From NCBI GenBank assembly GCA_046290035.1, contig JBKBUS010000001.1:1-42069 (forward strand): DNA of 42,069 nucleotides, read 5' to 3'. The notes beneath the pieces were generated by a model that did no database searches, was not told the origin of the DNA, and saw only the letters and a list, made by a program, of their open reading frames with translations. Shown one piece after another: positions 1-42,069 of the stretch (positions are counted from its first letter, which is position 1; the number at the start of each line of letters is the position of its first letter). The DNA is from Brevundimonas sp. Lineage in GTDB: Bacteria > Pseudomonadota > Alphaproteobacteria > Caulobacterales > Caulobacteraceae. A program made the position numbers and the translations under genes.

Positions 1-457
1 GGCGGCGGCCGGCTGGCTCCTGAAGGAGATGGGCCTGTTCAAGGGCGTCCCCGGGCAGGCCAAGGTCGAACCCCTGCAGGCCCGGCCTGTGCTGACGGCG
101 AATGAATGGGAGTTCTTTGGCCGACTCCGCGAGGCCTTGCCCGGCCATGTCGTGTGTCCGCAGGTGAGTATGGCGGCCGTGCTTGCGACCAGGCCCGGGT
201 TGTCCCGGGCCGAGGCGACGACGGCGAGGAATCGCTTCGACCGGAAGGTGGTGGACTTCGTCATCCTGAACCAGGCGGGCGCGACAGTCGCTCTGGTCGA
301 GCTGGACGACAGGACACACGCGGCTGACCGGGACGCGGCGCGGGACGCGATGACGGCGGCCGCCGGGCTCCGGACAATCCGCTATAGCAGCCGGGCCAAA
401 CCGGATCTCGCCAAGATCGCTGCGGATGTAGCCGGGCTGGGAGCGGCGGCCGCATGA
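1..457 (+). CDS. DUF2726 domain protein, probably 5'-partial
   Basis: Motifs LTANEWEFF...VCPQVSMAAVL...KVVDFVI...LVELDDRTH...RD match DUF2726. The frame is open upstream of the ATG at 29 (AAAGWLLKEM), so the true start probably lies before the window. Confidence 0.8.
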   Translation, partial: AAAGWLLKEMGLFKGVPGQAKVEPLQARPVLTANEWEFFGRLREALPGHVVCPQVSMAAVLATRPGLSRAEATTARNRFDRKVVDFVILNQAGATVALVELDDRTHAADRDAARDAMTAAAGLRTIRYSSRAKPDLAKIAADVAGLGAAAA

Positions 458-486
458 GAGCGATCGCGATGAAGGGGAGGCGGCCG

Positions 487-1380
487 TCAGGCCGCCTCCT
501 TCAGCCGACCGCGTTCGACGGCCTGCAGGACGAAGTCGCAGGCGGCCTGCGCTTGCGCCGCCGCCTTCAGGATCGCGCGGCTGTCCGACTTCAGCGCCTG
601 CAGCCAGTGGCCGATGTAGGCCGAGTGGTCCTCGATGTGGTCGGGGCGCAGTCCGGTGTGTGCCCCGAGGAAGGCGGCGCCGAGTTCGGCGACCAGCTCC
701 TCCCGGGCGTAGGCGGGATCGCCGAAGCGGGAACCGAAGGTGCGGTCCAGGCGGTGCTTGGCGCCGGTCCAGTGGATCAGCTCGTGGTGAGCCGTGGCGT
801 AGGCCTGCTCGGCGTCGCGGAACAGCGCCCGATCGGGCATGCGGATGTGGTCCGGGCCCGGGGCGTAGTAGGCGCGCTCGCCGGTCCAGCTGATGTCCGC
901 GCCGGTCGCGTCGAGGAAAGCCTCAAGTTCGGCATTCCATCGGACGTCGTAGACGGGTCGCTCGACGGGAGCGGGGTAGAACGAGGGGTCCAGGCCGTCG
1001 ATCTGGGCCACGTTGAAGACGGGGTAGCCCTTGAGGAAGCGGAAGCCGCGGCTCTCCTCCCCGTCGTCGTCGACGTCGCCGCCGCCGGACTGGCCGTAGT
1101 AGACCACAAGGGTCGAGGACTCACCCTTGCGGACCTGGCCGCCAAGGGCCGCAGCCTGACGGTAGGTCATCCAGTGACGCCCGGCCCAGCCTTCGGCCGA
1201 GGCGCGCATCCAGAGCATGACGGTGTTGATGCCGCGATAGGCCTCGCCGTTCGCCCGCAGGGGAAGGGCGACGGCGGTGCCGGCGCTGTCCCAAGGCTGT
1301 TTCCAGGGCCGCACGCCCTGCTTGAGCTGCGCGATGATGGCGTCGGTGATGCGGGCTTCGGGTCGCTGGCGCTCGCTCAT
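487..1380 (-). CDS. ardC: ArdC antirestriction / ssDNA-binding protein (DUF1738 + zincin-like domain)
   Basis: ITDAIIAQLKQGVRPWKQPW, YRGIN, WMTYRQA, VRKGE, HELIHWTG (HExxH), YAREELVAEL. GGAGG RBS precedes the ATG at 1380. Confidence 0.93.
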   Translation of the reverse strand: MSERQRPEARITDAIIAQLKQGVRPWKQPWDSAGTAVALPLRANGEAYRGINTVMLWMRASAEGWAGRHWMTYRQAAALGGQVRKGESSTLVVYYGQSGGGDVDDDGEESRGFRFLKGYPVFNVAQIDGLDPSFYPAPVERPVYDVRWNAELEAFLDATGADISWTGERAYYAPGPDHIRMPDRALFRDAEQAYATAHHELIHWTGAKHRLDRTFGSRFGDPAYAREELVAELGAAFLGAHTGLRPDHIEDHSAYIGHWLQALKSDSRAILKAAAQAQAACDFVLQAVERGRLKEAA

Positions 1381-1397
1381 GTCGGATCCTCCGCTCA

Positions 1398-1552
1398 ACC
1401 GGGGCCGATCCCCGGTCGTCCCGAGGACACCCCGGCGGGGTCCGAGCGGCGGCCGCACCCGCAGGGCCGAAGCGGAGCGGAGGACGGCTTGCCGTTGCGG
1501 CGGCCGCGCCCCGCCGTTCGCCTCGAGGGACGTTCCGGCCGGGGTCGCCCGG
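1398..1552 (+). repeat. Structured upstream element, copy A; core 1451-1500 is shared with 13578-13629
   Basis: Nested inverted repeats (e.g. 1433-1440/1509-1516) around a core that matches copy B at 42 of 52 positions by hand alignment. Confidence 0.75.
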
Positions 1553-1583
1553 CGCGAGATCTCGATCAAAGGGAGAATGACCG

Positions 1584-2021
1584 ATGACGGCTGTGCCTCT
1601 TGCCGCCGCGTCTCCGCAGATGCGGCCCTGGTGGGATGCGCTGGCGGATCTGGCCTTCGGCCGCCCGGCCAATGCGACGCCTGAGGAGCGCGGTCGCCTC
1701 CTCGAGCGCGGCCATGTGCTGTTCTACTTCTGGGGCGAAATGCTGGCCGAGGCCGGCTTCAGCCCTGACGACTTCCTCCGCCCGGAAAGCGAGCCCGGCG
1801 CGGGGGACGCGGGCGTCCTCTGGCAGCTGCGCCCCGGCTCGATGGTGCTGGGGTTCACCGGTCGCGCGATCGTCAGCCAGGGGCCGCTTGGGTGGCTCCG
1901 GGTTCACGAGGTCTGCGCTGACGGAACGGTGCGCGAGCTGAGGGGACGCCCGCGACTGGATCACCTCAAGAGTTTCCGGGCCCTGTCACCCCGGACGGCA
2001 GTAGAGCGAGTGGACGCATGA
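1584..2021 (+). CDS. Hypothetical protein (145 aa)
   Basis: GGGAG upstream, high-GC codon usage, ATGA overlap with the next gene. Confidence 0.7.
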   Translation: MTAVPLAAASPQMRPWWDALADLAFGRPANATPEERGRLLERGHVLFYFWGEMLAEAGFSPDDFLRPESEPGAGDAGVLWQLRPGSMVLGFTGRAIVSQGPLGWLRVHEVCADGTVRELRGRPRLDHLKSFRALSPRTAVERVDA

Positions 2022-2614
2022 ACGACATCGACATCCTGGCGGCTTTCATCGCCCGCGAACGGCCTGGTGCGCGCCTGGTGCGCGACATGAAGTTGCCGGG
2101 CGGGAGTGTGGTGGCCCTGACGGCCGTGGAAACCGGCCGACTGGCGGGGTTCCTGACGTGGGAGGAGGACCGCCCGATCGGGCGGATCATCCGCGCCACT
2201 CGGGAGTCGGTGAAGCACCTGCACGAGACCTGGGTGGTCACGAGCCTGATGGGCGGGCGTCTGCTGAAGGGTGAGGTGCCGGGCGAGGTGGGGATTCGCG
2301 TGGTGAGGGAAGGCACGACCCAGCCCGCCGTGGCGCATCCGGCGACCGTGGTGACGCCGGCCGTCGCGCAGCTGGTGGAGCTTCTGGCGCTCGAGGAGCG
2401 TGTGGAGATGGCCGGAAAGCTCGGTGTGTCTGACGCGGTGCTGTCCGTCGCCGCCGGCGGACAGCTGAAGTGGGGTTCGGCCAGGTTCCGGGAGATGCTG
2501 GTCGACCTGGTCGGCGATCGCGCGCCGCACGATCCAAACGCACGGCCGTCGCCGGCGGAGATCCTGATAGCGGCGAAGCCGCATCCGGCTCTGGCCCCCG
2601 TCGTGCAGCTGTGA
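2018..2614 (+). CDS. Hypothetical protein, possibly a degenerate Sce7726-like PD-(D/E)XK fold
   Basis: Coupled at both ends (ATGA, TGATG). The pattern G.L.GF...VVT...VPGEVGIRVV...LVELLALEE recalls the Sce7726 family but lacks the catalytic D and ExK. Confidence 0.7.
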   Translation: MNDIDILAAFIARERPGARLVRDMKLPGGSVVALTAVETGRLAGFLTWEEDRPIGRIIRATRESVKHLHETWVVTSLMGGRLLKGEVPGEVGIRVVREGTTQPAVAHPATVVTPAVAQLVELLALEERVEMAGKLGVSDAVLSVAAGGQLKWGSARFREMLVDLVGDRAPHDPNARPSPAEILIAAKPHPALAPVVQL

Positions 2615-3075
2615 TGCGTCTGCGCAAGGAGCGGCCGGCCGTCGAGCAAGGTCCGTGGGGGCCGCGCGACGGTGCGGCCCCTGCGCCCTCCTGGCGTGAC
2701 AAGATCCCGGAGGGGTTTCGGCGCGCCATGGTCGGCCATGACGGTCTGATCCAGCGGACGTCGCGCTTCCTGCTGAAGCTGGCGCTGCTGGCCGGGGCCG
2801 CGGCGATCGTCCCGCCGCTCCTGGGCGTGTCGACGGTGCTGACCTTGGCGATGCTGTCCTTCTGCTCCGCAGCGGTCCTCGGCTATCTCAGCTGGATCCA
2901 TGACCTGATCGAGGGGCGGAAGCTGTCTGCGGCCGCGCGCAACCGGCGGCGTGGCCTGTGGCTCGCCGCGACGATCTACATGGTCGGCGTCATGGTGCTG
3001 GCGCTTGTGTCGCCGGCGCAGCCGTCCCTCCCCTCCCCTGCCCCGGCCGTGGCGGCCGAGAAAGTTCTGCCATGA
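2614..3075 (+). CDS. Membrane protein (about 3 TM segments, 153 aa)
   Basis: ATG at 2614 overlaps the upstream TGA. Hydrophobic runs FLLKLALLAGAAAIVPPLLG, VLTLAMLSFCSAAVLGYL, LWLAATIYMVGVMVLALV. Confidence 0.75.
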   Translation: MRLRKERPAVEQGPWGPRDGAAPAPSWRDKIPEGFRRAMVGHDGLIQRTSRFLLKLALLAGAAAIVPPLLGVSTVLTLAMLSFCSAAVLGYLSWIHDLIEGRKLSAAARNRRRGLWLAATIYMVGVMVLALVSPAQPSLPSPAPAVAAEKVLP

Positions 3076-3644
3076 AGCACCTGGTCCTGATCGCGGCCGT
3101 GGCGGCCAGCGTTGCGACGTCCTCGCCGGCGGCCTCGACGGAAAGGCGTGCGGTCTATGAGGGTCGCGTGCGCGTCGTCGACGGCGACACCCTGATGATC
3201 GGCCAGGATCGGCTTCGTCTCGAGGGCGTCGACGCGCCCGAGCGCGGCCAGCTGTGCATGCTGCAGGGCCGCCCCTATCGCTGCGGCCAGCACGTGACCG
3301 AGGCGCTGAAGAACATGATCGGGCGCGGGCGCGTGCGCTGCGTCTACAGGGATTGGGACCCGGGACGGCTGGCGCAGCAAGCCGACCGGGCCGTGGTGCG
3401 CTGCGAATACGGCGGCGTGGATCTGGGGGACTGGCTCGTGAGCCGCGGCCTGGCCGTGCCCTACTACACGTCGACCTACCGGAGCGTGGGGATGAGGGCC
3501 TGCGAGAGGAACCTCGGGCTCTGGGCCGGGGCCTTCACCCGGCCGGCGTCATATCGGCGCGGCGGCGACGTCGTAAACGACCGGCTCGGCCGCGAGACGG
3601 GCCGCTCCTGTGATAGCGCGCTGAGGCGGCTGGGAGCCCGCTAG
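3072..3644 (+). CDS. Secreted thermonuclease (SNase family)
   Basis: Signal peptide MKHLVLIAAVAASVA, then VVDGDTL, RLEGVDAPE..Q.C, LVSRGLA, GLWAG. ATGA overlap at 3072. Confidence 0.9.
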   Translation: MKHLVLIAAVAASVATSSPAASTERRAVYEGRVRVVDGDTLMIGQDRLRLEGVDAPERGQLCMLQGRPYRCGQHVTEALKNMIGRGRVRCVYRDWDPGRLAQQADRAVVRCEYGGVDLGDWLVSRGLAVPYYTSTYRSVGMRACERNLGLWAGAFTRPASYRRGGDVVNDRLGRETGRSCDSALRRLGAR

Positions 3645-3711
3645 GCCGCCACACCCCGGCCGACGCCGCCGAGGGCGCTCCACGGGCCGGAATTGGGCCC
3701 TAGCGTCGATT

Positions 3712-3936
3712 TTAGGCGGCCAGGGAGGCGCAAGCGGCGGCTGCCCTCCCCTCTTCGGTGATCTTGAAGGTGATGTTGGGGCTGTTCGCCGGCAGTCGGC
3801 CGAGTTCGCGGAACAGGCCGCGCCCGACGCGGTCCCGCATGGCCCTGAGCGCATCTTCAGCGTCCGCCGGCACATCGAGCCAGCCGACGTTGTGACGGAC
3901 GGCCCGAGAGAGCGCGGCGAGATCCTCGGCGGTCAT
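3712..3936 (-). CDS. Small hypothetical protein with a winged-helix-like C-terminus
   Basis: ATGA overlap with 3933..4388; FKITEEGRAA wing-like motif. Confidence 0.6.
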   Translation of the reverse strand: MTAEDLAALSRAVRHNVGWLDVPADAEDALRAMRDRVGRGLFRELGRLPANSPNITFKITEEGRAAAACASLAA

Positions 3937-4388
3937 GCGCGGCCGGATCCGTGCCGATGAGCCTGCAACGCGGCCTTGCCGAGGTCCGTCGCCCGGTAAA
4001 GATGCGGAGGCCCTGCGCGGATGAGCGTGAGATACCCCGCATCAACCTGATCCTGGACACGATCGGCGACAGCGGCCCATTCAGGCCCGTCGCCGACGCC
4101 GATGAACATGGCGGCGGCGGTCGCGAGCCGCCCCCAATCGTCGGCGGTCCAATCGGTCACCGCCTCCCCGGCCTCGCTTAGCGTCTGGATCTCGTCGCGC
4201 GTCACGAAGACACTCTGGGAGTAGCGATCAGCGGCGAGTTCGATGTGACCCGTGTAGGTCGGATCATTCTCGATCGAGGCCCGCACGACCTTCAGGCGCT
4301 CCTTGACGGGCTCCCATCCCTGGGCCGTCCAGCGCTTGGCGTGGTGGATCACCGTCTGGCCGATCGACAGCGGGGCCGGTTCAGTCAT
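3933..4388 (-). CDS. Hypothetical protein with a C-terminal winged-helix-like motif
   Basis: Overlaps the end of the RHH partition gene; GYL...YRATDLGKAAL. Confidence 0.7.
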   Translation of the reverse strand: MTEPAPLSIGQTVIHHAKRWTAQGWEPVKERLKVVRASIENDPTYTGHIELAADRYSQSVFVTRDEIQTLSEAGEAVTDWTADDWGRLATAAAMFIGVGDGPEWAAVADRVQDQVDAGYLTLIRAGPPHLYRATDLGKAALQAHRHGSGRA

Positions 4389-4776
4389 TCTGGGCCTCCA
4401 GAGCGTCCAGGGCGGCCGCGAGCGTCTGCCAGCGGGCAGCGTCGCCGCGCTGGCGCTGGATCTCGGTGAACCGCAAGCACAGCTCGGCCGGCGCCAGCAT
4501 GTTCAGCTGGGCCTTGTCGCCCTCGATCACATTTCGGCCGACGATGTCGGACAGTCGGCTGCGGCCGGCCTTGGGGCTGGTCTTGGGCGTCGCGGGCCGA
4601 GCGCGGCTGGCGAAGCCCGCCTCCTCCCCTACCCTGCGTGCGGCCTCGGCCGCGCCGCGGTCGATGGCCGGCCGTTCCCTCGGCTTGAAGCCGGAGATGT
4701 CTACGGTCCTGGCAGGGCTGGCGACGGGGGCGCTGTCCTGTTCGAGACTGGCGAACGGATCGACTTTGCCGGGCAT
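4381..4776 (-). CDS. ParG/VirC2-like ribbon-helix-helix partition adaptor
   Basis: ATG overlaps the parA stop at 4776. Disordered N-terminus (DISGFKPR...GFASR) then an RHH-like C-terminus (AQLNMLAPAELCLRFTEI...TLAAALDALE). Confidence 0.75.
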   Translation of the reverse strand: MPGKVDPFASLEQDSAPVASPARTVDISGFKPRERPAIDRGAAEAARRVGEEAGFASRARPATPKTSPKAGRSRLSDIVGRNVIEGDKAQLNMLAPAELCLRFTEIQRQRGDAARWQTLAAALDALEAQND

Positions 4777-5540
4777 CAGGCGGCCTCCTGCTTTTCGTTG
4801 CTGCGGAGCAGCTCGATGACTTCCTCGACGTAGGCCGCTGCGTTGGCGCGGGCGTGGTGCAAACCGCCCGCCTCGACGTCGGTGAGTTCGCTCAGCAGCG
4901 CGTCGTGTTTGAACATGCCCCGGAAGGCAGGCCGATCGCCGAGGGTGACGCTCATCAGGGCGACGTTGTTCTTGTCCAGCGAGGCCCGAATATCCCGCTC
5001 GTCGCGGGTCATCACCGCGCCGGGATTGGTCCGGGTCAGCAGGACCTTGTGAGGGATGGACTTCCCTGCGATCCGCTCGGTCTGCTTGATCTGGCGGAGG
5101 GTGCGGATCACCTGCAGGGCGTCCAGCGTTGTCGGCGCGAAGGGCACGATGACCAGATCGGCCTGCGAGATCACCAGGTTCATCCACTGGTTCGGCGAGC
5201 CCTCCGGATCCGAGAGCACAAAGGTGGCCCAGCTCTCGGCCGCCTCCAGCCAATCCAGGACGGTTTCGTCGTCGTTGTCCGTGGTGATGACGACCAGGTT
5301 CTGATCGCGCGCCGCTTCCCGAAGGATCGCGGTCGCCGTGGCCGCGTCCCGGACCCGATGCTTCGCGGCGTCGATCACGGGTGCGTCGCGACCTTCGGCC
5401 CAGGTCGCAAGCGGCCGGTTGGGATCGCCTTCAACGAGGGCGACCCGCGCGCCGGCGTCGATGAGCTCGGACGCCAGGGCGAGCGTCGCGGTCGTCTTGC
5501 CGCTGCCGCCTTTGGTGTTGGCGAAGGTTATGTTGGGCAT
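4776..5540 (-). CDS. parA: ParA family ATPase (type Ib / VirC1-like)
   Basis: Deviant Walker A NTKGGSGKTT, GDPNRP, SDPEG, ADLVIVPF. No N-terminal HTH. GGAGGG RBS. Confidence 0.92.
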   Translation of the reverse strand: MPNITFANTKGGSGKTTATLALASELIDAGARVALVEGDPNRPLATWAEGRDAPVIDAAKHRVRDAATATAILREAARDQNLVVITTDNDDETVLDWLEAAESWATFVLSDPEGSPNQWMNLVISQADLVIVPFAPTTLDALQVIRTLRQIKQTERIAGKSIPHKVLLTRTNPGAVMTRDERDIRASLDKNNVALMSVTLGDRPAFRGMFKHDALLSELTDVEAGGLHHARANAAAYVEEVIELLRSNEKQEAA

Positions 5541-5551
5541 GAACCCCTCCC

Positions 5552-5803
5552 CTAGTCGAACCGGCTCAACCGGACGGGCCGGAGTATACGGAAACGACGG
5601 TTAATACGGCCTAACCGGCGGAGACGGCGCGACTAGCCGCGCCGGACGCGCCGGAGGAACCGGAAAGGACGGTAGCGCCGGACAATACGGCGTGTCTAGT
5701 GGAAACGGAGGGACCGGACAGGACGGCGCGTCTAGGTCGCCTAGCAAAGTCCGACCAACTAGACAGGTAAGAGGGTCTAGCCCGTCTAGACCGTCTAGAC
5801 CTG
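5552..5803. repeat. 28-unit array with 9-bp period (CCGG/ACGG/CTAG + N5); candidate centromere/operator upstream of parA
   Basis: At 5552+9n: 9 CTAG, 9 CCGG, 8 ACGG and 2 degenerate units, with no phase slip. Confidence 0.85.
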
Positions 5804-6082
5804 ATGCCCGGCCGTCGGCGGAGAGGGGAGGGCGCGCCAGAAATCGAAGTGGACCGCCCAACCTGCCGTCAGCTCGAGCAGCGAGGCCCGGCCCGCCGCG
5901 ATGGCGGCATGATAGGCGGATTCGGCCGCGTCGCGATCGGGGAAGGCCTCCGAGGCGCGTTCCGTCACGAGCGCCAGCCTCAGGCCGCCCGAACGACGCT
6001 GCGCCTCATCCAGCGAGCTGTAGAACGGGCCGCACGACAGGGCGGCTTCGTCGGCTGAACTGGCGATCGGGTAGTGGGGCAT
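5795..6082 (-). CDS. Hypothetical protein (95 aa)
   Basis: GAGGA RBS before the ATG at 6082; lies directly after repC on the same strand. Confidence 0.6.
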   Translation of the reverse strand: MPHYPIASSADEAALSCGPFYSSLDEAQRRSGGLRLALVTERASEAFPDRDAAESAYHAAIAAGRASLLELTAGWAVHFDFWRALPSPPTAGHQV

Positions 6083-6102
6083 TGTTCCTCGTGTGGCCAA
6101 GC

Positions 6103-7515
6103 CTAGTGGGACGGTGATTTCTGACCGGTGAATAGCGACGGCTGGGCCGCCGGGGCCGCATTCTCGCGCACCAGGCGCTGCCAGCTGGCCCAGAGATCGA
6201 CCTTGATCCATTCGTCGGTCATTCGGTCGAGCAGGCCCAGAAGATAGGACTTCCGGTCGCGAATGCCGGGCGTGAATTCCGACAAGAGCGCCGCGACGGC
6301 GAAAGGAAGGGGTGTAACCCTGTAGCTGGCCTGTCGGATGGCCTGGTGGCGCAGGCCGATGCGACTTGCGGCGGATTGCCCATAGGCGACGGCGAGGGCG
6401 TCAGAGGTCGGAAAGGCCGGATGACTGCTGAAAGCGAGCCCACGGGCCGCGAGAAGGGCCGGAAGGGCCTTTAGGACCGCCTGGGAGGTCGGACAGGTCA
6501 CGCGGGACGGAGACGACGTCGCCATTCGGCGAGCCTGCGGTGTCACCTCGATCACAGGCCCGTCTGGTTCGCCCAGGTCGTCCGCCTGCCACAGAACTTC
6601 CTCCTCCTCATCCTCAGGCGGGGAGGGGAGGTCCCGCGAAGCGTACCCACCCTCGTCCTCGGTCTCTCCTCTTTGCTTAGATATTTGGGAAGGGTGGGTA
6701 GGGTCGAATTGGGCGCCGGTTCTGTCAGGCGCGCCCGACTCTTCTGTCGGGTCAGCGGCGAAGCACACCATTGTATCGACGAGACTTTCGAGACGGGCGA
6801 TGGCCTTGTCGGCCTCGGCGAGGGCGAGCTGCGCAAGGTCGCGGTCCTTGACGCGGATCCCGCTCGAGATCGCCTTCAGGGCGGTTTCGATGAAACCGAT
6901 GCAGTCATCGGTCACCACGAGGGCCGCCAGCGAGCGGATCCGGTTGCGCCGGCAGCTGAGCGTCTTGCGCAGGGCGAGAAGTTCGCGGACCTGGTCCCGC
7001 GCGCTCGCGCGGAGGGCCTCCAGCTCTTCGAAACGCGCCACGAGCGGCCGAAGGTCGACTCCGAACGCCTCTTCCGGGGCTTCTGGTTCTCCGACCCGGT
7101 AACGACGGCGATCGGGGCTGTCGCGGAAACAGATCCAGCCTGCGCTGGCCAACTCACCCCGCCAGCGCGCGAGCGACCGCTGGTGAACGTCGAAGGCCGC
7201 GGCCAGGTAGGCGTCCGACCACGTGCTGATGAGGGCGAGACCCGCCTTCGCGGGGTCTGCGTCGGCCAAATCCTCGGCCGCCCGGAAGCATCCGGCCGGC
7301 TGGGCCTTGACCATCCAGTGCAGCAGATCGCGGGCGGCGGTGCTGACGCCCATCCGCTCGGCCGGAACATCCTCGAGCAGCTGCAGCAGCCGCTTCTTGC
7401 TGCCCTGCGGCGGCAACCCTTGCCAGCGCCGAGCGTATTCTTCGGCCTGCAGGAGCGCAGGCGTGACTGATCGAAGGCCCTGCGCGCCGGCGCGGACCTG
7501 GTGATGCGTGAGCAT
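6103..7515 (-). CDS. repC: RepC-family plasmid replication initiator
   Basis: RP-C N-terminal signature: SDAYLA...RSLARWRGELASAGWICFRDSPDRRRY...AFGVDLRPL..RFEEL. Confidence 0.85.
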   Translation of the reverse strand: MLTHHQVRAGAQGLRSVTPALLQAEEYARRWQGLPPQGSKKRLLQLLEDVPAERMGVSTAARDLLHWMVKAQPAGCFRAAEDLADADPAKAGLALISTWSDAYLAAAFDVHQRSLARWRGELASAGWICFRDSPDRRRYRVGEPEAPEEAFGVDLRPLVARFEELEALRASARDQVRELLALRKTLSCRRNRIRSLAALVVTDDCIGFIETALKAISSGIRVKDRDLAQLALAEADKAIARLESLVDTMVCFAADPTEESGAPDRTGAQFDPTHPSQISKQRGETEDEGGYASRDLPSPPEDEEEEVLWQADDLGEPDGPVIEVTPQARRMATSSPSRVTCPTSQAVLKALPALLAARGLAFSSHPAFPTSDALAVAYGQSAASRIGLRHQAIRQASYRVTPLPFAVAALLSEFTPGIRDRKSYLLGLLDRMTDEWIKVDLWASWQRLVRENAAPAAQPSLFTGQKSPSH

Positions 7516-7585
7516 CGTTCGTCTCCCCGTATGGGGGAGGGATTTCAGGCAAAGCTTCGCCGGCGCCCTGGAGAGCGTTTTTTAG

Positions 7586-7615
7586 TTGACGGGGTTAGGG
7601 GAGGGCCTGCATAAG
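7586..7615 (+). promoter_or_regulatory. Sigma70-type promoter for the ctRNA
   Basis: TTGACG (7586-7591), 17-18 nt spacer, then GCATAAG. It faces away from repC, as in repABC replicons. Confidence 0.65.
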
Positions 7616-7620
7616 GGCTG

Positions 7621-7716
7621 TTGAGATTTGTGACTTCGGCCGTTGGCTTTGCGCCTTGTTGGCCTTTGCCCTTGTGCAAACCCGCCGTTCCCTCTGGGGG
7701 CGGCGGTTTTTCTTTG
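7621..7716 (+). ncRNA. Counter-transcribed incompatibility RNA (ctRNA) of repC; ends approximate
   Basis: Promoter followed by a GC hairpin and T-tract, antisense to the repC leader. The TTTCAGGCAAA...TTGAC...TTTTTCTTTG layout is typical of repC upstream regions. Confidence 0.65.
7678..7716 (+). terminator. Intrinsic terminator of the ctRNA
   Basis: AAACCCGCCGTTCCC-TCT-GGGGGCGGCGGTTT followed by TTCTTTG. Confidence 0.7.
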
Positions 7717-7786
7717 TTCTGGTCTCCCTCCCGACTCAGTGGTGAATGGCGCCGATCGGACCGCCCAAGGCGATTCCCGTCAAGGC

Positions 7787-7829
7787 GCCACACAAGTGTG
7801 TGGGCCACACAGGTGTGTGGGCCACACAG
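7787..7829. repeat. 2.5 tandem copies of a 17-bp palindromic unit GCCACACARGTGTGTGG; candidate operator
   Basis: Units at 7787-7803, 7804-7820 and a partial at 7821-7829. The junctions form TGTGTGG-G-CCACACA palindromes. Confidence 0.8.
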
Positions 7830-7853
7830 CTTAAGCAGGAGGGGCAATTGTCC

Positions 7854-7868
7854 TTAAGCGCGCGTTAA
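7854..7868. promoter_or_regulatory. CtrA-box consensus TTAA-N7-TTAA upstream of repC
   Basis: TTAA GCGCGCG TTAA is an exact match, and TTAA is rare in this high-GC window. Confidence 0.6.
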
Positions 7869-7905
7869 TGCGCGGCGGTAATTGAGAAATTCGGGAGAAG
7901 AGCCG

Positions 7906-8250
7906 CTAGGCGGCGCGAAGCTCGAGCGGAGGGGTTGCCCGTTCGCGGCGAGGCGAGGGGGCCGCCGGCGTGCTGTCGGCGATCAGCGAGTAGACGAGAA
8001 CGCCAACAGAGGTGCAGCGCTCCTGGGCAGCTTCCCGCAGGGCATCGGCCAAGTCTGCATTGATCGAGAGGAAGGTGCGGGAGGAGGAGTCCGGCGCGCT
8101 GGCGAGGCGAACCTTGCTGAAGCGACCGCGCTTGGCGACGAGGATGTCCTCGACCGCGTGGGTCAGCTTCTTGCGGAAGCCATCCGTCAGCGCGACCCGC
8201 GTATCCTCGGGCAGGCGAACGGCGACGTTGGCGTACTTCTTCTCGGACAC
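7906..8250 (-). CDS. Tandem ribbon-helix-helix DNA-binding protein
   Basis: GAGGAG RBS + GTG. Two RHH-like units: NVAVRLPEDTRVAL...LTHAVEDIL and TFLSINADLADALREAA...SVGVLVYSLI. Confidence 0.7.
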   Translation of the reverse strand: MSEKKYANVAVRLPEDTRVALTDGFRKKLTHAVEDILVAKRGRFSKVRLASAPDSSSRTFLSINADLADALREAAQERCTSVGVLVYSLIADSTPAAPSPRRERATPPLELRAA

Positions 8251-8404
8251 GAAGCGGCTCCTCGACGCCCAATATGAGGGACGCCGGGCTTAACGGCAAC
8301 TGAACATGCGCCGCCGGGAAGCTGAAATTGGACAATTTTTCCCGTTTTGTGGCTCCCGGGACTCAGCCGCTTAATCCAGGAGACGAGAAAACTCCGAGAA
8401 GCTG

Positions 8405-9454
8405 CTAGATGCGTTCACCTTTCCGGATGAGCAGGGCCGCCAACTCACTGGTGGTGCGGGCGCGACCGTTGGCCTGGTAGAAGATCGAGCGGTTCCGCGA
8501 AGCCGGAACCGGGAACATGGCGGCGGCCGAACGAGCCGGGGCGCGGCGGGCGGCCGACAGCAGCTGGACGGCGCCGCCGGCGCCGAGGAAGTGGGCGGCG
8601 TACAGCTCGCCCTCGCGGGGCTCCCGACCCAGCGCCGTCCGGAGCTGGCGGCGGTTGTCCTGGGTGAACTCGCCCGCCAGAACAGCGGAGATCTCGGGGT
8701 CGGCGCGAAGCGCCAAGATCAGGGCCCGGTCGCGCGGACTGCGAACCACGGGATCGCCTCGGCCATCGACGCTGATCCGTGCGGCGTAATGGCCTAGGCC
8801 GTGCTTGTGGCCGTGGCGGCGAAGGGTGAGCAGCCACGTCTTTTCGAGGAATTGATAGAGACCGAAGGCCGTCGACGTCGCGGCGTCGGCGTGTGGGTCG
8901 AAGCTGGATTCCCGCGCGGCCGCCCGCCAGAGGTAGGTGTATGGGGCGCCGGTGCGTCGGGAGGCGTCGTAGATCGCCGCCTGGACCTCGGCCGAGGGAG
9001 CGGAGGCGCGCCGCGCGGTCCGCGGCGGCCTAGTTGTCCGGTGCCGGCGGGCGAACCGCTTGAAGTCGAACCGCTCAACAGCCGGGCTGGCGGCCGGAGC
9101 GGTGGACAGGAGCGAAAGTGCGGAGCTGACCTTCGCCGCGATGACCGGATCGAGATCCGCTGACGGATCCCTCGTGGCTGGCGCGGGGCGCGATGGCAGG
9201 CGGCGCATGGCGGCGGCCGCAGCCTCGGCGCGTATGGCGCGGGCGACGGGATCGCCGGCGAGCATGTCCAGGACGTCCGTAGGATCGGTGAGGGGATCGG
9301 CCGTAGGGCCGTCCGCGATGACGGCCCTGGCGAGGCGCTCGTAGGGCGTGGGCTGGTCGGCCGGGGCGGCCCCGATCTGGGTGATCGCGACCAGGGCAGC
9401 TGTAACAGGCGCAGCGAAAGACCGCGCCCGGATGGCGATCATGGCGTAAGCCAT
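8405..9454 (-). CDS. Lytic transglycosylase (SLT domain) with an N-terminal signal/linker
   Basis: AAARESSFDPHA (catalytic E), AFGLYQF..TW, LYAAHFLGAGGA. GGAG RBS before the ATG at 9454. Confidence 0.88.
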   Translation of the reverse strand: MAYAMIAIRARSFAAPVTAALVAITQIGAAPADQPTPYERLARAVIADGPTADPLTDPTDVLDMLAGDPVARAIRAEAAAAAMRRLPSRPAPATRDPSADLDPVIAAKVSSALSLLSTAPAASPAVERFDFKRFARRHRTTRPPRTARRASAPSAEVQAAIYDASRRTGAPYTYLWRAAARESSFDPHADAATSTAFGLYQFLEKTWLLTLRRHGHKHGLGHYAARISVDGRGDPVVRSPRDRALILALRADPEISAVLAGEFTQDNRRQLRTALGREPREGELYAAHFLGAGGAVQLLSAARRAPARSAAAMFPVPASRNRSIFYQANGRARTTSELAALLIRKGERI

Positions 9455-9537
9455 GGTTGCTCCGGGATGCGGTCTGAGGGGACTTCGACGGCGGGGAACC
9501 TGACACGCCAAGCCTTAATCAGCAAGAAACGGGACGC

Positions 9538-9569
9538 AAAAAGAAGGGCCGGCCTCTTGGCCGACCCTT
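9538..9569 (-). terminator. Intrinsic terminator of the parB-like/orf137 unit
   Basis: Minus strand reads AAGGGTCGGCC-AAGA-GGCCGGCCCTT-CTTTTT. Confidence 0.8.
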
Positions 9570-9612
9570 GAGGTGTCCCCGGAGAGTGGCGGGGCGATGC
9601 AACTGGTGACGG

Positions 9613-10026
9613 TCAGTGGACCGCGGGTTCGGAGGCCACGACGCGGAAGCCGTGCTCCTCGAGACGCCGGATCGGTTCGGCGCGGGTGACCGGGTGTGCG
9701 ACCAGCTGGCCGAGCTGGGCAGCCAACTCGGGTAGCGGACGTGGTGTCTCGTGATCCAGAACGGCGTAGCCGGCGCCGAAGCGTTGATCGCCGCTCATGG
9801 GCAGAAGCCGATAGCAGCCGCTGGGGGCGTTCTTCGGCAAGATAGCCGCGAAGCTGACCGGGCTGGGGTCCGCCGCCGCGATGCGGCGTGCGCGGGTGGC
9901 GAGGGCGTCGATCGCCGCCTTCTTGGCGGGATGGGCGTCGAACTCGGCCGAGGCTGACAGTCGGCGCAGCGCCAGCAGGAGAAGCATGGCCTGCTGAGCG
10001 TCGTCGATAGGGAGGTGATAGCTCAT
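9613..10026 (-). CDS. Hypothetical protein (137 aa)
   Basis: Good codon usage; sits between the ParB-like gene and a terminator. Confidence 0.65.
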   Translation of the reverse strand: MSYHLPIDDAQQAMLLLLALRRLSASAEFDAHPAKKAAIDALATRARRIAAADPSPVSFAAILPKNAPSGCYRLLPMSGDQRFGAGYAVLDHETPRPLPELAAQLGQLVAHPVTRAEPIRRLEEHGFRVVASEPAVH

Positions 10027-10072
10027 GGTGCGGTCCGGGCAGGGGAGGGGGCCGAAGCCCCCTCCGGAGACG

Positions 10073-11995
10073 TCAGCCCTCCTCTCCGTCCTGGCCGAAC
10101 TCGGCGTCGTCGTCGTCCTGCGGACCCATGGCCGCCGCCAGTGCGGCCCGGTTGCCGCCTTCTTCCAGCACCGGCTCGGTGAGGTTGGCCAGCAGGGGCG
10201 GGACCCAGCGGTGCTTGGCCGCCATTCGGCCGACGACCTCGATCAGAACGCCGACCTTGTCTTTGGCATGGGCGTCGACGTCGCCCTCCATGTCGCGGAT
10301 GGCGCCGAGCAGCGAGGCCTTCTTCGCGCCCTTCAGGAACTCGCCGTCCGGGGTCCACGCCTCGGACATCACCACACCCGCCCGTCCGGCGATCAGCCCC
10401 AGCTGGGCCCACGCCTTCTTCCGGTGGAAGTCCGCGCGAGCGGCGACGGCGTTCAGCGACGCCGCCACGCACAGGGCGTTCAGCTGCATCTTCTCGTCCA
10501 TCGTGAGCGCCACGACGGCCGGGAAGAACTCCAGGTAGGTGTGCGGCAGGCGGTCGTCCCACGCTGCGAACAGGTCCTCGTACTCCCGGTCGCCCTTGAC
10601 GCTGGTGCCCTCGGCCGGCTCGGAGCCGGTCACATAGGCGGGCATGGCGTAGTCCTGGTGGCCCCGCCCGTGACGCAGAAGGACCCACGCCTTATGGGCC
10701 AGGTCGGCGTCGAAGGCCGCCAACGGGTCCAGCGCCACGGCATTGCGGACCGCCGTCGTCGCCACTCGGGTCATTCGCTCGTGGCCAGCATGACCGAACG
10801 GAGGGGGCGGAGCCTTGCCGCTGTCCGACGCGGACCCGTCCGCCCTCGCCGGCCGGAAGTAACCGCGCATCACCTCCACGTGCCCGCCGTTCCGCAGGAC
10901 GATGAACACCTTGCCGGAAGCGCGGTCCTCGTCGGTCCAGAGCCGACGGGCTTCCTCAAGCGCGTGGCGTTCGCTCATGGCCTCGGCCTTGGCGTAGGGG
11001 CACGTCTCGGGGTCGATGATGAGCGCCTGCAGCTCGTCCCGTCGCGCCGCCTCGGCCTCGGTCGGGTCCCGCATGTCGGGATAGGCCCGCTCAAGAACGC
11101 CCGCGAAGTTGTACGTGTTGGGGGCGACCTCGACGGCCGCCCAGCCCTCCGCCTGAATCGTCTCCACCAGTCGGGCCAGCTTCTCGTGTTTGAGCTGCTG
11201 CACCAGAGCGGCGTCGGTCCAGACCTCGCTGTTGTTGTTGCTGAACAGGTCCTGGATGAAGGTGCCGCCGGCGGCGAGGTAGGCCTCGCGGCCGACGAAC
11301 AGCGCGTCGCTGTCCCGGCCGCCAATGGTGCCGTCCGTCAGCATCCGGCGAACCTCATAGGCGCGGACCCATTTCTGGGTTTCCATCAGAAGCGACCAAA
11401 CCTCTTCCTGCCGTGCCGTGTCGTCCGTCAGGGTGAAGGCCTTGAGCACGTCCAGATCGACCTCCTCGCGCTCGAAGGCCTCGAAAACGACCGCCGGAAC
11501 GCGGGACAGCTTCAGCAGCCGGACCACGTTCGACTCGGGCACACCGCAGACGGCGGCGATCGCCCGCTCGTCCAGCCCCTTGTCCGCGAGGCCCTTGTAG
11601 GCGCGCAGTTCCTGCGCCGGAGTAGGCGCCTGGCGCTGGGTGTTCTCCACCAGGCTGGCTTCCAGCGCCGACGCCTTGTCCTTGATCGTCACCGGAACGC
11701 CGTTGGCCGCGATGTCGGCGGGCAGCCGCTTCTCCTTCTTCAGGCGGTTCAGCGCGGTACGCCGCCGCCGACCGCACGTGACGTAGAAGATGTCGCCGTC
11801 GACGTAGCCGACCAGGTTCTGCAGGAGGCCAACCCTCGGATTGGCGATGGAGTCGCACATGCCCGTCAGGTCGTCCTCGGCCTTCCGGCCGCCTTCACGC
11901 ATGTTCTCGGGAGCGACCTTGGTCTTGGCCAATGGCCAACGGGCGTTGACCTCGACCGGGACGGCGTCAGTGGTGTCGATAGGAGCGGCTTGCAT
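10073..11995 (-). CDS. Large ParB/Srx-domain protein (plasmid leading-region type)
   Basis: GLLQNLVG, GRRR arginine patch, ASLVENTQR, an HTH, YLAAGG...DLF, and a long C-terminus. Confidence 0.88.
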   Translation of the reverse strand: MQAAPIDTTDAVPVEVNARWPLAKTKVAPENMREGGRKAEDDLTGMCDSIANPRVGLLQNLVGYVDGDIFYVTCGRRRRTALNRLKKEKRLPADIAANGVPVTIKDKASALEASLVENTQRQAPTPAQELRAYKGLADKGLDERAIAAVCGVPESNVVRLLKLSRVPAVVFEAFEREEVDLDVLKAFTLTDDTARQEEVWSLLMETQKWVRAYEVRRMLTDGTIGGRDSDALFVGREAYLAAGGTFIQDLFSNNNSEVWTDAALVQQLKHEKLARLVETIQAEGWAAVEVAPNTYNFAGVLERAYPDMRDPTEAEAARRDELQALIIDPETCPYAKAEAMSERHALEEARRLWTDEDRASGKVFIVLRNGGHVEVMRGYFRPARADGSASDSGKAPPPPFGHAGHERMTRVATTAVRNAVALDPLAAFDADLAHKAWVLLRHGRGHQDYAMPAYVTGSEPAEGTSVKGDREYEDLFAAWDDRLPHTYLEFFPAVVALTMDEKMQLNALCVAASLNAVAARADFHRKKAWAQLGLIAGRAGVVMSEAWTPDGEFLKGAKKASLLGAIRDMEGDVDAHAKDKVGVLIEVVGRMAAKHRWVPPLLANLTEPVLEEGGNRAALAAAMGPQDDDDAEFGQDGEEG

Positions 11996-12000
11996 CGGTT

Positions 12001-12590
12001 TTGTTCCCTTTTATGAGGCGCAGCCGAGCCCCCAAGCCACCCACGGCAGGGACACCCCCTCCGTTTCCGGTTGGCCCAAGACAGGGAAAGTCCTTGGAAC
12101 TCGCCCGCGCGAGTTTCCTGAGCGCGGGCGACAAAGACGCCCGCTAAGGGAGGTGAGGCCGTCACAGACCGAACCGGCGGGGAGGGGGATCACCCGTCCT
12201 GCAGGCGCAGCCGAAGGGCGGGGAAACCCCGCCGGTCCGCCTCCGGCCGCGAGGCCGAGAGGTTGTCTTGACGGCCGAGGAGGGAACGTCCTCCCAATGC
12301 AGACTTCGAATCCGAGGAATGCGGGAGCGTAGCGACCCACCGTCCGGCCCCGTGGGGACGAGGGGCCGGAGTGGCAGGGAGCAGAGGCGGAGCGGGCGGC
12401 GCTTGTCGCCGGCTGCTGGCGACCGGGACAGGCCTGAGAGGCCAGGCGATCCGAGCGGAGGCTTGCGGCGGATGAGGGGGCGCAGCGAGAGGGAGCCGCT
12501 GACGAGAACAGCGTGGTGGAAGCCAGCCCTACGGCCGCTGTGGCAGGACCCGGGGACGCGAAGGCGCAGAACCGGAAGGGCCGGCCGCCG
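12001..12590. other. About 590-bp non-coding region with multiple nested hairpins
   Basis: Inverted repeats TCGCCCGCGC/GCGCGGGCGA (12101-12131), GGCCGTCA/TGACGGCC (12157-12276), ACCGGCGGGG/CCCCGCCGGT (12173-12236) and TCCGGCCCC/GGGGCCGGA. Confidence 0.65.
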
Positions 12591-12592
12591 AC

Positions 12593-13504
12593 TTAGGCGG
12601 CCAGTTCAATCACCGGGATGCCGCGCTTCCGCGCCTTGTCGACCAGGTTGTTGCGGACGCCGTTGCCGGGCCCTGCGATGACGCCGATCGGGAGGGCGTC
12701 GAGCATCCGATCATTGCGCTTGAAGGGAGCGGCGTTGCCGTGGCGCTTGAAGTCGGGCTCGAACCGGATCTGGGGGACCTTGCGGCTTTCAGCCCAGCAG
12801 GAGGCAATCTTGGCCGCACCCGTTTTGTCCCCGGTGTGAGCCAGAACCATGTCGGGGTGTTTCGCGTGGGTCTTGTCGAGGACGGCCCAGATTCGGTCGT
12901 GGTCGTTGAACGAGGCCTCGGAGATGAAGGCGATGACGGGGCCGCTCGGGGCGTGAACGACGTGATCGGCGCGGGCGCGAGCGTTCATGAAGTCGCGGGC
13001 GTCCAGCATAGCGGAGGTCAGCGTAGAGCGGTTGACCTTGCTGCCGGCGGCAGGCCGCCATGCGCTGCCGGTCTGACGGCTGTAGAGATCGGCGGCGATG
13101 TCCCGCAGAGCCTCGAAGCTGTTGCGCCGCTCGATGAGGCTGATGCCCAGAGCCGTGAGGCGTTCGAGTTCAACAGACCGGATCTCCGACCCGTCCTGAA
13201 CAAGCTGGGAGTCGCGTTGGGCAACCTCGTTGCGGTCCAGGTGGCCGTCCAGCTGGGTCACCTTCCGATGGAGCACGTTCACGACGCCCCAGAGGACATC
13301 ATCCAGGTCGGGTTCGAGCCGGGTGTCTGAGAACATGTGGCCCAGCGCGTCGAAGACGTCGCCCAAGGCCTGGTGACAGGTGGGCGCGTCGGGCAGGGGG
13401 CGAGGATCGGCCTCGTCGGTGAGAGGGCGATAGCCGAAGAGGGCCAGCTCATCGAGGAGCGCCCCGGTCGGGGTGGTCTGCTGGTGGAAAGCGCCGTCTG
13501 CCAT
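12593..13504 (-). CDS. DUF2493 (SLOG/YspA-like) domain protein
   Basis: LFGYRP..DEADPRPLP, DTRLEPDL..LWG.VN, FNDHDRIWAVLDK.HAKHPDMVLAH, AAPFKRND.ML. AGGAG upstream of the ATG at 13504. Confidence 0.85.
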   Translation of the reverse strand: MADGAFHQQTTPTGALLDELALFGYRPLTDEADPRPLPDAPTCHQALGDVFDALGHMFSDTRLEPDLDDVLWGVVNVLHRKVTQLDGHLDRNEVAQRDSQLVQDGSEIRSVELERLTALGISLIERRNSFEALRDIAADLYSRQTGSAWRPAAGSKVNRSTLTSAMLDARDFMNARARADHVVHAPSGPVIAFISEASFNDHDRIWAVLDKTHAKHPDMVLAHTGDKTGAAKIASCWAESRKVPQIRFEPDFKRHGNAAPFKRNDRMLDALPIGVIAGPGNGVRNNLVDKARKRGIPVIELAA

Positions 13505-13520
13505 GGTCCTGCTCCTGTGT

Positions 13521-13711
13521 TCTGGACGGGCCGCCCTGGCGGCCTTCACGGGGACCGATGCGGCGCAGCGGGCACGGGGCCGCACCCGGAAGGGCCGGAA
13601 CGGAGTGGAGGACCGCGAAGCGGTTGCGGAACCGGGCAGGGCGCTCTCGCCCGGCCGCTGCGCAGGTCCCCCTCTCGTGAAGGCCCCGAAGGGCGGACTC
13701 TCATGTCCAGA
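13521..13711 (+). repeat. Structured upstream element, copy B; core 13578-13629
   Basis: Five nested stems (TCTGGAC/GTCCAGA, GGCCTTCACG/CGTGAAGGCC, GGGGACC/GGTCCCC, GCGCAGCGG/CCGCTGCGC, CCGCA/TGCGG) enclose the core shared with copy A. Confidence 0.8.
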
Positions 13712-13780
13712 CGCAGGGCGTCGCCGGCGGTGCGTGTCCGCCGGAACGCTCCGATCGGAGCGCAAAGGGCTGGTGGCAGC

Positions 13781-14173
13781 TTAGTCGCGGGCCGTCAGCC
13801 GATGCTGCTTGGCGAAGTCCCATGCAGCGTTCCAGAGGGCCATGTCGGCAAGCGCCTGTCGTTCCTCTTCTGGATCGTCGGCGATGTGTCGGCCCGAGGC
13901 CGGATCGAAGTGCGTTTCCCAGGAGCCCTTGGGCTCGCGGCCGACGACGCGGGTGAAGGCCTCCGCCATGACCATGTTGGCGTCAAGGAAGTCGTGGGAT
14001 GCGCAGGCAAGGGGATCGTCCCATTCGGCATTGCGTCGGCGAACGATGGCCAGCACGGCTGGCGTGACCTGACTCTGGTAAAGGTCCGCGAAGGCGGTTC
14101 CGATGAGCGCTGCGAGATGTGCGTCTGCACCCGAGCGCGCGGCAACCTCGACGGTGTCGGTAGGAGGCGTCAT
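13781..14173 (-). CDS. Hypothetical protein (CASHDFLDAN motif)
   Basis: GAGGAG RBS directly after the helicase stop; good codon usage. Confidence 0.75.
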   Translation of the reverse strand: MTPPTDTVEVAARSGADAHLAALIGTAFADLYQSQVTPAVLAIVRRRNAEWDDPLACASHDFLDANMVMAEAFTRVVGREPKGSWETHFDPASGRHIADDPEEERQALADMALWNAAWDFAKQHRLTARD

Positions 14174-14184
14174 GGAGGTGCTCC

Positions 14185-17100
14185 TCAGGCGGAACGCCGG
14201 CGAATGGATGTGATAGAGTGGCGGGCGATGAGGTCGCCGAGGATCCTCGGGCCGTCGGCTCCGACCGGGATGAAGAGGCGGGTCTGGTAGCTGATGATCT
14301 CGGTTCGCATTCCGGCCGCCTTCAGGCCGGGGAGGGCGGAGCGATCGGCGCCGACGACTTCGACACGCGGCAGGCCCATGACCAGGCTGCGCCGAACGGA
14401 CAAGCCGTCGGTGAGCTGCAGCGTCGCGCCGTGCTCGAGCACCATTGACCAGGCGGCCGCGGGATCGACGTCCGGGGCAGCCAGGCCGAAGGCGGTGCAG
14501 ACGCCGGGCAGGGCGGCCGGTTCGACCATCCGGCCGATGAGGCGATCGCCATTGCTTGCCTGCAGGCGGTAGACGCGCGTGGCGTCGTTGGGGAGTCGGG
14601 ACCAGATCGGCAGGAGGAGGCCGGTCACGAGGTGGAAGGTAGTTTCGGCCGTTTCCGGCAGGGCGGAGACTTCGGCCTCCCAGGCGCGGCGGAACTCCTC
14701 CGGACTGGCCGACTGCCAGTGGGAGCTATCGAGCGCCTTGCGGCTGAGGCGTTCCTGGTGAAGCGGCCGGAACAGGCGGCGGCGCTCCTCCATCTCGCCG
14801 TTTTCGTGCATGAGGGATGCCGTGCGCACGGCGACCGCGGCGCGGCCGGAGTGTTGGTTGACGAGCAAGCGACCCTCGGCCTCATCGCAGAGCCGCAGGG
14901 CGTCGCTGGAAGAAAGCGGTCGCAGGCGCTCCACCTGCCTGATCTCGATCAGGCGGGTTTCTGCGCCGCTTTCCGGGTGGGTGAAGATGGTGCGCTCGCT
15001 CACGATGTCGAACCGCTCGGCGGTCAGCTGTTCGACGCCGATCTCGTAGGTGCCGGCGGCGATCGCGGCCTCCACTTCGGCCTCAATCCGCTCCTCGAGG
15101 TAGCCGAAGATGGCGTTCTGCTGGGCGATCCGCATGGCGAGGACACGATTGAGGAAGGTGGTGATCGGCGGCAGGTCCTCCTTGAGGCTGCCGTCCTGGT
15201 CGACCAGAGACAGACCGGTCGCCTCCTCGAATTCAATCAGGCTCAAACCGGCGATTTCGCCGCGGTAGAGCATCCGGTAGAGGCGGCGCAGCGCGGTCTT
15301 GGCGTAGTCGCTTTCAAGGTTGTCCTCCGGGCGGAAGAGGCCTTGCCCGCCCGTCTGGCGCTGGCCCTTCGTGAGGGCGCCAAGGCTGTCGAGCCGCCGT
15401 GCGATGGTGGAAAGGAAGCGCTTCTCGCCCTTCACGTTCGTGGCGACCGGGCGGAAAAGCGGCGCGTGGGCCTGGTTGGTTCGGTTGGTGCGGCCGAGGC
15501 CCTGGACGGCGGCGTCAGCGCGCCATCCAGGCTCCAAGAGGTAGTGGGCCCGCTTAGCGCGGTTCTTGGCGCCGAGATCGGCGTGGTAGGAGCGACCGGT
15601 CCCGCCGGCGTCGGAGAAGACGAGGATCTGCTTCACGCCATCCATGAAGGCCGCGGTCTCGGCCTGGTTGGAGGAGGCGGGCCGGCGTTCGACGGCGAGA
15701 CGATCGCCATCCGGCCCGGATTTGCGCACGATCCGGCGCGAGCGGCCGGTCACTTCGGCGATGACATCAGACCCGAAATGCTGGATCAGCTGGTCGAGGG
15801 CCGCCCCGACCGGCGGCAACGAGCCGAGATGTTCGATCAGCTGGTCGCGGCGCTCGAGGGCGGCCTGGCAGACGACCAGGTTGCCCCCGTCGTAGGCCGG
15901 GCGGGAGCGGATGTTGCCCTCCTCGTCTGAAAAGGTCTCGTGGAGGGCGATCGGAAAGGAGTTCATCAGGTAGTCGAGGACGTACTCGCGCGGCGTCACG
16001 TCGACCTGGATGTCGCTCCATTCGCTGACGGGGATCTCGCTCAGGCGGCGTTCGGTCAGAGCTTCGCCGGTCGTCACGACCTGAATGACCGGGGCCATGC
16101 CGGCGACGAGGTCCTTCTCGATCTGGGCGATGACGGTCGGGACCTTCATCGAGTTGAGGAGGATCGAGAAGAAGCGCTGCTTCGCACCCTCAAAGGCCGA
16201 GCGGGCCGCGCCCTTGGCGTTGCCGTTCAGGGTCCCGCCATCCTCGTCGGTGACGTTCGTCAGGCGCAGCGCGTCGTCGAGGTTGTTGTGAATGACCGAG
16301 AAGGCGTCAGCGTAGGCGTCGTAGATCTCGATCTGGGCCGGGGTGAGCTCATGCTCGAGCATCTCGTATTCGACGCCGGCGTAGGACAGCGAGCGGGCGG
16401 TGTAGAGGCCCAGTGCCTTGAGGTCGCGCGCAAGCACCTCCATGGCGGCGACGCCGCCCGCCTCCATGGCCGCCACGAAGCTGGCCCGGGTGGGGAAGGG
16501 GAAGTTGGCGCCGCCCCAAAGGCCCAAGCGCGCCGCGTACCCGAGGTTGGAGACAACCGTCGCCCCGGTCGCGGAAACGTAGAGGATTCGGGCGTTCGGC
16601 AGGGCGTTCTGCAGGCGCAGACCAACCTTGCCCTGTTCAGAGGGGCCCCGATCGCCGCGGGCGCCCTTCTCGCCGGCGGCGTTCGCCATGGCGTGGGCCT
16701 CGTCGAAGATGATGAGGCCGTCGAAGTCCGGGCCGAGCCAGGCCAGCAGCTGGTCGAGGCGCGATGCCTTGTCTCCTCGCGGGCCCGAGCGGAGGGTGGC
16801 GTAGGTGGTGAAAAGGATCCCTTCGGTCAGGGTGATGGTGGCGCCGAGCGGGAAGCGGGACTGCGGGACGATCTGCTGGGGCAGGCCCCCGAGAGCGCTC
16901 CAATCTCTGCGGGCGTCCTCGATCAGGGGATCGTTCTTGGAGACCCAGACGATGCGACGACGGCCCTGCAGCCAGTTGTCCAGTCCAATGGCGGCCGACT
17001 GCCTCCCCTTGCCCGCACCTGTGCCATCGCCGAGAAAGAAGCCCCGGCGATAGGCCGCGCCGTTGTCCTCGCCGGCGGCGATGAGGTTGTCGTAGCTCTC

Positions 17101-18510
17101 ATCGGCCTTCCAGCGACCGGGCAGATGGGCGGCGTGGGCCTCGCCAGCGTAGATGACGGTCTCGAGCTGGGCGCCGGAGAGGGCGCCGTCGGTGACAAGT
17201 CGAGCGGGCAGGAGAGGACGGTAGGTCGGAACCGGCAGCCGCACGGCGGCCATGGCGACGGATTCGACAAGCGTAGTCGGATGCGCCTGGGCCCCGGCGA
17301 TGTCGATCGTGGCGACGGCGTAGGATTCGTAGAGTCCCTCGCTGGAGCCGACCTGAGCCGCGTTCTTGGCGCGTAGGGTGTAGGCCAGAGGTTGGACGTC
17401 CTGGAAGTCGGCCGAGGCGGCCGGCGTCACCGGCGCATGTTTGGCGGGCTTCAGGGTCGGGCGGAGTAGGACCGGCCGAGCGACGACAGGCCGCGGCCGC
17501 GGCTCGACGCGAAGGCGGGGCGCGAGGTTCTGCAGGGAGGCCAGCAGGTCAGCGGTGTCGACCGCCATGGGCGAGGAGGGGCGCGGCGCTTCAGCAGGCG
17601 CGGCCACCTTGTCGACGACGGTCAGGCGGGTGTCGGTCGTGGTGCCGTGACGCGCGTAGGCGCGGCCGTCGAGGGCGCGGGTGAAGATGACCTGGCCGCC
17701 GGCGGCGCGAAGCGCATCGTAGCGATCTGGAAATTGCTCCGGGGACAGACCAGCGCCGGTGATGGCCACCAGGCGCCCGCCGATCGACAGGCGTTCAAGA
17801 GCTGCGGCGATGTGGCGGAAGTCTGCGCCGGCCGACCGCCCGGAGATGTTGGGCGAGGCCGAGAACGGGGGGTTCATCAGCACGAGGGTGGGGCGGATCG
17901 ACGGGTCGAGGCGGTCGTTCAGCTGCTCGGCATTGTGGCGGGTGACAGGATTGTCCCGGAAAACCGCATCGAGCAGCTCGGCGCGCTTGGGGTCCAGCTC
18001 GTTCAGGTGAACGCGAGCGCCGGCCAGCTCGGGGAAGACGGCGAGAAGGCCGGTGCCGGCGCTGGGCTCGATGACAACGTCGCCCGGCCGCGGGTCCAAA
18101 GCGGTGGAAGCGACATAGGCGAGATCCAGGGGGGTGGAGAACTGCTGGAAGGCGACCTGATCTTCCGAGCGGCGGGTCTGAGAGGGCGCGAGGCCGCTGA
18201 TGTCGACCAAGCGAGCGAGAGTGTCGGCCGGGGCGATGCCGTTGCCCATGAGGGTGGCGCTGTGCCGGCGGAGGAAGAGCACCTGAGCCAGCTCGGCCGC
18301 TTCATAGGCGTCCTTCCAGGTCCACGCGCCCTCCGCGTCGGAGGCGCCGAAGGCGTCCTGCAGCGTGGTGCGCAGAACGCGGGCGTCCAGCTGGCGACCC
18401 TTCGCCAGAGACAGGGCGAGGACCCAAGCGGCCGCGACCAGGCCGTCAGTGCGCGAGGTGGCGCCGAACAGGTTGATGCTGGACGTTGAGAAGAGGGCGT
18501 CTTGGGACAC
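14185..18510 (-). CDS. N6-adenine methyltransferase fused to a strawberry-notch family SF2 helicase (DarB-like architecture)
   Basis: QQFSTP, EPSAGTG (motif I), NPPF (motif IV), GDGTGAGKGR (Walker A), DEAH, SATGA, QGLGRTNRTNQ. GGAG RBS + GTG at 18510. Confidence 0.92.
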   Translation of the reverse strand: MSQDALFSTSSINLFGATSRTDGLVAAAWVLALSLAKGRQLDARVLRTTLQDAFGASDAEGAWTWKDAYEAAELAQVLFLRRHSATLMGNGIAPADTLARLVDISGLAPSQTRRSEDQVAFQQFSTPLDLAYVASTALDPRPGDVVIEPSAGTGLLAVFPELAGARVHLNELDPKRAELLDAVFRDNPVTRHNAEQLNDRLDPSIRPTLVLMNPPFSASPNISGRSAGADFRHIAAALERLSIGGRLVAITGAGLSPEQFPDRYDALRAAGGQVIFTRALDGRAYARHGTTTDTRLTVVDKVAAPAEAPRPSSPMAVDTADLLASLQNLAPRLRVEPRPRPVVARPVLLRPTLKPAKHAPVTPAASADFQDVQPLAYTLRAKNAAQVGSSEGLYESYAVATIDIAGAQAHPTTLVESVAMAAVRLPVPTYRPLLPARLVTDGALSGAQLETVIYAGEAHAAHLPGRWKADESYDNLIAAGEDNGAAYRRGFFLGDGTGAGKGRQSAAIGLDNWLQGRRRIVWVSKNDPLIEDARRDWSALGGLPQQIVPQSRFPLGATITLTEGILFTTYATLRSGPRGDKASRLDQLLAWLGPDFDGLIIFDEAHAMANAAGEKGARGDRGPSEQGKVGLRLQNALPNARILYVSATGATVVSNLGYAARLGLWGGANFPFPTRASFVAAMEAGGVAAMEVLARDLKALGLYTARSLSYAGVEYEMLEHELTPAQIEIYDAYADAFSVIHNNLDDALRLTNVTDEDGGTLNGNAKGAARSAFEGAKQRFFSILLNSMKVPTVIAQIEKDLVAGMAPVIQVVTTGEALTERRLSEIPVSEWSDIQVDVTPREYVLDYLMNSFPIALHETFSDEEGNIRSRPAYDGGNLVVCQAALERRDQLIEHLGSLPPVGAALDQLIQHFGSDVIAEVTGRSRRIVRKSGPDGDRLAVERRPASSNQAETAAFMDGVKQILVFSDAGGTGRSYHADLGAKNRAKRAHYLLEPGWRADAAVQGLGRTNRTNQAHAPLFRPVATNVKGEKRFLSTIARRLDSLGALTKGQRQTGGQGLFRPEDNLESDYAKTALRRLYRMLYRGEIAGLSLIEFEEATGLSLVDQDGSLKEDLPPITTFLNRVLAMRIAQQNAIFGYLEERIEAEVEAAIAAGTYEIGVEQLTAERFDIVSERTIFTHPESGAETRLIEIRQVERLRPLSSSDALRLCDEAEGRLLVNQHSGRAAVAVRTASLMHENGEMEERRRLFRPLHQERLSRKALDSSHWQSASPEEFRRAWEAEVSALPETAETTFHLVTGLLLPIWSRLPNDATRVYRLQASNGDRLIGRMVEPAALPGVCTAFGLAAPDVDPAAAWSMVLEHGATLQLTDGLSVRRSLVMGLPRVEVVGADRSALPGLKAAGMRTEIISYQTRLFIPVGADGPRILGDLIARHSITSIRRRSA

Positions 18511-18625
18511 GAGCGGATCTCCGATGCTGCTGATCGCGATCGCCGGAGGGCTCTCTCTCCCATTCCCCGATCGCATCCCTTTCCCAGCCTCTCTCTTCCT
18601 CTCGAGGCCGGAAGCCGCTCCGACG

Positions 18626-18862
18626 TCAGCCGGCGTGGCGCGCTGGTTGCGGCTGGAAGAGGGGCAGGGCGGAAGCGTCGGCCGACGTCGTGTCGCCGAG
18701 GCGCGGATAGGGCAGGGCGGGGAGGTGCCGCGCGGCCAATTTGGCTGCGAGGGTGAGCGGCCAAGCGTAGACGTACTTGCCCGCGCCGAGCCGTTTGAGG
18801 ATCTGTCTCTCGGCGATCAGCCGATCGAGCCAGGCGCGGGGCGTCTCGTGGGGTCGGCGAGA
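18626..18862 (-). pseudogene. 3' remnant of a Mom-like DNA-modification gene; 5' part missing
   Basis: RRPHETPRAWLDRL...GKYVYAWPL...LPALPYPR resembles the Mom-family C-terminus (Y..L...PYPK). Upstream of about 18865 the frame is simply antisense traN. Confidence 0.5.
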
Positions 18863-18865
18863 AGC

Positions 18866-21490
18866 CAGGAATGCCGGTCGATCTACGTGCCGGTGTTCGA
18901 CACCGACTACGTCTACGCCTGCCGGCAGGGAACCGAGTGGCGCAGCGAGAGCCGGACCTGCGAGCCCGAGCGGATCGTCACGGTCGACGAGGACTACGTC
19001 TATACCTGTCAAACCGGGACGATCTGGACCCACACGCCGGCGAGCTGCCAGCGGCGGCGGATCGTCGTCGTCGACGAGGACTATCAGTACGGCTGCGTCC
19101 AGACCTGGAACGGAAGCACCCACGCCGGCAACGCCGCCTGTACGGCGGTCGGCCAGCCGGGCTGCACCCCCACGACCGGCCGTGTCTGCACCCAGCCCTC
19201 CGGTCTGCCGTCGAGCTACACCTGCCAGACCGGCTACCAGGGAACGGTGAGCGGTCAGGCCTGCGGTGAGACGCTGAACGTCTCGACATCTTCGACGTGG
19301 CTCTACACTTGGAACACCGGCAAGACGACGCTTCAGCGGCCGATGACGGATCCTTTCGCGGACGCGGGATGCGCGGGCGGGCGCCCCTACAAGTCCGGCA
19401 GCTTCTATCAGTACGATTATAGCTGTCCGGCGAAGTTGCCGGAGCCTATCCGCGTCGAGTTCGGCAGCGCCTGGCTGGTGTCGCAGTCCGGCACTGTCAC
19501 GGGCACAACCTGGAGCCCGGACGGAGGCTCCTGCACGGCCGCGGAATCGAGCGCGTGCTCCTTCTCGCGTTATGTCTGTCTGGAAGGCCCGGAGACCCGC
19601 ACCGTCAACGGAGTTGCGGTCTATCAGGACTGCTGGCGCCGGAACGCCGAATATACCTGTGGTTCGCGCACCGACTATGCGGGCTGCTCGCCGCCGGCTG
19701 GGATGACCGAAAGCGGCTCGCGCTGCATCGCCACCGACTCGGCCGGGACCTGCACCGGGACGGAGCGGACCTACACCGACCCCTCGGCGGGCTGCACCCG
19801 CTACGAACAGGGCGTGCGCTGCGAGACGCAGGTGCCGGGCGCCGGAACGCCGAGCGAGATCCTGCGCGATGTCGTTTCGGACACGTGGGACAACGGCTGC
19901 GCGGCGCTGCGGGGCAATGGCGCGTGCGTGAAGCAGGGCGAGGTCGTCATCGAGGGCGAGCAGACCCGCGTCATCAACGGCCTGCCGGTCACTCGCAATC
20001 CCTGGACCGTGCGCGAGGACTACATCTGTTCGTCGTCGTCGAATGTGAACAGCTGCTCGCCGTTCACGGGGTGCGTCCAGCAGGCGCAGAGCTGCGCCAG
20101 CCAGGACCGGGCGGGGAACTGCACCGCCTACAACCGCACCTACCGGTGTGAGAACCCGGCGAACGATGGCGGGACGCCCGTCGAGACGCCGCGCGAGGTC
20201 GTCGGAGAATACTGGACCGACCCCTGCGCGACGAACCGCAACGACCCGGCCTGCCGGATGACGGCCAACGAGGTCGTCATCGGCAACGAGACCCGCGTCA
20301 TCAACGGCCTGTCGGTGACGCGCGACCCGTGGCGCCGCCGCGAGACCTGGACCTGCGACCGGTCCTCGCCGGTCAACACTTGCGCGCCGCTTGCGGGCTG
20401 CACCCAAACGGGTCAGGTGTGCGGCGGCCGAGCGCCTGACGGATCGTGCTCGGTTTACGACAACGTCTATCGCTGCGAGGTCGAGACTCCGCCGGCGGGC
20501 ACGCCGACCGGGACCGTCACGGACCAGGTGGGTGGCGGGATGGAGCCCCAGGCCTGCGAAGCGCGCACCGATGGCGCCTGCCGTCTCACCAACAGCGAGT
20601 GCACGCAGCCGGGCGGGACGCGGAACGTCAATGGCGTCCCGACGACCGCCGACTGCTGGGAACAGACCGACACCTACACCTGCGAGGGCCTCGGCCCGAC
20701 CGAGTCGAGCTGCAATCCGCCTTCGGGTTGCGAGCTGAAGGAAGAGGTCTGCCTGGACGACGTCCCGGCCGATCAGTGCCGGGCGTGGGAGAACGTCTAC
20801 GAGTGCACCCGCGAGGTCGTCACCGAGGAGACGAACAACAGCTGCCAGACCCGGGTCTGCATCGGCGATATGTGCGTGGGGACCGAGGACGAGGGCTCCG
20901 ATGAGATGCCGGACGCCCTCGCGGCGCTGCTGGCGGCCCGTCTTGCGGGCGAAGACTATTCGGAGAACCTGACGATCTTCAAAGGTCAGCCGATGCGGTG
21001 CCGCAAGGCCATCTTCGGCTTCCGGAACTGCTGCAAGGACTCGGGCTGGGGCGTCGACCTGGGCCTGACGCAGTGCTCGGAGGAAGAGAAGACCTTGATG
21101 CAGCGTCAGGAGGCCAAGGCGACCCACTACGTGGGGACCTACTGCTCGCAGAAGAGCTTCTTCGGCGTCTGCATCGAGAAGTCGATGCGCTATTGCGCCT
21201 TCGAAGGCACGATCGCGCGGATCGTCCAGGAGGCGGGCCGTCCGCAGGTGAACAAGACCTGGGGCACGCCGAAGGAGGCCGACTGCTCGGGCTTCACGAT
21301 CGAGGAATTCCAGCAGCTCGATCTGACCAACGTCGATTTCTCCGACTTCACCGACGAGATGATGAGCCGGTTCACGTCGCCGGATCCGAACAGCACGATC
21401 GGCCGCATCCAGTCGAACATCGAGAACCTGATGGGCTCGGGTTCGCCCGGGTTCGGTGAGACCAACGAAGCCGGCGGAGACGGGGAATGA
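18866..21490 (+). CDS. traN: F-type mating-pair stabilisation protein TraN, 5'-truncated
   Basis: Cys-rich, with C-terminal IFKG..RCRK...NCCKDSGWG..LGL.QCSEEEK.L, YVGTYC, YCAF...ARIVQE.GR.Q, DCSGFT.EEFQ.LD...DFSDF. No signal peptide or credible start upstream. Confidence 0.9.
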   Translation, partial: QECRSIYVPVFDTDYVYACRQGTEWRSESRTCEPERIVTVDEDYVYTCQTGTIWTHTPASCQRRRIVVVDEDYQYGCVQTWNGSTHAGNAACTAVGQPGCTPTTGRVCTQPSGLPSSYTCQTGYQGTVSGQACGETLNVSTSSTWLYTWNTGKTTLQRPMTDPFADAGCAGGRPYKSGSFYQYDYSCPAKLPEPIRVEFGSAWLVSQSGTVTGTTWSPDGGSCTAAESSACSFSRYVCLEGPETRTVNGVAVYQDCWRRNAEYTCGSRTDYAGCSPPAGMTESGSRCIATDSAGTCTGTERTYTDPSAGCTRYEQGVRCETQVPGAGTPSEILRDVVSDTWDNGCAALRGNGACVKQGEVVIEGEQTRVINGLPVTRNPWTVREDYICSSSSNVNSCSPFTGCVQQAQSCASQDRAGNCTAYNRTYRCENPANDGGTPVETPREVVGEYWTDPCATNRNDPACRMTANEVVIGNETRVINGLSVTRDPWRRRETWTCDRSSPVNTCAPLAGCTQTGQVCGGRAPDGSCSVYDNVYRCEVETPPAGTPTGTVTDQVGGGMEPQACEARTDGACRLTNSECTQPGGTRNVNGVPTTADCWEQTDTYTCEGLGPTESSCNPPSGCELKEEVCLDDVPADQCRAWENVYECTREVVTEETNNSCQTRVCIGDMCVGTEDEGSDEMPDALAALLAARLAGEDYSENLTIFKGQPMRCRKAIFGFRNCCKDSGWGVDLGLTQCSEEEKTLMQRQEAKATHYVGTYCSQKSFFGVCIEKSMRYCAFEGTIARIVQEAGRPQVNKTWGTPKEADCSGFTIEEFQQLDLTNVDFSDFTDEMMSRFTSPDPNSTIGRIQSNIENLMGSGSPGFGETNEAGGDGE

Positions 21491-22446
21491 CCCGCTCCGC
21501 GGCGACCATCAACAAGGGAATGTCGAACATGAAGGGTGCCGTTTCGCGCGCCATCCTGGGCGCGTCCGCGCTCGCCCTCGCCCTGACAGCCGTCCAGCCA
21601 GCCGCAGCGCAGCAAGTCCGGCCGGAGAACGCCTCGGCCGAGGAGTATTGCCGCCGCGATCTGGGGATGTGGTTCTACTGCCAGCGCCCCGAGCCGCCCG
21701 CCGAGGAAGCTGCGCCGACCGCGGCGGCGCCGATGACGCCGGCGGCCGTGCCGCCGGAGATTGCGGAGCTGGAGGAGTATCAGCGCCGTCTCGAGCAGGC
21801 GCGCCAGGTCGCGGTCTGGCGGCCGACGCCGGAGACGGTCGAGGAATACTACCGGCTGCAGCAGATCGCCCTGGAGAAGGGCGGCCTGTTCGCCGACCAT
21901 TTCCGCCGCCTGGTCTGGACGACGCCGGAGCTGGACTACACGGTCCAGCGGCCTGTCGTGGAGGTCGCCAAGCACGGCTGGACCGACGATCGTCTGGCGG
22001 ACCGCGATCTCTTCCTTCGCGGGATCTCCGACAAGGTGGGTCTCTTCTACGTCTACCGGGGCAGCTGCGGCGCCTGCACGATCGCGAGCCCGATCGTGCG
22101 GGCTTTCGCGGACCGGTATGGCGTCACCGTCCGGGCTGTGTCGGCCGACGGCGCGCCGAACTCGCATTTCCCGAACGCGGTGCGCGACCAGGGCCAACTC
22201 GCGGCCTGGGGCGTCCGCCAGACGACGCCGGCGTTGCTGTTCTTCCAGGCGTCCGACGTCGATCCGCGAACCGGCCAGATCCGCCCCCGCCGTGTGCGGG
22301 GTTCCAACGGGCAGATGATCGAGCTGCTGCCCTGCACCAAGCCCCAAGGCTGCCTGACCTACGCGGGGGCAGGGGTCATGTCGCTCGAGGACATCGCTGA
22401 ACGTCTTTTCGTCCTGCTCTCCAAAGAGCCGGGCACTGATTTCTAG
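21487..22446 (+). CDS. traF: F-type pilus assembly protein TraF (thioredoxin fold); start may be 21520 or 21529
   Basis: Signal peptide, GMWFYC, AVWRPTPETV..Y, LDYTVQRP, GLFYVYRGSCGAC, VSADG. Lies between traN and traH. Confidence 0.88.
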   Translation: MTRSAATINKGMSNMKGAVSRAILGASALALALTAVQPAAAQQVRPENASAEEYCRRDLGMWFYCQRPEPPAEEAAPTAAAPMTPAAVPPEIAELEEYQRRLEQARQVAVWRPTPETVEEYYRLQQIALEKGGLFADHFRRLVWTTPELDYTVQRPVVEVAKHGWTDDRLADRDLFLRGISDKVGLFYVYRGSCGACTIASPIVRAFADRYGVTVRAVSADGAPNSHFPNAVRDQGQLAAWGVRQTTPALLFFQASDVDPRTGQIRPRRVRGSNGQMIELLPCTKPQGCLTYAGAGVMSLEDIAERLFVLLSKEPGTDF

Positions 22447-22457
22447 GAGCCCAGAAC

Positions 22458-23936
22458 ATGCGCTGGATCAACGACCGCGCCCGCAAGGGCGCCCAACAGA
22501 AAACCCCGGCCGACAAGGCGACCCGCGGCCGCCGGCGTCGACGTCTCGCCCTGGTCGCGCTGACCACGACGAGCCTGACGCTCTTCTCGGCCTCGGCGCC
22601 GTTGGCGGACATCAACGACAGCATGGACGGTTATTGGTCGAGCTCGATCGGCTCGGCGAATGTGACCGGCCCGACCGCCTTCCAGGGCCAAAGCGCCGGC
22701 TATTACACGCTGGGCAACGTGGCCTTCCGGGGGCCGCAGGAAACAACGCAGATCGGGGCGATCCAGCTGCCCTCCGTTCGCGCCGGTTGCGGCGGGATCG
22801 ACATCTTCAGCGGCGGCTTCAGCTTCATCAACAGTGATCAGCTGGTCGCGCACATGAAGGCGGTCGCCTCGAATGCGATCAGCTACGCCTTCATGCTGGC
22901 CATCAAGAGCCTGTCGCCGATCGTCGCCGACCAGATCGAGTCCCTGCAGAAGGTCGCCGGCGACATCAACCAGTTCAACATGAACAGCTGCCAGCAGGCG
23001 CAGGCCCTGGTGGGGGGCCTTTGGGGTCGGAGCGACACGGCGTCGAACCAGATCTGCACGGACCTTTCGACGTATCGCGGCTTCTACTCGGACCGGATCG
23101 CGGCGCGGCATGACTGTCCGAACCGCATGGCGCAGAACCTCAACAATCTGCCGGAGTCTGACAAGAAGGTCATTCCGATCAACAAGAACATCGCCTGGGA
23201 GGCCACCCGGCAGCACCCGCTGTTGGCTGGCGACCGCGACCTGGCCGAGCTGTTCATGACGCTGACCGGGACCATCATCTATCGCTGCCCCGACAACAAC
23301 GGCTGCATCATCGACGTGCTGCCGGCGGAGGGCGCCAAGGATGGCGTGATCACCAAGCTGCTCGATGGCGGCGCGGTTCGGGTCCATCGCTGCGACACGA
23401 CCGACAAGTGCCTGAACCCGGTCAAGTATGGTGGGACGCAGACGCTCGCGTCGAACCGGGCGCTGAAGAACCGCGTCGAGGCGATGCTCCGGAGCATCAT
23501 CAACAAGATCCAGTCCCGCCAGACCCTGAGCCCGGCGGAGCAGGACTTCCTGAACATGGTGTCCCTGCCGGTCTACAAGATGGCCAGCGTGTATTCGGCG
23601 CAGCAGGGCGCGGCCGCGGCTGGAACGATGGCGCAGTACGCCGACGTGATCGCGCTGGACATGGTCTACACCTGGATCAACCGGTCGGTTTCGCAGGTGG
23701 AAGACGGCGCCCGGAACATGGTCGGCGTCGACGAGGTGCAGCTGGCCGAGTGGCGCGAGAGCATTGAGCAGGTTCGCTCGATCCTGAACGAGCGCCAGCA
23801 GGTCCTGAATTCGAAGACGTCGGCGATCGAGGACATGATCGCGCGGACGCAGCGGGCCGAACAGCAGCTGGCCGCTCGGATGGGCACGCGGATCGGCGAG
23901 ACCATCGCCTTCTCGGCCAGTATGACCCCCAACTGA
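22458..23936 (+). CDS. traH: F-type pilus assembly protein TraH
   Basis: NVTGP.AFQGQSAGYYTLG, LPSVRAGCGGIDIFSGGFSFIN, NSCQ.AQ.LV, MTLTGTII. Confidence 0.93.
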   Translation: MRWINDRARKGAQQKTPADKATRGRRRRRLALVALTTTSLTLFSASAPLADINDSMDGYWSSSIGSANVTGPTAFQGQSAGYYTLGNVAFRGPQETTQIGAIQLPSVRAGCGGIDIFSGGFSFINSDQLVAHMKAVASNAISYAFMLAIKSLSPIVADQIESLQKVAGDINQFNMNSCQQAQALVGGLWGRSDTASNQICTDLSTYRGFYSDRIAARHDCPNRMAQNLNNLPESDKKVIPINKNIAWEATRQHPLLAGDRDLAELFMTLTGTIIYRCPDNNGCIIDVLPAEGAKDGVITKLLDGGAVRVHRCDTTDKCLNPVKYGGTQTLASNRALKNRVEAMLRSIINKIQSRQTLSPAEQDFLNMVSLPVYKMASVYSAQQGAAAAGTMAQYADVIALDMVYTWINRSVSQVEDGARNMVGVDEVQLAEWRESIEQVRSILNERQQVLNSKTSAIEDMIARTQRAEQQLAARMGTRIGETIAFSASMTPN

Positions 23937-23946
23937 GGACGGCGAG

Positions 23947-26922
23947 ATGGATCCGGTTGAGGTCATCACCTACGGCGGCGGCGCCTACTACCGCGACGTC
24001 TTTCAGGCGGTAGCGCTTCTCTCGGGCTCGGACGGGATCTCGTCGCTTTTGCGGCTGGCTCTCGTCCTGGGCCTGATGATGGGCATTCTGAAGGCGGTCT
24101 TCGACTTCAACGTCGGGAAGATCCTCAAGTGGTTCCTGATCGCCTTCATCACCTACGGAATCCTGTGGGTGCCGAAGGTGCAGGTTCACGTCACCGACGT
24201 TTTCGACCCGGCGTTGACCGGGGCGGACGTCGCGAACGTGCCGCTCGGGGTGGGGATGACGGCCAGCCTGACCAGCCGGGTCGGCCACCGGGTCATTCAG
24301 CTGACCGAAACGGCCTTCGGAGATCCGCAGGACAACCGCTATTCGAAGACGGGCATGATCTACGGCGCCAAGGTGTTCGAACGCCTTCGCACCGCGCAGA
24401 TTGCTGACCCTCGCTTCGACGGGAACCTGCGGAGCTTCATTCGGGGCTGCGTCTACTACGACATCCTGGACGGGCACTATTCCGCGGGCGAGCTGGCCCG
24501 CCAGAACGACCTCTGGACCTACATCACCGTCACGAAGGGCACGAACCCCGGCCGGTCGATCGAATACACCAACCCCACGAACGTGCGGGAAATCATCAAC
24601 TGCCCCACGGCCGCCGGCCGGATGAATGCCGAGTGGGCGGCGACGATTCAGTCGTCGATGCGCCTGTTCGAGCGACGCTCGAGGCCGGACCTGCCGGAAG
24701 CCGAGCTGCAGACGGCGTTGATGTCCGAGATGGGGACGCTCCACCCGATCATGATCGGCGCGTCGCGGGACGCGACATCGGCGTTTCAGCAGGTGCTGAT
24801 GGCGAACGCCGTCCGCCGTGGGGTGACGGGCTTCTCGGCCGAGGCGGGCGGGGAATCCATGGGGGCCCTCGCCGAAACCCAGGCGGAGATCCAGACCCGG
24901 AACACCCAGGCGCTCCTGGGCGGCGTCGCGGAGAAGGCGATCGTCATCCTGCGGATTGTCGTCGACCTGCTGTTCATCGGGATGTTCCCGATCCTGTTCC
25001 CGGCGTTCCTCCTGCCGGGGCTCGGGCCTCGCATGATCCAGGGATACCTGACGGGCTTCCTGTATCTACAGCTCTGGGGTCCGATGTACGTAATCGTGCA
25101 CAAGATCTCGATGGGCGCCGCCGCGTCGAAGACCGCCGCGGCCGCCTACATCCCGGACACCACAGCCGGGATCAAGATCGCCAACCTGGAGGCGATCGGG
25201 AGCGTCAACGCGGACATCGCCGCCGTCGCCGGCGTGATGACCATGATGATCCCGGTCATGGCCGGGCTCCTCACCAAGGGTGCGATGGCCGTGGGAAGTC
25301 AGGGCGAGGCCCTGCTTTCGCAGTTCCGGAGCGGGGCCGAAGCGGCGGGCTCGATGTCGACGACGGGCAACGTCTCGCTCGGCAATACGGCGTTCGAGAA
25401 CCACTCCTTCAACAACCTCGCGGGCAACCGACAGCACACCTCGTTCGACGTCGACCAAGGGAACTATCGCTTCGTCGATCAGAACCTGAATCGGGTCGAG
25501 ATTGGCGCCGGCGGCGCGATGACGCTGCAGTCCTCGATGTCTCAGACGGCGGCAAACCTTCGCATGTCTGAGGGCGTCAGTGCGGCGGCCGTGGAAGCCG
25601 CCGGCCGGAGGCGTGAGGAGAGCCAGGCGCTGCGCCAGTCGTACACCGAGGGGTGGCAGCGCACCCAGGCAGAAGGCGTCGAAGCGGTGAACAGCTGGCT
25701 CGAGGCGCGGACAAGCAATCGCACGACCGGAAGTGAAAACCGGGAGACGCATGGTTCGCTCTACCAGACCCTCGATCAGGTTAGTGAAAGCCTGCAACGG
25801 ACCCATGGCTGGGATCGAAGGACGGCGGCCGAGGTTACCGCGCGTGCGGCCGCAGAAGGGTATGTCGAGGCGTCCGGAGGCCTCGACTTCTTGGGCAATG
25901 GCGGCAAGATCGGCGGCCGTCTCTCCACATCGGTCGGCACGAGCCTGACGGCTACGGGGGGCGAAACGGAGGCGCTGAACGCGGCGAGGCAAGCCCTGTC
26001 TCAACAAGGCTTCTCTGACCGCATCGATCGGACTGCAGCCACCTACGCGGCCGAGTCCTTCAGCCAAACGGCCACGGCCCAGAATATGTCCGCCGAGAAG
26101 ATCTCGGACACCTTCTCGTCGACGTCGAGCCTGCTGAACGCGGCGGAAACAGCCGAGAGCCAGGCCCGCACTTACGAACAGCGCGCGGACTATGTCCGGA
26201 GCAACTCGGCGACCTTCGACACCAACCTCAACAACGTCTTCGTGCCGTTTGCGATGGAGCGCCTGGTCGGAACCCGCGACAGCTATGGCGTGGTCATCGA
26301 CGAGGACCGCGCCCGCGAGATCCTCGCCGGCAGAACACCAGAGGACCTGAGCCGTCTCGAGGAGGTGGGTCGCGCATTCCAGGCGCAGCAGGCCGACCGG
26401 ATTCCGGTGCCGGATCTCATCACGCAGAACAGAGACGTCGGGCAGAACGTCCAGCAGTTCCAGCCGAACCAGGTCCAGGTGCTGGATGTGCCCGAAAGCG
26501 GATCCGACTTGCGGACCGGTTTCGGCCTCTCGGAACTCGGGCGGCCGGGCGAAGCCATTAGCGAGTACGCGCCGGGGTCGGTGGCGTGGCAAGCAGAGCG
26601 GGAGGAGCGGGCCGCCGCCGCTGCAGCCGCGGCAGCCAGCGCTGGTGAAGGGGCGTCGGCTGGCGGGCAGGGGGGCGGCCGCATGCGCGACAACGACGCC
26701 GGCCAACCGGGTACGCCTCGCGCGGCAAACGATGAGGAGCCCGTCGTCGTGCCGCAATTCAGGTCGGAGCTGCGAGACCAAATCCGGGCGTCGACCGGCC
26801 AAGCAGCGGACGTTCTCGATAGGACCGAAGTGCCCCACAATGTCGTAATCGACACATTCGGTGGCGAAGACGGGCGTCAAGCGGCAGCTGGCATGGCGCG
26901 GGTTGCCCGACGCAATGAGTAG
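23947..26922 (+). CDS. traG: F-type TraG (mating-pair stabilisation / entry-exclusion target)
   Basis: EVITYGGG..YRDVFQAVA, VANVPLG, YSKTGMIYG, FIRGCVYYD, YLQLWGPMY. Follows traH. Confidence 0.92.
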   Translation: MDPVEVITYGGGAYYRDVFQAVALLSGSDGISSLLRLALVLGLMMGILKAVFDFNVGKILKWFLIAFITYGILWVPKVQVHVTDVFDPALTGADVANVPLGVGMTASLTSRVGHRVIQLTETAFGDPQDNRYSKTGMIYGAKVFERLRTAQIADPRFDGNLRSFIRGCVYYDILDGHYSAGELARQNDLWTYITVTKGTNPGRSIEYTNPTNVREIINCPTAAGRMNAEWAATIQSSMRLFERRSRPDLPEAELQTALMSEMGTLHPIMIGASRDATSAFQQVLMANAVRRGVTGFSAEAGGESMGALAETQAEIQTRNTQALLGGVAEKAIVILRIVVDLLFIGMFPILFPAFLLPGLGPRMIQGYLTGFLYLQLWGPMYVIVHKISMGAAASKTAAAAYIPDTTAGIKIANLEAIGSVNADIAAVAGVMTMMIPVMAGLLTKGAMAVGSQGEALLSQFRSGAEAAGSMSTTGNVSLGNTAFENHSFNNLAGNRQHTSFDVDQGNYRFVDQNLNRVEIGAGGAMTLQSSMSQTAANLRMSEGVSAAAVEAAGRRREESQALRQSYTEGWQRTQAEGVEAVNSWLEARTSNRTTGSENRETHGSLYQTLDQVSESLQRTHGWDRRTAAEVTARAAAEGYVEASGGLDFLGNGGKIGGRLSTSVGTSLTATGGETEALNAARQALSQQGFSDRIDRTAATYAAESFSQTATAQNMSAEKISDTFSSTSSLLNAAETAESQARTYEQRADYVRSNSATFDTNLNNVFVPFAMERLVGTRDSYGVVIDEDRAREILAGRTPEDLSRLEEVGRAFQAQQADRIPVPDLITQNRDVGQNVQQFQPNQVQVLDVPESGSDLRTGFGLSELGRPGEAISEYAPGSVAWQAEREERAAAAAAAAASAGEGASAGGQGGGRMRDNDAGQPGTPRAANDEEPVVVPQFRSELRDQIRASTGQAADVLDRTEVPHNVVIDTFGGEDGRQAAAGMARVARRNE

Positions 26923-26933
26923 AGGCACGCACG

Positions 26934-26967
26934 AAAAAGGGAGCGCCGCTAGTTCGGCGCTCCCTTT
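26934..26967. terminator. Terminator between convergent traG and a small membrane-protein gene, probably bidirectional
   Basis: 13-bp perfect stem AAAGGGAGCGCCG-CTAGTT-CGGCGCTCCCTTT with an A-run on the left and a short T-run on the right. Confidence 0.85.
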
Positions 26968-26986
26968 GGGCCCTGTTGAGGGAAGA

Positions 26987-27286
26987 TTAGCCGCGGCGAG
27001 CGCGGTCGAGTCGACGCATGTTCGCCAGCAGCAAGAGCGGGATCAGCAGGAACGGCAATGCGAACGCCGCGCCGAACAAGGGCAACGCCGAGCCCTCCTT
27101 CACCGCGATGCTGATGCTCCAGCCAGCGATGCCCAAGCCGACAATCCAGAATACAGCCGTCAGGAAATAGGTCACCGCCAGGCCGATCATGAAATTCGGA
27201 CCCGCGAGGCTGGACTCAACATGAGCCTTCAGCACGCGGGTCGCCGCCGGCGACAGGCCGAGCTGTTCAATCGCGTCTTGTTGCAT
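26987..27286 (-). CDS. Small inner-membrane protein; candidate entry-exclusion protein (Eex/TraS-like by position)
   Basis: GGAGG RBS + ATG at 27286; two long hydrophobic segments; convergent with traG. Confidence 0.65.
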   Translation of the reverse strand: MQQDAIEQLGLSPAATRVLKAHVESSLAGPNFMIGLAVTYFLTAVFWIVGLGIAGWSISIAVKEGSALPLFGAAFALPFLLIPLLLLANMRRLDRARRG

Positions 27287-27496
27287 CGGAGCCTCCGTGT
27301 TCCGCGTCTGTTCACCATCAACCACAGATTTCGCTCCAGCGATAGGGTGTCGTCACAGCTGCATGAAACTGCAGCTCGCGCCGAATGCCAAGCGCAGCGC
27401 CCCGCCGCCCGCCTGATCCTGCAGCGTCAACCTAGTTGCCCGGCCCCCGGAGGTGGGACGGTCAAGCCTTCACAACCCGGGAGAGGGAGTTCCCAA

Positions 27497-28153
27497 ATGC
27501 GTATCGCCACCCTGGCCGCCTCGGCGGCCGTCCTCGCCTTCACGACCGTCGCTGCAGCGCCGGCCGAGGCCCAAAACCGTCAGCGCAGCTACCAGGCCTA
27601 CGCCGTCATCGACTTCCAGACCGAGGCGCCCAAAGGTCAGGTCATCGACGCGGCCGAACGGATCCTGCAGGGCTACGCGAGCGACTTTCAGTCCAACCGG
27701 CCGATCGCCGTGCAGACGCCTGAGCAGCCGGGCCGCTTCCAGCTGACCAATCCGCTGGCGGAAAGCCGTCTGGCGGGACTCGCCGCCTTGGGCGGCGTGA
27801 GCACCCAGCAGTTCATGGTGGCCACCTGCGACGGCGCGGTGTGGACGGCCAACGTCAACCGTTCGGTCTCCGGGTCGCAGCAGCTGCGGGTGCAGCTCTG
27901 CTTGTTCCCGTACAAGAACGACGAACGCGAGGGCTACCACCTCAACCTGTTCGCCAGCGACACCGCCATCAGCGGGGGCGGACTGACGGAGCGTTTCGGA
28001 CGCGCCCTGGCCAACCGCCTCGTCGGTACGCCGCGCGACTTCACCGAGAACATGCTGCGCCAGACGGTGCAGGCGATCGAGGCCACCACTGGCTCCTCGG
28101 CCGTCCTGGTCGAAGGCGAACCCGAGATCCCCGGCCTCGCCTGGCGGCGATAG
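27497..28153 (+). CDS. Secreted/periplasmic hypothetical protein (218 aa)
   Basis: GGGAG RBS; signal peptide MRIATLAASAAVLAFTTVAAAPAEA|Q. Confidence 0.8.
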   Translation: MRIATLAASAAVLAFTTVAAAPAEAQNRQRSYQAYAVIDFQTEAPKGQVIDAAERILQGYASDFQSNRPIAVQTPEQPGRFQLTNPLAESRLAGLAALGGVSTQQFMVATCDGAVWTANVNRSVSGSQQLRVQLCLFPYKNDEREGYHLNLFASDTAISGGGLTERFGRALANRLVGTPRDFTENMLRQTVQAIEATTGSSAVLVEGEPEIPGLAWRR

Positions 28154-28185
28154 GCCCCATCCCCTGACCCTAAGGAGTACGCACC

Positions 28186-28341
28186 ATGCCCTGGACCCCC
28201 GCAACCGGCCCCTCGGTCTTCGGCGACGGGTCCAAGGTCAACCTGGAGGAGATGCTGGCCAGCTCGTCGACGTGGGGCAAGAGCGACCCGCTCCCCGTGG
28301 TCTGCTACCCGACGTTTGCGGACGACATTCTCGGCGCCTGA
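28186..28341 (+). CDS. Small 51-aa protein not in the ORF track
   Basis: TAAGGAG RBS 8 nt before the ATG; MPWTPATGPSVFGDGSKVNLEEMLASSSTWGKSDPLPVVCYPTFADDILGA; mostly G/C third positions. Confidence 0.6.
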   Translation: MPWTPATGPSVFGDGSKVNLEEMLASSSTWGKSDPLPVVCYPTFADDILGA

Positions 28342-28393
28342 CGCCCCACGCGATCCGGCGGCCTCAAACCCCCGCCCAGCCTCGGCCGTCCCT

Positions 28394-28618
28394 TCAGGGG
28401 CGGCCGTCTTCTTTCGGGCGATCGCCACTTGGGAAGAGCACCACCTCGCCGGCAGGCTTGTCGGTGACGTCCTCAATGTCCGCGATCGGATCGAGGCCCA
28501 CGGCCGCCAGCGGCCCGGAAAGCTCGCCCAGGAGGCCGCTGACGGTCGCCCCGCTGTCCGGCGGCATGGCTTTCGCCACGATCAGCTGAATGGCGCGTAG
28601 CGCCTCCAAGTGGGTCAT
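28394..28618 (-). CDS. Hypothetical protein (74 aa) coupled to the ligase
   Basis: ATGA overlap with the ligase stop at 28615-28618. Confidence 0.55.
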   Translation of the reverse strand: MTHLEALRAIQLIVAKAMPPDSGATVSGLLGELSGPLAAVGLDPIADIEDVTDKPAGEVVLFPSGDRPKEDGRP

Positions 28619-29598
28619 GCCGGCCGCTCCCGCCGAACCTCGAGCGGCTCCTTGTCTTCGCGGAGCCCCTTGAAGCTGGCCTGGCGCAGCCGCCCACTGT
28701 CCGTCCACTCGGCGATCTCGGCCGCGGCCACCAGCCGGGGCTCGACGAAATGGACTTCGTCGCCGCGATCGGCGCGGGGTTGGGCGCCGACGAAAGGAGA
28801 ACGGGGGCGCGCAAGGGCCTTCAGGCGCGGCCGCAGGTCCTGCAGCTGGCGATCGGCGAAGCCCGTCTTCAGTGCGCCGGCGTAGCGCAACTCCCCGCGC
28901 TCGTAGACGCCGGTGAGCAGGCCCTTGAATCGGCCGTCCGGACCGCTCCGCCATCCCCCAACGACGACCTCCTGGCTCGGCCGGCACTTAACCTTCGCCC
29001 AAACCGATGTCCGGCCTGCGCGATAGTTCTCGCCAAGCTTCTTGGACACGATGCCTTCCAACTTCATCCTGCAGGCGGCCTCGAGCAGCTGGGCCGCCGG
29101 CAGATCGTCGAAATGGTCGACGTAGCGGATCCTGTTGGCCAGGCCGCCGCCGGCGGCCGCGAGGATCTCCTGCAGCGCCTTCTTCCGTGTGGCGAGCGAG
29201 TAGGGCCGAAGATCCGTCGGGCCGCGCCAGAGGACATCGAAAGCGAAGTAGACCAACGACCCGCTCGTGCGGGCATTGAGCGCCTTTCGGAGTGCCGAGA
29301 AGGCCGGCTGGCCAGCCGCGTCCAGGGCACATAGCTCGCCGTCGAGGATGCAGTCCTCGAGGCCAGCCGCGGCGGCCGAGTGGCGAGGGAGCTTTTCGGT
29401 CCAGTCATGGCCGTTTCGGGTGAACCAGGTCGCCTTTCCGCCGGCGACGTTCAGCTGGAAGCGGTAGCCGTCGAATTTGATCTCATGGATCCAGTCGCGG
29501 CCTTGGGGAGGCCGCTGCAGAAGCGTCGGATGTGCCAGCGCCAGGAAGGTGCGGGGCATGATTGGAGTGAGCTCGATGTCCTGCTTTCGCCTAGCCAT
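28615..29598 (-). CDS. ligD: ATP-dependent DNA ligase (stand-alone LigD ligase domain)
   Basis: WIHEIKFDGYR (adenylation Lys), LDGEL, AFDVL, EGIVSKK, W.KVK, OB-fold VEPRLVA.....EWT..GRLRQASFKGLREDK. Confidence 0.9.
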   Translation of the reverse strand: MARRKQDIELTPIMPRTFLALAHPTLLQRPPQGRDWIHEIKFDGYRFQLNVAGGKATWFTRNGHDWTEKLPRHSAAAAGLEDCILDGELCALDAAGQPAFSALRKALNARTSGSLVYFAFDVLWRGPTDLRPYSLATRKKALQEILAAAGGGLANRIRYVDHFDDLPAAQLLEAACRMKLEGIVSKKLGENYRAGRTSVWAKVKCRPSQEVVVGGWRSGPDGRFKGLLTGVYERGELRYAGALKTGFADRQLQDLRPRLKALARPRSPFVGAQPRADRGDEVHFVEPRLVAAAEIAEWTDSGRLRQASFKGLREDKEPLEVRRERPA

Positions 29599-29707
29599 GG
29601 TCGACTCCAACGGCGGCGTTCGGGAATCGCTCCCGGCACCTGACAGAGACGGGCTAGACGGCGGGGCTGTGTTCGGGGATTTTCAAGTGGGAACAGGGAG
29701 TTGGACG

Positions 29708-30076
29708 ATGCCGACGCTACAGCCAACACTGCGAGCTGGGGACAGCGACTGGGAAGTGCCTCGCACGAACCTTTCCATGCGGATACCGCGTTGGGCGCAC
29801 AAACGGATGAAGACGAAGGCGCGCGATCAAGGCAGGACGACAGCCGATCTCTATTCCGACGTTGTGGGCGACTTCGTTGAAAACGAGATCGATCGCTGGA
29901 AGAACGGGCTGATCGCGGGCCCAACGTCGTCCCCGTCGACGTCGCTCCTAGTACCTCGACCATTGGCCACGCGCGTCCGAGCCATCGCTGAAGATCGCGA
30001 TGTCATCATCAGCGACATAGTTTACACGGCCGTGCTGCTGTACCTGGGCGAAGCCCCGCCCAGCCCCGCCAGCTAA
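29708..30076 (+). CDS. Tandem ribbon-helix-helix DNA-binding protein
   Basis: GGGAG RBS. Units TNLSMRIPRWAHKRMK.KA...G.TTADLY and STSLLVPRPLATRVRAIA....IISDIVYTAV. Confidence 0.7.
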   Translation: MPTLQPTLRAGDSDWEVPRTNLSMRIPRWAHKRMKTKARDQGRTTADLYSDVVGDFVENEIDRWKNGLIAGPTSSPSTSLLVPRPLATRVRAIAEDRDVIISDIVYTAVLLYLGEAPPSPAS

Positions 30077-30143
30077 CCGCTGCGGTGGGTGGCTGACCGG
30101 GCCCACCCGCATCGGCGACCACGGCTAGCTTAAGGGCTGCTGG

Positions 30144-31286
30144 CTATTGCACGACGTAGGGTCGCGCCACCAGGTCCGCCATTTCGGGTCCGCGGAAATA
30201 GGGTTCGATGTGAACCAGCTTTCGCTGCTGTCTGCCCGGACCATGAGGCTGAGACCGCCAATGGCCGCTGACGAGATAGCGGCTGTGGTTGGTGACGCGC
30301 CGAACGCCGTCGCTGCGGCCGACGTCGCCGTCGACCATCGCCCGTACGCCGCCCCCGACCAGGATGTAGGGCAGCCGGCTGGATTTGCCCGCCTTGTACG
30401 CGAGACGCTTCCGCTCCTTGGAGTTCATGCGCGGCTGTGGCTCAGGCAAGAGATCGTGAGCCCGTAGCTCGGCCGAGACGTCCGGTGCGGACGAGCTCAG
30501 ATAGAGGATCGCGTTGACTACGATTCGGAAGAACCGGAGGCCTTCCTGGTAAAACCGAGAGTCGTCGCCGTGCGGATTTTCCGCCAGGTCCGCGGACACC
30601 GCAGCCCAATCCGTGCGCAACGCATCTTCTACACGCTGGCCATCAACCAGGTGCAGCTGACGCTTGACCATCATCGCGGACGACTTGTCGTCGGCGTTGA
30701 AGATTAGAAGAGCCAAGGTAAAGCCACCGGCATCGCAGGGCAGGTAGCTGAGGAACACATTGATGGGGGGGCCCGGAGTGGGGTCGCCGGGTCTTCCGTT
30801 CAGGGCCTGAAGTGCGCCACGACTGACATCGTCATCAAAAACGAACAAGCACGAGCGAAAGGGGGGCAACACCAATTCGGCCTGAACATTCAGTTCGGTG
30901 TGGGCGAGCCGTTCGATCAGGCCCGCGGTCCAGTAGAAGGTGCGGCCGCCGAAGGCGATGAAGTTGGTCAGTGCAGCGATTTCATACTCGAGCACGCCTT
31001 GCATGCGCCCATAGTTCGGATGGCGTTTTGCGACATGCTCGACGAAATCGGCTCGTGTGACCCCGTCGCGGGCGGCCCGGGCGGCAAGAGGCGCCCAGAC
31101 CGCATCGATCTGCCGATTGATTTCGGCATCTATGTCCGCCGCCGCGCCAAGGTCGCTCAGCTCGCTCATTGTCAGCGGCCATTCGACAGGACCGATCTCT
31201 TCGCACCGCTTCTCGATCGCCTGGAACAGTCCCGGCCGTTGGTCTCGCGTCACGTCGACGTAGGTACGGGGAAGTAGTTGCTGCAT
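30144..31286 (-). CDS. Hypothetical protein (380 aa) with a C-terminal VSGHWR.Q.HG...RK...IEPY.RG motif
   Basis: Long ORF with globular-protein composition; this C-terminal motif type recurs in uncharacterised phage/plasmid proteins. Confidence 0.8.
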   Translation of the reverse strand: MQQLLPRTYVDVTRDQRPGLFQAIEKRCEEIGPVEWPLTMSELSDLGAAADIDAEINRQIDAVWAPLAARAARDGVTRADFVEHVAKRHPNYGRMQGVLEYEIAALTNFIAFGGRTFYWTAGLIERLAHTELNVQAELVLPPFRSCLFVFDDDVSRGALQALNGRPGDPTPGPPINVFLSYLPCDAGGFTLALLIFNADDKSSAMMVKRQLHLVDGQRVEDALRTDWAAVSADLAENPHGDDSRFYQEGLRFFRIVVNAILYLSSSAPDVSAELRAHDLLPEPQPRMNSKERKRLAYKAGKSSRLPYILVGGGVRAMVDGDVGRSDGVRRVTNHSRYLVSGHWRSQPHGPGRQQRKLVHIEPYFRGPEMADLVARPYVVQ

Positions 31287-31350
31287 GGCTGGAGTTCTGC
31301 ACCCGCGCGCGCGGCGCGCAAGGCCCCCCGCTCGAGCCCGCGGCCAAACG

Positions 31351-31755
31351 CTAACCGTCTACCGCGGATCGTTCCGCCAAGGCTCGCACCAGCTCGAGCA
31401 CCAGGCGCTGACGATCGGGAGGCAGGCTGGCGGCCGCTCGGCCGAGCCCGAGGCGATCGACAGCTTCGGGCGGAAGGCCCTGGACGTCTTCGCCGGCCGG
31501 GTCGGGAAAGAAATCGCCCGGCTTGGCCTTCAGGAGGTCGCAGGCGAGCCAGAGCTTGGACATGGAAATCCGGTTCGCCCCGCTCTCGTACTTCTGCACC
31601 TGCTGGAAAGAGATCCCCAGCGCCTTGCCCAGACGGGACTGGTTGATCCCCGCCGCCATACGCTTCAGCCGCAGCTGGTTTCCGGCGTAGCGGTCGATGG
31701 GATGAATCTTCTCGTCTGCGCCTTCAGCCGTCACCGGCCCTCTACTCCTCGGCAT
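31351..31755 (-). CDS. XRE-family HTH regulator
   Basis: HPIDRYAG..LR..R...G.NQ..LG..LGISFQQVQKYESGANRIS. Confidence 0.88.
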   Translation of the reverse strand: MPRSRGPVTAEGADEKIHPIDRYAGNQLRLKRMAAGINQSRLGKALGISFQQVQKYESGANRISMSKLWLACDLLKAKPGDFFPDPAGEDVQGLPPEAVDRLGLGRAAASLPPDRQRLVLELVRALAERSAVDG

Positions 31756-31854
31756 GCTCGCCCCCTCGTGAAAACCAAACCTTATAGCCTGCGTAGCGGG
31801 CCTCCCGCTTTCCGAAGCGGGGGCCGCGAGAAGCCCAACCTCGGCAAGACCGGC

Positions 31855-32199
31855 TCAAGGCCGGTCGACGGCACGGGCCGCAGCTGCAGGCGAAGGCGAA
31901 GCGTCGCGGCCGCCGGCGGCCGCCCGCCCCGGCGGGTCGCCTTGAACACGGTCGCGCAGATCCTCTTCCAGCGGCGCGATGAGAGCCTGCAGCTCGAGGC
32001 CGAGCACATGGCAGAGCTTCAGCACTTGGTAGAAGCCGGCGCTGACGCGTCCGCTTTCGATCGCCTGCAGGTGCTTCCGCGACATGAGTGCGCAGCGGGC
32101 CAGCTCGTCCTGAGTCAGCATGGAAGCCAGGCGGGCCTCGCGGAGGCGATTGGCCACGAGGCGGTTCAGGTCCGATTCCGGCAGGTGGACGATGGTCAT
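31855..32199 (-). CDS. XRE-family HTH regulator
   Basis: RLREARLASMLTQDELA...MSRKHLQAIESG; ATGA overlap with the primase stop. Confidence 0.82.
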   Translation of the reverse strand: MTIVHLPESDLNRLVANRLREARLASMLTQDELARCALMSRKHLQAIESGRVSAGFYQVLKLCHVLGLELQALIAPLEEDLRDRVQGDPPGRAAAGGRDASPSPAAAARAVDRP

Positions 32200-33461
32200 G
32201 CGTACTCCGGTAGGTTCGCGTCGACCTGGGCGAGGGGCAGGACACGCAACCCGGGCTGCAACTGCCCCGCCATCACGGCCTGGTGCTGATCGTTGATGTC
32301 CATGTCGGCCGGCGGGACGGCGAACATGATCCATCGCGCCCCGGCCGTGATCCACGCGGCCGCGGCGAGCGCCGCGCACAAGGTCGCGCGATCGTCGGCC
32401 GACAGCCACTCCTCGACGTCGACGTCGTCGTCCCCGGCGACGCGGATCTTCACCGGCGACATGTCGCGATCGAGACAGATGATCGGCGCGCCCCAAGGCT
32501 TGTGGTCGGGCTCCGGCCATGTGAACGCCGGCAGCAGGGGATTGGCCTCGAGCGCCCGGAGATCCACGCGGCCGCGACCATCGGTGAGATAACCGCCCTG
32601 AAGGTTGTCGAGATCCAGCGTGGCCACGACGCGACAGGGAATTCCGAGCATGCACCCGGCGGAAAGGGAGGTTTCGATGCCCTCGCCGACAACCAGCGGG
32701 CCGTCCGCATCTGGGCGGGAGAGCCAGAGGCCGCCCGGCCGTGCAATGCCGTCGGAATCGAGGCGAGTTTGGGGGCCCCAGCATTTCCGGGCGGGCGCCA
32801 GGTCCGCCTTGGCTGAACCGTCTGGGCTCAGGTAGGTGGCGTGGACACCGCCGGTCGGACCAAAGGGGGTCATGATGAGCCCGATCATGGCGGGCGCGGT
32901 GACGGGGCGGTTCGGATCGCCGCTGTGATAGGCCGCCGGATGATAGCGCACCATCGTCAGGGCATTGGCGAGGACAGGGCCGCTAATGCCACGCGACCGA
33001 AGCCAGGTCTCTACGGGCGTCCCGGCCGCCGGCAGCCCCTCGCGCCACAGCGTGAGTGCGACCTCGGCCTTGTAAGCCCGGCTGCGAGCTTTCCGCTCTT
33101 CCGACTCCTTGGCGGCCGCGGCAATCTCCTGCTGGCGCCGCCGCCGCTCGGCCGGACTGATGTGGTCTTCGCGCAGGAGCCTGAGCGCAGCGTCCCGAAG
33201 GGTCTCGCCCGGACCCGACCGAAGCAGGTGCTCAAGGTCAATGACGTCGCCCGGTCTGCTGTGGCAGCTGAAGCACCGCCAGGTGGACTTCGCCTTGTCC
33301 GTCTGGAAGGCCCCGCTGTCGGTTTTCCCGGCCGAGGCCTTGCAGAGAGGGCAGGGGCCGCGAAAGCCCGCACCCTCTCTGTAGAGCTTCACGCCGGCGA
33401 CGATCTCGACGTCGGTGCAATGGCGCGCCCGGGTGAAGATGTCGTCGGCGTGGGTCATCAA
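32196..33461 (-). CDS. Zinc-finger + Toprim DNA primase-like protein
   Basis: GPCPLC...WRCFSC...GDVIDL (Zn finger), GVHATYL..DGSAKA, VVGEGIET, LDRD, DIND (Toprim). Confidence 0.88.
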   Translation of the reverse strand: MMTHADDIFTRARHCTDVEIVAGVKLYREGAGFRGPCPLCKASAGKTDSGAFQTDKAKSTWRCFSCHSRPGDVIDLEHLLRSGPGETLRDAALRLLREDHISPAERRRRQQEIAAAAKESEERKARSRAYKAEVALTLWREGLPAAGTPVETWLRSRGISGPVLANALTMVRYHPAAYHSGDPNRPVTAPAMIGLIMTPFGPTGGVHATYLSPDGSAKADLAPARKCWGPQTRLDSDGIARPGGLWLSRPDADGPLVVGEGIETSLSAGCMLGIPCRVVATLDLDNLQGGYLTDGRGRVDLRALEANPLLPAFTWPEPDHKPWGAPIICLDRDMSPVKIRVAGDDDVDVEEWLSADDRATLCAALAAAAWITAGARWIMFAVPPADMDINDQHQAVMAGQLQPGLRVLPLAQVDANLPEYA

Positions 33462-33889
33462 GCCGCCTCGGGAGCGGCTGTGGGCTCCATCAGAGCCACA
33501 AGGGCCTCAATGGCCCGTTGGTTCGCTTTCGGCAGGGCGTGGAGCTGCAGAGCCGTTCGAAGGACCTTGGGATCCACCCGGAGCGCATCGGACGCCGGAT
33601 CCTCGCGCTCGCCCAGGAGGACGGTCATGGGAACCGCAAGGGCGTTTGAGATCCGCTTGAGACGGCCGACGGTGAGGCGGTTTTCGCCGCTCTCGTACTT
33701 CTGCAGCTGCTGATAAGCGACGCCGATGGATTTCGCCAAGGCCGTCTGGCTGAGGCCGCAGCCCAGCCTGGCCGCCGAGATGCGCTGCCCGAGGGCGACG
33801 TCATACGGGTCGGGAATTTTCTCCGGCTGGGAGCCGGAGGCGACATTGCGAGATGCGGCGGCCGCGGCCGCCGATTTGGAAGCAGCCAA
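33458..33889 (-). CDS. XRE-family HTH regulator; TTG start uncertain
   Basis: DVALGQRI..AR...GLSQTALA..IGVAYQQLQKYESGENR; the stop overlaps the primase start. Confidence 0.85.
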   Translation of the reverse strand: MAASKSAAAAAASRNVASGSQPEKIPDPYDVALGQRISAARLGCGLSQTALAKSIGVAYQQLQKYESGENRLTVGRLKRISNALAVPMTVLLGEREDPASDALRVDPKVLRTALQLHALPKANQRAIEALVALMEPTAAPEAA

Positions 33890-33891
33890 GG

Positions 33892-34263
33892 TCAGCCCCC
33901 AACCACGCCCTGGTCGGCGAGTTCCCACCCCTCAGGAAGGGTGATGATGAGGCCTTGGTTGCCGGTTTCGAAGGCTACGGCCTTCTTGCCCTCGATCTTC
34001 TTCTTGGGCGCCAGCTCCTTGGCCAGCAGCTGGCGGGTCGGGCCGCGAGAGGAGAGGGTGAAGGCGCCGTCAGCGTCCGCACGGACCTGGATGCAGCGCT
34101 TCCGGCGGTCCTCGCCGTAGGCGAGCGAGACGTTCTTGGTTTCGGCCAACCCGGCCGCGCCGGCGACGCGCCCGGGGATGGTCACGGACACGCCGCGCTG
34201 GGTGAGATGCAGGGTCACCTGGTTGTCGCCGGGCTTGGCGCGTTGAATCGGACGGAATTCCAT
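33892..34263 (-). CDS. Hypothetical protein, possibly AbrB/MazE-like swapped hairpin
   Basis: AAGGAG RBS + ATG at 34263; VSVTIPGRVAGAAGL....V.L pattern. Confidence 0.7.
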   Translation of the reverse strand: MEFRPIQRAKPGDNQVTLHLTQRGVSVTIPGRVAGAAGLAETKNVSLAYGEDRRKRCIQVRADADGAFTLSSRGPTRQLLAKELAPKKKIEGKKAVAFETGNQGLIITLPEGWELADQGVVGG

Positions 34264-34274
34264 CGGGGTCTCCT

Positions 34275-34697
34275 TTAGGGATGGAAGGGGAAGCGAGCGC
34301 ACTCGTCGGCGATCGCGTCGGTGATGATGCTGTCGGCCCATGCGTTCATGACGCTAAGGAGGCGCTCGGCGGCCGGCAGATAGACGGCGGCCGAGAACCG
34401 CTCGCTCCAGTCGCGCTGGATGGAAGCCACCTCCGCGCGAGCGCTGGGATCGAACGGCGCGGCGGCGCCGTGGTGGGCCAGACGGCGCCACAGGAGGTCC
34501 GCGTCCATGGCGGCGTCCACCGGATCTCGAGACGCCCAGCGCTCGATGACAGATCGCTCCGGCGCGGTCTCAGGGATCGCGCGCAAGGCGCGGTCAAGGA
34601 TGTAGTGCAGGCGGTCGTTGGCGGGCTTGGGTAGATGGCTCATGCGACTCTGGAACTTGGCGTAAAGACGTCTGCGTAGGCGTTGAGCGCGGGTCAT
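34275..34697 (-). CDS. Hypothetical helical protein; start may be 34643
   Basis: In operon context, ending 11 nt before the next start. Confidence 0.6.
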   Translation of the reverse strand: MTRAQRLRRRLYAKFQSRMSHLPKPANDRLHYILDRALRAIPETAPERSVIERWASRDPVDAAMDADLLWRRLAHHGAAAPFDPSARAEVASIQRDWSERFSAAVYLPAAERLLSVMNAWADSIITDAIADECARFPFHP

Positions 34698-34900
34698 CGG
34701 CCGCTCTCCCTGAAGGCGCGCCGAACCGTCATGTGGCGGGCGGCCGACCGCTGAACCCCGGCGCTCCGAACCGCAACAGTGTCAGCGCCAAATTTCGCAT
34801 AAGATATGTTGGGCGTTTTTAATTGCAACGGACGCTTGCTGATCGAAAACATTGAGAATCCCGTGGGTTTCGACGCGGCGGCTTCGTTAGAGCGGGTCAT
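34694..34900 (-). CDS. Possible 68-aa ORF (may instead be promoter DNA)
   Basis: ATGA overlap with the downstream gene, but the interior is AT-rich and there is no clear RBS. Confidence 0.3.
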   Translation of the reverse strand: MTRSNEAAASKPTGFSMFSISKRPLQLKTPNISYAKFGADTVAVRSAGVQRSAARHMTVRRAFRESGR

Positions 34901-34923
34901 GGGAAGGTGCGGCTAGGTCGGCG

Positions 34924-37900
34924 CTACAGACTCGGGGAATGGGTGGGGCCAGTGGGTTCGTGCTGCTTTTCGAAGGCCTTCTCGTCGGCCTTCTCCGGAG
35001 CCTCGGCCTTCTCCTGGTCGACACCGGGAAGCTCGGGAGCTTTCGCCTTGTCGGCCGCCGGCTCACTCTTGTCGGATCCGTCGAGACCGTCCTTGGCCAA
35101 GCTGGCCAGTTCCTTCTCGGCGCCCGCCTGGGTCAGCGCCTCCGCCAGCTCGTGGCTGGCGATGGCGTTGTGGCCGCTCTGCTTGTTGAGCTTCATGACG
35201 AGGGTGCCGAGGTCGTTCGTGACGAACGTGACCTGCTCGGCCGTGCGGGAGACCTGAACGTAGGCCCGCGCCTCGGTGGCGGCCTCGCCATGCTTGCTCG
35301 AGAGGACGGCGACGACGTCCTTGTAGGTCGAGCCCTGCGAACGGTCGGCGGTCTCGGCGTAGCCGTGGCTAATGTAGCGGAGCTGAGGATCCGACTCCTT
35401 CATGACCGTGGTGGTCCCGTCGGCCTTGCGAACGTGCCACTCCCCGTTCTCGATCTTGTCGACGGTGAAGCGCCCGCCGACCTTTAGGTCGCGGTCCTTG
35501 TCTGTGCGGTCCCAGACGAGGGTTTCGCCCTCGCGCACCTCAAGCTCGCGGCTGGTGTAGGCTTCGAAGCGGCGCTTGTTGGGGTCGGCCGACAGGTCGA
35601 TCGAGACGCGGCCGCCCTTCTCGCGCTCCACGACCAGGAGGTTGTTGCGCTCGTCGCGGCCGACGACGGTGACGGTGTCGTTCTTCGACAGCCCAAGATC
35701 CTTGACGCCTCGGTGGAAGACCAGGACCTGGCCCTCGCGATAGCTCGAGGCGAGGCTGGTCTCGGCGCGAGACATTCGCACCGGGGCCAAGGTGGGGACG
35801 GTTTTGCCCTCGCCGAGGCGGCCTTCGGCGATCAGCTGGGTGCGAACCTTGTCAGCGACCTCGGCCCGCAGGCTGTTGGTCGGAACGATGATCGGCGGGA
35901 GAGCGCCCGTCTGGGCCCGATAGCCATTCCAGGCCGCCACCGCCGCGTCCGCCAGGTGCACGTCGGCCGCATTCCGGCCGACCTGAACCACCCGATCGCC
36001 CAGCGCGCGGAACGCGCCTGAGATCTCGGATTTCGCCAGCCGTTCAACGGCCGTGCGAATCTCGGGATCCTTCTGCCGGCGGATCTCGGTCATGCTGGCG
36101 TGCTGGATGTCGCTGCTGAGCGCCAGACGCCAAGGCGCCCCCGCCTCCGGGGATCCGAGCTGACGTTCGTCGCCGATCAGCACGACGCGCTCGAGGCCCA
36201 ATGTCGCCCGGGCCCGGGCGAGCCGATCCATCTGAGCGTTCGAGAGCATCGAGGCCTCGTCGGCCAGCAAGGTGCGGCCAGCCCACTTCTCCTGCAGGGC
36301 CTTGAGGCCCTCCCCTCCCCGTTCCTCCTCCCGCTCGACACGGCTGAGGAAGGCCTCGACGGTTTCGGCCTTGATTCCGGCCTCCCGCGTCATCGCCTCG
36401 GCGGCCTGGTGGGTGGGCGCGATGCCCGCCAGCTCGATCCCGCGGCTCTGCGCGATCTCGTTGACGACGCGGAACATCGTCGTCTTTCCGACGCCGGCGA
36501 GCCCCTGAACGCCTACAAATCGGTCACTCGACGTCAGCAGGAGGGTGGCGGCCGCCGTCTGGCCCTCGTTGAGGACGATCGCCCCGTCCCCGCGCGCGGC
36601 CAGGCGCTGCAGATGGGCGGACGCCTCATGCGCGGCCATCATGGGCGCGGCAGCACCCCGACCGTCCTCGATCTCGCGCACCAGGCGGCGCTCGAGGGCC
36701 AACGCCCCGTCAGTGGTCAAGCCGTCCCGGATCGTCCGATCGGCGGCGAGAACCTTGCCGCCGGCCGACAGGCCATCGATCTGGGCCTCGATGCGATCGA
36801 CCGTGAGTCCGGCCCGTCCGAACTCGAGCGCTCGGCCGACAATGTCATGTCGGGTGAAGACGGCCTTGCCTTGCTCGGCCACCCGGACGGCGAAGTCGAC
36901 GGCGGCGACAGCCTCGCGGTCGGCGCCGGAACGATATGGCGTGTCGTGAAGCTTTGTCGCCCGGCCGGTGATGGCCCGGAAGGCAGCAAGGAATTTCGAC
37001 TTCGCGTCGCTGGCCTTGCCGGTGACCACAGGGGTCACATCAGCGGCTGGGGCGTCGCGGCCCTTGGCGGTCTGGACGATCCCGGCGCTGTCCAGGCCCA
37101 CGGCCTTCGCATCTGATTGCCAGCGGTTCTGGAGCTGGGCCCGCGGGATGTCGAGCTTCTTCGGCCGGTCGCGCAGGACGAGCGCATCACGCTGCGCACC
37201 GCTCAGCTCGCCGTGCTTTTCCTTCTCGATCTTCAGGGCTTCGCGGATGTCGGCGTTGCGCTTGGAGAAGGCCTGCAGCTGAGAGCGTCTGAACGCCGCC
37301 AGCTCGAACGTCCCCTTCGTGGTGTCGCGCTTCACGTCGTAGCCGAGCGCCATGACGCTCTTTGCCAACTCGGCTCGGTAGACGGCGCCCAGGAGCTTCA
37401 TGTTCTTGAAGAGGTGAAGGCTCTCCAGAGCGCGGAACTTGCCCGCCTTCTCGTCCCAAGTGGCGTTGGCAACGACGTTGTGGGTGTGCAGCTGGGGATC
37501 GCCCTTGCGAGACGTGGTGTGCTCGGTCGACGCGTAGATCAGGTTGCCGGTGCGGACCTCCCGGAGACTGCCCTTGTCGCGGACCCTGGTGACCGCGAAG
37601 TATTTCTCCGCATAGGCCATGGCCCGATCGACCGCGGCGCGATGCGCCGCCACCAGGCGTTCGTCACCGCCGACCAGGTAGGCCAGGCTCACCGACTTCG
37701 GCGCCGAGAAGGTCATGTCCCAGCCCGGGCGGTGCTTGTCGTCGGGCTTGGCGGCGCGGTCTGGATCCTGAAGGGTCGGATGCGTTCCGCTCAGCACCTG
37801 GCGGAACTGCGCCGATGTCGCGGTGCCGCTGAGGCCTGCCTGCGCAGCCCCCTTCCCTTTCCATTCAACGCCGGGAGCGTCGGCCTCGCCGGTAACGTAG

Positions 37901-37968
37901 TAGTCGTCCTTGCCGTAGTATTCGGCGGCCCCGCCGGCGCTGCCGATCGCGCTAACTGACAGCATCAC
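34924..37968 (-). CDS. trwC: MOBF relaxase-helicase (TrwC/TraI family)
   Basis: EYYGKDDYY catalytic tyrosines, DMTFSAPKSVS, HTTSRKGDPQLHTH, GLAGVGKTT, DEASM, GDERQL, SQGST. Confidence 0.95.
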   Translation of the reverse strand: MMLSVSAIGSAGGAAEYYGKDDYYVTGEADAPGVEWKGKGAAQAGLSGTATSAQFRQVLSGTHPTLQDPDRAAKPDDKHRPGWDMTFSAPKSVSLAYLVGGDERLVAAHRAAVDRAMAYAEKYFAVTRVRDKGSLREVRTGNLIYASTEHTTSRKGDPQLHTHNVVANATWDEKAGKFRALESLHLFKNMKLLGAVYRAELAKSVMALGYDVKRDTTKGTFELAAFRRSQLQAFSKRNADIREALKIEKEKHGELSGAQRDALVLRDRPKKLDIPRAQLQNRWQSDAKAVGLDSAGIVQTAKGRDAPAADVTPVVTGKASDAKSKFLAAFRAITGRATKLHDTPYRSGADREAVAAVDFAVRVAEQGKAVFTRHDIVGRALEFGRAGLTVDRIEAQIDGLSAGGKVLAADRTIRDGLTTDGALALERRLVREIEDGRGAAAPMMAAHEASAHLQRLAARGDGAIVLNEGQTAAATLLLTSSDRFVGVQGLAGVGKTTMFRVVNEIAQSRGIELAGIAPTHQAAEAMTREAGIKAETVEAFLSRVEREEERGGEGLKALQEKWAGRTLLADEASMLSNAQMDRLARARATLGLERVVLIGDERQLGSPEAGAPWRLALSSDIQHASMTEIRRQKDPEIRTAVERLAKSEISGAFRALGDRVVQVGRNAADVHLADAAVAAWNGYRAQTGALPPIIVPTNSLRAEVADKVRTQLIAEGRLGEGKTVPTLAPVRMSRAETSLASSYREGQVLVFHRGVKDLGLSKNDTVTVVGRDERNNLLVVEREKGGRVSIDLSADPNKRRFEAYTSRELEVREGETLVWDRTDKDRDLKVGGRFTVDKIENGEWHVRKADGTTTVMKESDPQLRYISHGYAETADRSQGSTYKDVVAVLSSKHGEAATEARAYVQVSRTAEQVTFVTNDLGTLVMKLNKQSGHNAIASHELAEALTQAGAEKELASLAKDGLDGSDKSEPAADKAKAPELPGVDQEKAEAPEKADEKAFEKQHEPTGPTHSPSL

Positions 37969-40145
37969 TGGAACTCCATGCCGAGGTCGTCGATCGACAG
38001 CTTCTCGGGCTTGGCCGGGGCCTCGCCGGCGGGATCATCCGGGCGGTTCGGCGTGTCCGACCGCTCAGCCTGCTGCTGCTGTTGTTCCAGCCGTTGGCGC
38101 TCAGCCTCGGCGGCTTCTCGGCGCGCCAGCTCCTGTCCCTGGGCCGTCGGAAGGGCCGAAGGTTCCAGAGGAAGGTCATGTTGGACTGACGTGCTGTCGT
38201 GACCGCCGGTGTCGTTGTCGACCACGAGGCGAAGGCCCCAACCTTCGCTCGGCGGCGGCGGGGCCGGAGGCGGACTATCCGGTTTCGGTCCGGACGGTTT
38301 GGGTGGCGACGGCGGACGCGGTGTGGCGGGTCCCGAGGGGTTGGCGCCGGCCAGAAACTCGCGCACCGGATCCGGTCCCTGACGCTTGATGAAGGCGTCA
38401 GCGATCTTGGGGAGGTCAGCCCACGTGAAGCTGATTGGCGCGATCGGAAAGGCCCGCCCTGCCCTCGCGTTGCTGACCCGAATGACGCCCTGCAGCTTGG
38501 GGAAGTTCATAATGTCGGTCGGCAGGTAGACCGGCTCCTTCTCCTCGCGCGGAGAGATGCCGACGCCGTCGCGGATGGAGTTGGCCCCGTAGCTCGTGTT
38601 CTCGCTGACGCGGTGCATGACGCGCTCGCCGAGGATCTCGCTCATCATCTGAGCGGTCTCGCTGTCGTTGGCTCTGAGGATCAGCTTGTTGGCGCACTGA
38701 CCGACGATGGTGCGCGCGCGCTCCCGCCCGTAGATGTCCTGGATCTGAGAGACCTGCTGCATCCCGAAGACCATGCAGCCGCCGTACTTCCGCAGGCGCT
38801 GGGGACCGTCCGCCAGCTTGTCGATGCGCCCCAGCGAGGGGAACTCATCGAGCATGATCCAGGTGGGGTGCGGCGGGACCCCTTCGGCGTTCCGCGACAG
38901 GAGGGCGCTGACGGCGATCTCCGACCAGAAGCCGAGCAAGGGCCGCAGGGTGTCGGCGTGGGTTTCAGGGGCCGACAGGAAGAGGATGCCGGGCGTTCTC
39001 CGCTGTTGGTTGATCCACGCGCGGATTGAGAAGGGCTCGCCCTTGCCGAGCAGATAGATGAGCGGGGTGACGCCCTCGACCAGGACGGACTCGATGGACG
39101 ATGTACGAGGGCTTTGACCGCCGGAGATGTGCTTGTGTGCCGGGGTGCCGACCAGAAGCTGAGCGAGACGTTGGGTCGGGCCGAAGAGGAAGCGAAGCGC
39201 CTCATCCAGGGTGACGTGCGGATCGCGCTCCTGAAGCTGGAAGCATGTCCAGGAGAAGAGCGAGCGGGCGACGTTCGTCCAGTACGGGTCGCCGCTCTTC
39301 GGGTCCTTGAAGAGGCCGTGGGCCAGTCGGTCCCACTCGACGTGATCCTTGGCGTCGAAGAACGGTGACCACGACGGCGACCGGTCATCGAACGGGTTGA
39401 TGATGACGTCTGTGTCCGGGTCGAAGTGCTTCGGGATGAACGTCAGCTCGGGGTCGTAAACGATGCCCCTGTCGCCTCGCTCGCGGATGGACAGGATGAG
39501 CTTGTCCAGAGCGACGGTCTTGCCGCTGCCCGGGCCGCCGACAACGAGGGTGTGCTCCATCTCGGTGTCGAAGGGATACGGCACATCCACCAGCTTCGCC
39601 GCGATGTGTTGCGGGCGGTTGAGACGCTTGGCCTCGGCCTGATTGAACTCGGTGATCTCGCGCGCGAGGAGCGGCGCGCTGGTGACGGTCTGGCCTCTGA
39701 TCTGACGGGTCTTGAGCTTGGACTTGCCGGCTGTCGTGTACCACCACGCGGTGATGAGCCCGACCATGCCGACGCCGATGAGCCAAAGCGCGAAGCCCAG
39801 CGAGGCGTGCTTCATGTAGGCGGTGGCGTAGGGTTCGACCCAAGGCAGCTGACCCACTTCCTGAACCGGATGCGGACGGGGTCCGAAGCCGGGTGTGGGC
39901 ACGCTCAGCGTCTGCGGTGCGGGCGGTCCGACCCAATCGAGGAAGGCCGCCATGAGGGCCAATGTGCCGTGGGTTTGTTCCTCCTCCGAGGCGCGGAGGT
40001 TGACGCAGACAACACAGACCACACCCCACAGGATGAGGACGACCATGATGCGCGCGATGACCTCGCGTATCATGTCGAAGGTGTGACCGATGGTCTGACC
40101 CCCGCGAAGCCACGCCGCGAGGTTGCCTTTGTTGGGTCGGCTCAT
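37965..40145 (-). CDS. traD: Type IV coupling protein (TraD/TrwB family)
   Basis: RGGQT, two N-terminal TM segments, GGPGSGKT, NPFDDRS..W, LDEFPSL, RKYGGC. GGAG RBS + ATG at 40145. Confidence 0.93.
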   Translation of the reverse strand: MSRPNKGNLAAWLRGGQTIGHTFDMIREVIARIMVVLILWGVVCVVCVNLRASEEEQTHGTLALMAAFLDWVGPPAPQTLSVPTPGFGPRPHPVQEVGQLPWVEPYATAYMKHASLGFALWLIGVGMVGLITAWWYTTAGKSKLKTRQIRGQTVTSAPLLAREITEFNQAEAKRLNRPQHIAAKLVDVPYPFDTEMEHTLVVGGPGSGKTVALDKLILSIRERGDRGIVYDPELTFIPKHFDPDTDVIINPFDDRSPSWSPFFDAKDHVEWDRLAHGLFKDPKSGDPYWTNVARSLFSWTCFQLQERDPHVTLDEALRFLFGPTQRLAQLLVGTPAHKHISGGQSPRTSSIESVLVEGVTPLIYLLGKGEPFSIRAWINQQRRTPGILFLSAPETHADTLRPLLGFWSEIAVSALLSRNAEGVPPHPTWIMLDEFPSLGRIDKLADGPQRLRKYGGCMVFGMQQVSQIQDIYGRERARTIVGQCANKLILRANDSETAQMMSEILGERVMHRVSENTSYGANSIRDGVGISPREEKEPVYLPTDIMNFPKLQGVIRVSNARAGRAFPIAPISFTWADLPKIADAFIKRQGPDPVREFLAGANPSGPATPRPPSPPKPSGPKPDSPPPAPPPPSEGWGLRLVVDNDTGGHDSTSVQHDLPLEPSALPTAQGQELARREAAEAERQRLEQQQQQAERSDTPNRPDDPAGEAPAKPEKLSIDDLGMEFQ

Positions 40146-40208
40146 GTGTGCTCCGTCGAGAAGACGAAGCGGCCGCACCGAACGGGTCAGGTCTGAGGGA
40201 CCTCCCGA

Positions 40209-40583
40209 TTACCTGTCAGCGAACAGTTTGTGAAGTGCGGCGATGCGCGGATCCTCTCGCTCGCCCAGGTCGGCGGTGAACGGTCGAGCCGGCACAGCGC
40301 CGAAGGCGGCGGCCGCGGCCTTCTTCGCGACCTCCCGCACGGCAGCCATGTCGCTGTCGCTCAATTCCTTCTTCGCCAAGGCGGTGACCATGGCCAGGAC
40401 CATCATCAGCTGGTGTCCGGTCTGTCGGACGTAATAGGTCTCGCTGGTCGGCAGGTAGTCCTGGACGAGCTGCCCCAGGAGGGCCGAGACGCTGAGCCCC
40501 TGCTCCGACGCCCGCCGCTCAAAATCGCGGGCGGTGTCCGGATCCACGTAGGTGACGAGACGCTGATGGCCGGGGCTGGGCAT
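40209..40583 (-). CDS. TrwA-like RHH relaxosome accessory protein
   Basis: RLVTYVDPDT...FERRA.EQGLSVSALL..LV RHH; first gene of a trwABC-like order next to oriT. Confidence 0.78.
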   Translation of the reverse strand: MPSPGHQRLVTYVDPDTARDFERRASEQGLSVSALLGQLVQDYLPTSETYYVRQTGHQLMMVLAMVTALAKKELSDSDMAAVREVAKKAAAAAFGAVPARPFTADLGEREDPRIAALHKLFADR

Positions 40584-40600
40584 GGCGTTTTCCTGCAAGT

Positions 40601-40685
40601 GTGTGCTACGCGTAGCATACGCGCAAACGCCTGTTCTACAAGGACAATCGGGCGAAACCGGCAAAGTAGCACACGCGTGGCACCC
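40601..40685. repeat. GTAGCA(C/T)AC repeats; candidate binding sites for the TrwA-like protein
   Basis: Near-perfect palindrome GTGTGCTAC-GC-GTAGCATAC (40601-40620), and a direct pair GTAGCACAC (40666) / GTGGCACCC (40677) 11 bp apart. Confidence 0.7.
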
Positions 40686-40724
40686 TATGTCACTTTGCAA
40701 AACCCGTGGAGAATCAACGGCCTA

Positions 40725-40756
40725 ACCTAACCGCAGGTGTGCGTAGGGTGTGCACG
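40725..40756 (+). other. oriT core with MOBF nic site, predicted nick at 40751/40752
   Basis: ACCT-AACCGC-AGGT hairpin then TGCGTAGGGTGT^G, matching F-family nic (F: TGCGTGGGGTGT^GG). Located upstream of the trwABC-like operon. Confidence 0.8.
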
Positions 40757-41385
40757 TCTCAACGAGACGTTTCTTCCATGGCCCCCTCCGGGGCCATCCC
40801 ACATTCCTCCTCGTGCCCTTGCCTCCGACGAAAGGCCGATCAGGCCTCTAGGCGAGGGCACTCCGAACCCCCCGCACAACGTGCCTGACCTTTCACAATC
40901 CGGCCCGAAGGGACCTGGTGTTGGCCGGATCTACATCGCTCCCCTGCTCTCTTCCCGATCGCGCTAACGGCTCAAGAGGCGAGCCCGAGACGGCCACGCC
41001 GTCAGGGCAGCCTCAGCCGTCAGCGATCCAGGCGGCGTCGTAGAGGCCGGTGAGTCTCAAGGAAGGGCTCCGGCCAATCGCGGAAGCGGTACGGCCAGGG
41101 CGAAAGCCCAACCACCCCTCTAGGCGCTGGCACTCGCGGCAGCGCAATCAGCCATCACCCTCGCGGCAGCGGACCAGCCGCGGCCAGAACCGGGCCGCAG
41201 ATGCGGCCTTTTGGCCCCGCCGGGCCGAGCCGAAAAGGCGACGGCGCGGCCAGCGAATTCCGCCACGGCGGAAGGCGCGCAAAGCGGGCAGCGCAGCTGC
41301 GCCGCGGGCAGCAAAAAGGCCCCGGCCGAGAGAACCGACCGAGGCCTGAAAACGCGCCCGCGCAGCGGGTGCAATCAGCCCAAAC

Positions 41386-42069
41386 TCATGGCGTCCAGCC
41401 GCTGTCGAAAGTGGCCGCCGTCAGGTCGGCCAGCTCATCGGCCAAGCCAAGCCACACGACGCGGCGGGATAGGTCGAAATTCCACGGGGCGACGGCGGGG
41501 CCGTCGTCCTGATGGCTGAGATAGAAGACCTCAAACCGGAAGGTTTGGCCGAGGGCCTCAAAGACGCCGCAGCGGCGTTCGCCGCTCGGGTCGACGTTGT
41601 GGGTGAACCCGACGAAGTCGGCCACGCCATGCCAGAGGAGCGCCGAGCGCCCCAGGCTGGTGTGAAGGTGAAGGCGCGGGCGCGGATACTCCTCGTCGGG
41701 CGTGAAGCCCGGCGCAAGAAAGGCCATCGCCCCCGGCGAATAGGCGCGCCGGCATCGGGTCCAGGTATCGCCCTGGCGGGCGCGGTCGTTGAGGGCGGCG
41801 GTAGCCGCCACGCGATCAGCATCGGCAATCGGCGGCAGGGTGTCGCAAGGGACCGGGATCGTCTTCAGCGCATCCCAGATGAGCCAGCTGATGGTGCCGG
41901 AATCGCGGGGATACCAACGGCTGGAATGGTAGCGGTCAAGGATCGCCCGGCGAGCATGGACCGGCAGGGCGAAGAGCCGCGCGCGGACAGCGCGCCACCG
42001 GGCGGCCTTTGCATCGCGGGTCGCCTTCTCCTGACGAACGTCGGCGGCCAACCGGCGGGCCATCTCCTC
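41386..42069 (-). CDS. Divergent DUF3768-like domain fused to an N-terminal helical domain; probably 5'-partial
   Basis: ALNDRAR...F.GFT..VDPSGE..CGVFE..GQ.F.F.V.Y...P.....RRV...LADE follows the DUF3768 pattern. The frame is open to the window edge. Confidence 0.65.
   Translation of the reverse strand, partial: EEMARRLAADVRQEKATRDAKAARWRAVRARLFALPVHARRAILDRYHSSRWYPRDSGTISWLIWDALKTIPVPCDTLPPIADADRVAATAALNDRARQGDTWTRCRRAYSPGAMAFLAPGFTPDEEYPRPRLHLHTSLGRSALLWHGVADFVGFTHNVDPSGERRCGVFEALGQTFRFEVFYLSHQDDGPAVAPWNFDLSRRVVWLGLADELADLTAATFDSGWTP

What the first reader, a model, noticed from the sequence alone, without database searches (positions are those of the whole stretch)
1398..1552. Conserved, covarying multi-hairpin element upstream of ardC and DUF2493, apparently built to fold on the transferred strand
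Seen: core A (1451-1500) GGCCGCA-CCC[GCA]GGG-CCGAAGCGGAGCGGAGG-ACGGC[TT]GCCGT-TGCGG; core B (13578-13629) GGCCGCA-CCC[GGAA]GGG-CCGGAACGGAGTGGAGG-ACCGC[GAA]GCGGT-TGCGG. They match at 42/52 positions with a compensatory G-C/C-G swap in the second hairpin, loops that vary, and long outer stems of unrelated sequence. Both cores end roughly 120 nt upstream of a minus-strand start codon. Known: GNA triloops (GCGAAGC) and CTTG loops are extra-stable in ssDNA; GAAGCGG, present in both, is the primosome-assembly-site motif; Frpo/ssi and IncN CUP repeats act in leading regions. The stable loops read correctly only on +, which is not the mRNA but is the T-strand predicted from nic. Inference: an alphaproteobacterial family of ssDNA promoters or priming signals coupling DNA entry to anti-defence gene expression, possibly read by the plasmid's own primase.
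Basis: partly seen in the sequence, partly recalled or inferred. Interest (0 to 1): 0.85.

Follow-up and report, generated by a model that had tools for sequence, protein, structure and literature searches.

The report
Four-way-junction single-strand DNA promoter family
A conserved folded-DNA cassette sits just ahead of the anti-restriction gene ardC and a second gene on this conjugative element; it likely works as a promoter only while the DNA is single-stranded, and related copies occur in many alphaproteobacterial plasmids, in insertion sequences of other bacteria and in plasmid R388.

Summary
The two cores are real (42 of 52 aligned positions identical) and belong to a large family. The 'linker' is a third covarying hairpin, so the core is a four-way DNA junction with GNA triloops. 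The closing stem starts with a sigma70-type -35 hexamer (TTG in 108 of 115). In the plasmid-type copies the stem loosens at the -10 position and re-pairs beyond it, and an RBS plus ATG lies 55-110 nt away on the template side (61 of 71, against 6 of 71 on the other side). This is Frpo/ssp-like geometry without sequence similarity to F or ColIb-P9 promoters. The copy lies on the predicted transferred strand in 38 of 46 contigs, on both strands in 2, and only on the other strand in 6, including R388. A second form, whose stem ends at -10 and which has no adjacent gene, is a roughly 150-nt cassette shared by ends of unrelated insertion sequences. GAAGCGG is not conserved (20 of 115), and nothing supports the plasmid primase. 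Window copy A lacks a -11A. There is no experimental evidence. Verdict: likely a new class of ssDNA promoter/primer site.

The parts
487..1380 (-). ardC (anti-restriction, ssDNA-binding metalloprotease family); predicted target of copy A
   Evidence: Pfam ArdcN 8.8e-36, MPTase-PolyVal 5.9e-48; ATG 77 nt from junction A1457
1387..1392 (-). Ribosome-binding site of ardC (GGAGGA on minus)
   Evidence: sequence
1398..1416 (+). Copy A: hairpin at the base of the stem; would lie in the 5' leader of the predicted transcript
   Evidence: fold; a hairpin at about +1 to +30 recurs across the family (read by eye)
1417..1457 (+). Copy A: 5' arm of the long stem = predicted template strand; predicted start of RNA near 1420
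   Evidence: constrained DNA fold; start site inferred from spacing
1458..1466 (+). Copy A: hairpin P2, CCC-GCA-GGG
   Evidence: sequence; P2 covaries in a set found without fixing it
1467..1483 (+).
   Evidence: inner pairs, left free in the search, are Watson-Crick in 105 of 120
1484..1495 (+). Copy A: hairpin P4, A-CGGC-TT-GCCG-T
1495..1500 (+). Copy A: -35-like hexamer TTGCGG straddling the junction (first T closes P4, the rest pairs in P1)
   Evidence: TTG in 108 of 115
1496..1532 (+). Copy A: 3' arm = predicted non-template strand; bubble at 1517-1519 where a -10 would be, but no -11A
12593..13504 (-). DUF2493 / YAcAr SLOG-family gene; predicted target of copy B
   Evidence: Pfam PF10686 1e-24; ATG 80 nt from junction A13584; orthologue named DUF2493 in L007
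13533..13584 (+). Copy B: 5' arm (predicted template); predicted RNA start near 13550
   Evidence: start site inferred
13585..13624 (+). Copy B: P2 13585-13594 (CCC-GGAA-GGG), P3 13595-13611 (inner AC:GT), P4 13612-13624 (A-CCGC-GAA-GCGG-T)
13624..13629 (+). Copy B: -35-like hexamer TTGCGG at the junction
13625..13694 (+). Copy B: 3' arm with an extruded side hairpin (13639-13652); A13664 falls at helix position 24, the family's A peak (candidate -11A)
   Evidence: assignment inferred
34924..37968 (-). MOB-F (TrwC-type) relaxase; context that defines the transferred strand
   Evidence: Pfam TrwC 2e-81
40740..40751 (+). nic-like site; makes + the predicted transferred strand
   Evidence: similar site in B. 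nasdae plasmid L001 at 25750 and in F

Best explanation
The element is a roughly 150-nt DNA fold-back whose head is a four-way junction, and it likely acts as a promoter for host RNA polymerase only when its strand is single-stranded. Shown by sequence comparison: four helices meet without spare bases; three carry GNA loops; the closing stem starts with TTG(C/A)N(N); in plasmid-type copies the stem loosens about 17 bp further on and re-pairs; an RBS and ATG lie about 80 nt from the junction on the template side. Inferred: when the plasmid strand enters a recipient it folds, P4 stacks on P1 so that the -35 hexamer is double-stranded across the junction, the sigma70 holoenzyme binds there, opens the already mismatched -10 region and runs down the stem, copying the 5' arm into an mRNA with a leader of about 40-45 nt for ardC, DUF2493, DUF736 or ParB-like genes. 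Second-strand synthesis would erase the fold and switch it off; in duplex DNA the hexamer faces away from the gene. The same RNA may serve as a primer, which is likely the only job of the gene-less form in IS ends, R388 and small plasmids.
For: Structure: inner P3 pairs GC:GC 69, AC:GT 31, AT:AT 5 of 120, left free in the search; covariation 0.334 against 0.088 in shuffles (0 of 500) and at most 0.041 when slid (29 equal-length cores); P2 covaries in an independent set. DNA and strand: P4 loop is GNA in 34 of 34 copies with the commonest arm length; d(GNA) loops are very stable in DNA (PMC3201870, abstract); G-T pairs outnumber A-C 54 to 11 in P1, and the element strand folds better in 102 of 113 with DNA parameters. 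Promoter geometry: TTG in 108 of 115; plasmid-type pairing mostly 0.6-0.8 over the spacer, 0.37-0.51 at positions 24-30 (-12 to -6), 0.57-0.75 again at 33-50; A at position 24 in 35 of 71; same dip, A24 in 17 of 32 and TA at 23 in 11 of 32 in an independent metagenome set; RBS+ATG on the template side 61 of 71 against 6 of 71; in the TTGAC form A at predicted +1 in 23 of 42, and sharing between unrelated IS ends stops at about +68, the end of the -10 region. Context: ArdC 23, DUF736 19, DUF2493 11, ISL3 transposase 5 of 120; T-strand only in 38 of 46 contigs. The 5'-RACE-mapped class 2 and 3 promoters (PMC12672017, passages), located by me upstream of the named genes in F and ColIb-P9, also put TTGCAT below a branched head, with TA 15 nt later. 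ArdC is needed in recipients (PMC7213743, start of abstract only).
Against: No experiment; RNA runs were contigs only and uninformative. The -10 is weak: TA at 23-25 in only 13 of 71 plasmid-type and 16 of 42 TTGAC-type copies, no A peak at +1 in the plasmid type (11 of 73), and window copy A has TTC in the bubble and no -11A, although -11A is essential at a duplex Rhodobacter promoter (PMC7703639, section 10). Six contigs have the element only on the non-transferred strand and two on both, so T-strand bias could partly follow the orientation of leading genes. Copy A alone folds slightly better on minus. P1 and P4 pair counts are inflated because the junction finder selected for pairing; P2 and the CC/GG pairs were fixed by the first pattern. 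Sequences are related and so not independent. T-strand calls rest mostly on relaxase orientation, checked against nic-like motifs (recalled consensus) in about ten loci.
Confidence: 0.68

Rival explanations
1. It is mainly a priming signal (ssi/sso): host RNA polymerase, PriA/DnaG or another protein loads on the junction and starts the complementary DNA strand; the neighbouring genes are secondary.
For: The TTGAC form has a stem ending at the -10 position and almost never an adjacent ORF (1 of 39). Copies sit late on the T strand in L300 and G203:C1, near oriV in R388, and in a Zot-bearing inovirus-like contig (L139). P3 resembles the GA-flanked GNA hairpin next to GAAGCGG in ColE1 (that this is pas-BL is recalled). 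F ssp1/Frpo transcripts appear to prime in vivo (bioRxiv 10.64898/2026.01.09.698686, part 2).
Against: A primer-only site does not need an RBS and ATG at a fixed distance (61 of 71 against 6 of 71). GAAGCGG is not conserved (20 of 115). For the two window copies both roles are compatible.
Confidence: 0.14
2. It is a protein-binding or roadblock structure on ssDNA (for ArdC, DUF736, a REP-type HUH nuclease or a junction-binding protein) that delays second-strand synthesis or marks a site; expression comes from another promoter.
For: The P3 hairpin alone is also the core of a REP-like repeat (40 of 119 metagenome hits; REP identity recalled). F ssp2 is a structural roadblock (bioRxiv 10.64898/2026.01.09.698686, part 2). 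Elements lie next to IS110, IS21, IS3 and integrase genes in mixed orientation.
Against: It does not explain the TTG at the junction, the bubble and A peak one spacer length away, or the A at predicted +1. A roadblock role can coexist with the promoter, as for ssp2.
Confidence: 0.08
3. It works in double-stranded DNA: an ordinary promoter firing away from ardC (antisense or divergent RNA), a cruciform extruded by supercoiling, or a CUP-like operator of short direct repeats.
For: Some copies read as good duplex promoters (TTGACA-17-TATCTT in L129). The element follows the template strand of its gene even when that is not the T strand.
Against: Joint changes across P1, P3 and P4 show pairing within one strand, not a duplex operator. 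The downstream side lacks RBS/ATG enrichment (6 of 71). The arms are too mismatched for easy cruciform extrusion (inference).
Confidence: 0.06
4. It is a cis-regulatory RNA in the leader of the minus-strand mRNA, or a small RNA from the plus strand.
For: Fixed position 5' of genes; RNA folds are also stable, and the element strand is favoured in 85 of 113 with RNA parameters.
Against: On the mRNA strand P3 and the loops become pyrimidine mismatches (TNC), and G-T pairs become A-C (54 to 11). C-GNA-G triloops with a free middle base are a DNA motif rather than GNRA tetraloops (PMC3201870; RNA comparison recalled). No Rfam match.
Confidence: 0.04

Closest known systems
Class 2 and class 3 ssDNA promoters (ssp2 of F; klcA, ardA and M.EcoGIX promoters of IncI1), PMC12672017, PMC13478746
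   Same: Long GC-rich fold-back on the template strand 5' of anti-defence genes; a TTG hexamer on the 3' arm just below a branched, purine-rich head; TA one short spacer later.
   Different: No covariance-model or significant BLAST hit in the F leading region or ColIb-P9 1-50 kb. The head here is a compact four-way junction with the GNA/GNA hairpin P3, absent there. Also found off the T strand and in IS ends.
Frpo1/Frpo2 (ssp1a/b) of F and ssi1-3 of ColIb-P9 (class 1)
   Same: Fold-back that rebuilds -35/-10; proposed dual role as promoter and primer (as described in PMC11541004, PMC9849209 and the 2026 preprint; Masai and Arai 1997 not read).
   Different: About 330-400 nt with a long simple apical stem (sequences in PMC11541004 supplement 7; folds) against about 150 nt with a cloverleaf; no sequence similarity.
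n'-pas / ColE1 pas-BL primosome assembly site
   Same: A GA-flanked hairpin with a GNA loop (ColE1 region).
   Different: GAAGCGG in only 20 of 115; no model hit in ColE1; a -35 and promoter spacing are present here.
GTCA/CGTC-type REP repeats (name recalled)
   Same: Share the P3 hairpin almost letter for letter (40 of 119 hits).
   Different: REPs lack P1, P2, P4, the long stem and the fixed downstream gene.
CUP repeats of IncN (recalled) and the ArdK-repressed promoters of R388 (PMC3937220, passages)
   Same: Repeated element upstream of ardC-type establishment genes.
   Different: Those are repressor-controlled duplex promoters. R388's own ardC has a class-2-like stretch upstream, not this element; R388's copy lies elsewhere, on the opposite strand.

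Membership tests
ssDNA promoters in general (Frpo/ssp) | Stable fold-back on the template strand directly 5' of the gene | tested here: met
ssDNA promoters in general (Frpo/ssp) | -35 box rebuilt as duplex on the 3' arm | tested here: met
   TTG in 108 of 115, paired in P1/P4
ssDNA promoters in general (Frpo/ssp) | -10 box at promoter spacing | tested here: inconclusive
   bubble and A peak in the family, but TA in only 13 of 71 and 16 of 42; absent in window copy A
ssDNA promoters in general (Frpo/ssp) | On the transferred strand, in the leading region | tested here: inconclusive
   T strand only in 38 of 46 contigs, both in 2, other strand only in 6; window copies on + = predicted T strand, distance from oriT unknown
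ssDNA promoters in general (Frpo/ssp) | Transcription from ssDNA and not dsDNA; zygotic induction | not testable with these tools
   RNA runs were contigs only
Class 1, 2 or 3 ssDNA promoter (sequence families) | Sequence/structure homology to the F or ColIb-P9 elements | tested here: not met
   no model hit, best BLAST E 0.17, P3 motif absent
n'-pas (PriA site) | Conserved GAAGCGG at a fixed place in the structure (motif recalled) | tested here: not met
   20 of 115, in different helices in copies A and B
n'-pas (PriA site) | PriA ATPase stimulation and primosome-dependent priming | not testable with these tools
   needs biochemistry
Site for the plasmid's own primase | Always co-occurs with a cognate primase gene | tested here: not met
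   R388 and L300 annotations list no primase; IS cassettes have none among the flanking ORFs scanned; the window does encode a primase-like ORF at 32196-33461
Rfam cis-regulatory RNA | Match to an Rfam model | tested here: not met
CUP-type operator/promoter repeats | Duplex promoter facing the gene with repressor boxes | tested here: inconclusive
   the TTG faces away from the gene in duplex DNA; repressor binding not tested; no CUP sequence was compared

The most novel reading that the evidence does not exclude
A portable Holliday-like DNA junction builds a -35 box across two stacked helices and serves as a general RNA-polymerase loading module for single-stranded DNA. Conjugative plasmids, integrative elements, at least four IS families and some phages have each picked it up. 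Copies on the non-transferred strand, and back-to-back pairs in front of divergent DUF736 genes, fire in the donor while it is exporting DNA. That would give a donor-side ssDNA-triggered gene programme and a primer for replacement-strand synthesis, and would let IS elements sense when they are single-stranded.
Probability: 0.22. Interest if true: 0.88.

Novelty: new variant of a known kind. Interest (0 to 1): 0.68.

Why it matters
The ssDNA promoters described in the papers I could read come from enterobacterial F and IncI1 plasmids, plus candidates from a few other islands. This family would show how alphaproteobacterial plasmids and ICEs (Rhizobium, Agrobacterium, Bradyrhizobium, Sphingomonadales, Caulobacterales) switch on ardC and other establishment genes on entry. 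It is short and sharply defined, so it is an easy substrate for structural work on RNA polymerase bound to folded ssDNA, and a marker for the leading region and for unannotated establishment genes. A copy in the model plasmid R388 makes it directly testable in E. coli. The copies off the transferred strand and in IS ends raise the question of whether ssDNA sensing also runs in donors and in transposition.

Tried and rejected
Rfam: no match. Energy of the two window copies alone does not identify the strand. GAAGCGG/pas and own-primase readings rejected. Contig circularity: none. The rest of the tra region (traB, C, U, W) and ssb were not found in the 66%-complete genome by tblastn, and no third copy either. 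RNA evidence: 20 of 24 runs held a small share of a Rhizobium homologue, all as contigs; four were laid and cannot show start, strand or level. Annotated phages: 9 weak hits, none covering 80%. The small ~62-aa protein driven by non-T-strand copies has no NCBIfam match and only unnamed Atlas clusters. In the relaxase-strand count I left out contigs with no relaxase hit, two where the nearest relaxase was over 250 kb away (G140:C1, G171:C5) and G034:C2, which has the same coordinate as G103:C2; TrwC was not searched in the 23 family genomes; only 50 of the 124 loci were taken to whole-genome search, chosen as alphaproteobacterial. Literature: ten searches, including exact 13-16-nt motifs, found no description; subscription papers are not covered. 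Two reviews I wanted (hairpins in prokaryotes; unusual DNA motifs) were not held, so the GNA/GNA 'zipper' structure of P3 is recalled, not cited. Supplementary figure S3 of PMC12672017 and preprint supplements were not seen and could show related folds.

Full report
Setting. The window is one whole 42,069-nt contig of a 66%-complete genome. It carries a MOB-F relaxase, coupling protein, traN/F/H/G, repC, a parA-like gene, a strawberry-notch helicase, ligD, a primase-like gene, ardC and a DUF2493/YAcAr gene. The closest annotated relative is a 76.8-kb Brevundimonas nasdae plasmid (relaxase 47.8% identical; map). A nic-like site on + at 40740-40751, like the F site read from the F record, makes + the predicted transferred strand. 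The contig is not circular.

Observation. Only these two copies exist in the window and in the assembled genome. Rfam has nothing.

Family. BLAST of the cores hits 253-386 plasmid records, mostly Rhizobiales. A covariance model found matches in 38 of 121 genomes of the window's family at E up to 0.01, many of them weak. It also found one in R388 (45 bits), in 8 of the 8 viral loci that I gave it out of 13, and none in the F leading region, ColIb-P9 1-50 kb or ColE1.

Anatomy. Its inner pairs were left as N in the scan and came back GC:GC 69, AC:GT 31, AT:AT 5, AC:GA 12, other 3 of 120; both main types occur in plasmid and non-plasmid hosts and even between the two window copies. The core is therefore P1, P2, P3 and P4 meeting with no spare base. 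On 29 equal-length cores 96.9% of cells pair and covariation is 0.334, against 0.088 for shuffles and at most 0.041 for slid registers; P2, fixed in that set, covaries in a metagenome set found with another pattern (32 four-way copies among 119 hits). P4 varies from a 3-bp hairpin to an arm of over 100 nt. Loops are C-GNA-G with any middle base (34 of 34 for the commonest P4 length), a loop that is very stable in DNA (PMC3201870, abstract). The sheared G-A structure of P3's internal loop is recalled, not tested. G-T pairs outnumber A-C pairs 54 to 11 in P1 and the element strand folds better in 102 of 113 cases with DNA parameters, but copy A on its own folds slightly better on minus.

Promoter geometry. 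A junction was found in 115 of 120; 108 begin the 3' arm with TTG (TTGCGG 36, TTGACA 19, TTGACG 18, TTGCGC 9), the first T closing P4 and the rest pairing in P1. The finder required the second T and favoured pairing, so these counts lean upward. In 71 plasmid-type copies mean pairing is mostly 0.6-0.8 over the spacer, falls to 0.37-0.51 at positions 24-30 (-12 to -6) and recovers to 0.57-0.75; A is at position 24 in 35 of 71. The independent set repeats this. An RBS with ATG lies 55-110 nt from the junction on the template side in 61 of 71, mostly 77-85 nt, against 6 of 71 on the other side; the window copies are at 77 and 80 nt. The genes are ArdC 23, DUF736 19, DUF2493 11 and ISL3 transposase 5 of 120, with 62 unassigned by that test. 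Against this: TA at the -12/-11 position is present in only 13 of 71 and 16 of 42, the plasmid type has no base preference at +1, and copy A has TTC in its bubble and no -11A. Alphaproteobacterial promoters often lack -7T but -11A is essential in duplex DNA (PMC7703639, abstract and section 10); that a pre-opened bubble relaxes this is my inference. Copy B has an A at helix position 24 if its side hairpin is extruded. The RACE-mapped class 2 and 3 promoters (PMC12672017, passages), which I located upstream of the named genes, show the same logic with a different head: TTGCAT below a branched top, TA 15 nt later.

Strand. Taking the T strand as the one opposite the nearest relaxase gene within 50 kb (whole record for the complete plasmids), the element is on the T strand only in 38 of 46 contigs: 14, 15, and the window, B. 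nasdae, Phaeobacter, Ancylobacter and L300. The rule agreed with nic-like motifs wherever I looked (consensus recalled). B. nasdae has three clear and three weak copies, all on + between oriT and the replicon. Two contigs have back-to-back copies on both strands before divergent DUF736 genes, and six have copies only on the other strand: R388 and five MOB-P elements, where each copy keeps its 75-86-nt spacing to a 60-70-aa ORF of unknown function. So the element tracks the template strand of its gene, which is usually but not always the transferred strand. ssDNA also builds up in donors during F transfer (PMC9849209, passages), which gives such copies a possible trigger. These genomes are kin and not independent.

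Second form. Forty-two copies with TTGAC come mostly from Acidobacteriota and other non-alphaproteobacterial genomes. Their stem ends at position 24-25, an A sits at predicted +1 in 23 of 42, followed by a template hairpin, and there is no adjacent ORF (1 of 39). The same cassette, from about -83 to +68, is shared at 85-92% identity between ISL3 left ends and IS21- or IS3-adjacent sites whose flanks are unrelated; others adjoin IS110, tyrosine integrase or AAA_25 genes in mixed orientation. R388 and L300 have this short-stem form. A primer role fits these best. P3 alone is also the core of a REP-like repeat (40 of 119) and resembles a hairpin near the ColE1 origin, so it is a reused ssDNA module.

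GAAGCGG occurs in 20 of 115 and in different helices in A and B. Carriers without an annotated primase argue against the plasmid primase.

Mechanism and odds. Most likely (0.68) a host-RNA-polymerase promoter that exists only in ssDNA, driving establishment genes and able to prime; primer-only 0.14; binding site or roadblock only 0.08; duplex function 0.06; RNA 0.04. Structure, spacing and context are shown; polymerase binding, start sites and timing are inferred.

Novelty. It works like Frpo/ssp promoters but fails the sequence test for classes 1-3. Ten literature searches found no description. Papers seen: bioRxiv 10.64898/2026.01.09.698686 parts 1-2 of 4; PMC11541004 passages and supplement 7; PMC12672017, PMC13478746, PMC9849209, PMC3937220 and PMC5737381 passages; PMC7703639 abstract and section 10; PMC3201870 abstract; PMC7213743 listing only. 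Earlier AI notes of this scan describe similar fold-backs in other genomes; I did not see their sequences and do not count them as support. Verdict: new variant of a known kind, interest 0.68.

Noticed in passing
L151 (R388) 25442-25495, minus strand: The model plasmid R388 carries a clear copy (45 bits) between its nuclease gene and the next ORF of the kfrA-osa region, about 1.3-2 kb from the replication origin and on the non-transferred strand; its template side shares two hairpins with the copy in the 9-kb plasmid L300.
   Followed up: partly
L151 (R388) about 23860-23960, plus strand: Upstream of R388 ardC is a stretch resembling F ssp2 (class 2 ssDNA promoter), on the transferred strand, besides the known ArdK-repressed promoter.
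   Followed up: partly
L016, L022, L040, L048, L058; L026, L035, L036: A 150-nt cassette with the cloverleaf is shared by ISL3 left ends and by sites next to IS21/IS3 genes, in IS-rich metagenome-assembled genomes of Vicinamibacterales and others.
   Followed up: partly
L294 6557-7000; L297 14303-14753: Back-to-back copies on opposite strands, each in front of its own DUF736 gene, close to a MOB-P nic-like site.
   Followed up: partly
L291 2801-2989; L293, L295, L296, L292: Small 60-70-aa ORFs of no known family, several clearly related, follow the non-T-strand copies; in L291 and L295 a different fold-back with a P3-like hairpin precedes ardC on the T strand.
   Followed up: partly
L139 30-86; L136, L140, L141, L142, L143, L144: Copies in viral contigs, one beside a Zot-domain gene (inovirus-like), others near capsid, portal or amidase genes; L140 and L141 have near-consensus -10 boxes.
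   Followed up: partly
L184, L187, L190, L200 and others: A REP-like repeat (GTCATT-CC-GNA-GC-GNA-GC-GNA-GG-AATCT) contains the same P3 hairpin.
   Followed up: no
window 40829-40863 and 41101-41135: A 35-nt direct repeat (80% identical) just 3' of the nic-like site; the region 41175-41325 is also the strongest-folding of the intergenic stretches I scanned.
   Followed up: no
window 14185-21490: The F-type tra block starts at traN directly after the strawberry-notch helicase; traL to trbC, present in the B. nasdae relative, are missing here, and traB, C, U and W were not found elsewhere in the assembly, so the element may be defective, rearranged or incompletely assembled.
   Followed up: partly
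window 28615-29610 and 32196-33461: A LigD-type ligase and a zinc-finger/DUF7146 primase-like gene lie in the trailing part, next to several HTH genes.
   Followed up: no
L135 (F) and L149 (ColIb-P9), class 2 and 3 promoters: In both classes TTGCAT is followed by TA after only 15 nt on the non-template arm, shorter than the usual 17.
   Followed up: no
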